This document shows positions 1-64,000 of a stretch of DNA of 64,000 bases, in pieces. Under the pieces are notes generated by a model. That model had not been told where the DNA came from, made no database searches, and saw only the letters and a program-made list of their open reading frames with translations. Both the position numbers and the translations under genes were made by a program. Source of the DNA: Thermoplasmatota archaeon (GTDB taxonomy: Archaea > Thermoplasmatota > Penumbrarchaeia > Penumbrarchaeales > Penumbrarchaeaceae); contig CBDDUX010000040.1 in assembly GCA_965234725.1 (NCBI GenBank), positions 1-64,000 on the forward strand, given 5' to 3'. Within the stretch, counting starts at the first letter, position 1. Each line of letters begins with the position of its first letter.

Positions 1-280
1 CGTCCAAACCAGGAAGGGGTTAGGAGCGATATATTTTTCCCCAATTGGGAGAATTCGGAAATCTCATCCCATTTATCGGTGATATCATCATTATCTATCT
101 CCTCATTGTTATTAGAAAATGATTCAATGAAATTTAAGAAAACACTAAAAAACTTGAGAAAAAAAAATATCGTACCGGCTGGATATAGTGCATGTTATCC
201 GCATGCCTTCGATCTATATCGAGTGTTGGGAAAGATGACCTATAGCGCCAGTACGAAATATTACGGGACCTATTTTTTTA

Positions 281-3070
281 TTAAATCCAAGTAGAGATCA
301 TATGTATTATGATCTCAGCAGATGCGATCAGCTGATCGGCCTGTCCGTCTGTCAGTTTCTTTCCACTCTGGGCTTCTACCTGGTTTATAAACGCTTCCAT
401 CTGATTCGCTGCAGAGACAAGATCTCCCTGATTTATGGACAAGGTGACCTCATCCAATTTAGAATCCAGACTTTTCGCGGTTCCAATTGGAACGTTCATG
501 GACACAATATCTGCAGATAGCTCGTCAATAGAATCCAGTGGTCCCCAGGATGTCATCAGAGGGAAATTGTCACTATTTGTGGCATCCAAAACGTATGCTG
601 TATCGCCAATGCCATCGCCGTCTGCATCAATGCCGGAATAGTCACTCCAGTAATTACCCTCGGATGAACCGTCATCCCAGTTATTGCTAGCATAGAAACT
701 GAATGTCGGGATGGTGTTTCCGATGAAGTTGTTGCGATATATCGTATTGCCATTGGACATATAGTGGGCGTAGACCCCATACATGTTATTCGATACCTCA
801 TTGCAGGTCAGGGTATTGGAACTGGAATGATACAGGTATATCCCTCTATTACTGCCCGAGATCGTGTTGCCGGATATCGTACTTGTACTGATCGAAGCCA
901 AGTAAAAGCCACTCGCAGTGTTATTGGTGGCCCTGTTCAAGGTAACTGTATAGGAACCACCCATCAGATATATTCCGGAACCTCCATTGTCTGTCGCCGT
1001 ATTACGGGATACCGTGCTAGAAATACAATTGGCCATGGAGAGACCATTTATATTGCCAATCACCGTATTACCGACAACTGTGCTGTATCCACAAGAACTC
1101 ATGTAGATTCCCGTGTGACTGTTGTCGAAAAGGAGATTCCCTGTCACACTACTGGATTCGCATGAGAGCATATAGATGCCGTATTGGGAATCTGTAACTT
1201 CCACATTCTCAATAGTTGCGTATTCTGTATTGACAAGCAGAAATCCATGAACATTGTTCGACATGGTCAGATCTTTTATGGTAATGTTGTCCGAATTCAG
1301 GATCCCGATATATCCCGCATTGCCATAGGCACTCTTGGGTGAGAATTCGATCCCGGATACGCCATTGAGATAATAGATCGGTTTTCCGTTTATCGTGTTG
1401 GATTTATCGATATCCTGATCGTAGTGGGACAGGGTATACCCCGTGACTCCGAAATTTAAATTACTGTTGGCAATGATATTATCTCTCAATTTATTGCCCA
1501 GTGAATTGTCGATGAGCAGCCCCTTGTAGTTGTCCGTGATGACGTTTCCAGAAACGATCAAAGATGCGGAATTGGTCTCTATTGTGAGCCCCTTGTTCCA
1601 ATTGTCAGAAACTATATTGTTCCTGATGGTGCAGAAACTGGTGTAGCTCGCCCTGAGACCTATTTTATTGTTTATGATCGTGTTGTTCTCAACCGTAGAG
1701 TGTTCCGCCTTGTCTATAAGGCAGATGCCGGTACCGGTGCTTCCCTGAACCAGGTTCCCCGACACAATGGTATCGGGGGAGAAATTTATCTGGATTCCGT
1801 AATATGGACAGTCGGTCACGTTGTTATCAACAATGGAGTTGGAAGACGTGAACATGGTCTGAATGCCGTATGAGTTCTCGTATACCCTGTTATCCTTGAC
1901 GATATTGTCATCCGAATGGCTCAGGTAGATGCCGTAGTTGTTATCCCTCACCGTATTCTCCACGATCTCGCAGAGATCGGAATAGGCTATGTAGATGCCG
2001 TTATTGTTGTCAGTCAAGGTCGATCCGGAAACGGCGCAGTTCTCCGATTCCAGAACGTAGATGCCGTAATAGCAATCAGATGCCTCAACGTTCTCAAAAA
2101 CGACGTCCTCGGATCCCACAATGACGATCCCGTGGTAGTTGTCCTTGAACGAGAGGTCCTTGACCGTGACCCTCTCCGAGCCTATGATGGCGACAAATCC
2201 CGCATCCTTGTAGGAGTTCACAGAATTGAGCTCCACGTCTGATACGCCCTTCAGGAAGTAGATGGGCTTTCCGTCCACCGTGTTGGTTGAGTCGATATCG
2301 TGATCGTAGTCCGAGGCAATGTGGCTGGTTATGCAGAAGTTCATGTCATTGCTGGATATCGCATTGTTCCTCATTACACAGTTTGTGATGGAGGACATTT
2401 CAATTCCTTTTGTGTTATATGTGAATGTGTTGTCGCTGAGGATGCTCGAAGATGAGGACATCAAACGCAGGCCGGAGTTGGTGTTCCCCGTCACAGTGTT
2501 CTCGGTGAAGGTGGATGACCCGCATGCCATCATGGTGATTCCGCCGTAGGTGTTGCTCTCGATGCTGTTTCCGATCAAATTGCTGCCCGGACAGTTGTAC
2601 ACGTACATTCCATATCCGTTTTCCACGGCCTTTACACCGGAGATCGTGGACGAGCTCGAACCGGACAGATAGAGGCCGTAGGTGAAACCCTCGACCCTGA
2701 GGTCCCTGATGGTTATTCCGGATATGTAGGATGAGCTGATCCCTTTTGTAGACCAGCCGGTTCCTGATTTCTTTATTATGGTCTCTGCTCCCTCACCTTC
2801 AAGGGTCAGGGTTTTGGTCACCGTCAGCTGCTCGAGATATGTTCCCGCGTAGATATGGATGGTATCCCCTGCATTTGCAGCGTTTATCGCAGCTTGTATG
2901 GTAGTATAATCCTCATCGGGGTTTCCTTCGCCACTTCCAGGCACATCATCCACATATATGGTCGTCGGATCCGCGCTCACATTCATCGGCAATCCGATGA
3001 ATGCTACAAATACCAACATAAATAGCGTTCCAAACGCTAACAATATATTGGTCTCCTTGTATAGTTTCAT
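281..3070 (-). CDS. Secreted right-handed parallel beta-helix (NosD/CASH-type) repeat protein with C-terminal FIMAH-like helical domain
   Basis: Signal peptide after MKLYKETN (ATG at 3070 preferred over the AT-rich extension to 3181). Motif TIYVDD...YTTIQAAINAA..GDTIHIYAGTY, dozens of GIYL..S..N.I..N beta-helix turns, the closing motif N.WDDG..GNYWSDY.G.D.DGDGIGD..Y, and a C-terminal AFINQVEAQSGKK helical domain. Confidence 0.85.
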   Translation of the reverse strand: MKLYKETNILLAFGTLFMLVFVAFIGLPMNVSADPTTIYVDDVPGSGEGNPDEDYTTIQAAINAANAGDTIHIYAGTYLEQLTVTKTLTLEGEGAETIIKKSGTGWSTKGISSSYISGITIRDLRVEGFTYGLYLSGSSSSTISGVKAVENGYGMYVYNCPGSNLIGNSIESNTYGGITMMACGSSTFTENTVTGNTNSGLRLMSSSSSILSDNTFTYNTKGIEMSSITNCVMRNNAISSNDMNFCITSHIASDYDHDIDSTNTVDGKPIYFLKGVSDVELNSVNSYKDAGFVAIIGSERVTVKDLSFKDNYHGIVIVGSEDVVFENVEASDCYYGIYVLESENCAVSGSTLTDNNNGIYIAYSDLCEIVENTVRDNNYGIYLSHSDDNIVKDNRVYENSYGIQTMFTSSNSIVDNNVTDCPYYGIQINFSPDTIVSGNLVQGSTGTGICLIDKAEHSTVENNTIINNKIGLRASYTSFCTIRNNIVSDNWNKGLTIETNSASLIVSGNVITDNYKGLLIDNSLGNKLRDNIIANSNLNFGVTGYTLSHYDQDIDKSNTINGKPIYYLNGVSGIEFSPKSAYGNAGYIGILNSDNITIKDLTMSNNVHGFLLVNTEYATIENVEVTDSQYGIYMLSCESSSVTGNLLFDNSHTGIYMSSCGYSTVVGNTVIGNINGLSMANCISSTVSRNTATDNGGSGIYLMGGSYTVTLNRATNNTASGFYLASISTSTISGNTISGSNRGIYLYHSSSNTLTCNEVSNNMYGVYAHYMSNGNTIYRNNFIGNTIPTFSFYASNNWDDGSSEGNYWSDYSGIDADGDGIGDTAYVLDATNSDNFPLMTSWGPLDSIDELSADIVSMNVPIGTAKSLDSKLDEVTLSINQGDLVSAANQMEAFINQVEAQSGKKLTDGQADQLIASAEIIIHMISTWI

Positions 3071-3791
3071 ATGATTCTGCCTCCACCTGGAAATCCTGGC
3101 TACTTTTATTATAAAAAGATTTGAAGCGTCTCTCTCTTTTATTAAAAAATATTGGTACGATTTCCTTACAATCGGTGTCATAAATTAGAATAATGATATT
3201 TTAAAAAATATGACAATTAACATTATTTGATTTGATGTGAAATAATTATATTTTCGTCAATCTTTTTTAACCCATCAATAATTACAATTACGTTCATTAA
3301 TAAATGAAAATTTCGGAAAAATACGGTCATTCCATTAATAACAATTTCATCTGTAATTGTTTCCATTACACTTTAGTTAGAAAAAAATGGTTATCGTTAA
3401 TAAATAAAAGAGTTACTACTATATTGGCAAACACATGACACAGAACCTACTATTTTTTCCAGATCATTTAGTCTCCGATTTGTAAAAAGATTGTTGTTTC
3501 TTTTCAAAAGATGGATTCCTCTATTTGTATAGATCACTGTTAAATTTGAACAGAGTAAGGATCACTGGAGAAAGAGAAAATGAAGGATGAAAATCTACCA
3601 AATTCAAATGTGCGAAACGACTGATTTTTACTTTTTCCGTCCAATGTAGGAAAATTGTTTCTTACTTCACAACTAATTGGTATCGTGATATTTCAACCTT
3701 CTTTCCATCTCTGTATTCTTAAAAAGTTGATACCAAGGTAAAGGTGAAGGGTCCTTGAAATCTGGAAGTGGATGGAAGGAATTCTGATCGA

Positions 3792-4094
3792 TCATTGAAG
3801 CAAGCCCTGCTTTCCCTTCGGAAAGACAAGGCCCAGGACGATTAATATTGGGATCATCACCAATGCAAGATAGAAAACACCTTTTCCTGAAAGTGGATAG
3901 TCCCAGTATCTTGTGATCCAGTATATGAGCCCCATTATTATCAGGAAAAGGACTCCGGAGATAATGTACCGGAAGGTCCTTTCCCTTTCATAAGGCCAGT
4001 CTTTTCCTCCCCTTGGGTATTTCATACCCAGGTAACCAAGAATGAGGGCCGCTATGACCGCTATTACCAATGATCCGGTAATCAGAGGATCCAA
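3792..4094 (-). CDS. Small membrane protein (about 3 TM helices), last gene of the Ig-vWA-AAA operon
   Basis: Three hydrophobic segments; TTG start directly follows the TGA stop of the AAA gene (TGA-TTG). Confidence 0.7.
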   Translation of the reverse strand: MDPLITGSLVIAVIAALILGYLGMKYPRGGKDWPYERERTFRYIISGVLFLIIMGLIYWITRYWDYPLSGKGVFYLALVMIPILIVLGLVFPKGKQGLLQ

Positions 4095-7000
4095 TCAGGA
4101 ACCCTCCCAATTGGTCAATTCATCGATCTCGTGTTCTTTCTCCGATAGATCGTGGACAGCCTGTTTCTTTTCTCCGAATGCAGGTTCGGGTGGGGAAGGC
4201 GGAGGAATATTCTTCCTGTCCGAACCTTTCACTCCTTGCTTTTTTTCTTTTTCCGATCCATCAGGTTGACCTTTCTTCTTCCTCTCGTATTCCTTTCTCA
4301 GCTTGTCGTACATCTTGATCATTTTCGTTGTAATGGAAGGTTTGATCTCGCTTAGTACCTCATCCATATCTTCCATTTTTATCGGCTGTGGTTTTCTGGT
4401 TTCCAGGGCCCTCTCGAGGCCCAGGGAGGATGCTTCCCTCACAAGATTTGCCAGGTCAGCTCCCGAGAAACCCTTGGTCCTCTTTGAGAGGCTGATGATA
4501 TCAATATCATCGGAGGCGAACTTGCCCTTCAGGTGGATCTTGAGGATCTCCTTCCTGGAAACCTCGTCTGGCGGTGGGACATAGATGATCTTGTCGAACC
4601 TTCCAGGCCTCATAAGCGCAGGGTCAACGAGATCGGGCATATTGGTGGTTGCCACTACGATGATACCCTCCGCATCATCCATGCCGTCCATCTCCGAAAG
4701 CATTATTGAAAGGACCCTTGGTGTGACATCATCGGTGGAGTAGAAGTCCCTTCTCTTTGCTATGGCGTCAATTTCATCAAGGAAGAGAATGCAGGGAGAT
4801 TTTGCCCTGGCCTCCTCGAACAGAGATGCGATCAACCCTTCCGATTCTCCGTACCATTTGGACATCACATCGGAACACTTCACTCCGATCATTTCCACAT
4901 TGAGGTCCGAGGCTACAGCTCTGAGCATCAATGTCTTACCGCATCCGGGAGGTCCGAACAGCATTAGACCCTTTGATGGCTTCACACCATATTTCGTTGC
5001 CATATCCGGTTCCAGTAAGGGTACCATGAGCGCGTTCCTGACCTCCCTTTTAACGTCTTCTAGTCCTCCGATCTCGTTGAATGAAGTTCTTCTGAAACCT
5101 ACCATATCCGAAACCTTCTTGCCAACATCGGAGCTTCCAATCCCCTCGACTCCATACTGCAGTGGAAGGGCTTCCTCCCCGAACGACCTGAGATTGAAGG
5201 CCACTATTGAAGCCGGGATACAGCCTATGATCGCAATAATTGTCCAGATGGTGAATTCTGCCTCCGCCCAGAGGATGGATATGATCCCGAAAATTGCAAC
5301 GATAGCTCCGGGAACGGCTTTCAGAGCCCATTTTCCGATTGAGGCCTTGATCTCGAGAATATCTCCATCCCATTTCTTCAATATGAGGAAACCGAGGACC
5401 ATGGCAGCTGCCCACCCCAGAAGTCCGAAGAAGGGCACTATGGATCCCATGGTATCGAGTAATACTGTGGATATCACCTTGGTATTGACAGTGCTCAGAC
5501 CCGCGATCTCACTCACCACGTCGATCGGACTCCATCCCGATTCCACACTTTTGGAAAATGTTACGAAACTCCGATCATGCTCGGGTGATGCCAGGAATGA
5601 GAACCATACGAAGTTGCCGGACGGAGCGATAACAAGCATGAAAATTCCTGCTGTAACTAGTACCAGGGTCCCCATGAAAAGAGAAATGGTAACAGCGGCG
5701 ATCAGGGGTACTGCAAACCCGAATCCGAATCCGGCAAGGAAAACCGCCAGCAGGGAAAAATATGCATATCTCCAGTCGAAGAAACCGCCTACCATCACAA
5801 TGAGGGAATAGATCAGGAACACCCATCCGAACTCGTTGGATTGATATGCAACGGCCGCGGTTACCAGTACAGATAGTAGAAGCATCGAGATGTAGGGAAG
5901 CTTCCATGAGAGAGCGGTAATGAACGCTGAAAGGATCAGGACCATCCACCATGGATAGAACGGTGCGAAGAATAGACCCAGAATACTTAATAAGGCAAAT
6001 GCACAGGTCCTTAAGACGAGCCCCTTTCTCTCCTCATCCCTGAAAAGGGTTTCAATCCATGTGTACTTATCATCTCCTTCACTTTTCTTCCTGGCCCTCT
6101 TCTTCCTTTCGTTCAACCTTTCCCTGATCTCCTTGGCCTTGACAGCTCCGAAACCACTCGCGGTTACTCCGGCAATTACAATTACAAAACCTATCAATTC
6201 CAGATATTGCGGTCTTTCCTGTTCATCCATATCCACGGAGAATGACTCTTCGTTGATATCGAACCTGAAACTGAACGTCCAATCCGGTCTGGGCACACCC
6301 ACCTCGAAATTGTACACCTCATCATGGTATGTCACCTTGATACCGTAGGTTCCGTTATATACCGTTTGATTTGTAAGTGCGATCCCACCGACTGTCTCGG
6401 TCTCGTAGGAGTATGTCCCGTTGTAGAAGAGGACGGTTGCCCCGTCCGCCGGTCTTTGCTCGGCTTCATCTATGAGGGTCAGGATGATGAATCCCCTGTA
6501 TATTGGTACGCCAGGGGTGGGCATAGGATATGTGTAGACCTGAGAGCCGGATCTGACCAAATGATTGTAGCTGTCATAAGCCTCAACATGGAAGCTGATA
6601 ACGGATCCTTCAGGATAGGGAAGTATCGTGTATGTCATGTGGGTGTTGTTCACCCTTTTGAAATAGTTCACACCCTCCTGAGGGTCTCCATCCGGAAGAT
6701 TTAGTGTGTAGAAGATATCCGCTCTCTTGATGGATACGAGCGGATCCCTGGATGTGATATTGACATTGACTGACTGGCCGTTGATCGGCTCCTGGGGTCC
6801 CCAATCGAGATCGATGTTCAGGTCGAAATCATTTCCAGACCAGGATCCATTCATTACAACAGTATAGGAGTAGGTTGTGGATGTGAGGGGATGGTTCTTC
6901 TCATCATAGGCAATGATCTCGTAGTTTATTGTATACCCGCCGGGATAGCCGGGAATATCAACTTCCATCGTGGACTGGTCCACCCTATTGAACTGGAAAC

Positions 7001-7286
7001 CGCCTTTCGCGGATGTCATCCCTTCGAACGACCATGTGTAGCTGACATCCGCTGCATTAATGGTCTGGTTGTTGATGGTTTTTATCGATAGATGAAGAGG
7101 TTCGTTGTTCAGCGGACTCCTGTCATTGATGTGGTCAGGCGTCCTATCGACCTCTATCACCTCCTCGAAGACGTTGGTCTCCCATTCTGCTCCTGCATCC
7201 TCGCTCACGAGTATGAACGCAACCGTTGAAGCGAGTATCGTGAGCAAGACAATGGAAACTGCGGTATACGATCCATTTATTTTCAT
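4095..7286 (-). CDS. Membrane-integral AAA+ ATPase: signal peptide, extracellular Ig-like domains, about 10 TM helices and a single CDC48-like AAA module
   Basis: Walker A GPPGCGKT, pore loop SKWYGESE, Walker B ILFLDEID, second region of homology ATTNMPDLVDPALMRPGRFD, lid GFSGADLANLVREA. N-terminal signal peptide, two homologous beta-rich repeats and a long hydrophobic block. Confidence 0.9.
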   Translation of the reverse strand: MKINGSYTAVSIVLLTILASTVAFILVSEDAGAEWETNVFEEVIEVDRTPDHINDRSPLNNEPLHLSIKTINNQTINAADVSYTWSFEGMTSAKGGFQFNRVDQSTMEVDIPGYPGGYTINYEIIAYDEKNHPLTSTTYSYTVVMNGSWSGNDFDLNIDLDWGPQEPINGQSVNVNITSRDPLVSIKRADIFYTLNLPDGDPQEGVNYFKRVNNTHMTYTILPYPEGSVISFHVEAYDSYNHLVRSGSQVYTYPMPTPGVPIYRGFIILTLIDEAEQRPADGATVLFYNGTYSYETETVGGIALTNQTVYNGTYGIKVTYHDEVYNFEVGVPRPDWTFSFRFDINEESFSVDMDEQERPQYLELIGFVIVIAGVTASGFGAVKAKEIRERLNERKKRARKKSEGDDKYTWIETLFRDEERKGLVLRTCAFALLSILGLFFAPFYPWWMVLILSAFITALSWKLPYISMLLLSVLVTAAVAYQSNEFGWVFLIYSLIVMVGGFFDWRYAYFSLLAVFLAGFGFGFAVPLIAAVTISLFMGTLVLVTAGIFMLVIAPSGNFVWFSFLASPEHDRSFVTFSKSVESGWSPIDVVSEIAGLSTVNTKVISTVLLDTMGSIVPFFGLLGWAAAMVLGFLILKKWDGDILEIKASIGKWALKAVPGAIVAIFGIISILWAEAEFTIWTIIAIIGCIPASIVAFNLRSFGEEALPLQYGVEGIGSSDVGKKVSDMVGFRRTSFNEIGGLEDVKREVRNALMVPLLEPDMATKYGVKPSKGLMLFGPPGCGKTLMLRAVASDLNVEMIGVKCSDVMSKWYGESEGLIASLFEEARAKSPCILFLDEIDAIAKRRDFYSTDDVTPRVLSIMLSEMDGMDDAEGIIVVATTNMPDLVDPALMRPGRFDKIIYVPPPDEVSRKEILKIHLKGKFASDDIDIISLSKRTKGFSGADLANLVREASSLGLERALETRKPQPIKMEDMDEVLSEIKPSITTKMIKMYDKLRKEYERKKKGQPDGSEKEKKQGVKGSDRKNIPPPSPPEPAFGEKKQAVHDLSEKEHEIDELTNWEGS

Positions 7287-7297
7287 CAGTTATCCCC

Positions 7298-8686
7298 CTA
7301 TGATCCTACTCCTACCTTCTGTTTTTCGATGATCTTCTTCTTGATGGAAGTTCGTTTTGCGATCCCAAGTGCTGCTAAACCGGCAAGCATGTACTCGACA
7401 GGTACTGTAGCCGTTTGACCAATGGTAACGGGAGTGACATTCGGTGTGGCAGTAATCACCGGTGCTACGTTAACAGAAGGTGCCACAACCGGTACAGATG
7501 GTGGAGGGGGTAATGGAGCCGGTGTAACAGCCGGCGGAGGAGGCGGAGGCGGTGGAAGGGGCGGAGGTAGGGACCTGATAACATTCACATAGAAAGACGG
7601 TATCTCTACCGATTCGTTCCTGCCCCCCCAATCCACGTACACTACTTCGCTCTCATCCTTGAGGACCCTTGTTCTCCCCTCACCATTTTGTGATATTACC
7701 TGAAAACTCACTGACCAGTTCTGGCCGATCTTTAAATGGGGTATGGACCAGGAAAGGACCGTTCCCGTTGTAGTATTGATGTTGAATCCATCGGTGATCG
7801 TTACAGAATCGGGAAGGTATTCCAGTTCTTCGGACAGGAAAGCATTTGCCGTGATATTCATGCCAGCGGTGTAATTGTAGAATTGGTCCGAGATCTTCAT
7901 GTAGATCCGAACGAGTTCTTCCGCGGTCTCAGCCTTGTAGAACTGACCGTTAGTATATTCCGCCATCCATCTCAAGGCCTTCTCATCCAGTTCGGGTCCT
8001 AGACCGATCGTATATAATTTCACCCCGTTGGATACCAGGCGGTCCATCTGGGGTATGGTAACGTTTGCCGATGATGGATCAGGAACTCCATCCGTGAAGA
8101 AGAGGGCGATCCTCTGATTCTCTTCGTTGCCGAATGTCTCGTACTCCGTATTTACAAGGTCGATGGCATCCTGGAAATTGGTCTGCCCCTGGGGAGCGGC
8201 CTTGGCCAGGGCATCCAGGTCGGCATGTACCTGGACATAGGCCGATGAAAGATGATGGAAAATGGATGCTGTATTGTCGAATTTCACTATCGCAGCCCTA
8301 TCGAAAGGAGAGATCATATTATTGATATATTCATGCGCTGCAAGGATCCTCAGCACCTGACCATCGTATGTCTCCAGGGAGCCGGAATGGTCCATGATGA
8401 AGACCACATCCTGGGGTGCGAGAGTGATGCCTTTGGTACCTGTTCCCTGTACGGTCAAAGTAACGGATGTATTGTCCGGTTGGTTCTCTGATGTGGACCT
8501 CCAGAAGGATTCATCAGATGTGGATAGCCTGGGAAGCAGGTAACCCCCGCCTATCTGAGCCGTTTCGCCATTGGTTTCTTCAGCAATTGAAGGTATCAAT
8601 AAGAATGAGAGGATCATCAGGACTAAGATCGGCATCCTGAGGCCAATTCGGAGGTTCCATCCCCTGAGATGATCTTTCACTGCCAT
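7298..8686 (-). CDS. Secreted/surface von Willebrand factor A (vWA) domain protein with polyproline linker
   Basis: Signal peptide, MIDAS motif DVVFIMDHSGS...GQTNF...FFTDG, YTIGLG...MAEYTNGQFY. Poly-Pro tract, then a short hydrophobic segment and basic tail. AAGGAGTG RBS upstream. Confidence 0.9.
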   Translation of the reverse strand: MAVKDHLRGWNLRIGLRMPILVLMILSFLLIPSIAEETNGETAQIGGGYLLPRLSTSDESFWRSTSENQPDNTSVTLTVQGTGTKGITLAPQDVVFIMDHSGSLETYDGQVLRILAAHEYINNMISPFDRAAIVKFDNTASIFHHLSSAYVQVHADLDALAKAAPQGQTNFQDAIDLVNTEYETFGNEENQRIALFFTDGVPDPSSANVTIPQMDRLVSNGVKLYTIGLGPELDEKALRWMAEYTNGQFYKAETAEELVRIYMKISDQFYNYTAGMNITANAFLSEELEYLPDSVTITDGFNINTTTGTVLSWSIPHLKIGQNWSVSFQVISQNGEGRTRVLKDESEVVYVDWGGRNESVEIPSFYVNVIRSLPPPLPPPPPPPPAVTPAPLPPPPSVPVVAPSVNVAPVITATPNVTPVTIGQTATVPVEYMLAGLAALGIAKRTSIKKKIIEKQKVGVGS

Positions 8687-8737
8687 TTTGTAATTACACT
8701 CCTTTCAATGATTCATTATTTTTCTTACCTGATTATC

Positions 8738-8763
8738 AGGGGAGGAAAGACATTTCCTCCCCT
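8738..8763 (-). promoter_or_regulatory. Intercistronic stem-loop (perfect 11-bp stem, 4-nt loop) at the stop of the Ig-repeat gene
   Basis: + strand AGGGGAGGAAA-GACA-TTTCCTCCCCT; no U-tract follows on the minus strand. Confidence 0.6.
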
Positions 8764-11700
8764 CAATTTGGCCCATTTTGATCCCAGTTTGTGTCCTCTG
8801 GTACGGTCTCCTTTTTCTTGAACGGATTTCTGATCTTGCGCTTCTCTTCGTTCTTCTGAGGCTCATCCGTCTTTTCCTTTGGATTCATGGGTTTAGGTGT
8901 CGAGCTCTCCTTCGAAGATTCCACGGGCTGGTCGGGATTTTCTTTTTTCATTCCCTCTCCTTTTGCCCACTTTGTGATCACACCAGTATAGAATAGAACA
9001 AAGATCAGGATCACCAGGATGATGAAAAGAATTAGCCAGATCAATGGCAGATAATCGGTGAACCTTTGTATGAAAGTATCTTTTTCCTTGTATTCCTTGA
9101 CACTGATCATTCCGGATGAGACCCTCTCATTTCCCAGGCTGTCGGTGGACCTGATCTGGAAAATATGAGACCCTCCATTCACACCGGATGTGGGCCAGAA
9201 CAGGATGAATTTATTGGGATGGGAGGAATTCGCATCAGGTGTCATCTCCCTCCATCCCTGGGAGTCGATGTTGATCATAACATTTTCAACTCCTGAGGGA
9301 TCTTTCACAATAGCCTCGAAAACGACCGATGTCCCCTCTTTTACCTCGCCTGTTTTGATCTCCTGGTCACCCTTGATCCAGTAGTAATCCAGAGTTATTT
9401 CCGGTCCAGTGTTGTCAACCTTGATCCCGTATGAGGATTCCATATGATTCCCCGCCCTATCTATACATTGGACCTTCAGGAGGTGGTCTCCATCGCTTAC
9501 AGTCTTTGTATCTAACAGATATTCATAGTAAAGACCGCCTTCTCCTCTGTATATCTCAAAGGCCGGTCTATCGTCAATCGATAATTGGACCTGCCTGATC
9601 CCAATGGAATCATAAGCATAGAACCTTAAGGTCTGGACCCCTGCAAATGATTGGCCTGGAATAATTGTTGCCTGTGAAATAATGGGCGCAGTATTGTCAA
9701 CAACCACTTCAACATCGAAATCGGTCATGTGACCTGCCATGTCAACGGTCCTTATTGTTACCGTATGTCTGCCATCGATCACCTTGGTGGTGTTCCATGT
9801 TTTGGTAACATCGAACCAGGTTGTCCCATCTATCGCGTACTTGACAACCCCGGGAAATTCATCATCGGAATATGCCCTGACAACGAATATACCGCTGATA
9901 AGCTGGTCCTTTACCGGAGCTTCGACCGTAAGTTCAGGATTGTTGTTGTCAACATTGAACTCAACCAATGATGTGTCCAATGTCTTGCCGGAAAGGTCCA
10001 ATACGGTTGCGTTCATCTTATAAGTGCCGTCAGTGAGTGTCCTTGTATCCATCGTATATTCATAGTACCCTGATAGAGTATTCAGGGACATCCGTTTCTC
10101 CATTCCGGCCAATTTCAATATAACATGTTTAATGCCGACCTCATCGGTAGCGGATATCCTGAAGGTGTATGTTCCCTCGATGAACTCCCCATTATTAGGG
10201 CCAGTGATCCCGATCTCCGGATAATTGTTGTCAACTATGACTATAATAAATTCGGTAGTGACATGCCCCGCCAGATCGGTCGCCCTAATCGTTACTTCAT
10301 GGTGGCCATCCGGAACCATGGCCGTATTCCACCCTATTGAAACTGGTTGCCAGGAAGCTCCGTCTATGTTGTAGTCAGTTCCCTTCTTGAAGACATCACT
10401 GTTCACAACGTCGAAGAAGAACAACCCTGAGACGATCTCACCTTCATTGGGTGAGTTTATGTTGATCGTGGGAGCTCTGTTGTCAACATTGAAGAAAATC
10501 GGACCAAAAGTGTAGGACTTGCCTGTGAGGTCGAACGCAATTGCGGTTACATTCCTGACCCCATCCTCTCCGGCACCCCATGTTATCGTGTTTGAAGAAT
10601 ATTCATAGTATCCGGTCTGGGCGTTGAAAGGTACCTTGGCATCCAAGTCGTAAACATGTATTGTAACATAGTCTATCCCAACTATGTCAAAGGCGGTAAC
10701 TCGAATGGTGATCACTCCCTCCACGAACTCGCTGGATACTGGAGAGGTTATTGTGCAAGTAGGAGCAATATTATCCATGAAAATGCTAAAACTGACAGAC
10801 GAGGACCATCCTGCACTGTCGTATGCATTGAATGTTATAGTATGGGTGCCATCGTTAAATATCGATGTATCAAGGAGGAAAGAAGCATTGGCCCATTCTC
10901 CGATCATATCATAGGATAGGGTTACTGGCTCGTTTTCATCGATCCTGTATGTAATACGATTGAGGTGAACATCCCTTCCCAGAATATTGATGGATGTCTT
11001 TCCTGAGAGAATATACCCGTTGCCCATATCGTTTAACACGATCTCGGGGGAATGGGTATCCACATTGAACATTACAGGTCCTATCCGGAGAACCTTTCCC
11101 GACAGATCTTGGATCGTAACAGTGATGTTGTAATCCCCGTCAGGGATCAGTGTCACATCGGTTCTGAACTCGTAATACCCTGTAGCTGAATTATAACTCA
11201 TTGAGAGGTCACCGGTGATACCGGGGAAATCCAGTCCGATCATGACATGATCAATACCCACGATGTCAGATGCGACGACCCTGAATACCGGTGTCAATTC
11301 GGTTACAAAAGCATTGGCTCCGGGGTATGATATCGTTCCAACCGGTAAATAGTTGTCAATTATCACGTTTACAGCTGTTGTGGTGGTATGCCCCGCGTCA
11401 TCAAGGGATCTGATGGTAATCAGATGATTTCCATCTCCAAAAGTTGAAGTGTTCAATGGGACGGTTTCATCAACCCAACCTGTTCCATCAACGCTGTACT
11501 CCGTCCTGTTCAGGAAGACATCTGTTGTGTTCACGGATATCAGAATATATCCCTCCAGGAATGCACCAGGTAGAGGATCAACAACTCTCAATACGGGTGC
11601 GTTGTTATCGATCCTGAATGTAACGGGAGAGGAGATCGATATTTTACCACTCAGGTCATGACCTGATGCAGTACACTGGTAGATACCATCGGTCTTCAGA

Positions 11701-14700
11701 GTGGTATCGGTTGTGAACTCAAAGTATCCGGAAGATGAGGAAAAGGTCGCGAGGAAATCTGTTCCGAAAACACTCAAATAGACCCTATCGATCCCCACGG
11801 AATCGATAGCCGAAATCCTGAATGTATATGCTTGGTCCAAGAACTCATCCGGAGATGGTGAGTTTATCGTAATGACTGGATAGGTATTGTCCACTATCAG
11901 TGTCATTGTTTGTTTGATATCATGGCCGGAACTATCCCTCGCCCTGAAAATAACACTATGGCTGCCGTCGAGTAGATTGTTTGTTAACCACAATTCAGTA
12001 ATGGGATTCCACGTTCCTCCATCAACAGAATAGCCTACATCCAGGAGGAATCTGTCAGTTGCTGTAACATTGAAAGTTACGTTTCCTGAAACATAATCCC
12101 CTGTTTGTAATCCATTGACGGTCATCTGGGGTGCGGAATTATCTATCTTGAAGCTGACCCAAGAGGATTGGGCTACCTTTCCACTCAGATCGTATGATAT
12201 CGCCCTGCAAGAGTAATTTCCATCCGTTCGAATGGAAGTATCAGTTGTACACTCATAGTAGCCAGATGAACCAGAGAATGTTGCTGTAAAGTTGACGTTG
12301 AATACGTTCAGATATACACGGTCTATTCCAACAGAATCAGATGCGGAAAGACGGAATGTATATGTTCCTTCAACGAACTCATCGGCCACCGGGCTATTGA
12401 TGGAGCAAACGGGAACGTTATTGTCCACGATCAATGTCAGGGTTTGAGTTGTTGTGTGGCCAGCCTGGTCCCGCGCCCTGATCGTAATTATATGAGATCC
12501 GTCCAGAATGGTTGTTGTATCCCATGTCTGTGTTGAATTGACCCATCCTCCTCCATCGATAGAATACATGACGTCCTTCAGGAATGCATCTGATACATTC
12601 ACGGTGAAGCCCAGCGTACCGGAGATGTAATCACCGGTCTGGAGACCAACGACCGCCAATTCCGGTGCAAAATTATCCACCCTGAAAGTCACTTCAGTTG
12701 AATTCGTATTCTTACCCGAGAGATCATATGCCACTGCAGTAACATTATAGATGCCATCAGTAACCGTCAGTGTATTGAATTGATATTCGTAATACCCTGT
12801 CTGCTTGTTCAGGGTTGTCTGGACACTGTCCGAGAACATTTCAAGGACCACCCTGTCAATTCCAACTGTATCGGTGGCTGATACCTGGAAAGAGAAAACT
12901 CTCTCGATGAATCTTCCGTTAAATGGGGATACCATGTTACAGGTGGGTTGGTTATTGTCCACAGTAAATGGAATTGATTGTTCTGTAAGGTGGGACGCCA
13001 TATCCTGGGATCTGACGAATAATGTATGGGATCCGTCCTGCAGGTCGGTTGTGTTGAGATGGACCCACCAATCAGGATCGGAACCCGAGAGGTTTTGCCA
13101 TCCTCCCGAATCTATCCTGTATTCCACCTTTTGAAGGAACAGATCCGATGAGGCAATTGAAAGATTGTAAATTCCCCCTATAATCTCTCCAGATTCGGGA
13201 GAGTTGATGGAAAGGGAAGGATCGTTATTGTCTATGTAGAAGGTTATCGTATCTGTATCAGTCAACTGATTGACGAAATCATAGGCCGTAGCGTATACGG
13301 TATAAGTTCCATCGGGCCTTGTCTGTGTTGAAACCGTATACTCATAAGATGATGTTATCGGATTGTATGGAAGAGTGATGGTATTGCCGAAGATGTTTAT
13401 ATCGACATGGCTCACTCCCACGGCATCTGTGGCCACTACTCTGAATGTGTATGATCCTTCGAGGTAGTTCCCGTCAATCGGTGAGTTGATATAAGCGGTC
13501 GGATTCGTATTATCCACGAAGATTGTTAGTGTGGATTCGCCTGTCAATCCAGCAGAATCCTTTGCCTCAATGGTCAGAGTATGGGTGCCGTCCGTTATCT
13601 GAGAGGTGTCATATGAACCGTTCCAGACATTGCCATCCCTGGTCAGTGGTATCCATGCGTTCTGGTCCACCTTGAACCTGGCTGATATGACATAGGAAGT
13701 CGTGTTGACAGATATGGGCATTACGGATGTGACATACGAACGGTCCAATGGTTTATTGATTATCGGATTCGGAGGCGAATTGGAAAGTGTGAAATTATTG
13801 GGCCCGTAGTTCGTAATTCCATCCGCAAAATCCTCAACAGTCACATTGAACCAGCAAGAGCCATCGGGAAAGCTGTATGTACTCACGGTCCTTTCCCAGT
13901 TCAGACTAGCCGCGTTATAATACAGATTCAATGTACCGGCCGTCTGCATCTTTCCACCAAAAGTTATCTTGACACTTTTAATCACTTCTGGGGTATCAGC
14001 CTTCACTTTGAAGGTGTAGGCTCCTCCGATAAGCTCGTTTGCTGTCGGAGCAATGATGTCCACGTTGATGGGTTCCTTGACCCTCAGAGTAATATTTGCA
14101 TATCTTACGAGAGTGCCATCCGAACCCTGAACCGAGAAGTTGTATGTCCCGACCGGTGTATTGGAAGCTGCCTCAATCATCATATTTGTGAAATCATTGG
14201 AAGAGCTGATTGGATTCGATGAGAAAGTTACGTTGAAATACTGCGAACCTGTATCCGGTGTCGCTGTCATGGTTACACTATTGGTGTAACTGTTGATCGT
14301 ATCCATTGTTAGACTATAAACAGCGTTTGAACCGGGAGATGTTACCTTGTATTCGGGATCGGCCGAGATGAAATAATCAGGATTCGTGGAAACCCGAAGC
14401 ATTACCTTCACTCCCTTTGTCTCCCCGGCGTAACCTGTGTCATTTCCATATACCATCAGATAATAGTTTCCGGCAGTAAGTGAGGAAGTCGTTGTAATAT
14501 TAAGGTATACACTTTCAGTCGAGGCACCATCTGTGTTCACAGAGTATCTGCTCAATGTTGCTGAAGCTCCGGATGGAGTGCTTGTATTTACGGATCCAGC
14601 CGTTTGCCATCTATAATGAAGGTCGATATCCTTGGTTATTCCGAACGAACTCACATCTATCTGATAGGAAGCATTCATCCCGGGTGCGATCAGATGCGAG

Positions 14701-15587
14701 GTGGGCTGGGCCCCCATCTCGAAATCGGAGGTGATCAGAATCGTATAATTGTTAGTGCTCGAGTCTTCGAAATTCTCGTCAATTACGCAGAGGCCGTAAT
14801 TGCCTGAGATCTCCGGGTCATAGGAGAAGCTCAGATCCTCTCCGCTGGATGATGCATGGTCGGATATCAATGCATTATCAGAGTTGCCTGAACCCCTGAA
14901 AAGATACATCGATAATTTTTCCGTGGGAGGAACAGAATATATGTCGAAATCATAGCTGCCTCCGGCATCAAGGTAAACATCGTACATGTTTACTATGGGG
15001 AGGTCTCCTCTAAGGGTACCATCATAAGTACCGGTCCCGTGGTCTTCGAAAAGGGAATACCTCCTCTCACCGATCACCAGATCGCCATTTGCATCAGGGT
15101 CAGATCCGTAAAGATCGGATGCGACAGTATGGTAATCGGACTCGATCCGGACCCCATCTGTCCAATCCTGACCGGTGAACTTAACCACTTTTGCATATTT
15201 GTAATTCCCTGTGTAGGTATGCCCGTCAATGACCACGAAATCTATCTCATCGCTTCCCTTCGTCGATGAAGAAATTGAATCATCCATCTCGTAATCGTCA
15301 TATGCGAAAAGATCGAAGTCCTCTCCGGGTTCCCGGTTCATTATTGCTACTGCCGTATATTCATTGGTCTTCGTGGGTACCTTGAACTCGAGCTCGTCGG
15401 GAATTGAAGTCCACCACCAACCGGTTGTATATATTCTGGCCGATCGGTCGTTCTTCAATGTTCCTCCCGGTTTTGTCTCGGCAACCGCATCCTCCGAAAT
15501 AAGGACCATAAAGGATGCGGCGATCAACAATGATACTCCGATCAGGGCAAACGATGCTTTAGAAAAATGGATTTTCAGATTTGACAT
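8763..15587 (-). CDS. Giant cell-surface protein with about 18 tandem bacterial Ig-like domains and a C-terminal TM anchor (2274 aa)
   Basis: Signal peptide, N-terminal beta-rich (PPC-like) domains, 17 DNxxP-type inter-domain linkers with DG.H/Y...A.D..G motifs. TM LPLIWLILFIILVILIFVLFY followed by a charged tail. Confidence 0.9.
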   Translation of the reverse strand: MSNLKIHFSKASFALIGVSLLIAASFMVLISEDAVAETKPGGTLKNDRSARIYTTGWWWTSIPDELEFKVPTKTNEYTAVAIMNREPGEDFDLFAYDDYEMDDSISSSTKGSDEIDFVVIDGHTYTGNYKYAKVVKFTGQDWTDGVRIESDYHTVASDLYGSDPDANGDLVIGERRYSLFEDHGTGTYDGTLRGDLPIVNMYDVYLDAGGSYDFDIYSVPPTEKLSMYLFRGSGNSDNALISDHASSSGEDLSFSYDPEISGNYGLCVIDENFEDSSTNNYTILITSDFEMGAQPTSHLIAPGMNASYQIDVSSFGITKDIDLHYRWQTAGSVNTSTPSGASATLSRYSVNTDGASTESVYLNITTTSSLTAGNYYLMVYGNDTGYAGETKGVKVMLRVSTNPDYFISADPEYKVTSPGSNAVYSLTMDTINSYTNSVTMTATPDTGSQYFNVTFSSNPISSSNDFTNMMIEAASNTPVGTYNFSVQGSDGTLVRYANITLRVKEPINVDIIAPTANELIGGAYTFKVKADTPEVIKSVKITFGGKMQTAGTLNLYYNAASLNWERTVSTYSFPDGSCWFNVTVEDFADGITNYGPNNFTLSNSPPNPIINKPLDRSYVTSVMPISVNTTSYVISARFKVDQNAWIPLTRDGNVWNGSYDTSQITDGTHTLTIEAKDSAGLTGESTLTIFVDNTNPTAYINSPIDGNYLEGSYTFRVVATDAVGVSHVDINIFGNTITLPYNPITSSYEYTVSTQTRPDGTYTVYATAYDFVNQLTDTDTITFYIDNNDPSLSINSPESGEIIGGIYNLSIASSDLFLQKVEYRIDSGGWQNLSGSDPDWWVHLNTTDLQDGSHTLFVRSQDMASHLTEQSIPFTVDNNQPTCNMVSPFNGRFIERVFSFQVSATDTVGIDRVVLEMFSDSVQTTLNKQTGYYEYQFNTLTVTDGIYNVTAVAYDLSGKNTNSTEVTFRVDNFAPELAVVGLQTGDYISGTLGFTVNVSDAFLKDVMYSIDGGGWVNSTQTWDTTTILDGSHIITIRARDQAGHTTTQTLTLIVDNNVPVCSINSPVADEFVEGTYTFRLSASDSVGIDRVYLNVFNVNFTATFSGSSGYYECTTDTSIRTDGNYSCRAISYDLSGKVAQSSWVSFKIDNSAPQMTVNGLQTGDYVSGNVTFNVTATDRFLLDVGYSVDGGTWNPITELWLTNNLLDGSHSVIFRARDSSGHDIKQTMTLIVDNTYPVITINSPSPDEFLDQAYTFRISAIDSVGIDRVYLSVFGTDFLATFSSSSGYFEFTTDTTLKTDGIYQCTASGHDLSGKISISSPVTFRIDNNAPVLRVVDPLPGAFLEGYILISVNTTDVFLNRTEYSVDGTGWVDETVPLNTSTFGDGNHLITIRSLDDAGHTTTTAVNVIIDNYLPVGTISYPGANAFVTELTPVFRVVASDIVGIDHVMIGLDFPGITGDLSMSYNSATGYYEFRTDVTLIPDGDYNITVTIQDLSGKVLRIGPVMFNVDTHSPEIVLNDMGNGYILSGKTSINILGRDVHLNRITYRIDENEPVTLSYDMIGEWANASFLLDTSIFNDGTHTITFNAYDSAGWSSSVSFSIFMDNIAPTCTITSPVSSEFVEGVITIRVTAFDIVGIDYVTIHVYDLDAKVPFNAQTGYYEYSSNTITWGAGEDGVRNVTAIAFDLTGKSYTFGPIFFNVDNRAPTININSPNEGEIVSGLFFFDVVNSDVFKKGTDYNIDGASWQPVSIGWNTAMVPDGHHEVTIRATDLAGHVTTEFIIVIVDNNYPEIGITGPNNGEFIEGTYTFRISATDEVGIKHVILKLAGMEKRMSLNTLSGYYEYTMDTRTLTDGTYKMNATVLDLSGKTLDTSLVEFNVDNNNPELTVEAPVKDQLISGIFVVRAYSDDEFPGVVKYAIDGTTWFDVTKTWNTTKVIDGRHTVTIRTVDMAGHMTDFDVEVVVDNTAPIISQATIIPGQSFAGVQTLRFYAYDSIGIRQVQLSIDDRPAFEIYRGEGGLYYEYLLDTKTVSDGDHLLKVQCIDRAGNHMESSYGIKVDNTGPEITLDYYWIKGDQEIKTGEVKEGTSVVFEAIVKDPSGVENVMINIDSQGWREMTPDANSSHPNKFILFWPTSGVNGGSHIFQIRSTDSLGNERVSSGMISVKEYKEKDTFIQRFTDYLPLIWLILFIILVILIFVLFYTGVITKWAKGEGMKKENPDQPVESSKESSTPKPMNPKEKTDEPQKNEEKRKIRNPFKKKETVPEDTNWDQNGPN

Positions 15588-15726
15588 TAGATTCCCCCTT
15601 TAAACATTATTATCGGAGACTTTATTACTTTCAGGGCCTCCGCTCTATTTTCAAATTGAAACTGATCGTATATAATTTGCTTTGTAAAAATCTCAATTAA
15701 TAATACAAAGAAATTTTAGTTTTCAC

Positions 15727-16446
15727 TCAGCGGTAATTTGGCATTTCAAGATGGATCTCTTCTTCTTCCACATCCTCCACACCCCTTCCAGTCAGCTTGA
15801 AATGGACTTCTTCACCAGTAGGCATGGACCTGTGCTTGACCACGGTAGCTTTGCGGATCCCCTTTTCTCCCACTTTATCTATCCTTATGATCACCTTGCA
15901 GTTGTGGGAAAGGGAATGACCTCCGATCGGTCTTACATCTCCAGGCCCCATGGAGGAATAGACTTGTGTAGTTATCAGAACCGGTATGTCCAGTTTCCTT
16001 GAGATGTTCATCAGGTCCAGCAGTATCTGGGAGATCTCCCTTCTTCCATCCTCATCCCTTCCCGAACCAAGGTTCATCCTGTAAAAGACCGTGGCTGAAT
16101 CCAGGACCACCAGACCGATATGAAGGTCTTTCTCAACGAGCTTCATTGTGGACCGCATGGCATCTTTCAGCTGGTTTGAGTTCAGAGGTTGGAAGAAAAG
16201 GACCTCTCTGGATATGTTCTCGTGGTCATCTTCACCGCATATCTGCTGGAACCTCTCCATAGATACACCCTCAGTGTCGATGTAAATGACCTTCTGACCA
16301 GCTTGGACCACATTCCTTGTGACCTGGAGGCAGATATTGGTCTTACCTGAACCTCCCTCACCATAGAGCTGAGTTATAGCGGAGCTTTCTATGCCCCCTC
16401 CCATTATCCTGTCAATGGCTTCACACCCTATGGGGACCCTGCTCAA
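15727..16446 (-). CDS. radB: DNA repair and recombination protein RadB
   Basis: Short RecA-fold without N-terminal domain, Walker A GEGGSGKT, VIYIDTEG, LVVLDS, and the KHR motif (VVKHRS) diagnostic of RadB. Confidence 0.93.
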   Translation of the reverse strand: MSRVPIGCEAIDRIMGGGIESSAITQLYGEGGSGKTNICLQVTRNVVQAGQKVIYIDTEGVSMERFQQICGEDDHENISREVLFFQPLNSNQLKDAMRSTMKLVEKDLHIGLVVLDSATVFYRMNLGSGRDEDGRREISQILLDLMNISRKLDIPVLITTQVYSSMGPGDVRPIGGHSLSHNCKVIIRIDKVGEKGIRKATVVKHRSMPTGEEVHFKLTGRGVEDVEEEEIHLEMPNYR

Positions 16447-17561
16447 ATATCTCCACCCTCCCTGAGAACCTCTCTTATCACCTCGGGGGCCCTTCCTGAC
16501 CTCTTCTCATCAAGGTAGATGAATCCATTGATCCTTGATAGGGCCTCCAGGTGAGGGTCCCAGGTCTCGGAGATAAGAACTCCCAGGGCATCCTTTCTGT
16601 GAGAGAGGACCCTGAGGAAAGAATCGAGTTCATCCTCACTTTGGAGGACCTTGAAGAAGACGGCTGGTCCTTTTAGACCGATCATGAAAAGCTGATGGAC
16701 GTCATTCCTTGAGAACATCGAATCCTTTCTGTAACCCATGGAGGCCATCTGCCTGGAGAACTCCCTTGCCAATATCTTAGGGTCCATGCCCCTTGAGGAA
16801 CTGAATGGCGCCATCTTTTTTTCTTCGATCGGAGGGCTCCTTTCCAATGTTTTCTTCTCATCCAATCTTGATTGTACTATAGTTCTTGTTGTGGAAAGGG
16901 TGCTGTTTGGAGGATCCTTTGCGAGGGAAGGGCCCTGCCGTAAAGATGTGAGTGCATCGTCCACAAGCTTCTCGCAGGTCGCCCTGGTCATCTTCCTGTA
17001 ACCATCCTCGAAGATAAGGTAGACCACCTCTCCTTCTTCCGGAAGTTCAACCTTCAGGAGGTCCAGGCCTATGGAGGAATCGGACCTCTTATTGGAACCC
17101 TCGACCCGGATAGCAGTCCTGTAAATTTCCAAGATATCGTTCTCTGTTGTGAAGACAATTGGGTCCAGGACCTGTTTCAACTTGCCTTTGAGCTCGGAGA
17201 AAAGCTTCTCGTCCTCCTTCTTCTTCTCTTCCAGTTTCGGAGCTATCATGGAAACGGGTGTTATCTCGAAGTTCTTGTCAGAAATGATCACAAGGTCCTC
17301 AACATCCTCTATCGAGTCCGGTACAAGGAACTCAGAAAGATATTCAAGGGACCTGAGAAGGTCGATGCCCTCCCCCGGGACCCTGAATGCCAGTAGCTTT
17401 ATACCTCCGTCATCCAGTAGCTGGTAGGCATTATCCTCCATCTTAGCCCTTAGTCTGAATAGGAGGTCCTCCGATGGAACAACGTTCTCTCTGCTGGATT
17501 GCATTTGAGACCAACTTCTTATGACCAAATCCGGATGTTGATTAAAAAAGGTTGTGTCCAT
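16443..17561 (-). CDS. Hypothetical protein, possibly with a C-terminal restriction-endonuclease-like fold
   Basis: 372-aa ORF whose stop overlaps the radB start. C-terminal pattern MASMGY...AVFFKV...ALGVLIS..W...AL...GFIYLD resembles the Mrr-type alpha/beta fold but lacks obvious catalytic residues. Confidence 0.7.
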   Translation of the reverse strand: MDTTFFNQHPDLVIRSWSQMQSSRENVVPSEDLLFRLRAKMEDNAYQLLDDGGIKLLAFRVPGEGIDLLRSLEYLSEFLVPDSIEDVEDLVIISDKNFEITPVSMIAPKLEEKKKEDEKLFSELKGKLKQVLDPIVFTTENDILEIYRTAIRVEGSNKRSDSSIGLDLLKVELPEEGEVVYLIFEDGYRKMTRATCEKLVDDALTSLRQGPSLAKDPPNSTLSTTRTIVQSRLDEKKTLERSPPIEEKKMAPFSSSRGMDPKILAREFSRQMASMGYRKDSMFSRNDVHQLFMIGLKGPAVFFKVLQSEDELDSFLRVLSHRKDALGVLISETWDPHLEALSRINGFIYLDEKRSGRAPEVIREVLREGGDI

Positions 17562-17600
17562 TGTAATAGAGGTTAATATTAAGAACTTGGGCCCTTTTCG

Positions 17601-19385
17601 ATGTATATGGACCCGCGGGACCGGTATGGGGGAGAGTTCGTCAGAAGGGTTGAGAAAGCCCTATCCGATATGGGTTTGACCACAAAACCTGTAATTGAGA
17701 GACCTAATAAAGGACTTGCAGATCTGTGCCTTGTTTGCTTTCCCATTGCAAAGGATCTGGGAAGACCTCCCCAGGAGATCGCAGAGGAGATCAAGGAAAG
17801 GATAGGATCCGCCGGAACCTATTCACTGGAGGTAATGGGCGGGTATCTGAACTGCATATTCAACGATTCGGAATACTCCTCGGATATGGCAGGATTCCTA
17901 TGGTCCCGGAGGGGAAACCTCGGAAGAGGACCTTCCCGGGAAGATCGGATCATAGTGGAGCATACATCCGCAAACCCGAACGGCCCCTTCCATGTGGGGA
18001 GGGCCAGGAACCCGATAATCGGTGATACCCTTGTCAGGATGCTGGGACATGCTGGATTTAATGTATCTTCTCAGTACTGGATAAATGATATGGGTAAGCA
18101 GGTAATGATCCTTGTATGGGGTCTCCATAATATCGAAGGATCCGAATTGGAAAGTGCCGATAGGGAAAAGGAGGACCATGACCTCGTCAGGTACTATCAG
18201 AAGGCCAATGCTATCATGGAAGAGAACGTATATGTTCAAAATGAAATTGGCGATCTTCTGAATAATTACGAGAAGACGGTGGGTGACAGGGACTGGGAAC
18301 GCGTGATCTCTGTCCCGGGGAAACCGGAGATCAAAGCTATCGATGTCAGAAATGCCTGCAACAAGGTTATGGATGGTATGAAGAGGTCCCTCGGCCGTTT
18401 GAACGTGACCTTTGATGACTTTGTCTACGAATCCCGTGTTGTCGAGGATGGGTCCCTTAGAGAGATCATAGAGGGATTGAATGATAGCCCCATCTGTAGA
18501 GAAGAGAATGGGGCCAGGTATCTTGACCTCTCTGACCTTATCGAAGGGGGTGATGAGGATAATTTCAAACGGAGGTTCGTATTCACCCGATCAGATGGTT
18601 CCGCCCTTTATACCACAAGGGACCTGGCTTATCACAAATGGAAGCTGGACAGTTGTGACCATGCGGTCAATGTATTGGGGGAGGACCACAGATACCAGTC
18701 CCAAATGCTGAATCTCGCCTTGAAGGAGCTTGGTTCGGAGAAGGTCCCCGAAGCTGTTTTCTACTCCTTTGTATCACTTCCGCAGGGAAAGATGTCAACG
18801 AGAAGGGGGAGGGTCGTCTTCCTTGACGACCTCCTTGACGAGGCCGTTGATCTGGCCCGGATCGAGGTCGAAAAGAGAAGGACCGATCTGGAAGATGTGG
18901 AATTGATCGAGATATCAGAGGCTGTCGGGATAGGTGCATTGCGATTCAATATCATAAAGGTCCAGCCCGAAAAGAAGATCGTCTTCAAATGGGAGGAAGC
19001 ACTCAATTTCGAAGGATCAACAGCTCCTTTCGTTCAATATTCCCATGCCAGGGCCTGTTCCATCATTGGAAGATCATCCGATGAGATGGTGGGGAATATT
19101 GACTGGAGCAAGCTTGTGGATCGGTCCGAGAGGGATCTCGTGAAACGATTGTCAGGATTCGATGAGGTCATATTGAAGAGTGCAAAGGATCGGAAGGTGC
19201 ATCTCCTTACGGTCTATCTTGTTGAGACCGCATCATCGTTCAACGATTTCTACAGAGACTGCCCTGTAATCAATGAAAGTGACCCGGACAGGAGGAAGGC
19301 AAGGTTAGGTCTTGTGGAGATGTCAAGAGAGGTCCTTGCAACAGGGTTGAATATACTGGGAATAAAGGCCCCAACATCCATGTGA
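17601..19385 (+). CDS. argS: Arginine--tRNA ligase
   Basis: VEHTSANPNGPFHVGRARN (HIGH-like), KMSTRRG, YVQY-like FVQYSHARACSI, DALR anticodon domain ending GIKAPTSM. Start could be ATG 17607. Confidence 0.97.
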   Translation: MYMDPRDRYGGEFVRRVEKALSDMGLTTKPVIERPNKGLADLCLVCFPIAKDLGRPPQEIAEEIKERIGSAGTYSLEVMGGYLNCIFNDSEYSSDMAGFLWSRRGNLGRGPSREDRIIVEHTSANPNGPFHVGRARNPIIGDTLVRMLGHAGFNVSSQYWINDMGKQVMILVWGLHNIEGSELESADREKEDHDLVRYYQKANAIMEENVYVQNEIGDLLNNYEKTVGDRDWERVISVPGKPEIKAIDVRNACNKVMDGMKRSLGRLNVTFDDFVYESRVVEDGSLREIIEGLNDSPICREENGARYLDLSDLIEGGDEDNFKRRFVFTRSDGSALYTTRDLAYHKWKLDSCDHAVNVLGEDHRYQSQMLNLALKELGSEKVPEAVFYSFVSLPQGKMSTRRGRVVFLDDLLDEAVDLARIEVEKRRTDLEDVELIEISEAVGIGALRFNIIKVQPEKKIVFKWEEALNFEGSTAPFVQYSHARACSIIGRSSDEMVGNIDWSKLVDRSERDLVKRLSGFDEVILKSAKDRKVHLLTVYLVETASSFNDFYRDCPVINESDPDRRKARLGLVEMSREVLATGLNILGIKAPTSM

Positions 19386-19477
19386 TGCTTGATCTGACCT
19401 TTTTAGACCTGGTTGTTCACCTTTTTCAGCGATATTTATATAGGTGTCCTATTATGGGCTGTCCTGAGGTCGTTCCT

Positions 19478-20104
19478 ATGCCCGATGAGTTCGATTATGA
19501 AGGGCTGTTAAAGAGAGCCCATGATTCCATGCCGGAAGAAGAGGTTACCGATGAGGAGAGATGGTCGGTACCGGAACTGGATATCATGTACGAAGGCAGG
19601 ATGACCGTCTGGAAGAACTTCCAGGAGATAGTCGATTCCGTGAGAAGGGAGGCGATTCACATCCAGGGACATATACTCAGGTCCCTTGGTTCCGCCGGAT
19701 CACAGGATGGTCGAAGGCTCATTCTGAAATCCGTCATCTCCGAGGATAAGCTCAAAGAGAAAGTGGATGAGTATGTCTCCACATTCGTTATCTGCGGAGA
19801 ATGCGGAAAGCCTGATACACACCTTGTCAAGGAAGGCCGTATCAATGTAATCGAATGCATGGCCTGCGGTGCGAAGAGGCCAGTAAAGGTCAAGAAAGGT
19901 CTCCGGGCGAAGGAAAAGAAGAAGATACTCATTCCGGGTGACGAGATCGATGTCATGATCCAGGATGTCGGCAGGCTGGGTGATGGTATTGCAAAGGTCG
20001 ACAAGTTCATCATCTACGTCCCTGGTGTTGCCAAGGGTGCCGCCGTAAGGATCAAAGTTGAGAAGGTATCCGGGACGATTGTCGTAGGTCGCGTTATATC
20101 CTGA
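19478..20104 (+). CDS. eif2b: Translation initiation factor aIF-2 beta subunit with C-terminal TRAM domain
   Basis: DYEGLLKRA, T.WKNF.EI...RE..H, zinc ribbon CGECGKPDT...CMACGA, TRAM domain IQDVGRLGDGIAKVDKFIIYVPG. ATG at 19478 with GAGGT RBS. Confidence 0.93.
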   Translation: MPDEFDYEGLLKRAHDSMPEEEVTDEERWSVPELDIMYEGRMTVWKNFQEIVDSVRREAIHIQGHILRSLGSAGSQDGRRLILKSVISEDKLKEKVDEYVSTFVICGECGKPDTHLVKEGRINVIECMACGAKRPVKVKKGLRAKEKKKILIPGDEIDVMIQDVGRLGDGIAKVDKFIIYVPGVAKGAAVRIKVEKVSGTIVVGRVIS

Positions 20105-20230
20105 TCGCTACAGAGCATAATATCCCTGAGTTAATTATTGCCAAGGATTCAGGGAGATCATTTTCATCATTGCAGAGCTTGAGCTAATGATCTCAGTATT
20201 TATCGTTTAAAGATAATGTAATTTTTTTTT

Positions 20231-20264
20231 AAAAAAAAAGGCAGGCGGAAAAGACCGCCTGCCT
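20231..20264 (-). terminator. Hairpin plus U-tract terminator of the 1314-aa surface-protein gene
   Basis: Perfect 10-bp stem AGGCAGGCGG/CCGCCTGCCT (20239-20264) followed on the minus strand by a T run, 19 nt after the stop codon. Confidence 0.8.
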
Positions 20265-20282
20265 GAGTCCCTCACCTTATGA

Positions 20283-23200
20283 TTACTGGAGAGGAGACTT
20301 GCAGTTGGGACAGAGGAACCATGACGGATCAACCTGGGATCCGCAGGAGGGGCATGCGCTTCCTGGGGCGGGTTCCGGCTGGGCCTGTGTCTCCATCTGG
20401 GGAGCGGGTGCCTCATACTGTGGTGCCATCTCCTGGGTTGCAGGTGGTAGCTCCTGGGGCTGCTCCATATCAGTCTGACCTGGGGGAAGCTCGGGTGTCT
20501 CTGCTCCTGGAAGACCAGGTGCCTGTCCCGGTGGAAGTCCCATTGCATCATATCCTGCGAGCTGGCTCTGATCATACATCGCGTACTGCTGTGCAGGGGG
20601 TGCTTCCTTCTTCCTCAGGACAACAACGAGTATGACCACAACTATGATGATCACCAGGACCGCTACAATGGCCAGGATGATGAACATGGTGTTGTCATTA
20701 CTGCTGCTGCTACCACCGGTGTTGATGGGTGTATCATCATCATCAGTTTGTGTGTCATCACCGGTCTTTTCAAGGATCTCGATCCTCAGGGAGATCTTCT
20801 CTGTCTCGAACTGTCCGTCATAAGCGGACACCTGAACGGTCTTGAAGCCTTTCTTGGAATAGGTGTGATTGACATCAACTCCTTCAGAGGTTGCTCCGTC
20901 ACCGAAGTCCCATTTGTATACGATCTTATCTCCATCGGGATCAATGACCGGATCGACCCTGAAGTTGATCTCGTCTCCGATGAAGATGTCGGTCGAGGGG
21001 TTTGGGGTCGCCTTGATCGCATCTGGTGCAGGTGGTTCCTCATTCAGGTCGTTCAGAACCAGGATGATCTTGTCTGTGGCCGTATCCCCTTCTTTGTCCA
21101 TTACCTGGAAGACAAGGGTTATTTCGACAGATTTTACCCAGCCTGCAGAGGTCTTCCAGATATTCTGATCATTTGGGTTGAACCAGAACTCACCGGTATT
21201 GGGGTCTATTCCCCAGTCGATGTCCTTTGTTACTTCCATGTAAGGGAGCTGGTCCTCGAGTGAGTCTATTTCATCGCTTTCAAATTCTAAGGATTCTTCG
21301 AAGTTGACACTGAAGGTCAGTGAATCCCTCATGGATGTGGGGAGTTTCAGGTCGTCATCCTCCGCTATCGGTTTTATCCTTATTCCGCCTCCCTGGTACT
21401 GTGTATACTGCCTTGGGGTGGTTGCGGGTATGGATATCGATGGTGCGTCGTTCTTGTTCTTGACGTTGAAGTAGACAGTGAGGATGATGGTCCCGTCAGA
21501 ATCACCGTCGGAGATGGAGAAAGCCATCTTGGAGTTCTCTTTCTCAACATCGTAGTTGACAGGTGTATAGGTTACGAGACCGTCATTGTACCCTACATCA
21601 GGAGACTCCTTCCAGTTATCGGAAAGACCGTCCTCGAAATCGTATGTGAGGGTTCCCCAATCTTCCTCAGGATCGGTATCCTCGGCGATTATCTCGAATG
21701 TGAACTCCTCATCCTGGGTCATGAAGATATCATCGCTGTCCTCTATATGGAGAACCGGTCTCATCGGATCGATCTCGTTATCCACATCATATTCCATTCC
21801 ATCATAGATGATGTTGTATACCATAGGAGGATCGTTCACGGAGTTGACGAAGATCCTAGTGGTCCTGTTGATCTCGGAATGGTCGTCATAGGCCCTGATC
21901 TTGACCGGTTCCCCTTCGGAGGTCCACTGGTTATGCTTGAGGTTGATACTCATCTGCCAGATCCCGTCTACCTTGGAGATGTTAATGCTCATGAGATCGG
22001 AATCGTAGTCCGAATCCCATGCACCCTCTCCGCCGTTCAATGATTCGTTCCAGATGTTGAAACCCCTGAATTTTCTTTCGGGATCGGTAAAAGCACCCTC
22101 AAATCCTTCAAGTGGAATCATCCTCTCGGGTTCATCCTCTGTGAGTGTCGGGATCCCTTCCCAGCTATCGATTATTGAAACTGGGTCATCATCCCAAACG
22201 GTCATATTGAAGTCCCAAACGTCCAACGATCGTTTTGAGGTACGGATATCATTTAAAGGCATTTTATCGATAGCCCAAGCCCTGATCTCATGGGGAGATG
22301 GACTCTCACCTAACTGTTCTCCAAGGAAATTTATGTAGTAGACCTTTCCTGGATTGGGATCAGCATCCGTGTAATCCTTGTCCTTTGGATTGAGCGGATC
22401 TCCCTCCTCGAGAAGATCTATCGGGGTATCACCGTCGATCTCCAGCCAGATGAACAACGGTTCATCATTTTCAACATCAAGGTAGGTGACATAGATAGTG
22501 AACTCAGTCTTATAATATCCTCCGGTCTCTGCCTGGTCCCAGTCGGATTCAACACTGATATCGGCAATTTCTGGGGGGACATTCGGTTCTTTTTCATCAA
22601 TAATGAAATCGAGTGAATAATCGATGTGTCCCTGCATGATTCCACTAAACATTCCCAAAATTTGTCCTGTGGTATCGACTGCCATATTATATGTCCTTGT
22701 CGAGATTCCTATGAAAAACGATCTAGGATCGTTTCCCTGGAGTTCGGTCGGAAGATGTGTCAAATTGGAAACCAATATGTTTTCGAATTGCGGATTCTGA
22801 TTATTGAAGGCGGTGTTCATGTTCCAGACATTCATATCCGATACGCTCGGGTAGTTGAAAGTCAAGGTGATGCGACTGCCGTACCAGCCATCATCTTCGG
22901 TTCCCTCTATGTTATCGAGTCCAAAAGAATAGAAAACACGCCAGACATTAATCCAAAGGTCGGGATAGAATAATCCCGGCCACCTCATACCTCTAAAATC
23001 GATCGAGTCTTTAAATAGAGTGAAATCGGCGGTCAGGTTCCAGATTTTCTCCCTGTCCACTCCGGACAACTCGTACCAGTCGGCATTGTTCCATGCGGAA
23101 TCAACCCTTCCCCTTCCGGAAGGATCAGTAGATGTTGCATTTCTCCAGTCATTTCCCGCTCCCTCGGTGTAGGACTCGGAGAACGGATAATTGTTGAATT

Positions 23201-24227
23201 CCAGGTCGTTCTGCTGAACCTCGAATTCGTATTCAACTGTCCAATCATAATCCCTGTCCTCTTCCGCCTGAACGGTCCAAGGGAGATATTCGACTCCGAT
23301 ATAGAACCAACCCCTTTCGGTGAATGTGCCATCTGTACCGAACCCGTCAGGATCTTCTACCGTTCCCATGGAGTCGGTGGGAGTACGGAATGATAGCGTC
23401 CAGTTGTCTTCATCATTGTGGATCCATCCATCTCCCGAATCACCATCATCATAGAACATCTCTTTTCCACCCATATCAGCCCATCCGGACCATGATTTAT
23501 GGAAGAAGTAAACGTATACCATTAGGGTATCAACATAATCACTTGTCACAAATTCTCCGTCGTCCTGATATTCCTCCAGAGTCGAGTCCGGAGATGAGAA
23601 CTCTGTGAGAGTGAATGAATAGTTGTATACGCTCCCGGAACTGCCGCCTACAGGATTCACATTTCCCTGAGGAACTTGGATCTTGAACCAATCGATAAAG
23701 TCACTCTGGGGATTGACTACCGCCGAGTCTGAAAAAAATTCTCCTGTAACGGTCTCTCCGGACATGATCTTCGTTCCGTTAGCCTGGTCATCATCATCGT
23801 TCTGTTCCTCTTTGTCAGTTGCCCTGGTGGGATCCACATCCAGCATCATGGATTTGGGTATCCTGACCATGCTCGTATCGACACTGCTGGAGGAAGCCAC
23901 ATCATCAAAGGATACACCAGTTCTCAGCTGATTCGGGTCAACAGTCCTGCCAACCAGACTAGACTTATCCATCTCGAAATTGACATCATCACCGAAGATA
24001 TTCACTGCATCCTCGGAAGATACCTTCTCGATAATAGCTCCATTCTTTGCGATCGCTTTGCCGTTCACATTGCCGGCCTCATCAGTGAAATGATCGGTTT
24101 CCACGATCATTTCATCAGAACCGGTATTTGCTTCTATGTTTACTCCCGCACCTACCAGACCAGCCGGTATTATTAGCATGGCCATGAAAACAAGCGCGAA
24201 GAGAACACTCTTCCTTTTACCGTACAT
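20283..24227 (-). CDS. Large acidic cell-surface protein with cadherin/Ig-like and PKD domains, TM anchor, Pro/Gln-rich cytoplasmic tail and double zinc ribbon
   Basis: Signal peptide, V.SVNDPP / KNKNDAP cadherin-like linkers, PKD motif YKWDFGDG...HTY, TM helix, tail ending CPSCG..VDPSWFLCPNCK. Strong GGAGG RBS. Confidence 0.88.
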   Translation of the reverse strand: MYGKRKSVLFALVFMAMLIIPAGLVGAGVNIEANTGSDEMIVETDHFTDEAGNVNGKAIAKNGAIIEKVSSEDAVNIFGDDVNFEMDKSSLVGRTVDPNQLRTGVSFDDVASSSSVDTSMVRIPKSMMLDVDPTRATDKEEQNDDDDQANGTKIMSGETVTGEFFSDSAVVNPQSDFIDWFKIQVPQGNVNPVGGSSGSVYNYSFTLTEFSSPDSTLEEYQDDGEFVTSDYVDTLMVYVYFFHKSWSGWADMGGKEMFYDDGDSGDGWIHNDEDNWTLSFRTPTDSMGTVEDPDGFGTDGTFTERGWFYIGVEYLPWTVQAEEDRDYDWTVEYEFEVQQNDLEFNNYPFSESYTEGAGNDWRNATSTDPSGRGRVDSAWNNADWYELSGVDREKIWNLTADFTLFKDSIDFRGMRWPGLFYPDLWINVWRVFYSFGLDNIEGTEDDGWYGSRITLTFNYPSVSDMNVWNMNTAFNNQNPQFENILVSNLTHLPTELQGNDPRSFFIGISTRTYNMAVDTTGQILGMFSGIMQGHIDYSLDFIIDEKEPNVPPEIADISVESDWDQAETGGYYKTEFTIYVTYLDVENDEPLFIWLEIDGDTPIDLLEEGDPLNPKDKDYTDADPNPGKVYYINFLGEQLGESPSPHEIRAWAIDKMPLNDIRTSKRSLDVWDFNMTVWDDDPVSIIDSWEGIPTLTEDEPERMIPLEGFEGAFTDPERKFRGFNIWNESLNGGEGAWDSDYDSDLMSINISKVDGIWQMSINLKHNQWTSEGEPVKIRAYDDHSEINRTTRIFVNSVNDPPMVYNIIYDGMEYDVDNEIDPMRPVLHIEDSDDIFMTQDEEFTFEIIAEDTDPEEDWGTLTYDFEDGLSDNWKESPDVGYNDGLVTYTPVNYDVEKENSKMAFSISDGDSDGTIILTVYFNVKNKNDAPSISIPATTPRQYTQYQGGGIRIKPIAEDDDLKLPTSMRDSLTFSVNFEESLEFESDEIDSLEDQLPYMEVTKDIDWGIDPNTGEFWFNPNDQNIWKTSAGWVKSVEITLVFQVMDKEGDTATDKIILVLNDLNEEPPAPDAIKATPNPSTDIFIGDEINFRVDPVIDPDGDKIVYKWDFGDGATSEGVDVNHTYSKKGFKTVQVSAYDGQFETEKISLRIEILEKTGDDTQTDDDDTPINTGGSSSSNDNTMFIILAIVAVLVIIIVVVILVVVLRKKEAPPAQQYAMYDQSQLAGYDAMGLPPGQAPGLPGAETPELPPGQTDMEQPQELPPATQEMAPQYEAPAPQMETQAQPEPAPGSACPSCGSQVDPSWFLCPNCKSPLQ

Positions 24228-24428
24228 CTTATTCCTCCAACGGTTATGTCAAGAGCCTTTGAATCTTGAAGTGGGATGCTTCTTGTCGAACCAGCCTAAA
24301 CTGCAGCTCTCAACCGAACATCTATTCTTTGTATTTATAATCTTTAGACATGAAAGGGTCACTGGTTGCGTCAAGACCGATCTTTATAGAGAACCTTTTT
24401 TACCTTGAAGGGTGCTTTTGGATGTATC

Positions 24429-25229
24429 ATGGCCAAGTTGACCTTCCTCGGTACGGGGGGAGGCAGGTTTGTCACCCTCATGCAGGAACGGTCGACGGGG
24501 GGCCTATACATCGAGGACGGAGCCAGGGTCCACGTGGACCCGGGCCCGGGAGCGCTACACGCATTCAGGAGGAACAGGATAGACCCGACGAAGACAGATG
24601 CCCTGGTGATATCCCACTGCCATCCGGACCACTATGCTAACGCTGAAACCCTCATAGAGGGAATGGTGACTGGCCACAGGGGGAAAAGAGGAACCCTTGT
24701 GGGACCGAGGTCCGTGATCAAAGGAAGCGGAAGAATAGGACCCGCTGTCTCGAAATACCACCAGAACAAGCTTCAGAAGGTTCTGACAATATCCTCGGGT
24801 GACTCCTTTAATTTGAACGGTCTCGATGTAAGGGCAACACCGTCGATGCATTCCGACCCGGATGCGGTGGGATTCAGTTTCCGCACCACAGGGGGGAATA
24901 TCTCCTATGTGGCGGACACGGAACTCCGTTCGGAGATAATTAAAGCCCATCTGGATGCTAGGATCCTCATACTAGCTGTAACGAGACCTCTTCAATCCCG
25001 TATCCCACACCACCTCTCAACAGAGGATGCCGCGGTTTTTGCAGAGGAGATCAGACCTGAACTCTGCCTCCTTACACACATGGGGAAGAGGTTCCTGAAG
25101 GATGGACCCAAGAAACAGGCCCAATGGATCGCAGAAAGATCGGGTGTAAATACTGTTGCAGCGAGGGATGACATGGCGATCCATCTTGATACCGATATCA
25201 AGGTGTCACTACCTCCATTTCAGGGGTAG
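24429..25229 (+). CDS. MBL-fold metallo-hydrolase
   Basis: LTFLGTGGGRF, VDPGPG, metal motif SHCHPDH, later H, YVADT, HL and THM ligands. Confidence 0.9.
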   Translation: MAKLTFLGTGGGRFVTLMQERSTGGLYIEDGARVHVDPGPGALHAFRRNRIDPTKTDALVISHCHPDHYANAETLIEGMVTGHRGKRGTLVGPRSVIKGSGRIGPAVSKYHQNKLQKVLTISSGDSFNLNGLDVRATPSMHSDPDAVGFSFRTTGGNISYVADTELRSEIIKAHLDARILILAVTRPLQSRIPHHLSTEDAAVFAEEIRPELCLLTHMGKRFLKDGPKKQAQWIAERSGVNTVAARDDMAIHLDTDIKVSLPPFQG

Positions 25230-25371
25230 ACCGTTCAAGGGATTATCACGTTATTATTGTAATATTCCTCTCATCTTCAGCTTTACAGCGCATATCAATG
25301 ATATCAATATCTTTCAATGTAAGTCGAACCACAAAACTTATTGAATAGTACACATTCTGGGTTGCGATACC

Positions 25372-26250
25372 ATGGACAATGATGATTTTTTCGGAGATGA
25401 GCTCCGTACACAGCTGGTCTTCTTTTTCAATTTGAAAGAAGGCCTGAAGGACCTGGATGACAGGATCAGGACCACCTCCCTTTACCTTGCCAGAAAGGAC
25501 CTTGAAGGCAAGCACAGGGATGTCGATGATTGGCAGATAATATCGAGACCGGACGAATCCACAGTGACAGGAAGCAGGAACGATAATGTCGTTGTCACAG
25601 CCAGGGTCAGGACAATGAGCCTTCATGGGAAGAGCACCTTCGGTGGAAGGCAGAGTGATGCAATGAAGAGGAACATCGAAAAGCTCTCTGAAGAAGTCTC
25701 TACCTACAAGTACATGTATCTCTTGGACCCCTGGACGGTCAAAGTCGTGGAAGAGACGTTCGACACATCGAACCTCACCATACTCCCTCTTCTCAAGGAT
25801 GACATTGCCAAGGTGGTGAGGACCTCCTCAGAAGCCATGGACATGGTACATCCCGGTTTGATCGAACCTCCTACACAAATGGTCGAGGAGATAATAACAA
25901 AGGAAGATTTTACAGAGGATCGGACGATCATCTCACCAATATCCCGAACCTCGATAAGGCAGGGTTTCCTCTACATCCCCAAGGAGAAGGGAGAACTGCT
26001 GAAAGAGGGTTCGGTCACTATTTGGATTAGGAAGGATGCCTCGCTTGAATCAAAATGTATGATGTCACAGACAGGTGGTGTCAGGATCGGAGGTGGTCTG
26101 ACCAAGTGGTTCAGGTCCATCGGTCTTCAAGCGGAGGATGAACTTGTAATGGGTTCTCAGGAGGATGGGTCCCTTCTTGTTCTAATGATACGGAGGAACC
26201 AACCCTTCAGACCAGCTTCTCCTATGATAGAAACGGTGAAATGGGACTGA
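25372..26250 (+). CDS. Hypothetical protein with putative C-terminal B3/EcoRII-N-like DNA-binding pseudobarrel
   Basis: 292-aa ORF with typical codon usage; C-terminus GFLYIPK...RIGGGLTKWFRSIGLQAEDELV resembles the pseudobarrel pattern L.IP...GW..F...L..GD.L. Confidence 0.7.
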   Translation: MDNDDFFGDELRTQLVFFFNLKEGLKDLDDRIRTTSLYLARKDLEGKHRDVDDWQIISRPDESTVTGSRNDNVVVTARVRTMSLHGKSTFGGRQSDAMKRNIEKLSEEVSTYKYMYLLDPWTVKVVEETFDTSNLTILPLLKDDIAKVVRTSSEAMDMVHPGLIEPPTQMVEEIITKEDFTEDRTIISPISRTSIRQGFLYIPKEKGELLKEGSVTIWIRKDASLESKCMMSQTGGVRIGGGLTKWFRSIGLQAEDELVMGSQEDGSLLVLMIRRNQPFRPASPMIETVKWD

Positions 26251-26295
26251 TACCATTCCTGCTGTGGGGAGAAGGATACCCCGGAAGGGTAAGAC

Positions 26296-27417
26296 ATGGA
26301 ATCGTTCTCCAAAGAGACCAGGGAGTCTGTGGGCAGGATCGAGAAGAAATTAGCGGACCTCCGCAATGATCCCGAGTTCAAGGTCAGCAGTGATGATGAG
26401 CAGGATGTCTGCGACCTTGTATTGTCCGGGGGAGGAGCTAAAGGGGTTGCACAATTAGGAGCACTGTGGGCCTTTGACAAGCTTGGGATCAAGATAAAGA
26501 GACTATCAGGTACCTCTGCAGGAGCCATTAATTCATCACTTGTCGCAGCCGGTTATTCGATCCAAGAGCTATGTGAGGAGATCTTCGATCTTGATTTCAT
26601 GAACCTCAGGGATGGTTTTTGGGATCAGCACATTCCAAAGTTTGCAAGGATCGCAGCTATCTCAACCACTTACGGAATGTACAACGGTGAGAATTTTCAG
26701 ATCTGGCTGGAGGAGATGCTTGTTGAAAGGGATGCCAACACGTTCGGGAGGCTGCCTCTTGGGGATGTCGGTATGCTCGCCAAGCTCGAATCCAGGGATG
26801 CTCCCAGACTGCAGATAATGGCATCGGATATCACCCATTCATGCGAGATCATGATGCCTCGGGACCTGGTCCTTGACAGGTACGGGAACTTAAGGTCTCC
26901 CAGTTTCCCTGTAGCTGCAGCAGTTAGGATGTCGATCTCGGTCCCGTTCTTCTTCACACCTTACAAGCTGCATCAGTCCCTGGTTGTGGATGGGGCTTTT
27001 GCTTCGAACCTACCATTAGAGACCTTTGACAAACCCGACGCCTCGGATGTAAGATGGCCGACATTCGGTTTGAGCCTGGTTTCCAAAGTATACCCTTCCA
27101 TGAACACCGGCGACCTGTTCCATTTCGGATTGGCCATCTTCGATACGATGAGGTATGGTCAGTCGAGGATGTCATTTCTGGAGTATCCAACACGTATCTG
27201 CCGTTTGATGGAGATACCCACAGGAGATGTTCGGACGCTTGATTTCGGGATAACAAGGGAGCAGAAGGAACAGCTTTTCTTGAATGGGGCGAGAACGGTC
27301 CTCAAGACTTTGAAGGGAGAGGATGGGGCGGGGATCAGAAGGACCTGGAACTTCGATACATATATCAAGCTCCGCAAGAGGTGGAGCTTTCCACCCATGG
27401 ACGAGCCCTATCTTTAG
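26296..27417 (+). CDS. Patatin-like phospholipase
   Basis: LVLSGGGAKG oxyanion loop, GTSAG nucleophile elbow, AVRMSISVPFFF, VDGA catalytic Asp. Confidence 0.92.
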   Translation: MESFSKETRESVGRIEKKLADLRNDPEFKVSSDDEQDVCDLVLSGGGAKGVAQLGALWAFDKLGIKIKRLSGTSAGAINSSLVAAGYSIQELCEEIFDLDFMNLRDGFWDQHIPKFARIAAISTTYGMYNGENFQIWLEEMLVERDANTFGRLPLGDVGMLAKLESRDAPRLQIMASDITHSCEIMMPRDLVLDRYGNLRSPSFPVAAAVRMSISVPFFFTPYKLHQSLVVDGAFASNLPLETFDKPDASDVRWPTFGLSLVSKVYPSMNTGDLFHFGLAIFDTMRYGQSRMSFLEYPTRICRLMEIPTGDVRTLDFGITREQKEQLFLNGARTVLKTLKGEDGAGIRRTWNFDTYIKLRKRWSFPPMDEPYL

Positions 27418-30400
27418 ATCGGGGGTTTTGGAGGTCCTGGGATCTCTGGCATCCTGGGTGGCGGCGGAGGAGACCTGTTGGTCGGAGGGCTGGATGGTCC
27501 AACGACCGTTGGGATCTGAGGAGAAGTGTTATTCTGAACATTTTGAGCGGGTTTCTGAATCGGGGGAAGTGGCGCTCTCTGATGAAGGTTTCCGCCCCCA
27601 ACCATCTGCGCCCTCCCCTCTCGAAGAGCTCCCTGACCCATACCGTTCGCCATGGACGGTCCCTGGATGGGATGGGTGTGCATGTAATGCTGTTTCTTCT
27701 TTGTAAGGGCGAAGGCCAAAAGTATTCCGATAAAAATTACGATCAACAGGGTGATCCCCATAAGGCCGACGTATAGTATCGTATTATCAGCCTTCTCATT
27801 CACCTTTATCGTCAATGTTTTCTCTTCCCCTTCGTTCCCTGAGGAATCCCTGGCTTTGGCCTTCACCTCATAGGTTCCACCACTTCCATATTTGTGTGAG
27901 ATCGATGGGGATGATACCCATCCGGAATCGGTCCCATCACCGAAATCGATGAAATAATCCTCCACACTGAATCCATCAGTGGTCTTGGATAGATCGAAGA
28001 TGACTTCATTTTCGGCATCTGCAGATAGGGGACCTGTAAGGACAACCTGGGGGCCTACTGCATCCACAATCAGCTCCTCCGAGCGTGTATCTTCCTTGTT
28101 CCCTGCCTCATCCATGCAGTAATAAAAAAGGGTGAAGTCACCCTCCTCACCCGGAGGAAGGAGGGCTCCTCCATAGGTTGTGAAGAAGTTGCCGTCCCAG
28201 GAGTAAGATATCAATGTCCCCTCGGAAGATCTCAGGAAGATCATTGGAACATCAGTGATGATACCTTCACTATTTGGCGAGGAATCTATGGATAATGTGG
28301 TCACTTCCTTGTGTGTGTCCACCTTGAAATGGAATTGTACCTTACTCCCCTGATTACCAGCCCTGTCAATGCTGTATGTGAAAAGGGTATGCTCACCTTC
28401 AGGGATGGTCACCGGAGATGTATAGATCTGTTCAGGGACCTTGTCGATGTAATAATAGATGATCTCGCCCTCTTTACCATCGGTTGAAAGTGTGATCACG
28501 GGTTGGGAGGTATACCATCCCACGGATCCATCCGGGGTAGAAGGTTCAATGGCGGTGACCACTTTGGGTACTGTGATATCGTATGGTATCAGGATGGATG
28601 ATATTGGTCCGCTGTTGCTATGGACATCCTGGGCATAGTAGAGGAGTGTATGGTTCCCCATCGGAGGTTCGAAGGGATCATCATATTCCACCCAATCCTC
28701 ACCTCCATTCCAGCTGTAGAACATATCGGCGGTCCTATCGCTGCAATCCAGTTCCACTACCATGGGTTCGGTGTACCATCCCAATGAGTTGGGGATGTCG
28801 CCGCCCAGGTCGATCTCAGCAATTGGAAAAATGGAATCAACCTTGAATTCCAGCGTGATCTCCGTATCCCTGTTCCCGGCATCATCCAGGGCCTGGAGGT
28901 GAAGTTCATTCTCACCCTGGATAGCATGGATCGTTCCGTTGGAGACCTCTTTCGTTCCTCTTCCCCACCAGAAATCGACCCTCTGGGGAGATGCTTCGTC
29001 ACCTGATGCAGAGGTCTCTATGATCGGAAGTGTGCTGTACCATCCGTCGGTACCATCGGGTGACTCTGGAGTGACGGTGTAGGCTAATTTCGGGGTGTCG
29101 GGATCGAACTTCACTACCGTGGATTTTTTCACCTCTATATTGCCGGAAAGGTCCTCGGTCCAGTATCCAAGAGTGCTTTCGCCTTTGGGGATGAGAACAT
29201 CACCGGAGAATTCGAATTCCTGGCCTCCATTCCATTCGTATCGGATGGTTCCGGGTTCGTTACATGAGAATCCGATACCGGGATCGTTCTTGTACCATCC
29301 CCTTTCCCCATCCGGATAGGGCCAATCGAAATCGATCGTGGTCACCGGCGGTGTGTCATCGGTGAGATAGTACTCATTCTGGAATGGTTTGAAGTTCTCT
29401 TTGGTAACGGTCACATAGCCGTAAGCTGGACCTGATATCTCAAAGGGAACGACCGCCTTTCCAGACCCGTCGGTTTCCACCTTTGAGGATCGGTCGAGTG
29501 ATTCAGAATAAACAGCCACAATGGCTTCCTTGACTGGAATTCCCGAACCATCTTTGACCATTACAGTGAAATTGGAATAATGGTCATTGATATAATCAAC
29601 GGTGACAGTGAAGGTTGAGATATCCTCGGTCCAGATCATGGTCTCCGGAGAACCCAGAAGGTTGTGTTCGAGCCAGGCATTATAGAACCACTGCTGTTGT
29701 GTGAAATATGCACCCCATTCGTCTACATATGATTCCTTTGCCCTGTGGAATATCTCACCCTGGGACCTGTAACCGTTTTTCATCTGAAGAAGAAGGGCCT
29801 GCTGTATGCCGGGTGCTCCAGGAAGTTCTCCGGTGTATCCTATTCCACCCTCTGTTGTCCTTGAAGCTCCGACATAACCTATGGCACCGCCCTTATCGTT
29901 CTCTATGAACTCTTCGGAGATGGATTCCCAATTGCCGTTATCATACCAGTTCGTCTCGCATGACATCGCAGAGATGAATGGTAACCGTGGAGATTGGGTA
30001 AGGTCCGAGGCCTCGTTGGTGGTGAAGATCAAAGTGGAATCCTCCTGTGTACCCTCAGACCAAAGGTTAGCCAGTCCATGACCCATGTAAACAACTGTGG
30101 ATAATCCGGAGTTGAAACCGTTCCAGATGTTGTTGTAATTAAGGACCTTGGCACCTGTCCCCGTTTGTGTGTTACCGGGAGAATAATATTTGTCCGGGGT
30201 TTCATAGACATATTTCAGGTAATCAGACCAGTAGTATTCACACTGGGTGGGCCCGTCATCATATGAATGGGTCGTGGAACCGAAAAGACCGACAGTTGAG
30301 GTCCAATCCCCTATCTCAGGATTCTTCTCGTATCTTACTACCTTCTTGGCCCAGTCCGCTGTTTCTTTGTCATTATCAACTGAAACCCTGCTGACATATA

Positions 30401-31466
30401 CATCAGGAATGAAATCCTGGATGTCCCTTGTCTCAGCCCATCTGTCATCTCCATCCCCATTCCAGACATCATATGTTCCATCCAGGCAGGCATAGTATGT
30501 ATCCGCAGGGAGCTTGTCAGGTTCGCCTCCGTAAGGGTCCTGGTCCCAGGCCATTAATGTTGGCACATACTTTGTCTCTCCCATCAAAAGGACCCATTTC
30601 AGGGCCTTTCCATCGCCGAAGTAAGTGTCATGTAAGAACTGCCAGATGGATTTCGTTCCATCCAGGGAAGGGTATTCTGAGTTCACATCACTGTATTTCA
30701 TTACAGTGACAATGAGCCCTGTCTCCTTCTTCCATTGGATATAATCTTCGAGATCGTTGATGAAGGGGTCATGTGATATTACCATGAGCTCGGTCCCCTC
30801 CAATACATCCCCGGGCCTTTCCACGGCCCTTGTCATATAATTGATATTATTCTCCGGTCCTGCCGATCTCTCAATGACCAGTTCGATATCACTATAGAAA
30901 GTGAGTGTCTGACGTACCGGATCATGGTCGAAGGGGGAGACGGAGATCGAATAATGGGCCAATCTCTCCCCTGTTTCCCATCCATATCCGATATGGGACC
31001 ACATGACGGGTTCCTCCGGATATGAAGTTCCTCTAATATACATAGACCAATCGAGGTCAAGTCCTGTGGTCTTCTCATTTGAAAAAACCTCTTCGGTTAG
31101 ATGGACCCCTTTTACCGATGGGGCGATCGGGAAAGAAAGCGGGATCGTTGTGGGGTTGCCTCTAACCACCTTGATATCCCTGATCTCATATGGGACCTGT
31201 AAGGGATAGGAGATCACAGGTACAGATGGACCCCCATTTGCCGGAGGGTAAATGCAGTTTTCAAGATGTGGTATGGACCATCTTATTCCATCTATCAGTT
31301 CAACTTCCATGGATAACGGACCAGGTTCGATATCCATGGAGAGGACCTCTCCGATGGTACCGGAAAGGTTCTCCGATCCTTCATGATCGGAACCTTTGAT
31401 CGATGGCATGGCCGTGAGAATGGTAATTGCCAGAAGCAGTGCGGGGATCGTTGAATATAGCCTCAT
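27414..31466 (-). CDS. Membrane-anchored C25 (gingipain-like) cysteine peptidase with OmpL47-like beta repeats, PKD domain and Pro-rich tail
   Basis: Propeptide, WKKETG, ADTYYA, PDVYVSRV, catalytic His in YMGHG and Cys in AMSCET, GGAIGYVGASR, NLLGSP. Repeated PDG..GWY units, DFGDG PKD motif, TM helix. Confidence 0.9.
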   Translation of the reverse strand: MRLYSTIPALLLAITILTAMPSIKGSDHEGSENLSGTIGEVLSMDIEPGPLSMEVELIDGIRWSIPHLENCIYPPANGGPSVPVISYPLQVPYEIRDIKVVRGNPTTIPLSFPIAPSVKGVHLTEEVFSNEKTTGLDLDWSMYIRGTSYPEEPVMWSHIGYGWETGERLAHYSISVSPFDHDPVRQTLTFYSDIELVIERSAGPENNINYMTRAVERPGDVLEGTELMVISHDPFINDLEDYIQWKKETGLIVTVMKYSDVNSEYPSLDGTKSIWQFLHDTYFGDGKALKWVLLMGETKYVPTLMAWDQDPYGGEPDKLPADTYYACLDGTYDVWNGDGDDRWAETRDIQDFIPDVYVSRVSVDNDKETADWAKKVVRYEKNPEIGDWTSTVGLFGSTTHSYDDGPTQCEYYWSDYLKYVYETPDKYYSPGNTQTGTGAKVLNYNNIWNGFNSGLSTVVYMGHGLANLWSEGTQEDSTLIFTTNEASDLTQSPRLPFISAMSCETNWYDNGNWESISEEFIENDKGGAIGYVGASRTTEGGIGYTGELPGAPGIQQALLLQMKNGYRSQGEIFHRAKESYVDEWGAYFTQQQWFYNAWLEHNLLGSPETMIWTEDISTFTVTVDYINDHYSNFTVMVKDGSGIPVKEAIVAVYSESLDRSSKVETDGSGKAVVPFEISGPAYGYVTVTKENFKPFQNEYYLTDDTPPVTTIDFDWPYPDGERGWYKNDPGIGFSCNEPGTIRYEWNGGQEFEFSGDVLIPKGESTLGYWTEDLSGNIEVKKSTVVKFDPDTPKLAYTVTPESPDGTDGWYSTLPIIETSASGDEASPQRVDFWWGRGTKEVSNGTIHAIQGENELHLQALDDAGNRDTEITLEFKVDSIFPIAEIDLGGDIPNSLGWYTEPMVVELDCSDRTADMFYSWNGGEDWVEYDDPFEPPMGNHTLLYYAQDVHSNSGPISSILIPYDITVPKVVTAIEPSTPDGSVGWYTSQPVITLSTDGKEGEIIYYYIDKVPEQIYTSPVTIPEGEHTLFTYSIDRAGNQGSKVQFHFKVDTHKEVTTLSIDSSPNSEGIITDVPMIFLRSSEGTLISYSWDGNFFTTYGGALLPPGEEGDFTLFYYCMDEAGNKEDTRSEELIVDAVGPQVVLTGPLSADAENEVIFDLSKTTDGFSVEDYFIDFGDGTDSGWVSSPSISHKYGSGGTYEVKAKARDSSGNEGEEKTLTIKVNEKADNTILYVGLMGITLLIVIFIGILLAFALTKKKQHYMHTHPIQGPSMANGMGQGALREGRAQMVGGGNLHQRAPLPPIQKPAQNVQNNTSPQIPTVVGPSSPPTNRSPPPPPRMPEIPGPPKPPI

Positions 31467-31605
31467 GAGGGATCACCGGGCAGTAGAGCTGATCAGGTGT
31501 ACCCTAAACAGGTTTTCCCACATATTATTTTGTAGTCACCTTTTTACATAATCCGCCTTTCATGGTAAATATCAAGGACCCGATGTCCCTTGAAGGTAGG
31601 TTTAC

Positions 31606-34377
31606 ATGGCGATCCCCGATATCGATGAAAAGGACCTCACCCCCCTGATGAGACAGTACCTTTCCATCAAGAAGCAGCACCCGGACAAGCTCCTTCTCTA
31701 CCGTATGGGAGATTTCTATGAGCTTTTCTTCGATGACGCTGAGGTTGCCGCAAGGGAACTTGATATCACCCTCACTGCGAGGGATAAGGGGCCATATGGC
31801 GGGAAGATACCACTGGCAGGGGTTCCATACCATGCACTTGATAATTATCTGCCCAAGCTTGTGAAAAAGGGATACAGAGTGGCGATCGTCGAGCAGGTTG
31901 AGGATCCGAAAAAAGCCAAGGGTATCGTAAAGAGAGAGGTAGTCCAGATAGCAACTCCAGGGACCCTCCTCCTACCTGAAGGCTCAGATGATAGGGCAAA
32001 TACATACCTTTGCGCTCTCATGAGGAATGTGGAGGACGGCGGAGAGGGTGAGCTGCAGCTTAAGGAAAATAAAGGAACAGCCCAGGACAGGATCGTCCTT
32101 CCCCACGCAATGTACGGAGTATCCCACCTTGATATCTCCACAGGTGATTTCTTCACCACACAGATATCCGGAGCAGAGCCCTTCAACAGGTTGATCTCCG
32201 AACTGATGAAGTTCCAGGCAGTAGAGATTATCGTACCTGTCTCACTTATCAAGAGCGAGGATTTCATATCCGAACTGAGACTCCAGATGGGCACAGAGAC
32301 GGTGATCAGTTCATTTCCGGACCACAATTTCCTAAGGTCTTATTCGGAGACTCTACTAAAGGAACAGTTCTCGGTCCTGTCCTTAGAGGGATTGGGTCTG
32401 TCGGATCTGGAATTGGCACAAGGTGCTGCCGGGGCTGTTCTCGCTTATGCCAGGGAGAACCAGATGACCGACCTGAGGCATGTAAAGGATATTCGTGTTT
32501 ACAGTGGTTCGGAATATATGGTCCTCGATTCCACCACATTACGCAATTTGGAGGTAATGAGGTCCTTCCGTGACGGGTCCACGAAAGGGACCCTTCTCGG
32601 GATCCTGGACCGGACAAGGACACCCATGGGGTCCAGACTTTTGAAGTCCTGGGTCCAGCAGCCATTGATGGACATCAACGGAATAAATGAGAGATTGGAT
32701 GCGGTGGAGTCTCTTTTCAACAATCTATTTCTCAGGTCTGATATCAAGGACGGTCTGAAAGGCATCAATGATATTGAAAGGTCCCTGATGAGGTTAAGCC
32801 TTGGCAGGGGATCTGCCAGGGACATGGTCGCCATCAGGAACTCTCTCGAGTCTGCTGAGAAGCTCAAAGAAGTCTTGGATGCCTCAAAGAGTCTGGGTGC
32901 CTCCAAGCTCCTGAAGGAGCTTTCGGGGGATCTTACCGGAGAAAGCGGGATCATTGAACTCATCTCCTCTGCCATCGTTGAGGAACCTCCTCTTTCCATC
33001 ACTGACGGAGGTATGTTCAAAAGAGGATATTCCGCCGAGTTGGACGAGATCGCCCTTTCAGCTCGTGATTCGAAGGATTGGCTCAAGGGATTCGAGGCCG
33101 GGGAGAAGAAAAGGACAGGAATAAGATCGTTGAAGGTTAGGTTCAACAATGTCTTCGGCTATTATATCGAGATAACCAAGTCCAACTTGGAAAATGTTCC
33201 TCAAGATTACATAAGGAAGCAGACCCTTGTCAATGCTGAGAGATTTATTACACCCGAGTTGAAGGAAAAGGAATCCCTGATCCTCAACTCGGAGGAGAGG
33301 ATGGCAGATCTCGAATCATCCCTCTTCGATGAGATCAGGCAAAAGGTCCTTGAGAGGGGCGATGGGATACAGACCATCGCCTCATCCATAGCCAGGATCG
33401 ATGTGCTAAGCGATCTTGCCGAGGTCGCATCCGCCAGGAATTTCAAAAGGCCTTCTGTGGATGACAAGAGAAGGATCTCAATGACCCGGTCAAGACATCC
33501 GGTTGTTGAGGAAAGGGTGGAATGGGGTTTTGTTCCAAATGATATATTCCTGGATGGGGAAGACAACCGCTTCATCATTCTTACAGGTCCGAACATGGCT
33601 GGTAAGTCCACTTACATGAGGCAAGCCGCCCTGAACGTGATCATGGCCCAGATGGGATCGTTCATACCTGCCGATGAGGCTGAGATCGGTATGGTGGACC
33701 GGATCTTCACCAGGGTGGGGGCCTCAGACGATCTGGTCAGGGGACAGTCCACCTTCATGGTGGAGATGCTTGAACTGGCAAATATCCTGAACTCGGCCAC
33801 AGATAGATCATTGGTTATCCTTGATGAGATCGGAAGGGGCACTTCCACATTCGATGGTCTCTCAATTGCCTGGGCGGTTACAGAATACATTTCTGACAAG
33901 GGAAAGATAGGAGCGAACACGATCTTTGCTACACATTATCATCATCTGACCGAACTCGAGGGTAAGCTGGATGGGGTCGTAAACTATTCGATGTCCGTCA
34001 AGGAGACAGGAGAGGGGATCACATTCCTCAGAAAAGTGAGGAAGGGACCTGCATCAAGGTCCTATGGTGTAGAGGTAGCGGACCTCGCCGGTATTCCCAC
34101 CGAGGTCGTGGAAAGGGCCAGAGAGGTCCTTGGAAGGATCGAGAGAGAGGACTCTCTTGAGGGGAGGGCCGCTGAGATCACCAACGTTCCGATCGAGGCC
34201 ATCACAACAACCAAAGAAAGAAAAGGACCTCTACAGATGGTCCTTTTCCCAACCGAGGATATGCTAGCTCCAAAGGTCGAGGACCCTCTCATCGAAGAGA
34301 TAAGGTCCATGGATCCGGGGAATATGACACCACTCCAGGCCCTTGAAGCGATCTACAAGCTGAAGAAGAGGCTTTAG
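31606..34377 (+). CDS. mutS: DNA mismatch repair protein MutS (MutS1)
   Basis: LTPLMRQY..IK, RMGDFYELF, TGPNMAGKSTYMRQ, DRIFTRVGASD, STFMVEM, DEIGRGTST, FATHYH, SYG..VA.LAG, TPLQAL. Confidence 0.97.
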   Translation: MAIPDIDEKDLTPLMRQYLSIKKQHPDKLLLYRMGDFYELFFDDAEVAARELDITLTARDKGPYGGKIPLAGVPYHALDNYLPKLVKKGYRVAIVEQVEDPKKAKGIVKREVVQIATPGTLLLPEGSDDRANTYLCALMRNVEDGGEGELQLKENKGTAQDRIVLPHAMYGVSHLDISTGDFFTTQISGAEPFNRLISELMKFQAVEIIVPVSLIKSEDFISELRLQMGTETVISSFPDHNFLRSYSETLLKEQFSVLSLEGLGLSDLELAQGAAGAVLAYARENQMTDLRHVKDIRVYSGSEYMVLDSTTLRNLEVMRSFRDGSTKGTLLGILDRTRTPMGSRLLKSWVQQPLMDINGINERLDAVESLFNNLFLRSDIKDGLKGINDIERSLMRLSLGRGSARDMVAIRNSLESAEKLKEVLDASKSLGASKLLKELSGDLTGESGIIELISSAIVEEPPLSITDGGMFKRGYSAELDEIALSARDSKDWLKGFEAGEKKRTGIRSLKVRFNNVFGYYIEITKSNLENVPQDYIRKQTLVNAERFITPELKEKESLILNSEERMADLESSLFDEIRQKVLERGDGIQTIASSIARIDVLSDLAEVASARNFKRPSVDDKRRISMTRSRHPVVEERVEWGFVPNDIFLDGEDNRFIILTGPNMAGKSTYMRQAALNVIMAQMGSFIPADEAEIGMVDRIFTRVGASDDLVRGQSTFMVEMLELANILNSATDRSLVILDEIGRGTSTFDGLSIAWAVTEYISDKGKIGANTIFATHYHHLTELEGKLDGVVNYSMSVKETGEGITFLRKVRKGPASRSYGVEVADLAGIPTEVVERAREVLGRIEREDSLEGRAAEITNVPIEAITTTKERKGPLQMVLFPTEDMLAPKVEDPLIEEIRSMDPGNMTPLQALEAIYKLKKRL

Positions 34378-34435
34378 GAGCAGTGTCCCAAACGGTTTTA
34401 TCATCCTGTTCCATCTAGGGTTTCGGAGATAGTAG

Positions 34436-35893
34436 ATGAAGGTAACCCTCGCAGGAGCCACATTGGACCGTAGGTTCTGGCCGGATGATCCATCCGCCTC
34501 ACCGGAGACAATCTCGGCAGCCTATGCCCGAATATCCCACAGTCCCAGGGGAATAGGTGAACTGCGGGAGATCGCGGTTAAGGAAATCGAGAAATCCAGA
34601 CGTTCCAATGAGAACATCGTATACAAGATGGGTCATTCCTCCATTGCTGAGCATGCGGTCTTCAATATCGATGTGGAGGATGCATCACGTCTTCTTGTTG
34701 AGTTCATCGAACATCACAGGCTAGCATCATTCACTGAGAGGTCCCAGAGATACGTTTTCTTTGGCAACAAGGAATTCCAGGTCCCCGATGAAATGATGGG
34801 AAGCAAATTCGAAGAAGAGGTAAGAGAACTGGAATCAGACAAATTCAATTTTTATAATAGGCTCTGTGAGGATAAGGACCTGAAGGAGAAGTACGGGGAC
34901 AAGCTATTGGAGCAGGCACGATATGTATTAGGCCTGACCTGTCCGACGGATCTGGGTTTGACGATAAACGCAAGGGAGCTGGAGTACCTGATATCATGCG
35001 GTAAGGCCCATGGTCTTGCCGAGGTCAGAAAACTTGCTGACGAACTGCTTGACAAGGCCGGTCATCTTGCTCCATCCCTCATCAAATATACAGGACCTAA
35101 GGAACATATTTCAATTGCGAGGAAAAGGATGGAGGATTGGGTGGATGAGAACCTCGATAGGTTGAGACCGGAAAATGAGTTCGAGGATATACTGGATTCA
35201 AGGAGGTTCTCGGTCTGTTCGAACCGTCCAGCCCATTGCGACGATCCAGAATCGGAGATCGCATCGGCTCTGCTTTTCGAAATGACAGACCTGGACCTTG
35301 AGGAGTGCAGAAGGACTGCAATGGAGATGACAGATGACGACCTTCTAGACCTTTTCAGACCTATATTTTCGGAATATCCGGTCCATTCATCCCTTCCAAG
35401 GGCCTTCGAGATGATGGACCTTACCTTTGATTTCGAGGTATCGGCTTCAGGGTTCGCACAGCTCAAACGTCACAGACTTGCAACCATACTGGTCAAGGGA
35501 TATGAACCGGGGAGATGGTTCACTCCCCCGATCTGCATGGCCGACCCTGAGATCGCAGTTGATTACATCAAGATCATGAGAAGGTCTGAAGATCTCTTCC
35601 ACAAGGTGGAGAAGCTCATGGGCAGGGAAGTGGCGACATATGTCCTTACGAACGCCCATATGAGAAAGGTGATCTTCAAATTGAATTTGAGAGAGCTATA
35701 CCATTTCGTTCGTCTAAGGTCCGATATCCATGCCCAGGATGAGATAAGGAACTTATCTGATATGATGGTCACTGTCTTGAAGAACCATTTTCCCGTGGTG
35801 GCCGCCATGCTTTGCGGAAAGGATTCCTATGAGGATGGCAAAGAACGGATATTCGGTTGCTGGACAAAGGATGATGATCAGGAGGAGAATTAA
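34436..35893 (+). CDS. thyX: FAD-dependent thymidylate synthase, tandem two-domain form
   Basis: GHSSIAEHAVF, HHRLASFTERSQRY in the first half; QLKRHR and NLRELYHFVRLRSDIHAQDEIR in the second half. Confidence 0.9.
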   Translation: MKVTLAGATLDRRFWPDDPSASPETISAAYARISHSPRGIGELREIAVKEIEKSRRSNENIVYKMGHSSIAEHAVFNIDVEDASRLLVEFIEHHRLASFTERSQRYVFFGNKEFQVPDEMMGSKFEEEVRELESDKFNFYNRLCEDKDLKEKYGDKLLEQARYVLGLTCPTDLGLTINARELEYLISCGKAHGLAEVRKLADELLDKAGHLAPSLIKYTGPKEHISIARKRMEDWVDENLDRLRPENEFEDILDSRRFSVCSNRPAHCDDPESEIASALLFEMTDLDLEECRRTAMEMTDDDLLDLFRPIFSEYPVHSSLPRAFEMMDLTFDFEVSASGFAQLKRHRLATILVKGYEPGRWFTPPICMADPEIAVDYIKIMRRSEDLFHKVEKLMGREVATYVLTNAHMRKVIFKLNLRELYHFVRLRSDIHAQDEIRNLSDMMVTVLKNHFPVVAAMLCGKDSYEDGKERIFGCWTKDDDQEEN

Positions 35894-36076
35894 ATGATGG
35901 CAAGCATCTGTCATATCTGCGGGAAGCCCGCATTCAGGACATGCATACTCTGCGGGAGGCCCGCCTGTAAGGGACATCTGGACGACAATGGGTTCGCCTG
36001 TCTTAATTGCGCACCCACAAAGAGAGGACCACCTGCTTCGAAAGGACCAGGTGAACCTGGTGGTGTTCAGGGATGA
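35894..36076 (+). CDS. Small Cys-rich zinc-finger protein
   Basis: CHIC..A...CILCGRPACKGH......CLNC; abuts the thyX stop and overlaps the pgi start (ATGA). Confidence 0.8.
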   Translation: MMASICHICGKPAFRTCILCGRPACKGHLDDNGFACLNCAPTKRGPPASKGPGEPGGVQG

Positions 36077-37257
36077 CAAAGATCATGGACCAGGATATAT
36101 CGAATCTGACCAGCCACTCACTTGATCTTATCGATGGTCTTCTCAACGATCTGAAAGTGAGTGAGGTCCCCGCCTTTGCATCCCATGAGCAGGACCTGGA
36201 ATTACTCAGAGACGAGGTAAAGAGGATCTCCGGGAAGAAGAACATCATTATCCTTGGTCACGGCGGATCTATCACCACCTTCAAGGGGATCCTTGGATCA
36301 CTCGGGCGGTTCTACAAGGGAGATCGGGAGTTCTTCATCATCGATACTTTGGACCCGACTCATATTTCTTACGTTAAGAGCAGGACCTCCCCGGAAGACT
36401 CCCATGTGATCGCCATTTCGAAATCAGGGAATACAATGACGGTCTTAGAGCTCCTCTCTGTTTTCCAGACTTATCCAACAACAGCTGTAACTGAACCTGG
36501 ATACGGTGCATTGAGGAAGATATCCAAAACAAGGGATTGGACAGTGATCGATGTACCCAAAGAGATCGGGGGCAGGTTTTCGGGAGGTACAGCTTCTGCC
36601 CTTCTTCCTGCAATGGTCCTTGGTATCAAAGTGGAAGATTTCATTGAAGGAATGAAAGAAGCTTACAGGTCCGCCAGGGAGGATGATGAGATGGTCAATC
36701 TCAGCGGTGCCTTTTACCTTGTAGAAAGGGTGGGAAAGAGGATGATCTTCCTCCCGGTCTATTCCAAGGGATATTCAGCCTTCAACGATCTTGTGACACA
36801 GCTCTTCCATGAGACCCTATCGAAATCAAGGAAGGGAATGACGATCCTATGTTTCGAAGGACCGGAATGCCAGCATCACACGAACCAGAGGGTCCTTGAT
36901 GGACCGGAGGACATTGCCACCCTTTTCATTCTTGTTGATGGGGATGGAGGAGAAGAGATATCATGGCCCGACATTTCTGTGGAGTTCAAAGGGATACCTC
37001 TGAACGAGTTGGGTGGATATGATCTCAAGAAGGCCATGTTATCTGAGGCTAAGGGAGTGATGGGTTCCATGGATGAACTTGGAGCTCCATACGGGTCGAT
37101 CACATTCAAGGATGAATCCGAGAGATCAATTGGTTTCTATGTCGGAATGATGCATTACCTCGCGTATTATTTCGCACTTTTAAGGAAAGTGAACCCATTC
37201 GACCAGCCAGCCGTTGAGAAAGCGAAGGAGATCGCCTTGGAAATGAGAACGAAATAG
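36073..37257 (+). CDS. pgi: Glucose-6-phosphate isomerase (PGI superfamily, SIS fold)
   Basis: LGHGGS, ISKSGNT, IGGRFS, QLFHETLSK, QH, VNPFDQPAVEKAK. Confidence 0.88.
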   Translation: MTKIMDQDISNLTSHSLDLIDGLLNDLKVSEVPAFASHEQDLELLRDEVKRISGKKNIIILGHGGSITTFKGILGSLGRFYKGDREFFIIDTLDPTHISYVKSRTSPEDSHVIAISKSGNTMTVLELLSVFQTYPTTAVTEPGYGALRKISKTRDWTVIDVPKEIGGRFSGGTASALLPAMVLGIKVEDFIEGMKEAYRSAREDDEMVNLSGAFYLVERVGKRMIFLPVYSKGYSAFNDLVTQLFHETLSKSRKGMTILCFEGPECQHHTNQRVLDGPEDIATLFILVDGDGGEEISWPDISVEFKGIPLNELGGYDLKKAMLSEAKGVMGSMDELGAPYGSITFKDESERSIGFYVGMMHYLAYYFALLRKVNPFDQPAVEKAKEIALEMRTK

Positions 37258-37361
37258 ATTGTGTTTTCTTTCATTCGATTTTCTGTTTCGGTCCTCTCCC
37301 CCCACCTTCCCTTTTTTTACCCGCATTCATCTGTAATCTTCCCTTGAGAGGGGTTTACTGC

Positions 37362-37478
37362 ATGTTCGACAACCACTTTTCCCAGTGCCCGATCTGTGGG
37401 CAGACAACCCTGGCCAGGCAGGGTAGATGCGACTTCTGTTTCAACCCTGAATGCGATAACAAAGGATGTGCTTTCTGA
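37362..37478 (+). CDS. 38-aa six-cysteine zinc-ribbon microprotein (below the ORF-track cutoff)
   Basis: MFDNHFSQCPICGQTTLARQGRCDFCFNPECDNKGCAF*, with a GAGGGG RBS 8 nt upstream of the ATG. Confidence 0.7.
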   Translation: MFDNHFSQCPICGQTTLARQGRCDFCFNPECDNKGCAF

Positions 37479-37665
37479 TATCGGTCCAGGTATCCGGTTT
37501 TGGAATGAACGGCTCGAACTTGTTGTCGAAGCGTCCCGTTTTACATGTGTCATCTTCTCGTGGTGTAACAATACATTTGCATAATCATGAGATCTATAAG
37601 GAAACCTTTAATAAGACCTCCCAATTTCAAGCCCGTCCAAGCCAATACATGGACGGTGGAATCTC

Positions 37666-39483
37666 ATGGGAAAGATCGGATTAACTGAACTTATTTTAAG
37701 AGATGCGCATCAATCGATCCTTGCTACAAGGATGAGGACCGAGGATATGGAACCGATACTGTCCAAAATGGACAAGGTCGGATACTGGGCAGTAGAGATG
37801 TGGGGGGGGGCAACCTTCGACGTACCTCTCAGGTACCTGAACCAGAATCCCTGGGACAGGCTGAGGCTCATCAGGAAGATGATGCCCAACACGAAACTAA
37901 TGATGCTTCTCAGGGCTCAGAATATAGTGGCTTACAGGAACTTCCCGGACGATATCGTAAGGAAGTTCGTTCACTACGCAAACAAGAACGGGATAGATGT
38001 CTTCAGGGTCTTCGATGCCCTGAACGACCTTAGGAACATGGAAGTTCCGATGAAAGCGGTGAAGGCCGAGGGTGCTCATCTCCAGGCCTGCGTCTCTTAT
38101 ACGATCTCTCCTGTTCACACTACCGAATATTACATAAAATTCATGCAGGACCTTGAGAAGATGGGAGCGGATTCCGTCTGTATCAAGGATATGGCAGGTA
38201 TGATCTCACCCAAGAGGGCATATGACATCATTAAGGGATACAAGGACCAGGGAGGAAAATGCCCCGTGGACCTGCATTCCCATTCCACATCCGGAATGAC
38301 CGGGCTTGCATATCAGAGGGCCGCTGAAGCCGGCGTTGATGTGATGGATACCGATATGTCACCAGTTGCCGAGGGAACCGGTCATCCTGCAACAGAATCC
38401 ATTGTCTATGCTTTCAAGGGGACAGAATGGGATACCGAACTTGATATGGACCTTCTCATGGAGATCAGGGATTATTTCAGAACGATCGCAAAGAAGTACA
38501 GACATCTTCTGAGGCTCGAAGCTCTCAGGCCTGACCCGTCGATAGTGGTCCACCAGATCCCCGGTGGAATGATCTCGAACCTGGTCTCCCAGCTGGAGAT
38601 GCAGGGGGCCGTGAACAGGCTCGATGAGGTGTTGAAGGAGATACCCAAGGTCAGGGAAGAACTGGGTTATCCACCCCTGGTGACCCCGACATCACAGGTT
38701 GTTGGAGTCCAGGCTGTCATGAACGTTCTTTTCGGAAGGTACAAGAACCTTCCCAAGGAAACAATAGACTATGTCAAGGGAATGTATGGCAAATCACCGG
38801 CCCCTATCTCGGATGATATAAAGGCCCTCATCCTCGGCCCCAACTGGAAGGATGAGATCATCACCTGCAGGCCCGCGGACCTCCTTGAACCGGAATGGGA
38901 CAAGAGGAAGAAAGAGCTTCAGGACATGGGAGTTTACAAGGAAGATGAGGATGTCCTGATCTATGCGATATATCCTCAGATCGGGCTGAAGTATCTCAAA
39001 GGCGAGGCTAAGGCCGAGTTCACATCAGATGAGCTCCCCCTCCCCCTGGACCATCCTGCAACAAGAGCAATGGTCAAGTCGTTCTTCCCGGAATTGAAGG
39101 AGATCTATCTCTACGATAAGGAGTGCAAAGGTGGAGGAGGCCCGGCTACGATACCCACCGAGTTCGATGTCGAGGTCGACGGTGAGATGTTCGAGGTCAA
39201 GGTCAACCCCAAGGGTGGATTCATTGTAGCCGGAGAAGGCGGCGGAGCAGAAGCACCTCCAACCGATGTTGAAGGCGGTTTCAAGAGCCCGATGCAGGGG
39301 ACGGTCCTTTCCGTCAAGGTTGCGGAAGGTGACAAGGTAGAGGAAGGACAGGTTATAGCCACTGTTGAGGCCATGAAGATGGAGACCGAGGTCAAGACCG
39401 ACCACGCGGGTGAGATCAAGAAGATCTATGTTGGAGAGGGAGACGCAGTTGAGACCGGCACCTTGATGATGCAGATCCTCTGA
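37666..39483 (+). CDS. pycB: Pyruvate carboxylase subunit B (carboxyltransferase plus biotin carrier; OadA-like)
   Basis: LRDAHQSILATRM, EMWGGATFD, RVFDALND, IKDMAG, LHSH, HQIPGGMISNL, GYPPLVTPTSQ, biotin motif EAMKM. Confidence 0.93.
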   Translation: MGKIGLTELILRDAHQSILATRMRTEDMEPILSKMDKVGYWAVEMWGGATFDVPLRYLNQNPWDRLRLIRKMMPNTKLMMLLRAQNIVAYRNFPDDIVRKFVHYANKNGIDVFRVFDALNDLRNMEVPMKAVKAEGAHLQACVSYTISPVHTTEYYIKFMQDLEKMGADSVCIKDMAGMISPKRAYDIIKGYKDQGGKCPVDLHSHSTSGMTGLAYQRAAEAGVDVMDTDMSPVAEGTGHPATESIVYAFKGTEWDTELDMDLLMEIRDYFRTIAKKYRHLLRLEALRPDPSIVVHQIPGGMISNLVSQLEMQGAVNRLDEVLKEIPKVREELGYPPLVTPTSQVVGVQAVMNVLFGRYKNLPKETIDYVKGMYGKSPAPISDDIKALILGPNWKDEIITCRPADLLEPEWDKRKKELQDMGVYKEDEDVLIYAIYPQIGLKYLKGEAKAEFTSDELPLPLDHPATRAMVKSFFPELKEIYLYDKECKGGGGPATIPTEFDVEVDGEMFEVKVNPKGGFIVAGEGGGAEAPPTDVEGGFKSPMQGTVLSVKVAEGDKVEEGQVIATVEAMKMETEVKTDHAGEIKKIYVGEGDAVETGTLMMQIL

Positions 39484-39493
39484 GGTGATCTCG

Positions 39494-40969
39494 ATGACCA
39501 AAGAAGGATTGATCAACAAGGTAATGATCGCGAACAGGGGCGAGATCGCAATAAGGATCATGAGGGCCTGCAAGGAGCTGGACATAGCAACTGTAGCAGT
39601 TTACTCCGATGCAGACAAGAATTCACTGTTCGTAAGATATGCAGATGAAGCTTACAACATCGGCAAGGGTCCTGCAAAGATGAGCTATCTGGTCCAGGAC
39701 AAGTTGATAGATGTCGCTCTTGCAGCAGATGTTGAAGGCATACACCCGGGATATGGGTTCCTTGCCGAGAATTCGGACTTCTGCCAGCTTTGCCACAAGA
39801 ACGGTATAGAGTTCATTGGACCTCCGGAATCCGCCATGAGGCTCATGGGGTCCAAGATAGATGCGAAGAAGTCCATGATCGAAGCCGGAGTTAGTGTTGT
39901 TCCAGGTGTTGTCGAAGCCATAACCGATCATGAAAAGGCCAAGGACATCGCACATGATATCGGCTATCCTGTGATGCTGAAAGCGTCCGCAGGAGGCGGT
40001 GGTATCGGAATTCAGCTCGTCCAGAACGAGGAGGAGATGGATAAGGCCCTTGATTCAGTGAGGGTCCTTGCAAAGAACTCCTTCGGTGACGATGCCGTGT
40101 TCATAGAGAAATACATCCATGACCCCAGGCACGTGGAGTTCCAGGTGCTGGGGGATAAGAACGGTCACACCATACATCTCTACGAGAGGGAATGTTCTGT
40201 CCAGAGAAGGAACCAGAAGCTGATAGAGGAGACCCCCTCTTGCGCTCTCACTCCTGAGATCAGGGAGGAGATGGGAAGACAGGCTGTCCTTGCAGCAACA
40301 ACTGCCGGATACTGGAATGCCGGGACCTGTGAGTTCATGTTCAAGGACGGAAAATATTACTTCCTTGAGATGAACACCAGGCTTCAGGTCGAGCATCCCA
40401 TCACCGAAGAGGTGACAAGGACCGACCTTGCAAGGGAGATGCTCTATGTGGCATCCGGACTCGATATCTCATACGCTCAGGAAGAGATCACACAGACAGG
40501 TCATGCGATCGAGTTCAGGCTGAATGCAGAGGATCCTCTGAACCAGTTTGCGCCTGCTCCCGGGAAGATAGTGAAATATGCGGAAGCATCCGGCCCGGGG
40601 ATAAGGATCGATTCAGGAGTGTACCCGGGATATACGATCCCACCATACTACGATTCAATGATCGCAAAACTGATCGTATGGGGTGAGGACAGGAACTACT
40701 GCATCCAGAGGTCGAAAAGGGCCCTCTGGGAAATGCAGATCGGTGGAGTGAAGACCAACATTCCGTTCCATGAAGTGGTCCTGGACCATCCCAAGTTCGT
40801 AGAGGGAGATTACACGACCTCCTTCATACCAAGGTACAACATCATGGAGGCCGTGGTGGAGTACTACAAAGCCAAGAAAGCAGAGCAGGGTGGAGCCAAG
40901 AGAGCTGCCGCAATGGCTGCCGTCGAAGCTGTCATCGCTGGTGTTGCGCAGTCCCGAAAGACAGAATAA
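39494..40969 (+). CDS. pycA: Pyruvate carboxylase subunit A (biotin carboxylase)
   Basis: KVMIANRGEIAIR, IHPGYGFLAEN, KASAGGGGIG, ERECSVQRRNQK, EMNTRLQVEHP, YYDSMIAKLI. GGTGA RBS before ATG 39494. Confidence 0.93.
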   Translation: MTKEGLINKVMIANRGEIAIRIMRACKELDIATVAVYSDADKNSLFVRYADEAYNIGKGPAKMSYLVQDKLIDVALAADVEGIHPGYGFLAENSDFCQLCHKNGIEFIGPPESAMRLMGSKIDAKKSMIEAGVSVVPGVVEAITDHEKAKDIAHDIGYPVMLKASAGGGGIGIQLVQNEEEMDKALDSVRVLAKNSFGDDAVFIEKYIHDPRHVEFQVLGDKNGHTIHLYERECSVQRRNQKLIEETPSCALTPEIREEMGRQAVLAATTAGYWNAGTCEFMFKDGKYYFLEMNTRLQVEHPITEEVTRTDLAREMLYVASGLDISYAQEEITQTGHAIEFRLNAEDPLNQFAPAPGKIVKYAEASGPGIRIDSGVYPGYTIPPYYDSMIAKLIVWGEDRNYCIQRSKRALWEMQIGGVKTNIPFHEVVLDHPKFVEGDYTTSFIPRYNIMEAVVEYYKAKKAEQGGAKRAAAMAAVEAVIAGVAQSRKTE

Positions 40970-40980
40970 ACGGATCCATT

Positions 40981-41008
40981 AAAAGCCCCCATTTAGGGGG
41001 CTTTTTCT
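40981..41008 (+). terminator. Hairpin plus T-tract terminator after pycA
   Basis: AAAAGCCCCC-ATTTA-GGGGGCTTTT followed by further T residues, 12 nt after the stop. Confidence 0.8.
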
Positions 41009-41045
41009 TGGAATATTTTTAATATTTGCATTATATTTCCAGATC

Positions 41046-41396
41046 ATGGAAGAGTCTGGCGGGTACGATTTCAATACCATGTCCGAAGAAAAAGAGCAGG
41101 ACGCAGTTCCTTTAGAAGAGAAGAAGGGTCTTGAGATCAAACTGATACTAATGATCATTTTCGGGATCGTCTCTCTTTTCACTTCTCCTGTATTTGTGGT
41201 GTTCCTTGGTATCCTGTCCGGGCGAGTTTATTTCATCATGATATTCGTCTCCCTGGGTTTTGCAGGAGCTTCCGGTTATCTTGGAGAACGTTTGATCAAG
41301 AAAAGCAACAAACTTGGATGGATCGGGATCGGTTTCATGGCATTTGCCATCCTTCTTGTCCTGGGTCCTATCATCCTTGCTTTCATCTTCATCTGA
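41046..41396 (+). CDS. Small membrane protein (about 3 TM)
   Basis: Charged N-terminus then three hydrophobic segments; start may be ATG 41079. Confidence 0.7.
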   Translation: MEESGGYDFNTMSEEKEQDAVPLEEKKGLEIKLILMIIFGIVSLFTSPVFVVFLGILSGRVYFIMIFVSLGFAGASGYLGERLIKKSNKLGWIGIGFMAFAILLVLGPIILAFIFI

Positions 41397-41472
41397 TATT
41401 CCCTCCACTTGAGACTGGGATCCTCTTTCTAAAAACTATTTCTACCGGAGGTCCATATCCCGATCGATATCC

Positions 41473-43077
41473 ATGCGGCCTCCCCTGGAACCAAGAGGAA
41501 CTCAGGAAGAGATGATGAAGGACCCCAAATGGAACGGGGTTCCACCTACTGGAAACAGGGAGATCTTCAACAAGTACCGATTCCTTGGCCTCCTTCTACT
41601 TGTTTTCGCGGTTAAGATCGTCATTTGGGGATTCTACCGTTTCATCACAGGGAATGTCTATCCCTTCACCATTCCAGAGCTGAACTTCGCCATGGGAACA
41701 TTCATGAAACCCATCCTTCAGCTTGGTCCTCTTCTCATCCTCTGGTGGTATGTGTTCAAAGAAAGGGGAAGCCCTTTCAGATTTACACGCAAGAACCTAG
41801 CTTCTTCACTCTTCTTCGGATTCCTCATGGCACTTGTCTTCTTCTTCGTGGCCACAGGTGTATATGTGGTCCACAATCTGATCATGGGATACGGGACGAA
41901 TTTCCATTTCGTTGCAGGATGGGACGAAGTCGGTTGGGGCCTGATAATCGCCATGATGTTCTCGTTCATGATCGGGACAGGACCTGCAGAGGAGCTCTTT
42001 TCCCGAGGATTCCTACAGGACCAGGCTGCCAGGGTATTCCCTCTGTGGCAGGCAATGACCTTTTCGGCAATTCTTTTTGCAATTGGTCATCTTCCGATCT
42101 CCATCCTGATGCACAAGATGCCATTTGACGAGATCATGTGGTACATGGCGGTCCTTGTGGTCATGGGATTCTTCTTCTCCATCATCTACCAGTGGTCCCG
42201 CAATATTATATTCCCCATACTCATCCATGGACTCTGGGACTGGTACCTTTCACTTTTTGCAATTAAGGGAGAGTTCACTTATGAATTTGCCCAGAATCCC
42301 GGGGCCTACTTCGGAATGGTGGATTTCATCAATACGGTGATCACCCTTGTCATACTCCTCCCTGTCTTCTACATGATATACCGCAAGTTCTGGAGGCGGG
42401 ATATCATCTCAACAGGATCTCCTGATGACACACCCAGGGAAAAGATCCGCCTTTTCCGCTGGTTAAAGGATCGGGATCATGGAGATTGGCCCTCAAGACC
42501 GGTCGTATTTACCGTCGCTATTACCGGAATATTCTGTTTGCTTATGATCCCATTCGCTGGTGTGATAGGTACCGATGATCCGAACCTCCAAATAGATAGA
42601 TATGAGGAGGGTGCCGGGGAGATGGTCCTGAAGGTGGAGCAATACAGGGTATTGGTAGGGGCTGAACTAAGCGACCATGAGATGAATACCACCTACCTCG
42701 GCTCCTCGAACTCCACGATAAACTGGGTCAATCTGACATTGACATGGGAGGACGAACCCGCAGCCGGACCAAGATATGTCAACAGACCTGACAGCTTCAA
42801 AATGACGCTAAGGGACGGTGACGGAAAGGAGCTCGATACCGTTCAGGGAAGTACAGGTGATCTGGACCTGATCTGGGTCGCAACCCTGGGAGAGGTTCCC
42901 CTTTCATTTGTGGAGATAGAGGTAGAGCTTCTTTCGACAGGTGACCAGGAACCGATCATCAATCCTCTGGGACTTCGTGAGGTCCAGGACACCCAGAACA
43001 CATTCGGACTTGACATCAAGTACGAGCTTCAGTTCAAGGAGAAGGGAGATCCGGAGGAATTGAACGTCAGATGGTGA
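41473..43077 (+). CDS. CPBP (CAAX/Abi) intramembrane glutamic endopeptidase with C-terminal soluble beta domain
   Basis: GPAEELFSRG, SAILFAIGH, ILIHGLWD motifs; extra TM helices then an acidic beta-rich domain. Start may be ATG 41512. Confidence 0.88.
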   Translation: MRPPLEPRGTQEEMMKDPKWNGVPPTGNREIFNKYRFLGLLLLVFAVKIVIWGFYRFITGNVYPFTIPELNFAMGTFMKPILQLGPLLILWWYVFKERGSPFRFTRKNLASSLFFGFLMALVFFFVATGVYVVHNLIMGYGTNFHFVAGWDEVGWGLIIAMMFSFMIGTGPAEELFSRGFLQDQAARVFPLWQAMTFSAILFAIGHLPISILMHKMPFDEIMWYMAVLVVMGFFFSIIYQWSRNIIFPILIHGLWDWYLSLFAIKGEFTYEFAQNPGAYFGMVDFINTVITLVILLPVFYMIYRKFWRRDIISTGSPDDTPREKIRLFRWLKDRDHGDWPSRPVVFTVAITGIFCLLMIPFAGVIGTDDPNLQIDRYEEGAGEMVLKVEQYRVLVGAELSDHEMNTTYLGSSNSTINWVNLTLTWEDEPAAGPRYVNRPDSFKMTLRDGDGKELDTVQGSTGDLDLIWVATLGEVPLSFVEIEVELLSTGDQEPIINPLGLREVQDTQNTFGLDIKYELQFKEKGDPEELNVRW

Positions 43078-43166
43078 TCCATGTAAGATATTTGGAAATA
43101 GATCATTTCACCGATGTTGATCCTGCCATATACTGAGACGAAGTCCTCGGGGGGGAGGTGTTGATA

Positions 43167-43583
43167 ATGGAAAGAACAAAGGTCCTGTTCCTCTGCACAC
43201 ACAACTCATGCAGGTCCCAGATGGCGGAAGCACTGCTTCGTCACAAGTATGGTGATCGATACATCAGTTATAGTGCGGGTATTCAGGCGACCCGGGTAGA
43301 TACCAATGCTGTCAAGGTCCTGGAAGAACTTGGTATCGACTCCTCCGGGCTTCGCTCCAAGTTTGTTGACGAATTTATCGACATGGATATGGACTTGGTC
43401 GTGACGGTTTGCAATCATGCAAAGGAAGCGTGTCCCTTCTTCCCAGGAGCAAGGGAATTCATCCATAAAGGTTTCCGGGACCCTCCAGATCTTATCGAAC
43501 AGGGGATGGAAACTATCTGGGCCTTCAGGATGATAAGGGATGAGATCTCTGCCTGGTTGGATACCAAGTTCGGGGATCTATGA
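43167..43583 (+). CDS. arsC: Arsenate reductase, LMW-PTP family
   Basis: VLFLCTHNSCRSQMAEA, SAG, VTVC...KEACP, F.DP, RDEI. Confidence 0.9.
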   Translation: MERTKVLFLCTHNSCRSQMAEALLRHKYGDRYISYSAGIQATRVDTNAVKVLEELGIDSSGLRSKFVDEFIDMDMDLVVTVCNHAKEACPFFPGAREFIHKGFRDPPDLIEQGMETIWAFRMIRDEISAWLDTKFGDL

Positions 43584-43640
43584 TCCAAGATTATCATTCC
43601 GTCAAATGCATCATCGACAATCCAAATTTCATTATCGTTT

Positions 43641-44825
43641 CTACCTGGTAAGAGCCGTATATACCTCAAGCATTCGATCACCCATGACCTTCATGGTCCA
43701 CATCTTGGAATACTGGTAGGCTTCTTCAGCTTTCTTCCTGTAAAGATCTTCATCCGTAAGAAGTGAGATCACTCTTGAGGAGAACTCGTCCACATCCTCA
43801 TTGACCATGAATCCGCCGTTATCTCCTTTCATCACGTTCCTGGTTCCCATCTCTCCTATTGCCACCACAGGGGTTCCGCATATCATTGATTCGACGGTCA
43901 CAAGACCTTGTGTCTCGGTCTTTGAAGGGAATGTGAATATATCGGCCAGTGTGAATGCATATTTGATATCCTTCCGATCGATGTAACCCAGGAAGGATAT
44001 CCTATCGGATATCCCCATCTTCTCGGCCTTTTCCTTCATCTCTTCCTTCTGAGGTCCGTCCCCTACCATCATGAGATGAGCATCTGGCACCTTTTTCAGG
44101 ACCTTTTCAAGGACCGGAAGTAAAAATAAAACGTTCTTCTCTCCACCGATCCTGCCAACAAAGAGCAATCTCTTCCTGCCTTTGAGTTCGGGGAATGTTT
44201 CAAAGAACATTGAATTGTTTTTCTCTTCCTCTTTTGAGGTCCCTGAGAACTCCTCTTCCGGGATCCCGGTGGGAATGATGGTGATGTCCTTTTTAATTCC
44301 ATAGGACCTGAGGACGTCCTTCATCAACTTACTGGGTGTCAGTAATCTGTCATTCTTGTTGTAGAAGTTGAAGGTGTACCTCTTAGCTATCCACCTCGCA
44401 TTCCGGTCTGGAAGCCAGGGAGCGTAGTAGTGGATATACTGCTCGAAATAGGTATGGCAGGTCATGATCAGTGGTATTTTCTTTTCCAATGCATAGGACC
44501 TTACCATCCTTCCCAGATTGAACTCGGTCTGAACATGGATGATATCTGGTGATATGGACTCCAATCTCTTTCTGACCTCCCTCTTTTCCGATCTGTTCAC
44601 AAGGCGGTCCTCATCGGAGATAGGGGTCTTGTGGGCTTTGAACCTGTGGACATTGGTGTTTCCCATCTCCCTATCCTTCTCGTATCCTCCGGGGTATTCG
44701 GAAGCGAACACGTGGATAGTATGACCTCTCCTCTCCAGTTCATGCTTGAAGGAGTCAATTGAAACCGCCATCCCGCTGAACCTTGGCCAGTAGTTGTCAG
44801 TTGCATATACTATCTTGAATCCCAC
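43641..44825 (-). CDS. Glycosyltransferase family 4
   Basis: KIVYATDNYWPRFSG, DIIHVQT, TCHT, FVGRIGGEKN, FPSKTETQGLVTVESM..GTPVV. Start GTG 44825 preferred; the ORF is open to 44876. Confidence 0.9.
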   Translation of the reverse strand: MGFKIVYATDNYWPRFSGMAVSIDSFKHELERRGHTIHVFASEYPGGYEKDREMGNTNVHRFKAHKTPISDEDRLVNRSEKREVRKRLESISPDIIHVQTEFNLGRMVRSYALEKKIPLIMTCHTYFEQYIHYYAPWLPDRNARWIAKRYTFNFYNKNDRLLTPSKLMKDVLRSYGIKKDITIIPTGIPEEEFSGTSKEEEKNNSMFFETFPELKGRKRLLFVGRIGGEKNVLFLLPVLEKVLKKVPDAHLMMVGDGPQKEEMKEKAEKMGISDRISFLGYIDRKDIKYAFTLADIFTFPSKTETQGLVTVESMICGTPVVAIGEMGTRNVMKGDNGGFMVNEDVDEFSSRVISLLTDEDLYRKKAEEAYQYSKMWTMKVMGDRMLEVYTALTR

Positions 44826-44953
44826 GATGCATGATGGCAATGAAAATATAGATATGTGTCTTGAAGAAGGTTTCATACACCATTCAATAATCTTAAATAA
44901 TCCACCTGGAATCGATGTTTGATGGGGCTGATCTTTTGAGATATCACTTTCTG

Positions 44954-47236
44954 ATGAAGATAACAGTTATGCTGATCTTCATATCAGTTGTTTTCACATC
45001 AATATCTTACAATGCCATAGGGGATGAAAACCTCTCAATTTCAGAGGCATCATTCGGACTTCCACAGGAAACGGATTCATTCTCAACCGTGGAGGTTTTC
45101 GATTCGGATCGGGACGGTCTGGATGAGATCTTCATGGGAGGATCCGGATTCAGTGATGGAGATATCCGAACAGAAGGTATCAGAGCCTATGAATATGATA
45201 AGATCAGTGGGAGATGGGAACCCTTTGGATCAGGTCTTCCAGGTCCTGGATCGGGTGTGTACTACGGGGCTATCGCACTGGGCGATGTAAATGGCGATGG
45301 GAATATGGACATTTCAGCCCCGAAACCATCCAGATGGTATGATATTGATTATTCCGAGAACGGAGTGGATATCTACACCGGTAACGGACAGGGTAGTTTC
45401 GAGTTCACCCATACGATCCCTCTTGACGATTCTCAGCTCGGTTCCTCAAATGAGGTTGAGGTAGCTGACCTGGACGATGACGGTTTCACGGACATAATAG
45501 TCTCCACATATTCTGGCATCAAGGTATTCTTCGGAGATGGTTCGGGAACCAGATGGAACGAACAGAGTCCACCTCATCTGAAAAGTACAGAGATATCTGG
45601 GGTAGGTATCGGTGACCTGAACAAGGACGGTCTTCTGGACATTGTGGGTACACCCTATCAGAGGTCCGAGGATGTAGAGATGTATGTGCAGGGGAATCTC
45701 AGGAGCTGGAGAGATGTCCCGTTTAAGCAGACCACCGCAGGTTTCGGTACAAAGATCCTTGATGTGGACCTCGATGGCAACAACGATGTTGTCTACGGGA
45801 CCTTGGATGAGGGGATCAAAGTCTGGTTGGGCCAGGGAGAGGTAACTCTCACCAGCTTTCCTTGTACTGAGGGTGATGAGGGTCTTCCCACAACAGACGG
45901 CCAATGGGACCAGGTGGAACTCTCTGATATCAATGGTGACGGAAAACCTGACCTGATAGCAGCGATCAACTCAAGACCAACAGTCCATTGTTTCATCAAT
46001 GATCTGCCCAGTGGCTGGTATGAGGTATTCACCGGTGATGAGGAGCTGTACGTCGGTGGTCAAGCTTACGGGGCTAATTTCGGAGACTGGAATGGTGACG
46101 GTCAGATGGATATTGGAGCCTGCTCATGGGAAGACGGGGCTGATGCCTGGCTTCTTTCCTCCCTACAAGGAACATCTCCTGTTGCGGATGCCGGATCTGA
46201 CCGGACCGTGGATATTGGTGTTAAGGTGATACTTGACGGGTCCGGAAGCCGGGATCCTGACGGAGAGATCATTGAATGGGAGTGGGATTGCACATCTCAT
46301 GATGTGGATCTGGAAGATGCCGAAACATCCTCACCAAGCTTCACACCCTCCGAGGAGGGTATCTATGTCTTCAATCTCAGGGTCATGGACGATGATGACG
46401 AATGGTCACAGACCTCCACTGTAAGGATAACCGTAATCGATCCCACCCGGAATATCAAACCAGTAGCCTATGCTGGTGCTCCCCAACATGTAAACGTTGA
46501 TGACCTTGTCGAACTTGATGGGTCCGGTTCAACAGATATGGATGGAAGCATTGTTGAATGGCAGTGGACCTGCACATCCCATAATGGTATATCACTTGAA
46601 GATGCAGATACAGCTTATCCCTCCTTCATACCAGATAAGGAAGGGACCTACAGGTTCCGATTGATAGTTACCGATGATGATGGTGATGATTCCGATCCGG
46701 ACCAGGTAACAGTTGAAGCATCCTACCAGGTATTCTATCCTCGATTGGGACCATTCAACTATGAGAACGGAGAACCATTGTCGGGTGCAGATGTCATTTT
46801 AACCAGTGGTTCCGATGAAAAGAGGTCCATCACAGATGAAAATGGATATGCCACATTTGAGATGGGATTGATCGAAGGGACTTATACGTGTGTTGTGGAA
46901 AGGGATGGAGAGGTCCTGATAAAAGGCCTTTCGATAACCATTGCCTCCAACGGCAGGGTAACATATGGTGGAGGGTCCATTCCTGAAATTCCTGTAGATG
47001 AGGGGAACAGTAATACCATTTTCATCATCATTATCGCCGGGATCGTTGTGTTTGCCATATTGACGATCGTGGTTTTCATGCTTGTCAGAAGGAGCGGAAA
47101 GGAGGATTTTATTGAGGTGGAGGTCTCCGATCAAGGGGGTGCTTATGCCTGTGAAAATTGTGGAACAACTCTGACCTACATGACAGACTTCAATATGTAC
47201 TACTGCAGCAGCTGCGACAAATACGCAGGACAGTAG
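44954..47236 (+). CDS. Surface protein: FG-GAP/VCBS beta-propeller, two PKD-like domains, TM anchor and cytoplasmic zinc ribbon
   Basis: Seven D(V/L/I/W)(N/D)xDGxxD repeats, PVADAG..LDGSGS.D.DG.I..W.W twice, TM helix, tail CENCG..LTY......YCSSC. Confidence 0.88.
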   Translation: MKITVMLIFISVVFTSISYNAIGDENLSISEASFGLPQETDSFSTVEVFDSDRDGLDEIFMGGSGFSDGDIRTEGIRAYEYDKISGRWEPFGSGLPGPGSGVYYGAIALGDVNGDGNMDISAPKPSRWYDIDYSENGVDIYTGNGQGSFEFTHTIPLDDSQLGSSNEVEVADLDDDGFTDIIVSTYSGIKVFFGDGSGTRWNEQSPPHLKSTEISGVGIGDLNKDGLLDIVGTPYQRSEDVEMYVQGNLRSWRDVPFKQTTAGFGTKILDVDLDGNNDVVYGTLDEGIKVWLGQGEVTLTSFPCTEGDEGLPTTDGQWDQVELSDINGDGKPDLIAAINSRPTVHCFINDLPSGWYEVFTGDEELYVGGQAYGANFGDWNGDGQMDIGACSWEDGADAWLLSSLQGTSPVADAGSDRTVDIGVKVILDGSGSRDPDGEIIEWEWDCTSHDVDLEDAETSSPSFTPSEEGIYVFNLRVMDDDDEWSQTSTVRITVIDPTRNIKPVAYAGAPQHVNVDDLVELDGSGSTDMDGSIVEWQWTCTSHNGISLEDADTAYPSFIPDKEGTYRFRLIVTDDDGDDSDPDQVTVEASYQVFYPRLGPFNYENGEPLSGADVILTSGSDEKRSITDENGYATFEMGLIEGTYTCVVERDGEVLIKGLSITIASNGRVTYGGGSIPEIPVDEGNSNTIFIIIIAGIVVFAILTIVVFMLVRRSGKEDFIEVEVSDQGGAYACENCGTTLTYMTDFNMYYCSSCDKYAGQ

Positions 47237-47268
47237 GAGTCTCTTTGCTGAAGGTATATAACAGGAAA

Positions 47269-50200
47269 TCATTCCTCATCTTCCGCCGGTCTGCTTCTCC
47301 TCGATATAATGATGATAGCGGAGATCGAGATGAGCAGGATCACAAGTATAAGGATGATTATCCAGATCATATTTCCGTTGTCATCATCATCCGATCCGGG
47401 TTCATCTATAGGTGGTTCTTCGCTTTTCAATGATAAGGCCGGTGGTCCTTCTTCCAGAAGGCCTTCCATTGTGATCTTCGTGCTGTATTGGATCGGTTCG
47501 TAACCATCCAGAGAGATCGAGATATTAACATCCGAACCAAGAAGGTCCTTCGAAAGGTTGAATTCGGCAATACCGTCCGGACCTGTGTTGTTTTCCAGGG
47601 TGAGGGTACTAATTGTGATGACGATCCTGCAATTATCCAGGAAAGAACCCGTTTCATTCCTTATCGGACCTATGGATAGAATGAAGTGGACTGTAACATT
47701 ATCGATCACATCCTGGATCTTAACCATGGGAGGTGGTAATGTTTCCAGCAAACCCTCCTTTGTAATATTGGTGGAGTAGGTAAGGTTCTGATAACCTTCC
47801 TTGAAAAGGGTGATAACAACAGGAATACCATAGGATGATCTTGCAAGGATGAAGTATGTATTCCCATCCAGGTCTGATAGGGAACTATCTTCAAACCCTT
47901 CCAAGGAGATCGATACCGAGACATTATCCAGGACCGTTCCGTTCTCATCGATTATCGGTCCAATGGTCAGTGAGTAATTACCAATTTCAAACGCTTCTCC
48001 TGCGATCCCAAATATCGAAAAATGATCCAGATCGATCTGGATATAACCCGCATAATCCATCCCATTCAAGTTGAGATCGGTGGTGTTCACCCTTGAGATC
48101 GAGGAAAGGTTCATCCAGGTTCCATTCTCCAACCTGTAGATCGTGAGAGTGGATTCATCTATATCGCCCGTATCATCGGCATCCCCGTCATTATTTCTGT
48201 CCAGATCATCGACAGTGTAATAGATCCTCAGTTCCGCCCAGCTGACCTCCACATCTCCGGTAAGGTCCACCTGTATGAACCTGTCAATTGGATATCGATC
48301 GAGAGGTATCCCTGAAGATACTTTCATTGGTGTCGGTGGATCCATAAGGTGGGTCAATTCCAGTTTAGCTGTTGAATTTCCTTTGAATTCACAGAAGAGA
48401 GCGGCATCCACAGCTCTGGTAAGGTCCAATGAATCGAAGTTGATGAATCCCACGGGAGTCATGTAATCAGAGACCACGTGACCGGACTCAACGGACATCA
48501 TTATGCTCTTGAATATTCCAAGGATCCTGTTGTGGTCGTTTTGGAGTGGTTTCGAAATAAGTATCACCGTCTGGTTAGGGGACCATACACCGTATCTGAC
48601 AACACACCTATTCTCCATGGAAGAGTTCATGGCCTCAAGAAGATAAGGAGTATCTTTCAGGAGTTGATAGATCAGATTTCCGGATGTTCCCTGATCCATC
48701 GATGGTTTCCCGACGATAACGATATACTGATCCGTTATCCCCTCAGCCTCGTCAGGAGCCAGCTCATTGATGATAACGGAACCCTGTCCGGAAAGGCCGT
48801 TCTTCAGCATATCCGAGTCCTTTGTACTATCTGAGATGAAGGTTATATTTTCAAGCTCCACTGTGAAATCAAGGTCAGATCCATCCGGGATACCATCCCC
48901 ATCCGAATCCCTACTGAATGGATTGTATCCGATCTCCAGCTCTCTGGAGTCCAACATCCCGTCCCCGTCTGTGTCGTTGTTTATAGGATTCAGCTTCATC
49001 TCTATCTCGAAACCATCCGGAAGAAGGTCCCCGTCGCTGTCTCCAGAGGTTGGATCGGTTTCGTATATCATCTCTATTCCATCCGGGATCCCATCGCCAT
49101 CATCATCGGATTTGTAGGCATTAGTACCCAATTCCAACTCCTCATTATCAAAGAGGGAATCCCTGTCCGGATCCGGGTCCAGAGGATCATAGCCCATTTG
49201 TTTCTCCTCGTTATCGCTCAATCCGTCATCGTCGGTATCGGGATCCCTGGGATTGGTTCCTAAAAGGAATTCCCACTTATCGCTCAGCCCGTCCCCGTCG
49301 GTATCATAAAGTAGAGGATCACCACCCCATGCCAGTTCAAGGGAATCGCTCAATGTATCCCGGTCGGAATCGAAATGAAGCGGATCGGTCCCATTCTCCA
49401 ATTCGAAGAGGTCACCGAGTCCATCCCTGTCCGTATCCGTGGAATTGGGATCTGTTAAAAGGTACTTTTCGTAGGAATCATTCAAACCATCATCGTCCGT
49501 GTCAAAGATCTTCGGACTGGAGAGGACGATCTCTGAGACATCTCCCTCGGGGGTTGTCGAGTTGCATAACCACCCGACCATTTCCTCGTCATCCGGAAGA
49601 CCGTCAGAATCCGTATCATCCGCAACGAGGTCCTCATCGACCCTGTGAAGGGTAGTCAGCATATCGAAAAGAATGATCCTCCCTTTGTAGGTGCCTGAAC
49701 CTGTATTTCCACCCACATAGATCTTATCATCATCACCAACATAGATGGAGGTCTCGGAAAGACCTGTATTCCATTCTGCCAGCATTCTTCTGTTCCTGTC
49801 GAAGACCTGTATCCTATCGTATGTCTGGTCCTCGTCACAGATGTAAATATTGTCATCTTTATCGATGAAAATATCTCCCGGTTTTCCAAACTGGGGGACC
49901 TGCCAGGTGAAGTTCTCTGTCAGGTCAGGATTGTATACATGTACAACCCTATTCTTGATATCTAACAGGAAGATATCTCCAAAACTGTTGACAGCAATTG
50001 AATTGCCCTCCAATGCTCCGATACTGCCGGGTCCGGAGTAATAGGGTAACTGTTTGTAACGAAGTTCCGTTCCATTCGGGTCGAAGACCACAATGTACGG
50101 CCATTCTCCTGGACCTATCCCCATTGCATAAACATTGTCCTCCTCATCCACCCACATCGTTGAAACGGTCCCGATATGATTATTGTACCATTTCGCTTTG

Positions 50201-53200
50201 ATATTGCCGTTCGTATCTAACAGATATAATTTGATATTACCGTCCCATCCATATGTACCCACATAGACCGTTCCGTTCGGTCCGATGAATACGGATGAGA
50301 CCTCATCAAGATATGTATCGCTCCACTGCGTGAATTTCACGGCCCATTTGTAGTACCCATCCTTATCGATCTTCAACAGGTAATCGCTGCTGTAACCCTT
50401 TATGTAGAAACTTCCATCCGGTCCGACTGCCATTTCATTGCACTCGGCGAATTTCCTTGATTCGTCATCGCCTATGACCTCATCTTCAACGATATCTATG
50501 GTGGTATAATCCGTCAAAAGATCGTTTGTACCATTACCGTCGGTATCCATTGATAACGGATTCAGGTTGCAGTAGAATTCCATTAGATCATTGATACCGT
50601 CTCCATCGGTGTCATTCAATGTCGGATCGGATACTATATGCCAGTAGAATGGGGTCCCGTCATAAGTGAAATTGACGACCCAACCTTCCAGTTCCAGATA
50701 ATCGGTGAGCCCATCATTATCCGTGTCATCGTTCCGAAGGTCCATCCCTTTCTTGACCTCTAATCTATCGTTCAATCCGTCCAGGTCCGTATCTGGATCG
50801 GTGGGATCATATCCCATTTCAAGCTCGTAAGGATCACCAAGACCATCCCCGTCCGAATCCCATTTCCACTGACTGGTTCCTATCTCCTGGGATGCATTCA
50901 GTGTATCTCCATCCGGATCTGACCTCTTCAGATATCCCCATCTTGAAAGGTCATCCATGTTCTCGGGCATTATGTCGAAGTACATTGTATCCATTTGAGA
51001 ATAATCCGTATCTGTAACATTCTTCCTCTCCCAGAGTCCTGGGAACCAGAAGGCAACGTAATTGTATTCCTCGTAGAAGACCTTGTATTCCGTTTTAAAA
51101 ATGGTGGAAACAGGATAATTGATCATTCCGAATCCCGGCTCTACGTATGCTCCGATCTCCCATTGTGTGTCCTTTCTCTGATCGGTCTCTGTCTCTTTTA
51201 TCACATTTTGATAAGTGCCTCTCTTCGACCATTTCGTTCCAGTATAGCCTGCTTCGGCGGGTTTTGAAGGAACATAGATGATGTAACCGGGTTTGATGTA
51301 TCCTTCTTCGACATCTTCCTTACCACCCCATCTGGTCCTCACAACCGATGTGTTGACAATACTTTCCATTTCGAACCTGTCACCGGCATCAAGGCCGTTA
51401 CCGGTCCTATCGATCATGTCCATTGAAGTGGAGACGATCTCCAGGTCCAGGTCGCAGAATGTCCTTGCCCCTGCTACAAGTCCCAGGATCCAGTTCATGA
51501 TGATATCCTGATAGCCCGAGACCCCAGGGATCCATGTCAGGATCAGGTCCACAAGGTCTGCAATGAGCATTATGATCCCAATAATGGTCCCGACAATAGG
51601 GATCAGTCCGATCAAGAACATGACGATGGAATATCCCATCTGGAGCATGAACTGTGCCGTAGCAACAGAAGCCGAGAAAGCATCCCAGCCGTTGCTGCAG
51701 CATATCATGATAAGGTTGAAGACACCGATCCCGTAATCAATGATGAGGCCCACTATATCGAGTATAGGACCTATGGTGTCAAGGAATTTCAGGACATCCT
51801 TTACCGTGTCCACGACCTTCACGATCTTGAGTGCGGTAATGATCGATTTCAATCCGTCCCCAATATAACTCCCGGCCTTGGCAAGGATATCCACCTTTGC
51901 TCCAATTTCGATGATATCCTTGAAACCGCCCATGATGGTCATGGGTGCTCCAACCAACCATTTGGCAGTGTTGAATATGTTCATTCCAATGGTGTATGCG
52001 TCCAGGTTGACCTCGGGAACATTCCAGTTGGTAACCTGGTCACCAACGGAAATTACCGTGGAATCCCCGATCGCCCAGAACAACAACAGTGATGCTGTAT
52101 CCGTTCCCGTGTTCCTGTTCAATCCCCAGGAGGCAACCTCACCGATCAATTCACCAGGGTCAAGGGGATCTGTAGAGGGAGCCTCATACCAGGTGGTCTT
52201 CATCATCCTCGATCTGATCACTGGCTCATTTCCAAGGTCTATCACAAAGGACCGTCCGTCTATGGGATCAAGGTCTCTGAGATCCATGATGGAGGAGGAA
52301 TCCTCAATTAAGGTGATCAATGGGAGTATGCTTTCATCAGGGAGGGTTGAAACGGCCTCTCCGGAAATGCGATTGATAGAATCAAGAAGTGCTTCATCCT
52401 GGTGATCGTAAGTTCCCTCTACGCTGTCAAGAGTGAGGTTCTTATCACTCAGCACGGATTTAATATCACCCATCTGGAACGTATCATTCCTCATGAAATC
52501 CCTTGATAATATCACAAGGGACATCAAAAGTTCCTCAAGGTCATTACCGTAAAAAACACCCAATTCGGTTCCGAAGTTCTCCGATGCCCTCAATCCGACG
52601 ATGGAGAATTTTTCGGGATATGTAATAAGGTTGATCATCTGAGTCTTGATACCTGCATCCTCTATCTTGAACTTGGAATTCTCACCGGAAGAGGAGGTGG
52701 AGGTTTTCAATGTTCCATCGGTCTGGAGGGTAAGGTATTTTCCAGTGTTGGTAATCAGATATTCAAGGTCCCCTGCCGGCGATCTCTGGAACTTGCAGTT
52801 ATCTCCGAGTTCGTTCCAGGATGCAGTGAGGAACCCCGATCCATCGGTTCCAAGATAATTCCCGTTCATTGCTTTGAAGGCTATCTGGTCCGATCCCAGT
52901 TCCTCAATGACGAATCCCTGATGGTCAGATATTGAGGATGCATTTGCATTGGGTTTTCCGTTATCCGCAGATGAAAGGTATTTCCCGTTGTTTGCTTTGA
53001 TGGAACTTACCTTTTGATCGGTATTGGCGGTCACTGACCATTCGAAGGAGAGGTCCAGGTCAAGGTCGGTCGGTTCCCCGGCGGGGATGAACATCTTCCC
53101 CCTGAGTGCAACGATCTGGCCGTATTCCCTCTCAGGGAACATCGGGATGATGCATGTATCTCCATCCACCACAATTCCATAATCTATCACATCATCCTGG

Positions 53201-53901
53201 TCCGGGACATGGTTCATTTTGATCTTCAGGATCGGATTAATGAACATGTCCTCCTCGGAATCGTCCAGATCCTTCATCATCGCCTTTTCATCATGGGGCC
53301 AATCATAGGACCCGATGATCATGTTCATATGGGACGGGTTTTGAGGTCTGATCTGAAATGAGATGTACACATATTCTGATGTTGTGTTCAGGTCAAGGTG
53401 GAATGAACTCTTGACAGCTGTCTTTGAAAATGGAGAGAGATCGGTGGTATCTTCCAGACCATCATTGTCATTATCACTGTCCCATGCATTGGAAATCCCA
53501 TCTCCATCCGCATCCGTTGGGACATCGATCATCTCCATGCCGTCCGGAAGTCCATCGTTATTGGAGTCCATCTTGTGGGGGTCCGTATTCATTGAGATCT
53601 CAACAGGATCGTTAACCTTGTCATTGTCCGTATCCTCTGAAAAAGGATCCGTTCCTATGACCAGTTCAACCGAATCCGGTATCGTATCCAGATCAGAGTC
53701 GGTCATGTCATTAGTTGCCGAGATCAGATCCTCGACAAGACCGGAAAGGTTCCGGTATGGTCCCGGAACAATGTCATATCTTGTCTGATCCTTCTCCTCT
53801 TCTCCGATCCAACCATGAACAACCGGAAGGAAAACCATGGTCAGAAGAACAGACACACTCAAGATCGAAATATTACGTCTGCGGTTAAAGATCATTCCCA
53901 C
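47269..53901 (-). CDS. Giant surface-anchored multidomain protein: DxDxDG Ca-binding repeats, fascin-like trefoil, hydrophobic helical bundle, NHL-type propeller, C-terminal TM
   Basis: Signal peptide, three clusters of DTDxDGLxDxxE...GT.P repeats, three (A/T)xNGxYL-type repeats, NHL-like blades (IAVNSFGDIFLLD, IFIDKDDNIYICD), DHFSIFGI motif, TM IWIIILILVILLISISAIII. Confidence 0.88.
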   Translation of the reverse strand: MGMIFNRRRNISILSVSVLLTMVFLPVVHGWIGEEEKDQTRYDIVPGPYRNLSGLVEDLISATNDMTDSDLDTIPDSVELVIGTDPFSEDTDNDKVNDPVEISMNTDPHKMDSNNDGLPDGMEMIDVPTDADGDGISNAWDSDNDNDGLEDTTDLSPFSKTAVKSSFHLDLNTTSEYVYISFQIRPQNPSHMNMIIGSYDWPHDEKAMMKDLDDSEEDMFINPILKIKMNHVPDQDDVIDYGIVVDGDTCIIPMFPEREYGQIVALRGKMFIPAGEPTDLDLDLSFEWSVTANTDQKVSSIKANNGKYLSSADNGKPNANASSISDHQGFVIEELGSDQIAFKAMNGNYLGTDGSGFLTASWNELGDNCKFQRSPAGDLEYLITNTGKYLTLQTDGTLKTSTSSSGENSKFKIEDAGIKTQMINLITYPEKFSIVGLRASENFGTELGVFYGNDLEELLMSLVILSRDFMRNDTFQMGDIKSVLSDKNLTLDSVEGTYDHQDEALLDSINRISGEAVSTLPDESILPLITLIEDSSSIMDLRDLDPIDGRSFVIDLGNEPVIRSRMMKTTWYEAPSTDPLDPGELIGEVASWGLNRNTGTDTASLLLFWAIGDSTVISVGDQVTNWNVPEVNLDAYTIGMNIFNTAKWLVGAPMTIMGGFKDIIEIGAKVDILAKAGSYIGDGLKSIITALKIVKVVDTVKDVLKFLDTIGPILDIVGLIIDYGIGVFNLIMICCSNGWDAFSASVATAQFMLQMGYSIVMFLIGLIPIVGTIIGIIMLIADLVDLILTWIPGVSGYQDIIMNWILGLVAGARTFCDLDLEIVSTSMDMIDRTGNGLDAGDRFEMESIVNTSVVRTRWGGKEDVEEGYIKPGYIIYVPSKPAEAGYTGTKWSKRGTYQNVIKETETDQRKDTQWEIGAYVEPGFGMINYPVSTIFKTEYKVFYEEYNYVAFWFPGLWERKNVTDTDYSQMDTMYFDIMPENMDDLSRWGYLKRSDPDGDTLNASQEIGTSQWKWDSDGDGLGDPYELEMGYDPTDPDTDLDGLNDRLEVKKGMDLRNDDTDNDGLTDYLELEGWVVNFTYDGTPFYWHIVSDPTLNDTDGDGINDLMEFYCNLNPLSMDTDGNGTNDLLTDYTTIDIVEDEVIGDDESRKFAECNEMAVGPDGSFYIKGYSSDYLLKIDKDGYYKWAVKFTQWSDTYLDEVSSVFIGPNGTVYVGTYGWDGNIKLYLLDTNGNIKAKWYNNHIGTVSTMWVDEEDNVYAMGIGPGEWPYIVVFDPNGTELRYKQLPYYSGPGSIGALEGNSIAVNSFGDIFLLDIKNRVVHVYNPDLTENFTWQVPQFGKPGDIFIDKDDNIYICDEDQTYDRIQVFDRNRRMLAEWNTGLSETSIYVGDDDKIYVGGNTGSGTYKGRIILFDMLTTLHRVDEDLVADDTDSDGLPDDEEMVGWLCNSTTPEGDVSEIVLSSPKIFDTDDDGLNDSYEKYLLTDPNSTDTDRDGLGDLFELENGTDPLHFDSDRDTLSDSLELAWGGDPLLYDTDGDGLSDKWEFLLGTNPRDPDTDDDGLSDNEEKQMGYDPLDPDPDRDSLFDNEELELGTNAYKSDDDGDGIPDGIEMIYETDPTSGDSDGDLLPDGFEIEMKLNPINNDTDGDGMLDSRELEIGYNPFSRDSDGDGIPDGSDLDFTVELENITFISDSTKDSDMLKNGLSGQGSVIINELAPDEAEGITDQYIVIVGKPSMDQGTSGNLIYQLLKDTPYLLEAMNSSMENRCVVRYGVWSPNQTVILISKPLQNDHNRILGIFKSIMMSVESGHVVSDYMTPVGFINFDSLDLTRAVDAALFCEFKGNSTAKLELTHLMDPPTPMKVSSGIPLDRYPIDRFIQVDLTGDVEVSWAELRIYYTVDDLDRNNDGDADDTGDIDESTLTIYRLENGTWMNLSSISRVNTTDLNLNGMDYAGYIQIDLDHFSIFGIAGEAFEIGNYSLTIGPIIDENGTVLDNVSVSISLEGFEDSSLSDLDGNTYFILARSSYGIPVVITLFKEGYQNLTYSTNITKEGLLETLPPPMVKIQDVIDNVTVHFILSIGPIRNETGSFLDNCRIVITISTLTLENNTGPDGIAEFNLSKDLLGSDVNISISLDGYEPIQYSTKITMEGLLEEGPPALSLKSEEPPIDEPGSDDDDNGNMIWIIILILVILLISISAIIIISRRSRPAEDEE

Positions 53902-54071
53902 ACCTCTATGGAATACAGTTCTTTCACAGTTTATATATTATTTATAATATATTGTGCTTTCAATTTGAATGTATTTCTAAAAATATACCGATATTATTGA
54001 TGTTTTTTATTGGTCGACGAAGACATTTTCAATAAGGATCAAGAAATTCCAAGGATCAGGATCAAGTATCA

Positions 54072-54434
54072 TCATTCAATACGACAATCAGAACAGTCCA
54101 GATGCTCACACACCTTGTTATCGACCTTCCACTTAAGGGCCCAGCACTTGAACTGCTTGATCACATCGATGAGCTCGGATCCGCTTTCGGTCAGATCATA
54201 TTCAACTTTTATTGGAACCTGAGTTGAATCAACTGATTTTGTGATCAGTCCGGATCCTGCAAGCTCCTTCAATCTCTGGGAGAGGACCTTTGGTGTAATG
54301 TCGCAAAGACCGTTCTTGATATCAGTGTACCTTTTCGGTCCCCCTCCTCCCCTGTGGATCTCGAGGAGGATCACCATTGACCATCTCTTGGCTATCAGGT
54401 CGATGGTCTTATATACTGTGCAGTCCGAGTGCAT
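54072..54434 (-). CDS. HxlR (MarR/DUF24) family transcriptional regulator with C-terminal Cys cluster
   Basis: C.V...DLIAKRW..VIL, RY.DI...ITPKVLSQRLKEL, P..VEY.LTE.G; tail CEHLDCSDC. Confidence 0.92.
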   Translation of the reverse strand: MHSDCTVYKTIDLIAKRWSMVILLEIHRGGGGPKRYTDIKNGLCDITPKVLSQRLKELAGSGLITKSVDSTQVPIKVEYDLTESGSELIDVIKQFKCWALKWKVDNKVCEHLDCSDCRIE

Positions 54435-54435
54435 G

Positions 54436-54504
54436 GTATACAATTAGATACTCTCTAATTGATATACTTTTGTATCATTAGGGTAGTAGATAGCAAAAAG
54501 ATAC
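54436..54504. promoter_or_regulatory. Candidate HxlR-family operators in the divergent hxlR/hcp promoter
   Basis: Three related 16-mers: GTATACAATTAGATAC (54436-54451), GATATACTTTTGTATC (54461-54476), GATAGCAAAAAGATAC (54489-54504). Confidence 0.5.
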
Positions 54505-54516
54505 CAGGTGAATAGA

Positions 54517-56151
54517 ATGTTTTGCAACCAGTGTCAGGAAACTTTGAAGAATGAAGGGTGCACCCAGAGAGGTGTTTGTGGGAAGACAGATGATATAGCC
54601 AATTTTCAGGACCTAATGATCCATTGTATGCGTGGTGTTTCATACTTTCAGGTCCTTAAGAGAGAAGAAGGTCATCCCGACAAGGATGCAAATGAGATCA
54701 TCATGGAAGCTCTCTTTGCAACCATTACCAATGCTAATTTCGATAGGAACAGAATGATAGGGTTCATTCAGGATTCTATAAAGATCAGGGACAGGTTGAG
54801 GAAGGAACTGGAAGGAACAGGGCATGAATTCCAGGACCTCCCGGACCATGCGGTCTGGAAATTTGAAGATGAGGAACAGGCCCTTGAGAAGTCAAGGACC
54901 ATTGGTCATCTGTCCATAGAGAACGAGGATATCAGGTCCCTGTCATTGTTGTTGCTTTATGGTGTCAAAGGGATCTCAGCCTATCTTCATCATGCATATG
55001 TGATCGATTCCACAGATGAGGATATCTTCGCTTTCATGAACAAGGGTCTCCTGGCATACAGGGATCCTGGAATGGATATTGGATCTTTATTGAACCTTGT
55101 AATGGAATGTGGCGAGATCGGTGTCAAAACAATGGCATTACTTGACGAGGCGAACACCTCCAAATATGGAGTACCCACACCTCATAAAGTAAACATCGGG
55201 GTGAGGAACAATCCAGGCATCCTGATATCCGGTCATGATCTGAAGGACCTTGAAGAACTGCTAGAGCAGACAAAAGGTACAGGTATCGATGTGTATTCAC
55301 ATGGTGAGATGCTACCGGCAAATTACTACCCATTCTTCGAGAAGTATGACAATCTGGTAGGTAATTACGGAAGCTCCTGGTGGTATCAGATCAGGGATTT
55401 CGAGACCTTCAAGGGTCCAGTACTGCTAACGACCAACTGTCTTGTCCCTCCTCTTCCTTCCTACAAGGATAGGGTTTACACAACCGGTACAGTCGGATTC
55501 GAAGGAGTTCCCCATATACCTGACAGAGAACCGGGAAAGACGAAGGATTTCTCTTCTATCATTGAACATGCCAGGAAATGTGACCCTCCACAGGAGCTTG
55601 AGACCGGTGAGATCGTCGGAGGTTTCAACCACAGGACCCTTTGGGATGTCAAGGACAAGGTCCTGGAAGCTGTGACAACTGGCAAGATAAAGAAGTTCTT
55701 CGTAATGGCGGGATGTGACGGTAGACACAAGTCAAGGGAATATTATTCGGAATTTGCGAAGGCCCTTCCCAAGGATGCTGTCATCCTGACTGCTGGTTGT
55801 GCAAAATTCAGGTATAATAAATTGATAAAGGATGATATCAACGGTATCCCCAGGGTCATTGACGCGGGTCAGTGCAACGATTCCTACTCTCTTGCAGCCT
55901 TTGCTTTGAAACTTGCCGACCACCTTGGAGTGGATGTCAACGAGCTACCCATCGAATACAATATCGCATGGTATGAACAGAAAGCTGTCCTTGTTCTTCT
56001 GGCTCTCCTTTCATTGGGTGTAAAGAACATTCGTCTGGGACCAACCCTTCCAGCTTTTGTATCACCAACTGTCCTGAACGTTCTTGTGGAGAAGTTCCAG
56101 CTGGGTCCGAATACAACCGTTGAGCAGGACCTTGCTGAGATGATGGCTTGA
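54517..56151 (+). CDS. hcp: Hybrid cluster protein (hydroxylamine reductase / prismane)
   Basis: MFCNQCQET...GC...[77 protein letters not shown]. Confidence 0.97.
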
Positions 56152-56172
56152 GAAATTATTGGTGGTGATATT

Positions 56173-56511
56173 GTGGAGATCGTAGTCCCGGAAGATTTGG
56201 ATGTAAAACAGACCCCCCACAAGGTGGATGTAAGGTCCCTTTACGACCATGAGAATGCACATGCGGTCCTCATCACCTTGAAGGAGGGGGAATCCCTCCT
56301 TCCCCACATCACTCCTGTGGATGTTTTCTTTTTCATCCACAGGGGGAAGGGGCAGGTAATGGTGGGTGATGAGGTGAAGGATGTAAGAGAAGGAATGCTA
56401 ATTAAAAGCCCCAAGGACATTGTTCATTCCCTCATAAATCAAAAGGATCCTATTTTTCAGGTTCTAGTTGTCAAAGCTCCAAGGCCCACGGATAAGACAA
56501 GGATCATTTGA
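56173..56511 (+). CDS. Cupin domain protein (hcp-associated)
   Basis: L..GESL.PH...DVFFFI..G.G...VG.E......G.....PK...H.L.N; GGTGA RBS before GTG. Confidence 0.88.
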   Translation: MEIVVPEDLDVKQTPHKVDVRSLYDHENAHAVLITLKEGESLLPHITPVDVFFFIHRGKGQVMVGDEVKDVREGMLIKSPKDIVHSLINQKDPIFQVLVVKAPRPTDKTRII

Positions 56512-56512
56512 A
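56468..56512 (+). repeat. Direct repeat copy 1 (3' end of the cupin gene)
   Basis: TTGTCAAAGCTCCAAGGCCCACGGATAAGACAAGGATCATTTGAA; 42/45 identical to 60478-60522. Confidence 0.85.
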
Positions 56513-56889
56513 AGGACCTTCGCTTTTATGGGGATAGTAAAAGAATCATTCCAATCCTTATTTGTAGATAAGTTTGAAATAATATCTTTATGTTTGATAG
56601 AACTGTAAGATTAATATTATGGGGGGGATGTTAAGATCATATCCTAGAGGCGAATGTTTTTCAAGTTCTAAATGGTCCTAACCCTGGTTCCTTTGCTAAT
56701 GCTTCCATTATCAAACCTTTTGATCCAGGGAGAAGGTACTGCTGAATCGGGTCGACCTCCAACACCTCCGAGGAATCTGTAGGGATTTTTAGTAAAAGAT
56801 GCGTTTCAATTCACCTAAATAGACAATATTGAAATAGTGTTGACATTGTTTAAACGATTGCAGGTTCACGGAAGAAAGGAGATATCCTG

Positions 56890-58062
56890 ATGATCAAGAT
56901 AATTAGAAGATCATTTCACCTGATCCCCTTGATCACTCTAATTTCACTTTCCTTTTCCTCTGGCCTTTATGTTTCCAATTCAAAAGCCGAGGATCAAGAG
57001 GATGTTGGATTGCATGTTCCCAATGTTCCCCTGAATCCTGTTGGTTTTGCAGAGATCGAATATTGTGAATTGACCTGGGATCCTCCGATGGGACATGAGA
57101 ATAATTCCTTGATCGGTTACAGAATATACCGTGGAACTACATACAACAGTGATCATTTTTTCAAGGATATCGGACCAAATGAAACCAGATTCGTTGACAC
57201 AGATGTCCATTTTGTAGGAGGATATTACTACTGGGTTTCAGCATTCAATTCCCATGGTGAATCTGACAAGGTTAAATTCGATTGGTTACTACCAATATTA
57301 CCTCCTACGAAACCAGGTAATGTAAAGATCACTAAGTCAGAAGATAGTTTGAAGTTGGAGTGGAAAAAATCGTCTCAGAATGTAAAGTTCAAGGTTCAAT
57401 ATTTGATCATGAGGTCTACTAATTATGAAGAGAGATTCAGCAACATCGGAATTGTGAACCACAATCATATGGCCGAAATCCATTACTTTTATGATTCTTA
57501 TTTGATCAGAGGGAATACATATTCATACAAGATAATTGCAGAGAACGATCATGGATTGAGAAATGAAAGTGAGGTAGTGACAATAGATCTCAAAGGACCT
57601 CCAACAAGTGTTAACGGATTATATGTAAGAGATACTGAAAACTCTATCACTTTAATGTGGGATAAACCTGCCAATAATGGGGGAAGCGACGTCCTGGGTT
57701 ATATTATACAGAAGGGAAGGAATTATGACGATCAGGTCGAAGTTGACAGACTTCCTGCTGATGTGAGGACCTGGGAAGACCCCGATCCATGGACAGACAG
57801 ACCAAATTACTACCTGGTCATTCCCTATAATATTCATGGAGAAGGGGATGAATATCATGCTTATGCTGATCTTTCAGATGATGAGATCCCGGAGGATATG
57901 ATAAGCTGTTTCGCTGTATTATTTGCTATTATGATCATTCCTGGATTCATTACCGCAGCTATAGCCCAAGGTTATGATAAGAAGAAAAGAAATGAGAAAA
58001 AGGAGAAAATGGAAGCAGAACTTGAAGGAAAGGGAATTGAAAATAAGACGGAGGAGAAATAA
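56890..58062 (+). CDS. Membrane-anchored protein with three fibronectin type III domains
   Basis: LTWDPP...GYRIYRG...FVD......YYYWVSAFN..GES and two similar repeats; C-terminal TM and charged tail. Confidence 0.88.
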   Translation: MIKIIRRSFHLIPLITLISLSFSSGLYVSNSKAEDQEDVGLHVPNVPLNPVGFAEIEYCELTWDPPMGHENNSLIGYRIYRGTTYNSDHFFKDIGPNETRFVDTDVHFVGGYYYWVSAFNSHGESDKVKFDWLLPILPPTKPGNVKITKSEDSLKLEWKKSSQNVKFKVQYLIMRSTNYEERFSNIGIVNHNHMAEIHYFYDSYLIRGNTYSYKIIAENDHGLRNESEVVTIDLKGPPTSVNGLYVRDTENSITLMWDKPANNGGSDVLGYIIQKGRNYDDQVEVDRLPADVRTWEDPDPWTDRPNYYLVIPYNIHGEGDEYHAYADLSDDEIPEDMISCFAVLFAIMIIPGFITAAIAQGYDKKKRNEKKEKMEAELEGKGIENKTEEK

Positions 58063-58697
58063 TGGTATCCAGGAGAATATCTATCCTGATATCCGCTCTC
58101 CTTCTTGTATTGATATTGATCCCTGGTTCACAAGGAGCCTCATCTTCGGAGGTATATACCTTTGAAACCACAAATGTAAGTGGGAATACTATCCTCTCCA
58201 TGTCAGTTCCTGATGTGATATATCAGGATATCAGTATTGTATTCGATATCATGGAGATTGACAGAAATGTGACTAGCATAGATTTTACAATGACAAATGG
58301 TGAATTGGGATATCTCGACGAATATGATATGGAGAGATCAGCAAAGCATCCAGATGCATATTAAAGGTGGGATGGCCAAGAGAATGGTGACCTTTTAGGT
58401 ACCGATAACAGCTATAGAGAGACTGTTGGATTCATCATATATGGAGAATATCTGGACAAAGATTTTGAAATGATCCTGAATTTACAGATAAAAAACGGAT
58501 CCCAGGTCCTCTATACCGAGACACATTCATTTTGGGTAATCGGGGAACCAATTGTCATTGAAGGTTACGATCCGAATGGGGATCTGGACTTATTCAATAT
58601 GTATACGACGGTTTTCGTTATCTCTCTAGCAATTTGGATCGTTATCATCTTCTTTGCAATTCTTATTAGAAAGATTGTGAAGGGGGAGAGAAAATGA
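58062..58697 (+). pseudogene. Single secreted/membrane-protein gene interrupted by one in-frame TAA (58362-58364)
   Basis: ORFs 58062-58364 and 58470-58697 share a frame and the 105 nt between them are open. The joined product has a signal peptide and a C-terminal TM with a basic tail. Confidence 0.75.
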
Positions 58698-59467
58698 TAG
58701 AGTTGTGTCTTCTACTCATTTTTACATCACCCTTCATCTATTACGGAGTAGCCATCAATTATTACCTTAAGAATAAAGAAGCCAGGACCTTCTTACAGTT
58801 AGTGGTCTTCCCACTCCCAGCCATGGTTTTCATCAGTTTTCTTCTCTATGAATTATTCAAAAGCCCAGACCACTATGATAAGCTAATAAACATCCTCATA
58901 TGGATCACAGTTCCAATTGGATTGGGGATAATTGTCCATGCTATCTTTGAAAAGGACCTGTCAAGATTCTCCTTTCTCACAAGGATACCATCGGCTTTGA
59001 TCCTGATCTTTATTCCATTTATTATCTTCGAACCTGATCTATTTGAGATGATAGCTCCATGGGCTTTTGCAGTTGCTGGAGCATTGATTGGGATCTATGG
59101 TTATGTAAAATTTTACAAGGGAAAGAAGATAGGGCTTCTGTATGGATATCTGGCTATCTTCTTTTTTGTTGCAGCACCTTTGATCTGCATGGCGATCTCA
59201 ATAGCATATTTCGAGATAGCGAAGGATAATGTGATCTACAGAAGGTCCAGCTGGGGGAGTGAATCATGTCATGATGTTGCATTTCCAATTTTCATATTGG
59301 AAGAAGGATTCATCAAACCTCTTCTTTTTTCAGCCGGATATCTTGGTCTGATGGGTATTGTTGCAGGAATCAGAAAGAAGGCACTTGAGAAGGAGCTAAG
59401 GAAAGAAGGATTGATCCCGGAAGAATTCGATAAGGTTCTGAAGGCGAAGGAGAAGGATGATGACTAA
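58694..59467 (+). CDS. Polytopic membrane protein of unknown function
   Basis: About seven hydrophobic segments; overlaps its neighbours at both ends. Confidence 0.75.
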   Translation: MIELCLLLIFTSPFIYYGVAINYYLKNKEARTFLQLVVFPLPAMVFISFLLYELFKSPDHYDKLINILIWITVPIGLGIIVHAIFEKDLSRFSFLTRIPSALILIFIPFIIFEPDLFEMIAPWAFAVAGALIGIYGYVKFYKGKKIGLLYGYLAIFFFVAAPLICMAISIAYFEIAKDNVIYRRSSWGSESCHDVAFPIFILEEGFIKPLLFSAGYLGLMGIVAGIRKKALEKELRKEGLIPEEFDKVLKAKEKDDD

Positions 59468-60452
59468 GATCACTCTCATTCAGGTCGTTCTTGAGGTAAC
59501 TTACAGATGCGATTCAGCCTGTGTATTCTGTTACAACTGCTGGAAAGATGATTATGATCCAGGTCCTGAGTTGAGTGTTGATGAATGGCGACCATTGATA
59601 GAGAAGATGCCGGATGTTAAAAGATATACAATTTCAGGTGGAGAACCTCTTCTGAGAAAGGACCTTTTCGATCTGATCGACCTTCTTCAGGAGAAGGTCG
59701 AACACGTTTCTGTATTGACAAATGGTATCCTGCTAGATGATAAGTGGGCAAAGGGATTCAAGAAGAGAGGGGTTTTTGTTCAGGTTCCTCTTCATGGATT
59801 AGAACAGACCCATGATGAATTGGTCGGTGTGAAAGGTGGATTCAGAAAGGCTGTGAGAGGGATAGCTTATCTGAAGAAACATGGACTTGATTATGCCGTA
59901 TCCGTTGTTGGTAATAAGAAAAATATTGGTGAGATCAAGAAAGTATTCGAACTTGGGGTTGCTCTTGGAGCTTCTGAACTGTTGGCCATCAGGTTCCTCC
60001 CCGGAGGAGAGGGATTGAGAAACACTGACCTCATGTTGAATGCTGAAGAATACGGAAGATTTTTATTTGAATTCGACAAGATCCTGAACCGATACAGGAT
60101 TTATGGAAACATGGGTGTCCCGAACATACCCTGTAAATTCCCAGAGGATAAGTTCAAAGCTCTTTATATGACGGGTTGTAGCGCTGGTGTAAATTGGGTG
60201 ACTCTGGATCCAACAGGTAGAGTCCGGGTATGCAATCATTCCCCTACCATTCTCGGTGACCTGAGAGAACAGGATTTCGAAGAGATATGGGAAAATCCGA
60301 TCCTGAAAGAATTCAGGGATGGAAAGATGATACCAAAAGAATGCAATGGCTGTGATAAGATTGATAAATGCAGAGGAGGGTGTAGAGCAGTCGCTGAAAC
60401 CCTTTATGGAGATTGGAAAGCTCCCGATCCATTATTCAAATTATTGCCGTGA
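59457..60452 (+). CDS. Radical SAM/SPASM domain protein
   Basis: CDSACVFC, SGGEPLLR, TNG; SPASM motifs CSAG...GRVRVC...CNGC.....CRGGCR. Confidence 0.92.
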   Translation: MMTKITLIQVVLEVTYRCDSACVFCYNCWKDDYDPGPELSVDEWRPLIEKMPDVKRYTISGGEPLLRKDLFDLIDLLQEKVEHVSVLTNGILLDDKWAKGFKKRGVFVQVPLHGLEQTHDELVGVKGGFRKAVRGIAYLKKHGLDYAVSVVGNKKNIGEIKKVFELGVALGASELLAIRFLPGGEGLRNTDLMLNAEEYGRFLFEFDKILNRYRIYGNMGVPNIPCKFPEDKFKALYMTGCSAGVNWVTLDPTGRVRVCNHSPTILGDLREQDFEEIWENPILKEFRDGKMIPKECNGCDKIDKCRGGCRAVAETLYGDWKAPDPLFKLLP

Positions 60453-60477
60453 AAAATAATGAATGTATTAAGAGTCC

Positions 60478-60522
60478 TTGTGAAAGCTCCAAGACCCACG
60501 GATAAGACAAGGATCCTTTGAA
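60478..60522 (+). repeat. Direct repeat copy 2 (orphan remnant of a cupin 3' end)
   Basis: TTGTGAAAGCTCCAAGACCCACGGATAAGACAAGGATCCTTTGAA; encodes VKAPRPTDKTRIL* versus VKAPRPTDKTRII* in the cupin. Confidence 0.85.
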
Positions 60523-60660
60523 TTCTTCTACATTATTAACAAGCTTTAGACCAGTCCCAATGGGAAATGAAAATGATTTTTCTTTATAATAATTCAATAT
60601 TCCCTATCCATCATGTTGGAAAAAGATTATTATATTCCTAAGCACAATGGATATGTTGAG

Positions 60661-60747
60661 ATGTCCGAAGACGAAAGAAAACGAGATCTTGAGGTGATCA
60701 GGAAACTCCTTGACGAGCATGAGGATATGCTCGTTTCATTGAGTTAA
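60661..60747 (+). CDS. 28-aa acidic helical peptide, putative antitoxin of the convergent Doc-like gene
   Basis: MSEDERKRDLEVIRKLLDEHEDMLVSLS*. BRE/TATA-like GAAAAAGATTATTATA about 30 nt upstream; stop overlaps the Doc stop (TTAA). Confidence 0.5.
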   Translation: MSEDERKRDLEVIRKLLDEHEDMLVSLS

Positions 60748-61187
60748 ATCAAATGCTCCTCAATGAATTCTCTACATAGTTCATCCACATCATTTCTTTC
60801 TTCTACAAGCACATCAACACTATGTGATCCGTAGTGTCCGTATGTTTTCAATCTCAGAGAATACATTTTTTTCTGGAATTCCACTGCATCCGTATCAGAA
60901 TAATGCAGATTTCTACCGTTTTTAATAAGGAAAAGTGTTGCCGAGATCAAAGCTGTTCTATGGTTTGCGTCAGGAAACGATTGGAGAAGAATGATATTCT
61001 TAAGATAATAAGAAGCAATATTGATGAGATCTCCATCTGGCGAATATCTTATCAAGCATTCTATGTTTGATTTGAGAATCGGATATTCGAATCTGCTTCC
61101 ATATTCAATCTGATCGTTTTCGAGAGACCTCTGATATATCTCCTCATTGATGTCGATGATCGTCTCCAATTCCAGTTTCTCAATCAT
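60744..61187 (-). CDS. Fic/Doc family protein (Doc-like, variant motif)
   Basis: A..YL..I.LLQSFPDANHRTA......FL..NG, matching the Doc core HxFxD(A/G)N(K)R; ATG at 61187. Confidence 0.85.
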   Translation of the reverse strand: MIEKLELETIIDINEEIYQRSLENDQIEYGSRFEYPILKSNIECLIRYSPDGDLINIASYYLKNIILLQSFPDANHRTALISATLFLIKNGRNLHYSDTDAVEFQKKMYSLRLKTYGHYGSHSVDVLVEERNDVDELCREFIEEHLI

Positions 61188-61331
61188 CAATAGAAAAGGA
61201 GAATGTAGATAATAAAAGTGTGTCAATATAATTGAAGGGTCACATTTCCAAAATATTATATGCCAAACCGATCATAATGATATTGGAATTTGAGTTGAGA
61301 GTTCCAATTCGATCGTGCATGGTGATCAATA

Positions 61332-63443
61332 TTGGGAGATGTTAGAAGATCCGCATATAGAGAACCGGTCACACCCGAAGGTATTCGGGGAATCGAGAAC
61401 AGGACCCTTGAGAGGTTCGACGATGATATGTTCGCCAATCTCAATACCGGGGTCCTTGAACAGTATCTTGAGGACAGGAACCGGACGGAGTCGTTTGAAT
61501 TATCTCATTTCAACCTGAAAAAGGTCCTGTTGATGATCATTTTGGTAGGGCTACCGTTCACTTTGATCACCCAGTACGCGACCCTAAAAACCGGTGTAAT
61601 GCTCGGCGGGGCCTTCTATATTACTTACATCATCGGTCTGGGATTGAAATGGTCCCCCACTGAGATCAATATTTCAGCAGGAGCTGCAACAGCCGCTGAG
61701 AAGACGATTACAGGTTTCGTTTTCACTTTTCCTGCGATCTACATCCTTGCTAGTGCAGGATTCCTGGGCGATTATGAGATTGTAAGCGGTGGAAGTTTCT
61801 CTTCCTTTCCTATGATGATGTTGATAATCATCTGTTCAATAGTATCATCATTCCTTGGATTGATGTACATGGTGGTCCTGAGAAGATTATGGATCGTCGA
61901 GGACCCCCTTCCCACCCCTGGATTCCAGGCAACCGTAAAGTTACTGCACATATCAGATACAATTAGATTGGGTGGAACTTACGAATTGAAAGGAACATTT
62001 AAAAAGATCGGGTATTCCGTACTTGGAATGGTATTACTTGGTACAGTTACAGACCTTCCATTGATCAAGATAGGGAAATATGTCAAACCATTGATAGATG
62101 GACTTTTCCATTCTGTTAACCTTGGTAGATGGATCAATGATGGTATTATAAGGACCCCTCCAAGGGTATCGGTCCTTTCTCGACCTTCGTTTGAGATCTC
62201 CGGTCTTCTATTTGCAGTAGGCTGGTTCTTGAGAAAAAAAGGAGCTGCAGTGATACTTTTTGGATCACTACTCTCCTGGTTCGTTATGGTCCCATCAGCA
62301 GTGATCCTTGGTCTTCCCATCGAGGTCAACCCTATAGATGATTCAGGGCCAATGACCATTAGACTTAATGATCTAAGCTATAATGACTTCCCACTTTTTG
62401 GGTTAAATATCAACTCTTCTGTCTCCGAGGTAGCTTTTGGTAATTATATTCATCCAGTTGCAATTGGTGTGATCCTGGGAGCAGGATTGGTGGCAATATT
62501 CAAGGTACTTCCTGGATTGACCTCTATCCTTAGAAGGTCAAGAAAAACCGATTCAATGGGAGATCCAGGAATTGAAAGAAACGAAGAGAGATATGAAGTG
62601 CCGAAGAGATTCGTCATCCCGGCTGTCCTTGCTGCTTTCCTTACGATCATATTGACTTTCCCATTGTTTGGTGGATTTGATATCTTCAGCTCCGTCATAT
62701 TGGGTCTGGTCCTTATACCGATCACGATTTTTCTGAGTGCTGTTAGTGTTAAGATCATAGGAGAGATCGGTCTTTCTCCAACATCCATTATATCGATCCT
62801 CCTGGTATTCGTGCTCATTATTATCCTAAGGATGTTGTTATCACCTTCCGGTGATGAAAGATGGGATATTGTCCTAATGGTTCTCCTCTCAACAACAATA
62901 TTTCTCTGCACAATGGCCCTATCCGCTGATCTGATCCTTGATTTCAAGGCTGGATTGTATGCAGGAACAAGGCCCTATCATTTGATGAAAGGTCAAACAA
63001 TTGGGATCTTGTTGGGTATCTCATTTGCGGGTTTCTTTGCTTACCTTTTATCTGGACTCGTTATTAAGGGCCCCGGATTGGCCCCTCAAGCAAGGATGCT
63101 TGCCGATACCGTGGTCTGGGTAATTAGCGGAGAAATACCATGGAATCTATTGGGTTTGGGTTTATTCATTGGTATCTTTGTTGAACTTCTGACCGGATTG
63201 GGAACTGCATTTGCCATCGGTATGTTCGTCCCATTCCAAATCCCTCTTGGAATATTTATCGGAGCAGCGGGAAGGGACCTCTGGGAGAAGAAATGGTTGA
63301 TGAAAAAGGCCCGGACATTCAGATGGACCGATCGGGAGATTACGATAAAGACCCTGGATTCATACATGGTAATGGTCGGTCTGATCATCGGAGAGGCTCT
63401 TTTCGGGGCGGTCTCAGCAATTTTCCTGATATTGACAACCTGA
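61332..63443 (+). CDS. OPT/YSL family oligopeptide transporter
   Basis: YATLKTG, EINI, GFVFTFPA, LRRLWIVEDPLPTPG..A, GEIGLSP, ADLILDFKAG...GTRP, APQA, GLIIGEA; many TM helices. Confidence 0.9.
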   Translation: MGDVRRSAYREPVTPEGIRGIENRTLERFDDDMFANLNTGVLEQYLEDRNRTESFELSHFNLKKVLLMIILVGLPFTLITQYATLKTGVMLGGAFYITYIIGLGLKWSPTEINISAGAATAAEKTITGFVFTFPAIYILASAGFLGDYEIVSGGSFSSFPMMMLIIICSIVSSFLGLMYMVVLRRLWIVEDPLPTPGFQATVKLLHISDTIRLGGTYELKGTFKKIGYSVLGMVLLGTVTDLPLIKIGKYVKPLIDGLFHSVNLGRWINDGIIRTPPRVSVLSRPSFEISGLLFAVGWFLRKKGAAVILFGSLLSWFVMVPSAVILGLPIEVNPIDDSGPMTIRLNDLSYNDFPLFGLNINSSVSEVAFGNYIHPVAIGVILGAGLVAIFKVLPGLTSILRRSRKTDSMGDPGIERNEERYEVPKRFVIPAVLAAFLTIILTFPLFGGFDIFSSVILGLVLIPITIFLSAVSVKIIGEIGLSPTSIISILLVFVLIIILRMLLSPSGDERWDIVLMVLLSTTIFLCTMALSADLILDFKAGLYAGTRPYHLMKGQTIGILLGISFAGFFAYLLSGLVIKGPGLAPQARMLADTVVWVISGEIPWNLLGLGLFIGIFVELLTGLGTAFAIGMFVPFQIPLGIFIGAAGRDLWEKKWLMKKARTFRWTDREITIKTLDSYMVMVGLIIGEALFGAVSAIFLILTT

Positions 63444-63573
63444 AGGATCATATATACCATATTCGAAAGAGAACTTGGAAGGAAGATCCATGATTTTCAA
63501 GGCATTGGTTTGATTTTTATACCTTATATCATATTCAAAATGGGAATGATCGAGGAAGGATAACGGTGGTCCT

Positions 63574-64000
63574 GTGATATTGAGTGTAATCTCCTTGATA
63601 TTGGGTCTGGTCCTTGCAGGTATATCATATGGATTCGGGATCGCTCGATTGAGGAAATGGAAGGCAATGAGGGATACACCGACCAGAAAAATAGTAGATA
63701 TAGAGCCAGGAAGGGTCGAGGTGGAGGGGCGTCTTTCTCCTATTCCCGGAAGGCTCCTCAAAGGTCCTGTTTCGGGAAAACCATGCATCAGTTATGAGGT
63801 AAAGGTCCAGGAATATCATTCCAGTAAGAACGGGGGTCATTGGAGGACCATACACAAAGAGAGAGAAGGTGGTCCTTTCCTGTTGAAGGATGATTCCGGT
63901 ATGGTCGTTGTGGATCCCAAGGGTGGGAAGATGAGATCGGTCCTTTCACTTTTTCAAAGACAGGGGACATTCAGTGAACTGAATGATTCAGCCAGGACCT
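63574..64000 (+). CDS. GIDE domain (MUL1/SP1-like) membrane protein, truncated by the window end
   Basis: TM helix then DTPTRKI..I.PGRVEVEG....LKGPVSGKPCISY...EY......W.....PFLLKDDSG.V.VDPKG. GTG start with a GGTGG RBS; no stop before 64000. Confidence 0.78.
   Translation, partial: MILSVISLILGLVLAGISYGFGIARLRKWKAMRDTPTRKIVDIEPGRVEVEGRLSPIPGRLLKGPVSGKPCISYEVKVQEYHSSKNGGHWRTIHKEREGGPFLLKDDSGMVVVDPKGGKMRSVLSLFQRQGTFSELNDSART

What the first reader, a model, noticed from the sequence alone, without database searches (positions are those of the whole stretch)
3792..15587. Candidate novel surface machine: Ig stalk + vWA adhesin + membrane-integral CDC48-like AAA motor + small membrane protein
Seen: four co-oriented genes with gaps of 76, 11 and 0 nt, and SD-like sites before the first three. 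All four products are exported or membrane proteins. Established: known AAA-vWA partnerships use cytoplasmic MoxR-clade ATPases, and vWA domains on Ig stalks act as MIDAS adhesins. Here the vWA is exported and the ATPase is a classical-clade (CDC48/Vps4/Msp1-like) unfoldase on the cytoplasmic side of its own polytopic membrane domain. Inference: an ATP-driven apparatus that binds external proteins, particles or cells and pulls a substrate through or out of the membrane, or retracts or recycles the adhesin. I do not recognise this as a described system.
Basis: partly seen in the sequence, partly recalled or inferred. Interest (0 to 1): 0.85.

Follow-up and report, generated by a model that had tools for sequence, protein, structure and literature searches.

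The report
Membrane AAA motor with adhesin fibre
An uncultured sediment archaeon carries a four-gene operon, kept in the same order across its whole class, that joins a membrane-embedded protein-pulling ATPase to a giant surface fibre and a metal-dependent adhesion protein; I found no description of such a machine, and what it pulls is still unknown.

Summary
Four minus-strand genes, with gaps of 76, 11 and 0 nt, encode a 2274-aa Ig-repeat type I membrane protein, a 462-aa exported vWA protein with an intact MIDAS, a 1063-aa protein and a 100-aa 3-TM protein. The 1063-aa protein reads signal, three beta-sandwich exo domains, polytopic membrane domain, then one classical Cdc48-D2-like AAA module.

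The order Ig-vWA-AAA-small recurs in 29 of the 37 related loci that reach far enough upstream (48 fetched). It persists down to about 35% AAA identity. The small gene follows the AAA gene in 44 of 44 loci that hold its 3' end.

The membrane domain matches no Pfam family and no clear solved fold. It is rare: 47 hits among 1.84 billion representatives.

New here: the vWA protein ends in a conserved anchor module with a tail of fixed length. That module survives even where the ectodomain is replaced.

Best reading (0.4): the AAA ring pulls, from its membrane-facing side, on the tails of its co-encoded surface partners. No transcript, binding or activity data exist, and the complex prediction never ran.

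I found no description in print. This scan met the same module before in other Thermoplasmatota genomes (e1-1122236, e1-5506572).

The parts
8763..15587 (-). Gene 1: 2274-aa giant Ig-repeat type I membrane protein (the fibre). It reads: signal-like N-terminus, about 560-aa head with no family match, about 16 alternating Big_13/Big_7 domains, TM 2180-2198, 76-aa cytoplasmic tail.
   Evidence: Big_7 3e-73, 8 stretches; Big_13 1.5e-53, 6 stretches; 15 'VDN' domain boundaries spaced 94/84 aa, TM score 3.43; no Pfam match for residues 1-520.
8766..8993 (-). Cytoplasmic tail of the Ig protein, ending in an acidic-Trp-acidic motif (..EDTNWDQNGPN).
   Evidence: such a motif lies in the last 25 residues of 14 of 27 Ig orthologs and 19 of 46 AAA orthologs, against 20 of 599 other ORFs of the same loci.
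8739..8762 (-). Perfect 10-bp GC-rich hairpin directly after the Ig stop codon, followed by TGATAAT. Possibly an attenuator or mRNA-stability element between the structural gene and the downstream genes.
   Evidence: sequence.: -21 kcal/mol; hairpins with different sequence but the same place and the same trailing motif in same-genus loci L042 and L043.
7298..8686 (-). Gene 2: 462-aa exported vWA protein (the adaptor/adhesin). It reads: signal, vWA with MIDAS, beta-rich domain, anchor module.
   Evidence: VWA 4.8e-13, residues 93-261. D99, S101, S103, T169 and D199 invariant in 18 orthologs.
7301..7561 (-). C-terminal anchor module of the vWA protein (residues 376-462). It reads: Pro-rich stalk, weakly hydrophobic 'PVEY-MLAGLAALG' segment, basic tail ending KQKVGVGS.
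   Evidence: identity to the window protein is 0.72 in the TM and 0.60 in the tail, against 0.57 in the vWA domain; this is the only part shared with the non-vWA partner of variant loci (hhalign probability 97.3%, E 2.5e-11); the tail is exactly 21 residues after the '..LG' motif in 24 of 34 partner proteins; weak hydropathy.
4095..7286 (-). Gene 3: 1063-aa membrane-integral AAA ATPase.
6222..7196 (-). Exo domain of the AAA protein (residues 31-355): three beta-sandwich domains (44-142, 158-252, 268-344).
   Evidence: pLDDT about 85-90. D1 matches the N-terminal beta-sandwich of lmo2446 (4kmq_A, Z 11.0, rmsd 2.3, 95 aligned) and, at Z 10.5-10.6, an amylase N-domain and a CBM; D3 matches small beta-sandwich chains (3e8v_A, Z 10.4, rmsd 2.1, 75 aligned); all 8 N-glycosylation sequons of the protein lie at residues 4-311.
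5154..6221 (-). TM1 (about 360-382), a basic cytoplasmic linker and the polytopic 'PFYPWW / AYQS' membrane domain (410-711).
   Evidence: invariant P48 F49 P51 W53 Q88 G93 and others, with no invariant Cys, His, Asp or Ser; pLDDT 85-93 within the full-length model; no Pfam match; no clear fold match; 47 hits in 1.84 billion representatives.
4275..5090 (-). Single classical AAA module plus lid (residues 733-1004): Walker A GPPGCGKT, Walker B ILFLDE, pore loop KWYG, SRH RPGRFD.
   Evidence: (CDC48 profile positions 450-731); the TM-linked AAA modules form one clade (100/100).
4098..4274 (-). Low-complexity C-terminal tail of the AAA protein, ending ..DELTNWEGS (acidic-Trp motif; no HbYX).
3792..4094 (-). 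Gene 4: 100-aa 3-TM protein. Its TTG start abuts the AAA stop codon, and it carries a conserved 'KYPRGxxDWP' loop.
   Evidence: P27, W33, P92 invariant in 19 orthologs; it follows the AAA gene in 44 of 44 loci that hold the AAA 3' end; found in 32 of 401 genomes of the phylum, on the same contigs as the AAA gene.

Best explanation
This is a conserved cell-envelope module of Thermoplasmatota (class EX4484-6, 'Ca. Penumbrarchaeia', and some neighbouring lineages).

Its clients or partners are co-encoded single-pass surface proteins. One is an adaptor whose ectodomain is normally a MIDAS-type vWA adhesion domain. The other is a giant Ig-repeat fibre.

Proposed mechanism: the AAA ring sits under the membrane with its N-terminal (substrate-entry) face towards the bilayer, as in FtsH and Msp1. 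It engages the short cytoplasmic tails of the partners, first of all the fixed-length, highly conserved tail of the adaptor's anchor module. It uses ATP to pull on them. The pull would extract, retract, reposition or turn over the adhesive assembly from inside the cell.

Shown: gene order and its conservation, domain anatomy, intact catalytic, pore-loop and MIDAS residues, and the modular conserved anchor.

Inferred: the hexamer, physical contact, direction of pull, and identity of the substrate.
For: 1. Linkage. Ig-vWA-AAA occurs in order in 29 of the 37 loci whose upstream flank can be read, out of 48 fetched. The same holds in unnamed relatives down to 35% AAA identity. The small gene follows the AAA gene in 44 of 44 loci. 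Starts are overlapping or abutting.

2. Co-occurrence. The TM domain is in 38 of 401 genomes of the phylum and the small protein in 32 of 401, in largely the same genomes and on the same contigs. All parts are single copy in the window's own genome.

3. A working unfoldase. Walker A and B, the aromatic pore loop and the Arg fingers are intact and invariant. The best solved relatives are VAT and p97, matched over D2. The AAA fold matches ATAD1/Msp1, FtsH, FtsHi and Vps4 at Z 13-14.

4. Polarity. The AAA module is C-terminal to the membrane domain, so its N-face looks at the membrane. That substrates enter classical AAA rings from this face is recalled knowledge of FtsH and Msp1.

5. A candidate handle. 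The adaptor's TM and tail are at least as conserved as its vWA domain. The tail is exactly 21 residues in 24 of 34 proteins. This anchor module is the only part retained when the vWA ectodomain is replaced by an unrelated one in variant loci. Its hydrophobic segment is weak, as expected for a helix that sits against a partner or can be extracted.

6. A shared motif. An acidic-Trp motif ends both the Ig tail and the AAA's own tail (14 of 27 and 19 of 46, against 20 of 599 background ORFs).

7. Loss as a unit. One same-genus genome has lost Ig, vWA and nearly all of the AAA gene in a single clean deletion. No vWA ortholog lies elsewhere in that genome.
Against: - There is no direct evidence of binding. 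The complex prediction could not be run.
- There are no transcript data.
- There is no protease domain and no HbYX motif, so the fate of an extracted protein is unexplained.
- A tail of fixed length fits a permanent docking contact as well as a threaded substrate.
- The acidic-Trp motif is confined to some lineages. Others carry a different pair of tail motifs.
- Two chromosome-level MAGs have AAA plus small without adjacent Ig/vWA (L058, L066).
- The f26 lineage has the TM-AAA without vWA or the small protein.
- In the G004 deletion the small gene survives alone.
- The AAA part of the AF2 model is of low confidence (pLDDT about 45-65).
- The congruence of the vWA and AAA trees (18 of 21 splits) is what shared vertical descent alone would give.
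Confidence: 0.4

Rival explanations
1. Biogenesis or scaffold reading. The AAA complex is an assembly chaperone or a permanent basal body. It folds, inserts, spaces or holds the fibre and the vWA adaptor, as MoxR-vWA chaperone systems and the predicted arCOG01314 envelope system are thought to do. It does not extract or retract them.
For: - The fixed 21-residue tail and the conserved TM of the adaptor fit a stable docking geometry.
- The exo domain is conserved and can be a separate subunit or exist as paralogous single-pass proteins. That suggests an extracellular ring or platform.
- There is no protease or proteasome-docking motif.
- The nearest described analogue is a predicted assembly/secretion system with vWA-Ig proteins and small 2-3 TM proteins (PMC5898192; passages read).
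Against: - Classical-clade AAA modules with an intact aromatic pore loop are, from recalled knowledge, threading motors rather than static scaffolds.
- All three large proteins carry N-terminal signal-like segments, so export itself probably needs no dedicated motor.
- The module is dispensable in one close relative.
Confidence: 0.25
2. Transmembrane signalling or regulated release. The membrane domain plus exo domain senses an external state, such as ligand bound to the vWA or the fibre. The ATPase converts this into a cytoplasmic event, for example release of a membrane-tethered regulator.
For: - In 3 of the 4 variant loci whose upstream genes I read (L080, L084, L085), a membrane-anchored HTH (HVO_0163/MarR-type) protein with an outside Ig-like domain lies just upstream of the partner-exo-TM-AAA-small set.
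- Distant homologues of the membrane domain are fused to a KaiC/RAD55-type ATPase (P0055; hhalign probability 97%).
- A weaker hit is fused to an adenylate/guanylate cyclase domain (P0068, E 1.8e-4).
Against: - No regulator gene lies in the window's cluster or in the 29 standard loci.
- The cyclase hit is weak, and hydrophobic profiles give spurious matches.
- The membrane domain has no invariant charged or ligand-binding residues.
Confidence: 0.1
3. General membrane-protein quality control. The protein is an FtsH-like dislocase for the whole membrane proteome. It merely sits next to two abundant surface-protein genes.
For: - The layout (membrane anchor followed by a classical AAA) is FtsH/Msp1-like.
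- AAA plus small occurs without adjacent Ig/vWA in L058 and L066.
Against: - The gene order is conserved across a class, with abutting or overlapping starts.
- A dedicated anchor module travels with the AAA gene even when the ectodomain changes.
- The module was lost as a unit in one relative, which a housekeeping dislocase would hardly allow.
- It was not found in most Thermoplasmatota searched: 363 of 401 genomes had no hit.
Confidence: 0.1
4. Surface motility. The fibre is a 'leg' and the AAA ring a motor that cycles it, giving gliding or crawling on particles.
For: - A giant membrane-anchored fibre, a MIDAS adhesin and an ATP motor sit in one operon.
- There is a weak NCBIfam similarity of the vWA domain to the gliding adhesin CglB (E 0.0035, 16.4 bits against a cut-off of 200).
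Against: - The CglB hit is far below its cut-off.
- There is no cytoskeletal or track component in the cluster.
- Nothing suggests a cyclic power stroke rather than a single pull.
- The organism is uncultured, and no motility is reported in the passages of PMC12220078 that I read.
Confidence: 0.05

Closest known systems
VAT / Cdc48 / p97 (type II classical AAA unfoldases; PDB 5vc7, 5g4f, 5c18)
   Same: The AAA module is closest to their D2 ring (E about 1e-129 to 1e-118, CDC48 profile positions 450-731). The Walker motifs, aromatic pore loop and Arg fingers are the same.
   Different: - It has one AAA module, not D1-D2.
- It has no N-terminal double-psi-barrel domain.
- It scores 280.5 bits against a family cut-off of 802.65.
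- It is membrane-integral.
- It has no HbYX tail.
- It forms its own clade, apart from the organism's own Cdc48 D1 and D2.
FtsH and Msp1/ATAD1 (membrane-anchored classical AAA dislocases)
   Same: The layout is a membrane anchor N-terminal to a classical AAA module, so the ring's entry face looks at the membrane. The AAA fold matches ATAD1 (Z 13.7), Msp1 (Z 13.6) and FtsH (Z 13.2). This is the model for how I think it works.
   Different: - It has no M41 protease: FtsH family score 224.9 against a cut-off of 600, and no Peptidase_M41 hit.
- The anchor is not 1-2 helices.
- It has dedicated operon partners.
Predicted arCOG01314-MoxR-vWA 'secretion / membrane-remodelling' system of archaea (Makarova, Galperin, Koonin 2015, PMC5898192; passages read)
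   Same: An archaeal operon combines an ATPase, an exported vWA protein with an Ig-like part, Ig-like surface or S-layer-like proteins and small 2-3 TM proteins.
   Different: - That system uses a soluble MoxR/GvpN-type AAA+ (COG0714) and a flavodoxin-like membrane-anchored protein.
- Here the ATPase is classical-clade and is itself the polytopic membrane protein.
- That system is itself untested.
Membrane-embedded tandem-AAA proteins of Micrarchaeota
   Same: The membrane domain is homologous: hhalign probability 98%, E 2.3e-13, with the FYPWW and AYQS motifs kept. It is fused to classical AAA modules.
   Different: - Only the first 130 or so columns align.
- There are two AAA modules and no exo domain.
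- I did not examine the partners in that phylum.
MBA, 'membrane-bound AAA' of Sulfolobus (named in PMC3493965, which cites a 2009 paper I could not read)
   Same: It is an archaeal classical AAA protein anchored in the membrane, of unknown function.
   Different: From recall only, MBA has two TM helices flanking a coiled coil, not a polytopic domain. No Sulfolobus-like hit appeared among the 47 relatives of the membrane domain, but those rows carry no names, so this is not a test.
Integrins and bacterial Lap-type giant-adhesin control (functional analogies, recalled)
   Same: A MIDAS vWA head, Ig-like legs, a single TM and short conserved cytoplasmic tails through which the cell interior controls an adhesin.
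   Different: There is no homology beyond the vWA and Ig folds. Control here would be by an ATP-driven unfoldase, not by talin-type adaptors or a periplasmic protease.

Membership tests
Classical AAA clade (Pfam PF00004 group) | Walker A and B, aromatic pore loop 1, second region of homology with Arg fingers, AAA_lid_3 | tested here: met
   PF00004 at 2.3e-41 and AAA_lid_3 at 1.3e-10. GPPGCGKT, ILFLDE, KWYG and RPGRFD are present and invariant in 31 orthologs.
Cdc48 / VAT / p97 | Tandem D1-D2 AAA modules behind an N-terminal substrate/cofactor domain; curated family score | tested here: not met
   There is one AAA stretch. TIGR01243 scores 280.5 bits against a cut-off of 802.65 and matches profile positions 450-731 only. 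The AAA module falls in a separate clade from the genome's own Cdc48 D1 and D2.
FtsH | AAA module followed by an M41 zinc protease; curated family score | tested here: not met
   TIGR01241 scores 224.9 bits against a cut-off of 600. No Peptidase_M41 appears among the Pfam hits. After the lid comes only a 59-residue low-complexity tail.
MoxR-vWA chaperone pairs | MoxR-type AAA+ ATPase (COG0714; AAA_3/AAA_5 type), soluble, paired with a vWA protein | tested here: not met
   AAA_5 scores 19.6 bits against a cut-off of 22, whereas PF00004 scores 141.7 bits. The ATPase is membrane-integral.
vWA domain with MIDAS | DxSxS, a Thr and an Asp that together coordinate a metal ion | tested here: met
   VWA at 4.8e-13. 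D99, S101, S103, T169 and D199 are invariant in 18 orthologs. Assigning these residues to MIDAS positions is from recalled knowledge.
arCOG01314 predicted secretion system (PMC5898192) | Membrane-anchored flavodoxin-like arCOG01314 protein plus a MoxR ATPase in the operon | tested here: inconclusive
   The MoxR part is not met. No arCOG library is at hand, so arCOG01314 itself could not be scored. None of the four proteins has a Pfam hit other than Ig, vWA and AAA.
Msp1 / ATAD1 | A single N-terminal TM anchor directly followed by one AAA module | tested here: not met
   About 730 residues precede the AAA module: an exo domain and about ten helices. Only the AAA fold is alike (Z 13.6-13.7).
MBA (membrane-bound AAA of Sulfolobales) | Architecture as published in 2009 (recalled: two TM helices around a coiled coil, one AAA) | not testable with these tools
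   It is only named in PMC3493965. The original paper is not in the library, and I held no reference sequence.
Archaeosortase-type C-terminal sorting signal (PGF-CTERM and kin) | Short signature motif, a TM helix and a few basic residues at the very C-terminus, removed on sorting (recalled) | tested here: not met
   The vWA C-terminus has no PGF motif. It carries a conserved 21-residue tail ending KQKVxVGx, which is longer and more conserved than such signals. The membrane domain has no invariant Cys, His or Arg.
IetA/IteA anti-phage AAA | Curated family score and a partner protease | tested here: not met
   NF042959 scores 127.1 bits against a cut-off of 510. The PADLOC IetA hits cover the AAA module only (759-953), with none for the other proteins.

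The most novel reading that the evidence does not exclude
The module is an ATP-driven transmembrane winch. A Cdc48-type ring reels in the tail, the weak TM helix and the proline-rich stalk of the vWA adaptor through or along the PFYPWW membrane domain. This retracts or tensions a fibre tens of nanometres long, together with whatever its MIDAS site has caught. It would be a polypeptide-level counterpart of pilus retraction, and the first force-transducing adhesin machine built on an unfoldase. Homologous membrane domains in Micrarchaeota, and fused to KaiC-type rings in Nezhaarchaeales, would then mark a wider and unrecognised class of 'ring ATPase on a membrane conduit' machines in archaea.
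Probability: 0.15. Interest if true: 0.9.

Novelty: new variant of a known kind. Interest (0 to 1): 0.72.

Why it matters
Membrane-anchored classical AAA motors such as FtsH, Msp1 and Bcs1 are central to membrane-protein homeostasis in bacteria and organelles. Almost nothing comparable is known in archaea.

It is locked across a whole class into an operon with a MIDAS adhesin and a giant fibre.

If the ring acts on the tails of these partners, there are two consequences. It would be a new way for a cell to control its surface from inside. It would also give a concrete, testable substrate for an archaeal membrane AAA protein.

The class is uncultured. PMC12220078 reports it at high relative abundance in a protein-amended sediment enrichment. 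An adhesion or capture device for particles or polymers would bear on how these cells feed.

The conserved anchor module also offers a sequence tag for finding further clients.

Tried and rejected
**Runs that gave no result**
- Complex prediction was never accepted. The job was AAA 355-725, the small protein, and vWA 415-462 as partner. One search gave no usable answer. There is no result of any kind.
- Expression: no RNA holder was listed for window 3700-9000, so co-transcription is untested.

**Searches that found nothing useful**
- Pfam gave nothing for the exo domain, the membrane domain, the small protein, the Ig head or the vWA protein's beta-rich domain, even at E up to 1.
- The ESM Atlas gave no usable hit.
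- Fold search with the membrane domain alone (model pLDDT 64.5) gave a best Z of 7.7 (rmsd 5.6, 119 aligned) to a designed helical protein. That is below what helical bundles reach by chance. It does not show that the fold is new.
- Foldseek on the full model returned only AAA hits.
- PADLOC gave AAA-module hits only.
- Seven paper searches gave no description of the module. I read the main-text passages of the class paper PMC12220078; they do not hold the words AAA, von Willebrand, adhesin, S-layer or surface protein. I did not open its supplements, which may list the orthogroups.

**Ideas dropped**
- RadB and the 372-aa gene upstream as operon members. That synteny holds only within the family, and the G004 deletion leaves them intact.
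- A foreign island. GC content is like the surroundings, and descent looks vertical.
- A shared 'SEDAxAE' signal-peptide motif of the Ig and AAA proteins. It is not conserved in orthologs.
- The membrane domain as a sortase-like enzyme. It has no invariant catalytic-type residues.
- Tree congruence as evidence of interaction. Kin share phylogeny, so it is not.

Full report
**1. The observation**

One search lists four minus-strand ORFs at the stated coordinates:

| ORF | Length | Start codon |
|---|---|---|
| 15587..8763 | 2274 aa | ATG |
| 8686..7298 | 462 aa | ATG |
| 7286..4095 | 1063 aa | ATG |
| 4094..3792 | 100 aa | TTG |

The gaps are 76, 11 and 0 nt. G-rich SD-like sites precede the first three starts.

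Pfam finds the following:
- Big_7 (8 stretches) and Big_13 (6 stretches) in the giant protein;
- VWA at residues 93-261 of the second protein;
- AAA at 774-904 plus AAA_lid_3 in the third protein;
- nothing in the small protein.

Hydropathy and an AlphaFold model support exported or membrane locations for all four.

The neighbours are ordinary genes. Upstream on the same strand lie a Rad51/RadB-like gene and an unassigned 372-aa gene. Then come a divergent 594-aa gene that I read as arginyl-tRNA synthetase from its sequence (not scanned) and an aIF2-beta/TRAM gene. Further large surface proteins sit on both sides. GC content does not set the cluster apart.

**2. Anatomy of the AAA protein**

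The full-length model (31-sequence alignment, mean pLDDT 73) shows these parts in order:
- an N-terminal helix;
- three beta-sandwich domains (44-142, 158-252, 268-344; pLDDT about 85-90);
- a long helix at 360-398 that crosses the membrane and continues as a basic cytoplasmic stretch;
- a helical membrane domain at 410-711 (pLDDT 85-93);
- the AAA module, modelled with low confidence.

All 8 N-glycosylation sequons of the protein lie in residues 4-311. This fits an outside exo domain.

The AAA module has the following features:
- It carries GPPGCGKT, ILFLDE, the KWYG pore loop and RPGRFD. These are invariant across 31 orthologs.
- Its best solved relatives by sequence are Thermoplasma VAT and p97, matched over their D2 module.
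- By fold it matches ATAD2, p97, Vps4, ATAD1/Msp1, FtsHi and FtsH at Z 13-14.
- It fails the curated scores of Cdc48, PAN, FtsH and CdvC.
- In a tree it forms its own clade (100/100, 14 rows), apart from the genome's own Cdc48 D1 and D2 and two other AAA paralogs on contigs C7 and C8.

- It has no Pfam match even at E up to 1.
- It has no Atlas hit.
- It has no clear solved fold (best Z 7.7 with a moderate-confidence model).
- Its invariant residues are Pro, Phe, Trp, Gly and one Gln, in the motifs 'PFYPWW' and 'AYQSxEFGW'. There are no catalytic-type residues.
- A profile search of 1.84 billion representative proteins found 47 hits at E up to 0.001, and 25 at E up to 1e-30.
- Of the 20 hits that I scanned, 13 carry one or two classical AAA modules, some of them without an exo domain.

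Two distant hits are worth noting:
- A Micrarchaeota AAA protein: hhalign probability 98%, E 2.3e-13, with both motifs kept.
- A Nezhaarchaeales protein in which the domain is fused to a KaiC/RAD55-type ATPase: probability 97%.

The domain thus appears to be a membrane base for ring ATPases.

**4. Conservation of the gene cluster**

*Among relatives.* The first 720 residues of the AAA protein are found in 30 of 41 genomes. The four outgroup genomes of the phylum lack it.

*Across 401 genomes of the phylum.*
- The membrane domain is in 38. These are most of the class, one genome of family f13, 6 of 9 genomes of f26, and one doubtful hit with a stop codon.
- The small protein is in 32, on the same contigs, and never in f26.

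*A scan of one genome per GTDB species* gave 48 loci. All are titled as Thermoplasmatota-type MAGs, and two pairs of loci come from the same MAG. The map sorts them as follows:

| Loci | Arrangement |
|---|---|
| 29 | Ig, vWA, AAA in order |
| 6 | vWA then AAA, with the contig ending before an Ig gene could be seen |
| 5 | cut inside the AAA gene |
| 6 | a variant type (section 6) |
| 2 | 8.8 kb or more of upstream DNA without Ig or vWA (L058, L066) |

The small gene follows the AAA gene in 44 of the 44 loci that hold its 3' end. These loci overlap with the 20 unnamed loci, which show the same picture, so the two sets are not independent.

Two further points:
- In the genome of L066, an Ig-like gene and a vWA gene lie together elsewhere. 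The vWA gene there runs into a stretch of N.
- In the window's own genome every part is single copy.

**5. The vWA adaptor and its anchor module**

The MIDAS residues are invariant in 18 orthologs.

The C-terminus has three parts:
- a proline-rich stalk;
- a short, weakly hydrophobic segment with invariant Pro, Tyr, Leu and Gly and a near-invariant Glu;
- a basic tail ending KQKVxVGx.

Three observations single this module out:
- The TM and tail are at least as conserved as the vWA domain: identity to the window protein is 0.72 and 0.60 against 0.57, and among distant orthologs 0.47 and 0.43 against 0.42.
- The tail after the '..LG' motif is exactly 21 residues in 24 of 34 partner proteins. 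The other ten have 36-45 residues. Read by eye from the printed tails, most of those keep a similar 'KEGVGMRAG'-type motif early in the tail.
- In 4 variant loci (L080, L082, L084, L085) the gene in the adaptor's place encodes a 431-441-aa exported protein with no vWA domain. It has no Pfam match (3 of the 4 scanned). L084's has no PDB sequence match. All four carry the same stalk, segment and tail. For L084, hhalign finds only those 56 columns alike (probability 97.3%, E 2.5e-11).

An ectodomain that can be swapped on a constant anchor argues that the anchor is what couples to the constant core, that is, the AAA protein and the small protein.

**6. Variants**

- *Second AAA module.* Many lineages add one in the same chain. 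Family f8 adds it as a separate gene between the AAA and small genes. These second modules are long-branched.
- *Split exo domain.* In the six variant loci the exo domain is a separate single-pass protein of about 294-308 aa, or at least lies in a separate ORF. In 3 of the 4 whose upstream genes I read (L080, L084, L085), a membrane-anchored HTH protein lies just upstream.
- *Family f26.* The TM-AAA-AAA gene is preceded by two 630-750-aa single-pass proteins. They are weakly similar to the exo domain (blastp E from 0.008 to 2e-11) and share a conserved '...KR[IV]TL' C-terminus. Nearby lies a giant CarboxypepD_reg-repeat protein. There is no vWA and no small protein.

The recurring theme is a ring ATPase on this membrane domain together with single-pass exported partners that have conserved cytoplasmic ends.

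**7. Tails of the fibre and of the motor**

The Ig protein's 76-residue cytoplasmic tail and the AAA protein's own C-terminal tail both end in an acidic-Trp-acidic motif. The motif lies in the last 25 residues of 14 of 27 Ig orthologs and 19 of 46 AAA orthologs. Among other ORFs of 150 aa or more in the same loci, spurious ones included, the count is 20 of 599.

In another lineage both tails instead carry Met/Leu-Glu-Ser-type acidic motifs. The pairing suggests a common docking site. It is lineage-limited and untested.

**8. A natural deletion**

In a same-genus genome (G004, 83% complete), the RadB-Ig intergenic region runs up to about 20 nt before the Ig start. It then joins directly to the last 45 or so codons of the AAA gene, followed by an intact small gene. 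No vWA ortholog was found elsewhere in that genome; the best hit is E 2.3e-6.

Either the lineage or part of its population has lost the three large genes as one unit. An assembly artefact cannot be excluded.

**9. Mechanism**

Because the AAA module follows the membrane domain, the N-terminal face of the ring must look at the bilayer. In FtsH and Msp1, from recall, substrates enter from that face and are pulled towards the cytoplasm.

I therefore favour pulling on partner tails (confidence 0.4). The adaptor's anchor is the prime candidate handle. Its helix is weakly hydrophobic, and its tail of about 20 residues sits at the length that, as I recall, FtsH needs to start on a membrane substrate.

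The outcome could be extraction and turnover, retraction, or tensioning of the vWA-fibre assembly.

The main rival (0.25) is a permanent basal body or assembly chaperone, which the fixed tail length fits equally well. The lesser rivals are:
- signalling (0.1), prompted by the HTH neighbour and the KaiC and cyclase fusions;
- general quality control (0.1);
- motility (0.05).

**10. Comparison and novelty**

The nearest relatives of the parts are VAT/Cdc48 for the AAA module and generic vWA and Ig domains for the rest.

The nearest working models are FtsH and Msp1.

The nearest described system is the predicted, untested arCOG01314-MoxR-vWA envelope system (PMC5898192; passages read). It uses a different, soluble ATPase clade.

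An archaeal 'membrane-bound AAA' group is named in PMC3493965. Its source paper was not readable, so membership could not be tested.

Seven full-text searches found no description of this module.

Earlier notes of this scan report related findings on other genomes:
- the same four-gene module in other Thermoplasmatota (e1-1122236, e1-5506572);
- membrane-embedded tandem AAA proteins in Micrarchaeota (e1-1356208, e1-921683).

**11. What is missing**

There are no binding, expression or activity data. The complex prediction never ran, and no RNA run was listed.

Noticed in passing
L041 (G004:C15) 18430-18700, compared with window 15540-15740 and 4080-4260: A same-genus genome has a clean deletion of about 11.5 kb. 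It runs from about 20 nt before the Ig start codon to about 45 codons before the end of the AAA gene. The AAA 3' end and an intact small gene are left directly behind RadB. No vWA ortholog lies elsewhere in that genome.
   Followed up: partly
window 8739-8762 (minus strand): A perfect 10-bp GC-rich hairpin follows the Ig stop codon directly and is followed by TGATAAT. Same-genus loci L042 and L043 have hairpins of different sequence at the same place with the same trailing motif. More distant loci mostly lack it.
   Followed up: partly
L080 5540-6532, L084 6789-7778, L085 6307-7710: In variant loci a protein lies just upstream of the partner/exo/TM-AAA/small genes. It has a signal-like N-terminus, an Ig-like or CarboxypepD_reg-like domain and two winged-helix (HVO_0163_N, MarR-type) domains. 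It is a possible membrane-tethered transcription factor.
   Followed up: no
P0055 (557 aa), P0068 (469 aa), P0057/P0080: Distant homologues of the PFYPWW membrane domain are fused to other partners: a KaiC/RAD55-type ATPase in a Nezhaarchaeales MAG, classical AAA modules in Micrarchaeota, and (weakly, E 1.8e-4) an adenylate/guanylate cyclase domain.
   Followed up: partly
L034 4889-8823, L039 4560-8692 (family f26): Two tandem 630-750-aa single-pass proteins, weakly similar to the AAA protein's exo domain, end in a conserved '...EAEEKR[IV]TL' C-terminus. They precede a TM-AAA-AAA gene. A giant CarboxypepD_reg-repeat protein lies nearby.
   Followed up: partly
window 281-3181 (-), 20283-24227 (-), 27414-31466 (-): Three more large membrane-anchored or exported proteins lie in the window. 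One is a 966-aa NosD/beta-helix protein with a FIMAH domain. One is a 1314-aa PKD protein whose cytoplasmic end reads like a zinc ribbon (CPSC...CPNC). One is a 1350-aa Peptidase_C25 (gingipain-family) protein with Big_13 and PKD domains. This fits a protein-degrading, particle-attached way of life.
   Followed up: no
window 16443-17561 (-): A 372-aa protein with no Pfam match overlaps the start of the RadB-like gene by 4 nt. It is conserved next to RadB within the family. It is a possible RadB partner and is unrelated to the finding.
   Followed up: no
L090 (G401:C1) 8318-11877: In one chromosome-level MAG an Ig-like gene (724 aa) and a vWA gene (438 aa) lie about 2 Mb from the TM-AAA/small pair. 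The vWA gene runs into a stretch of N, so either a rearrangement or a scaffolding problem is possible.
   Followed up: partly
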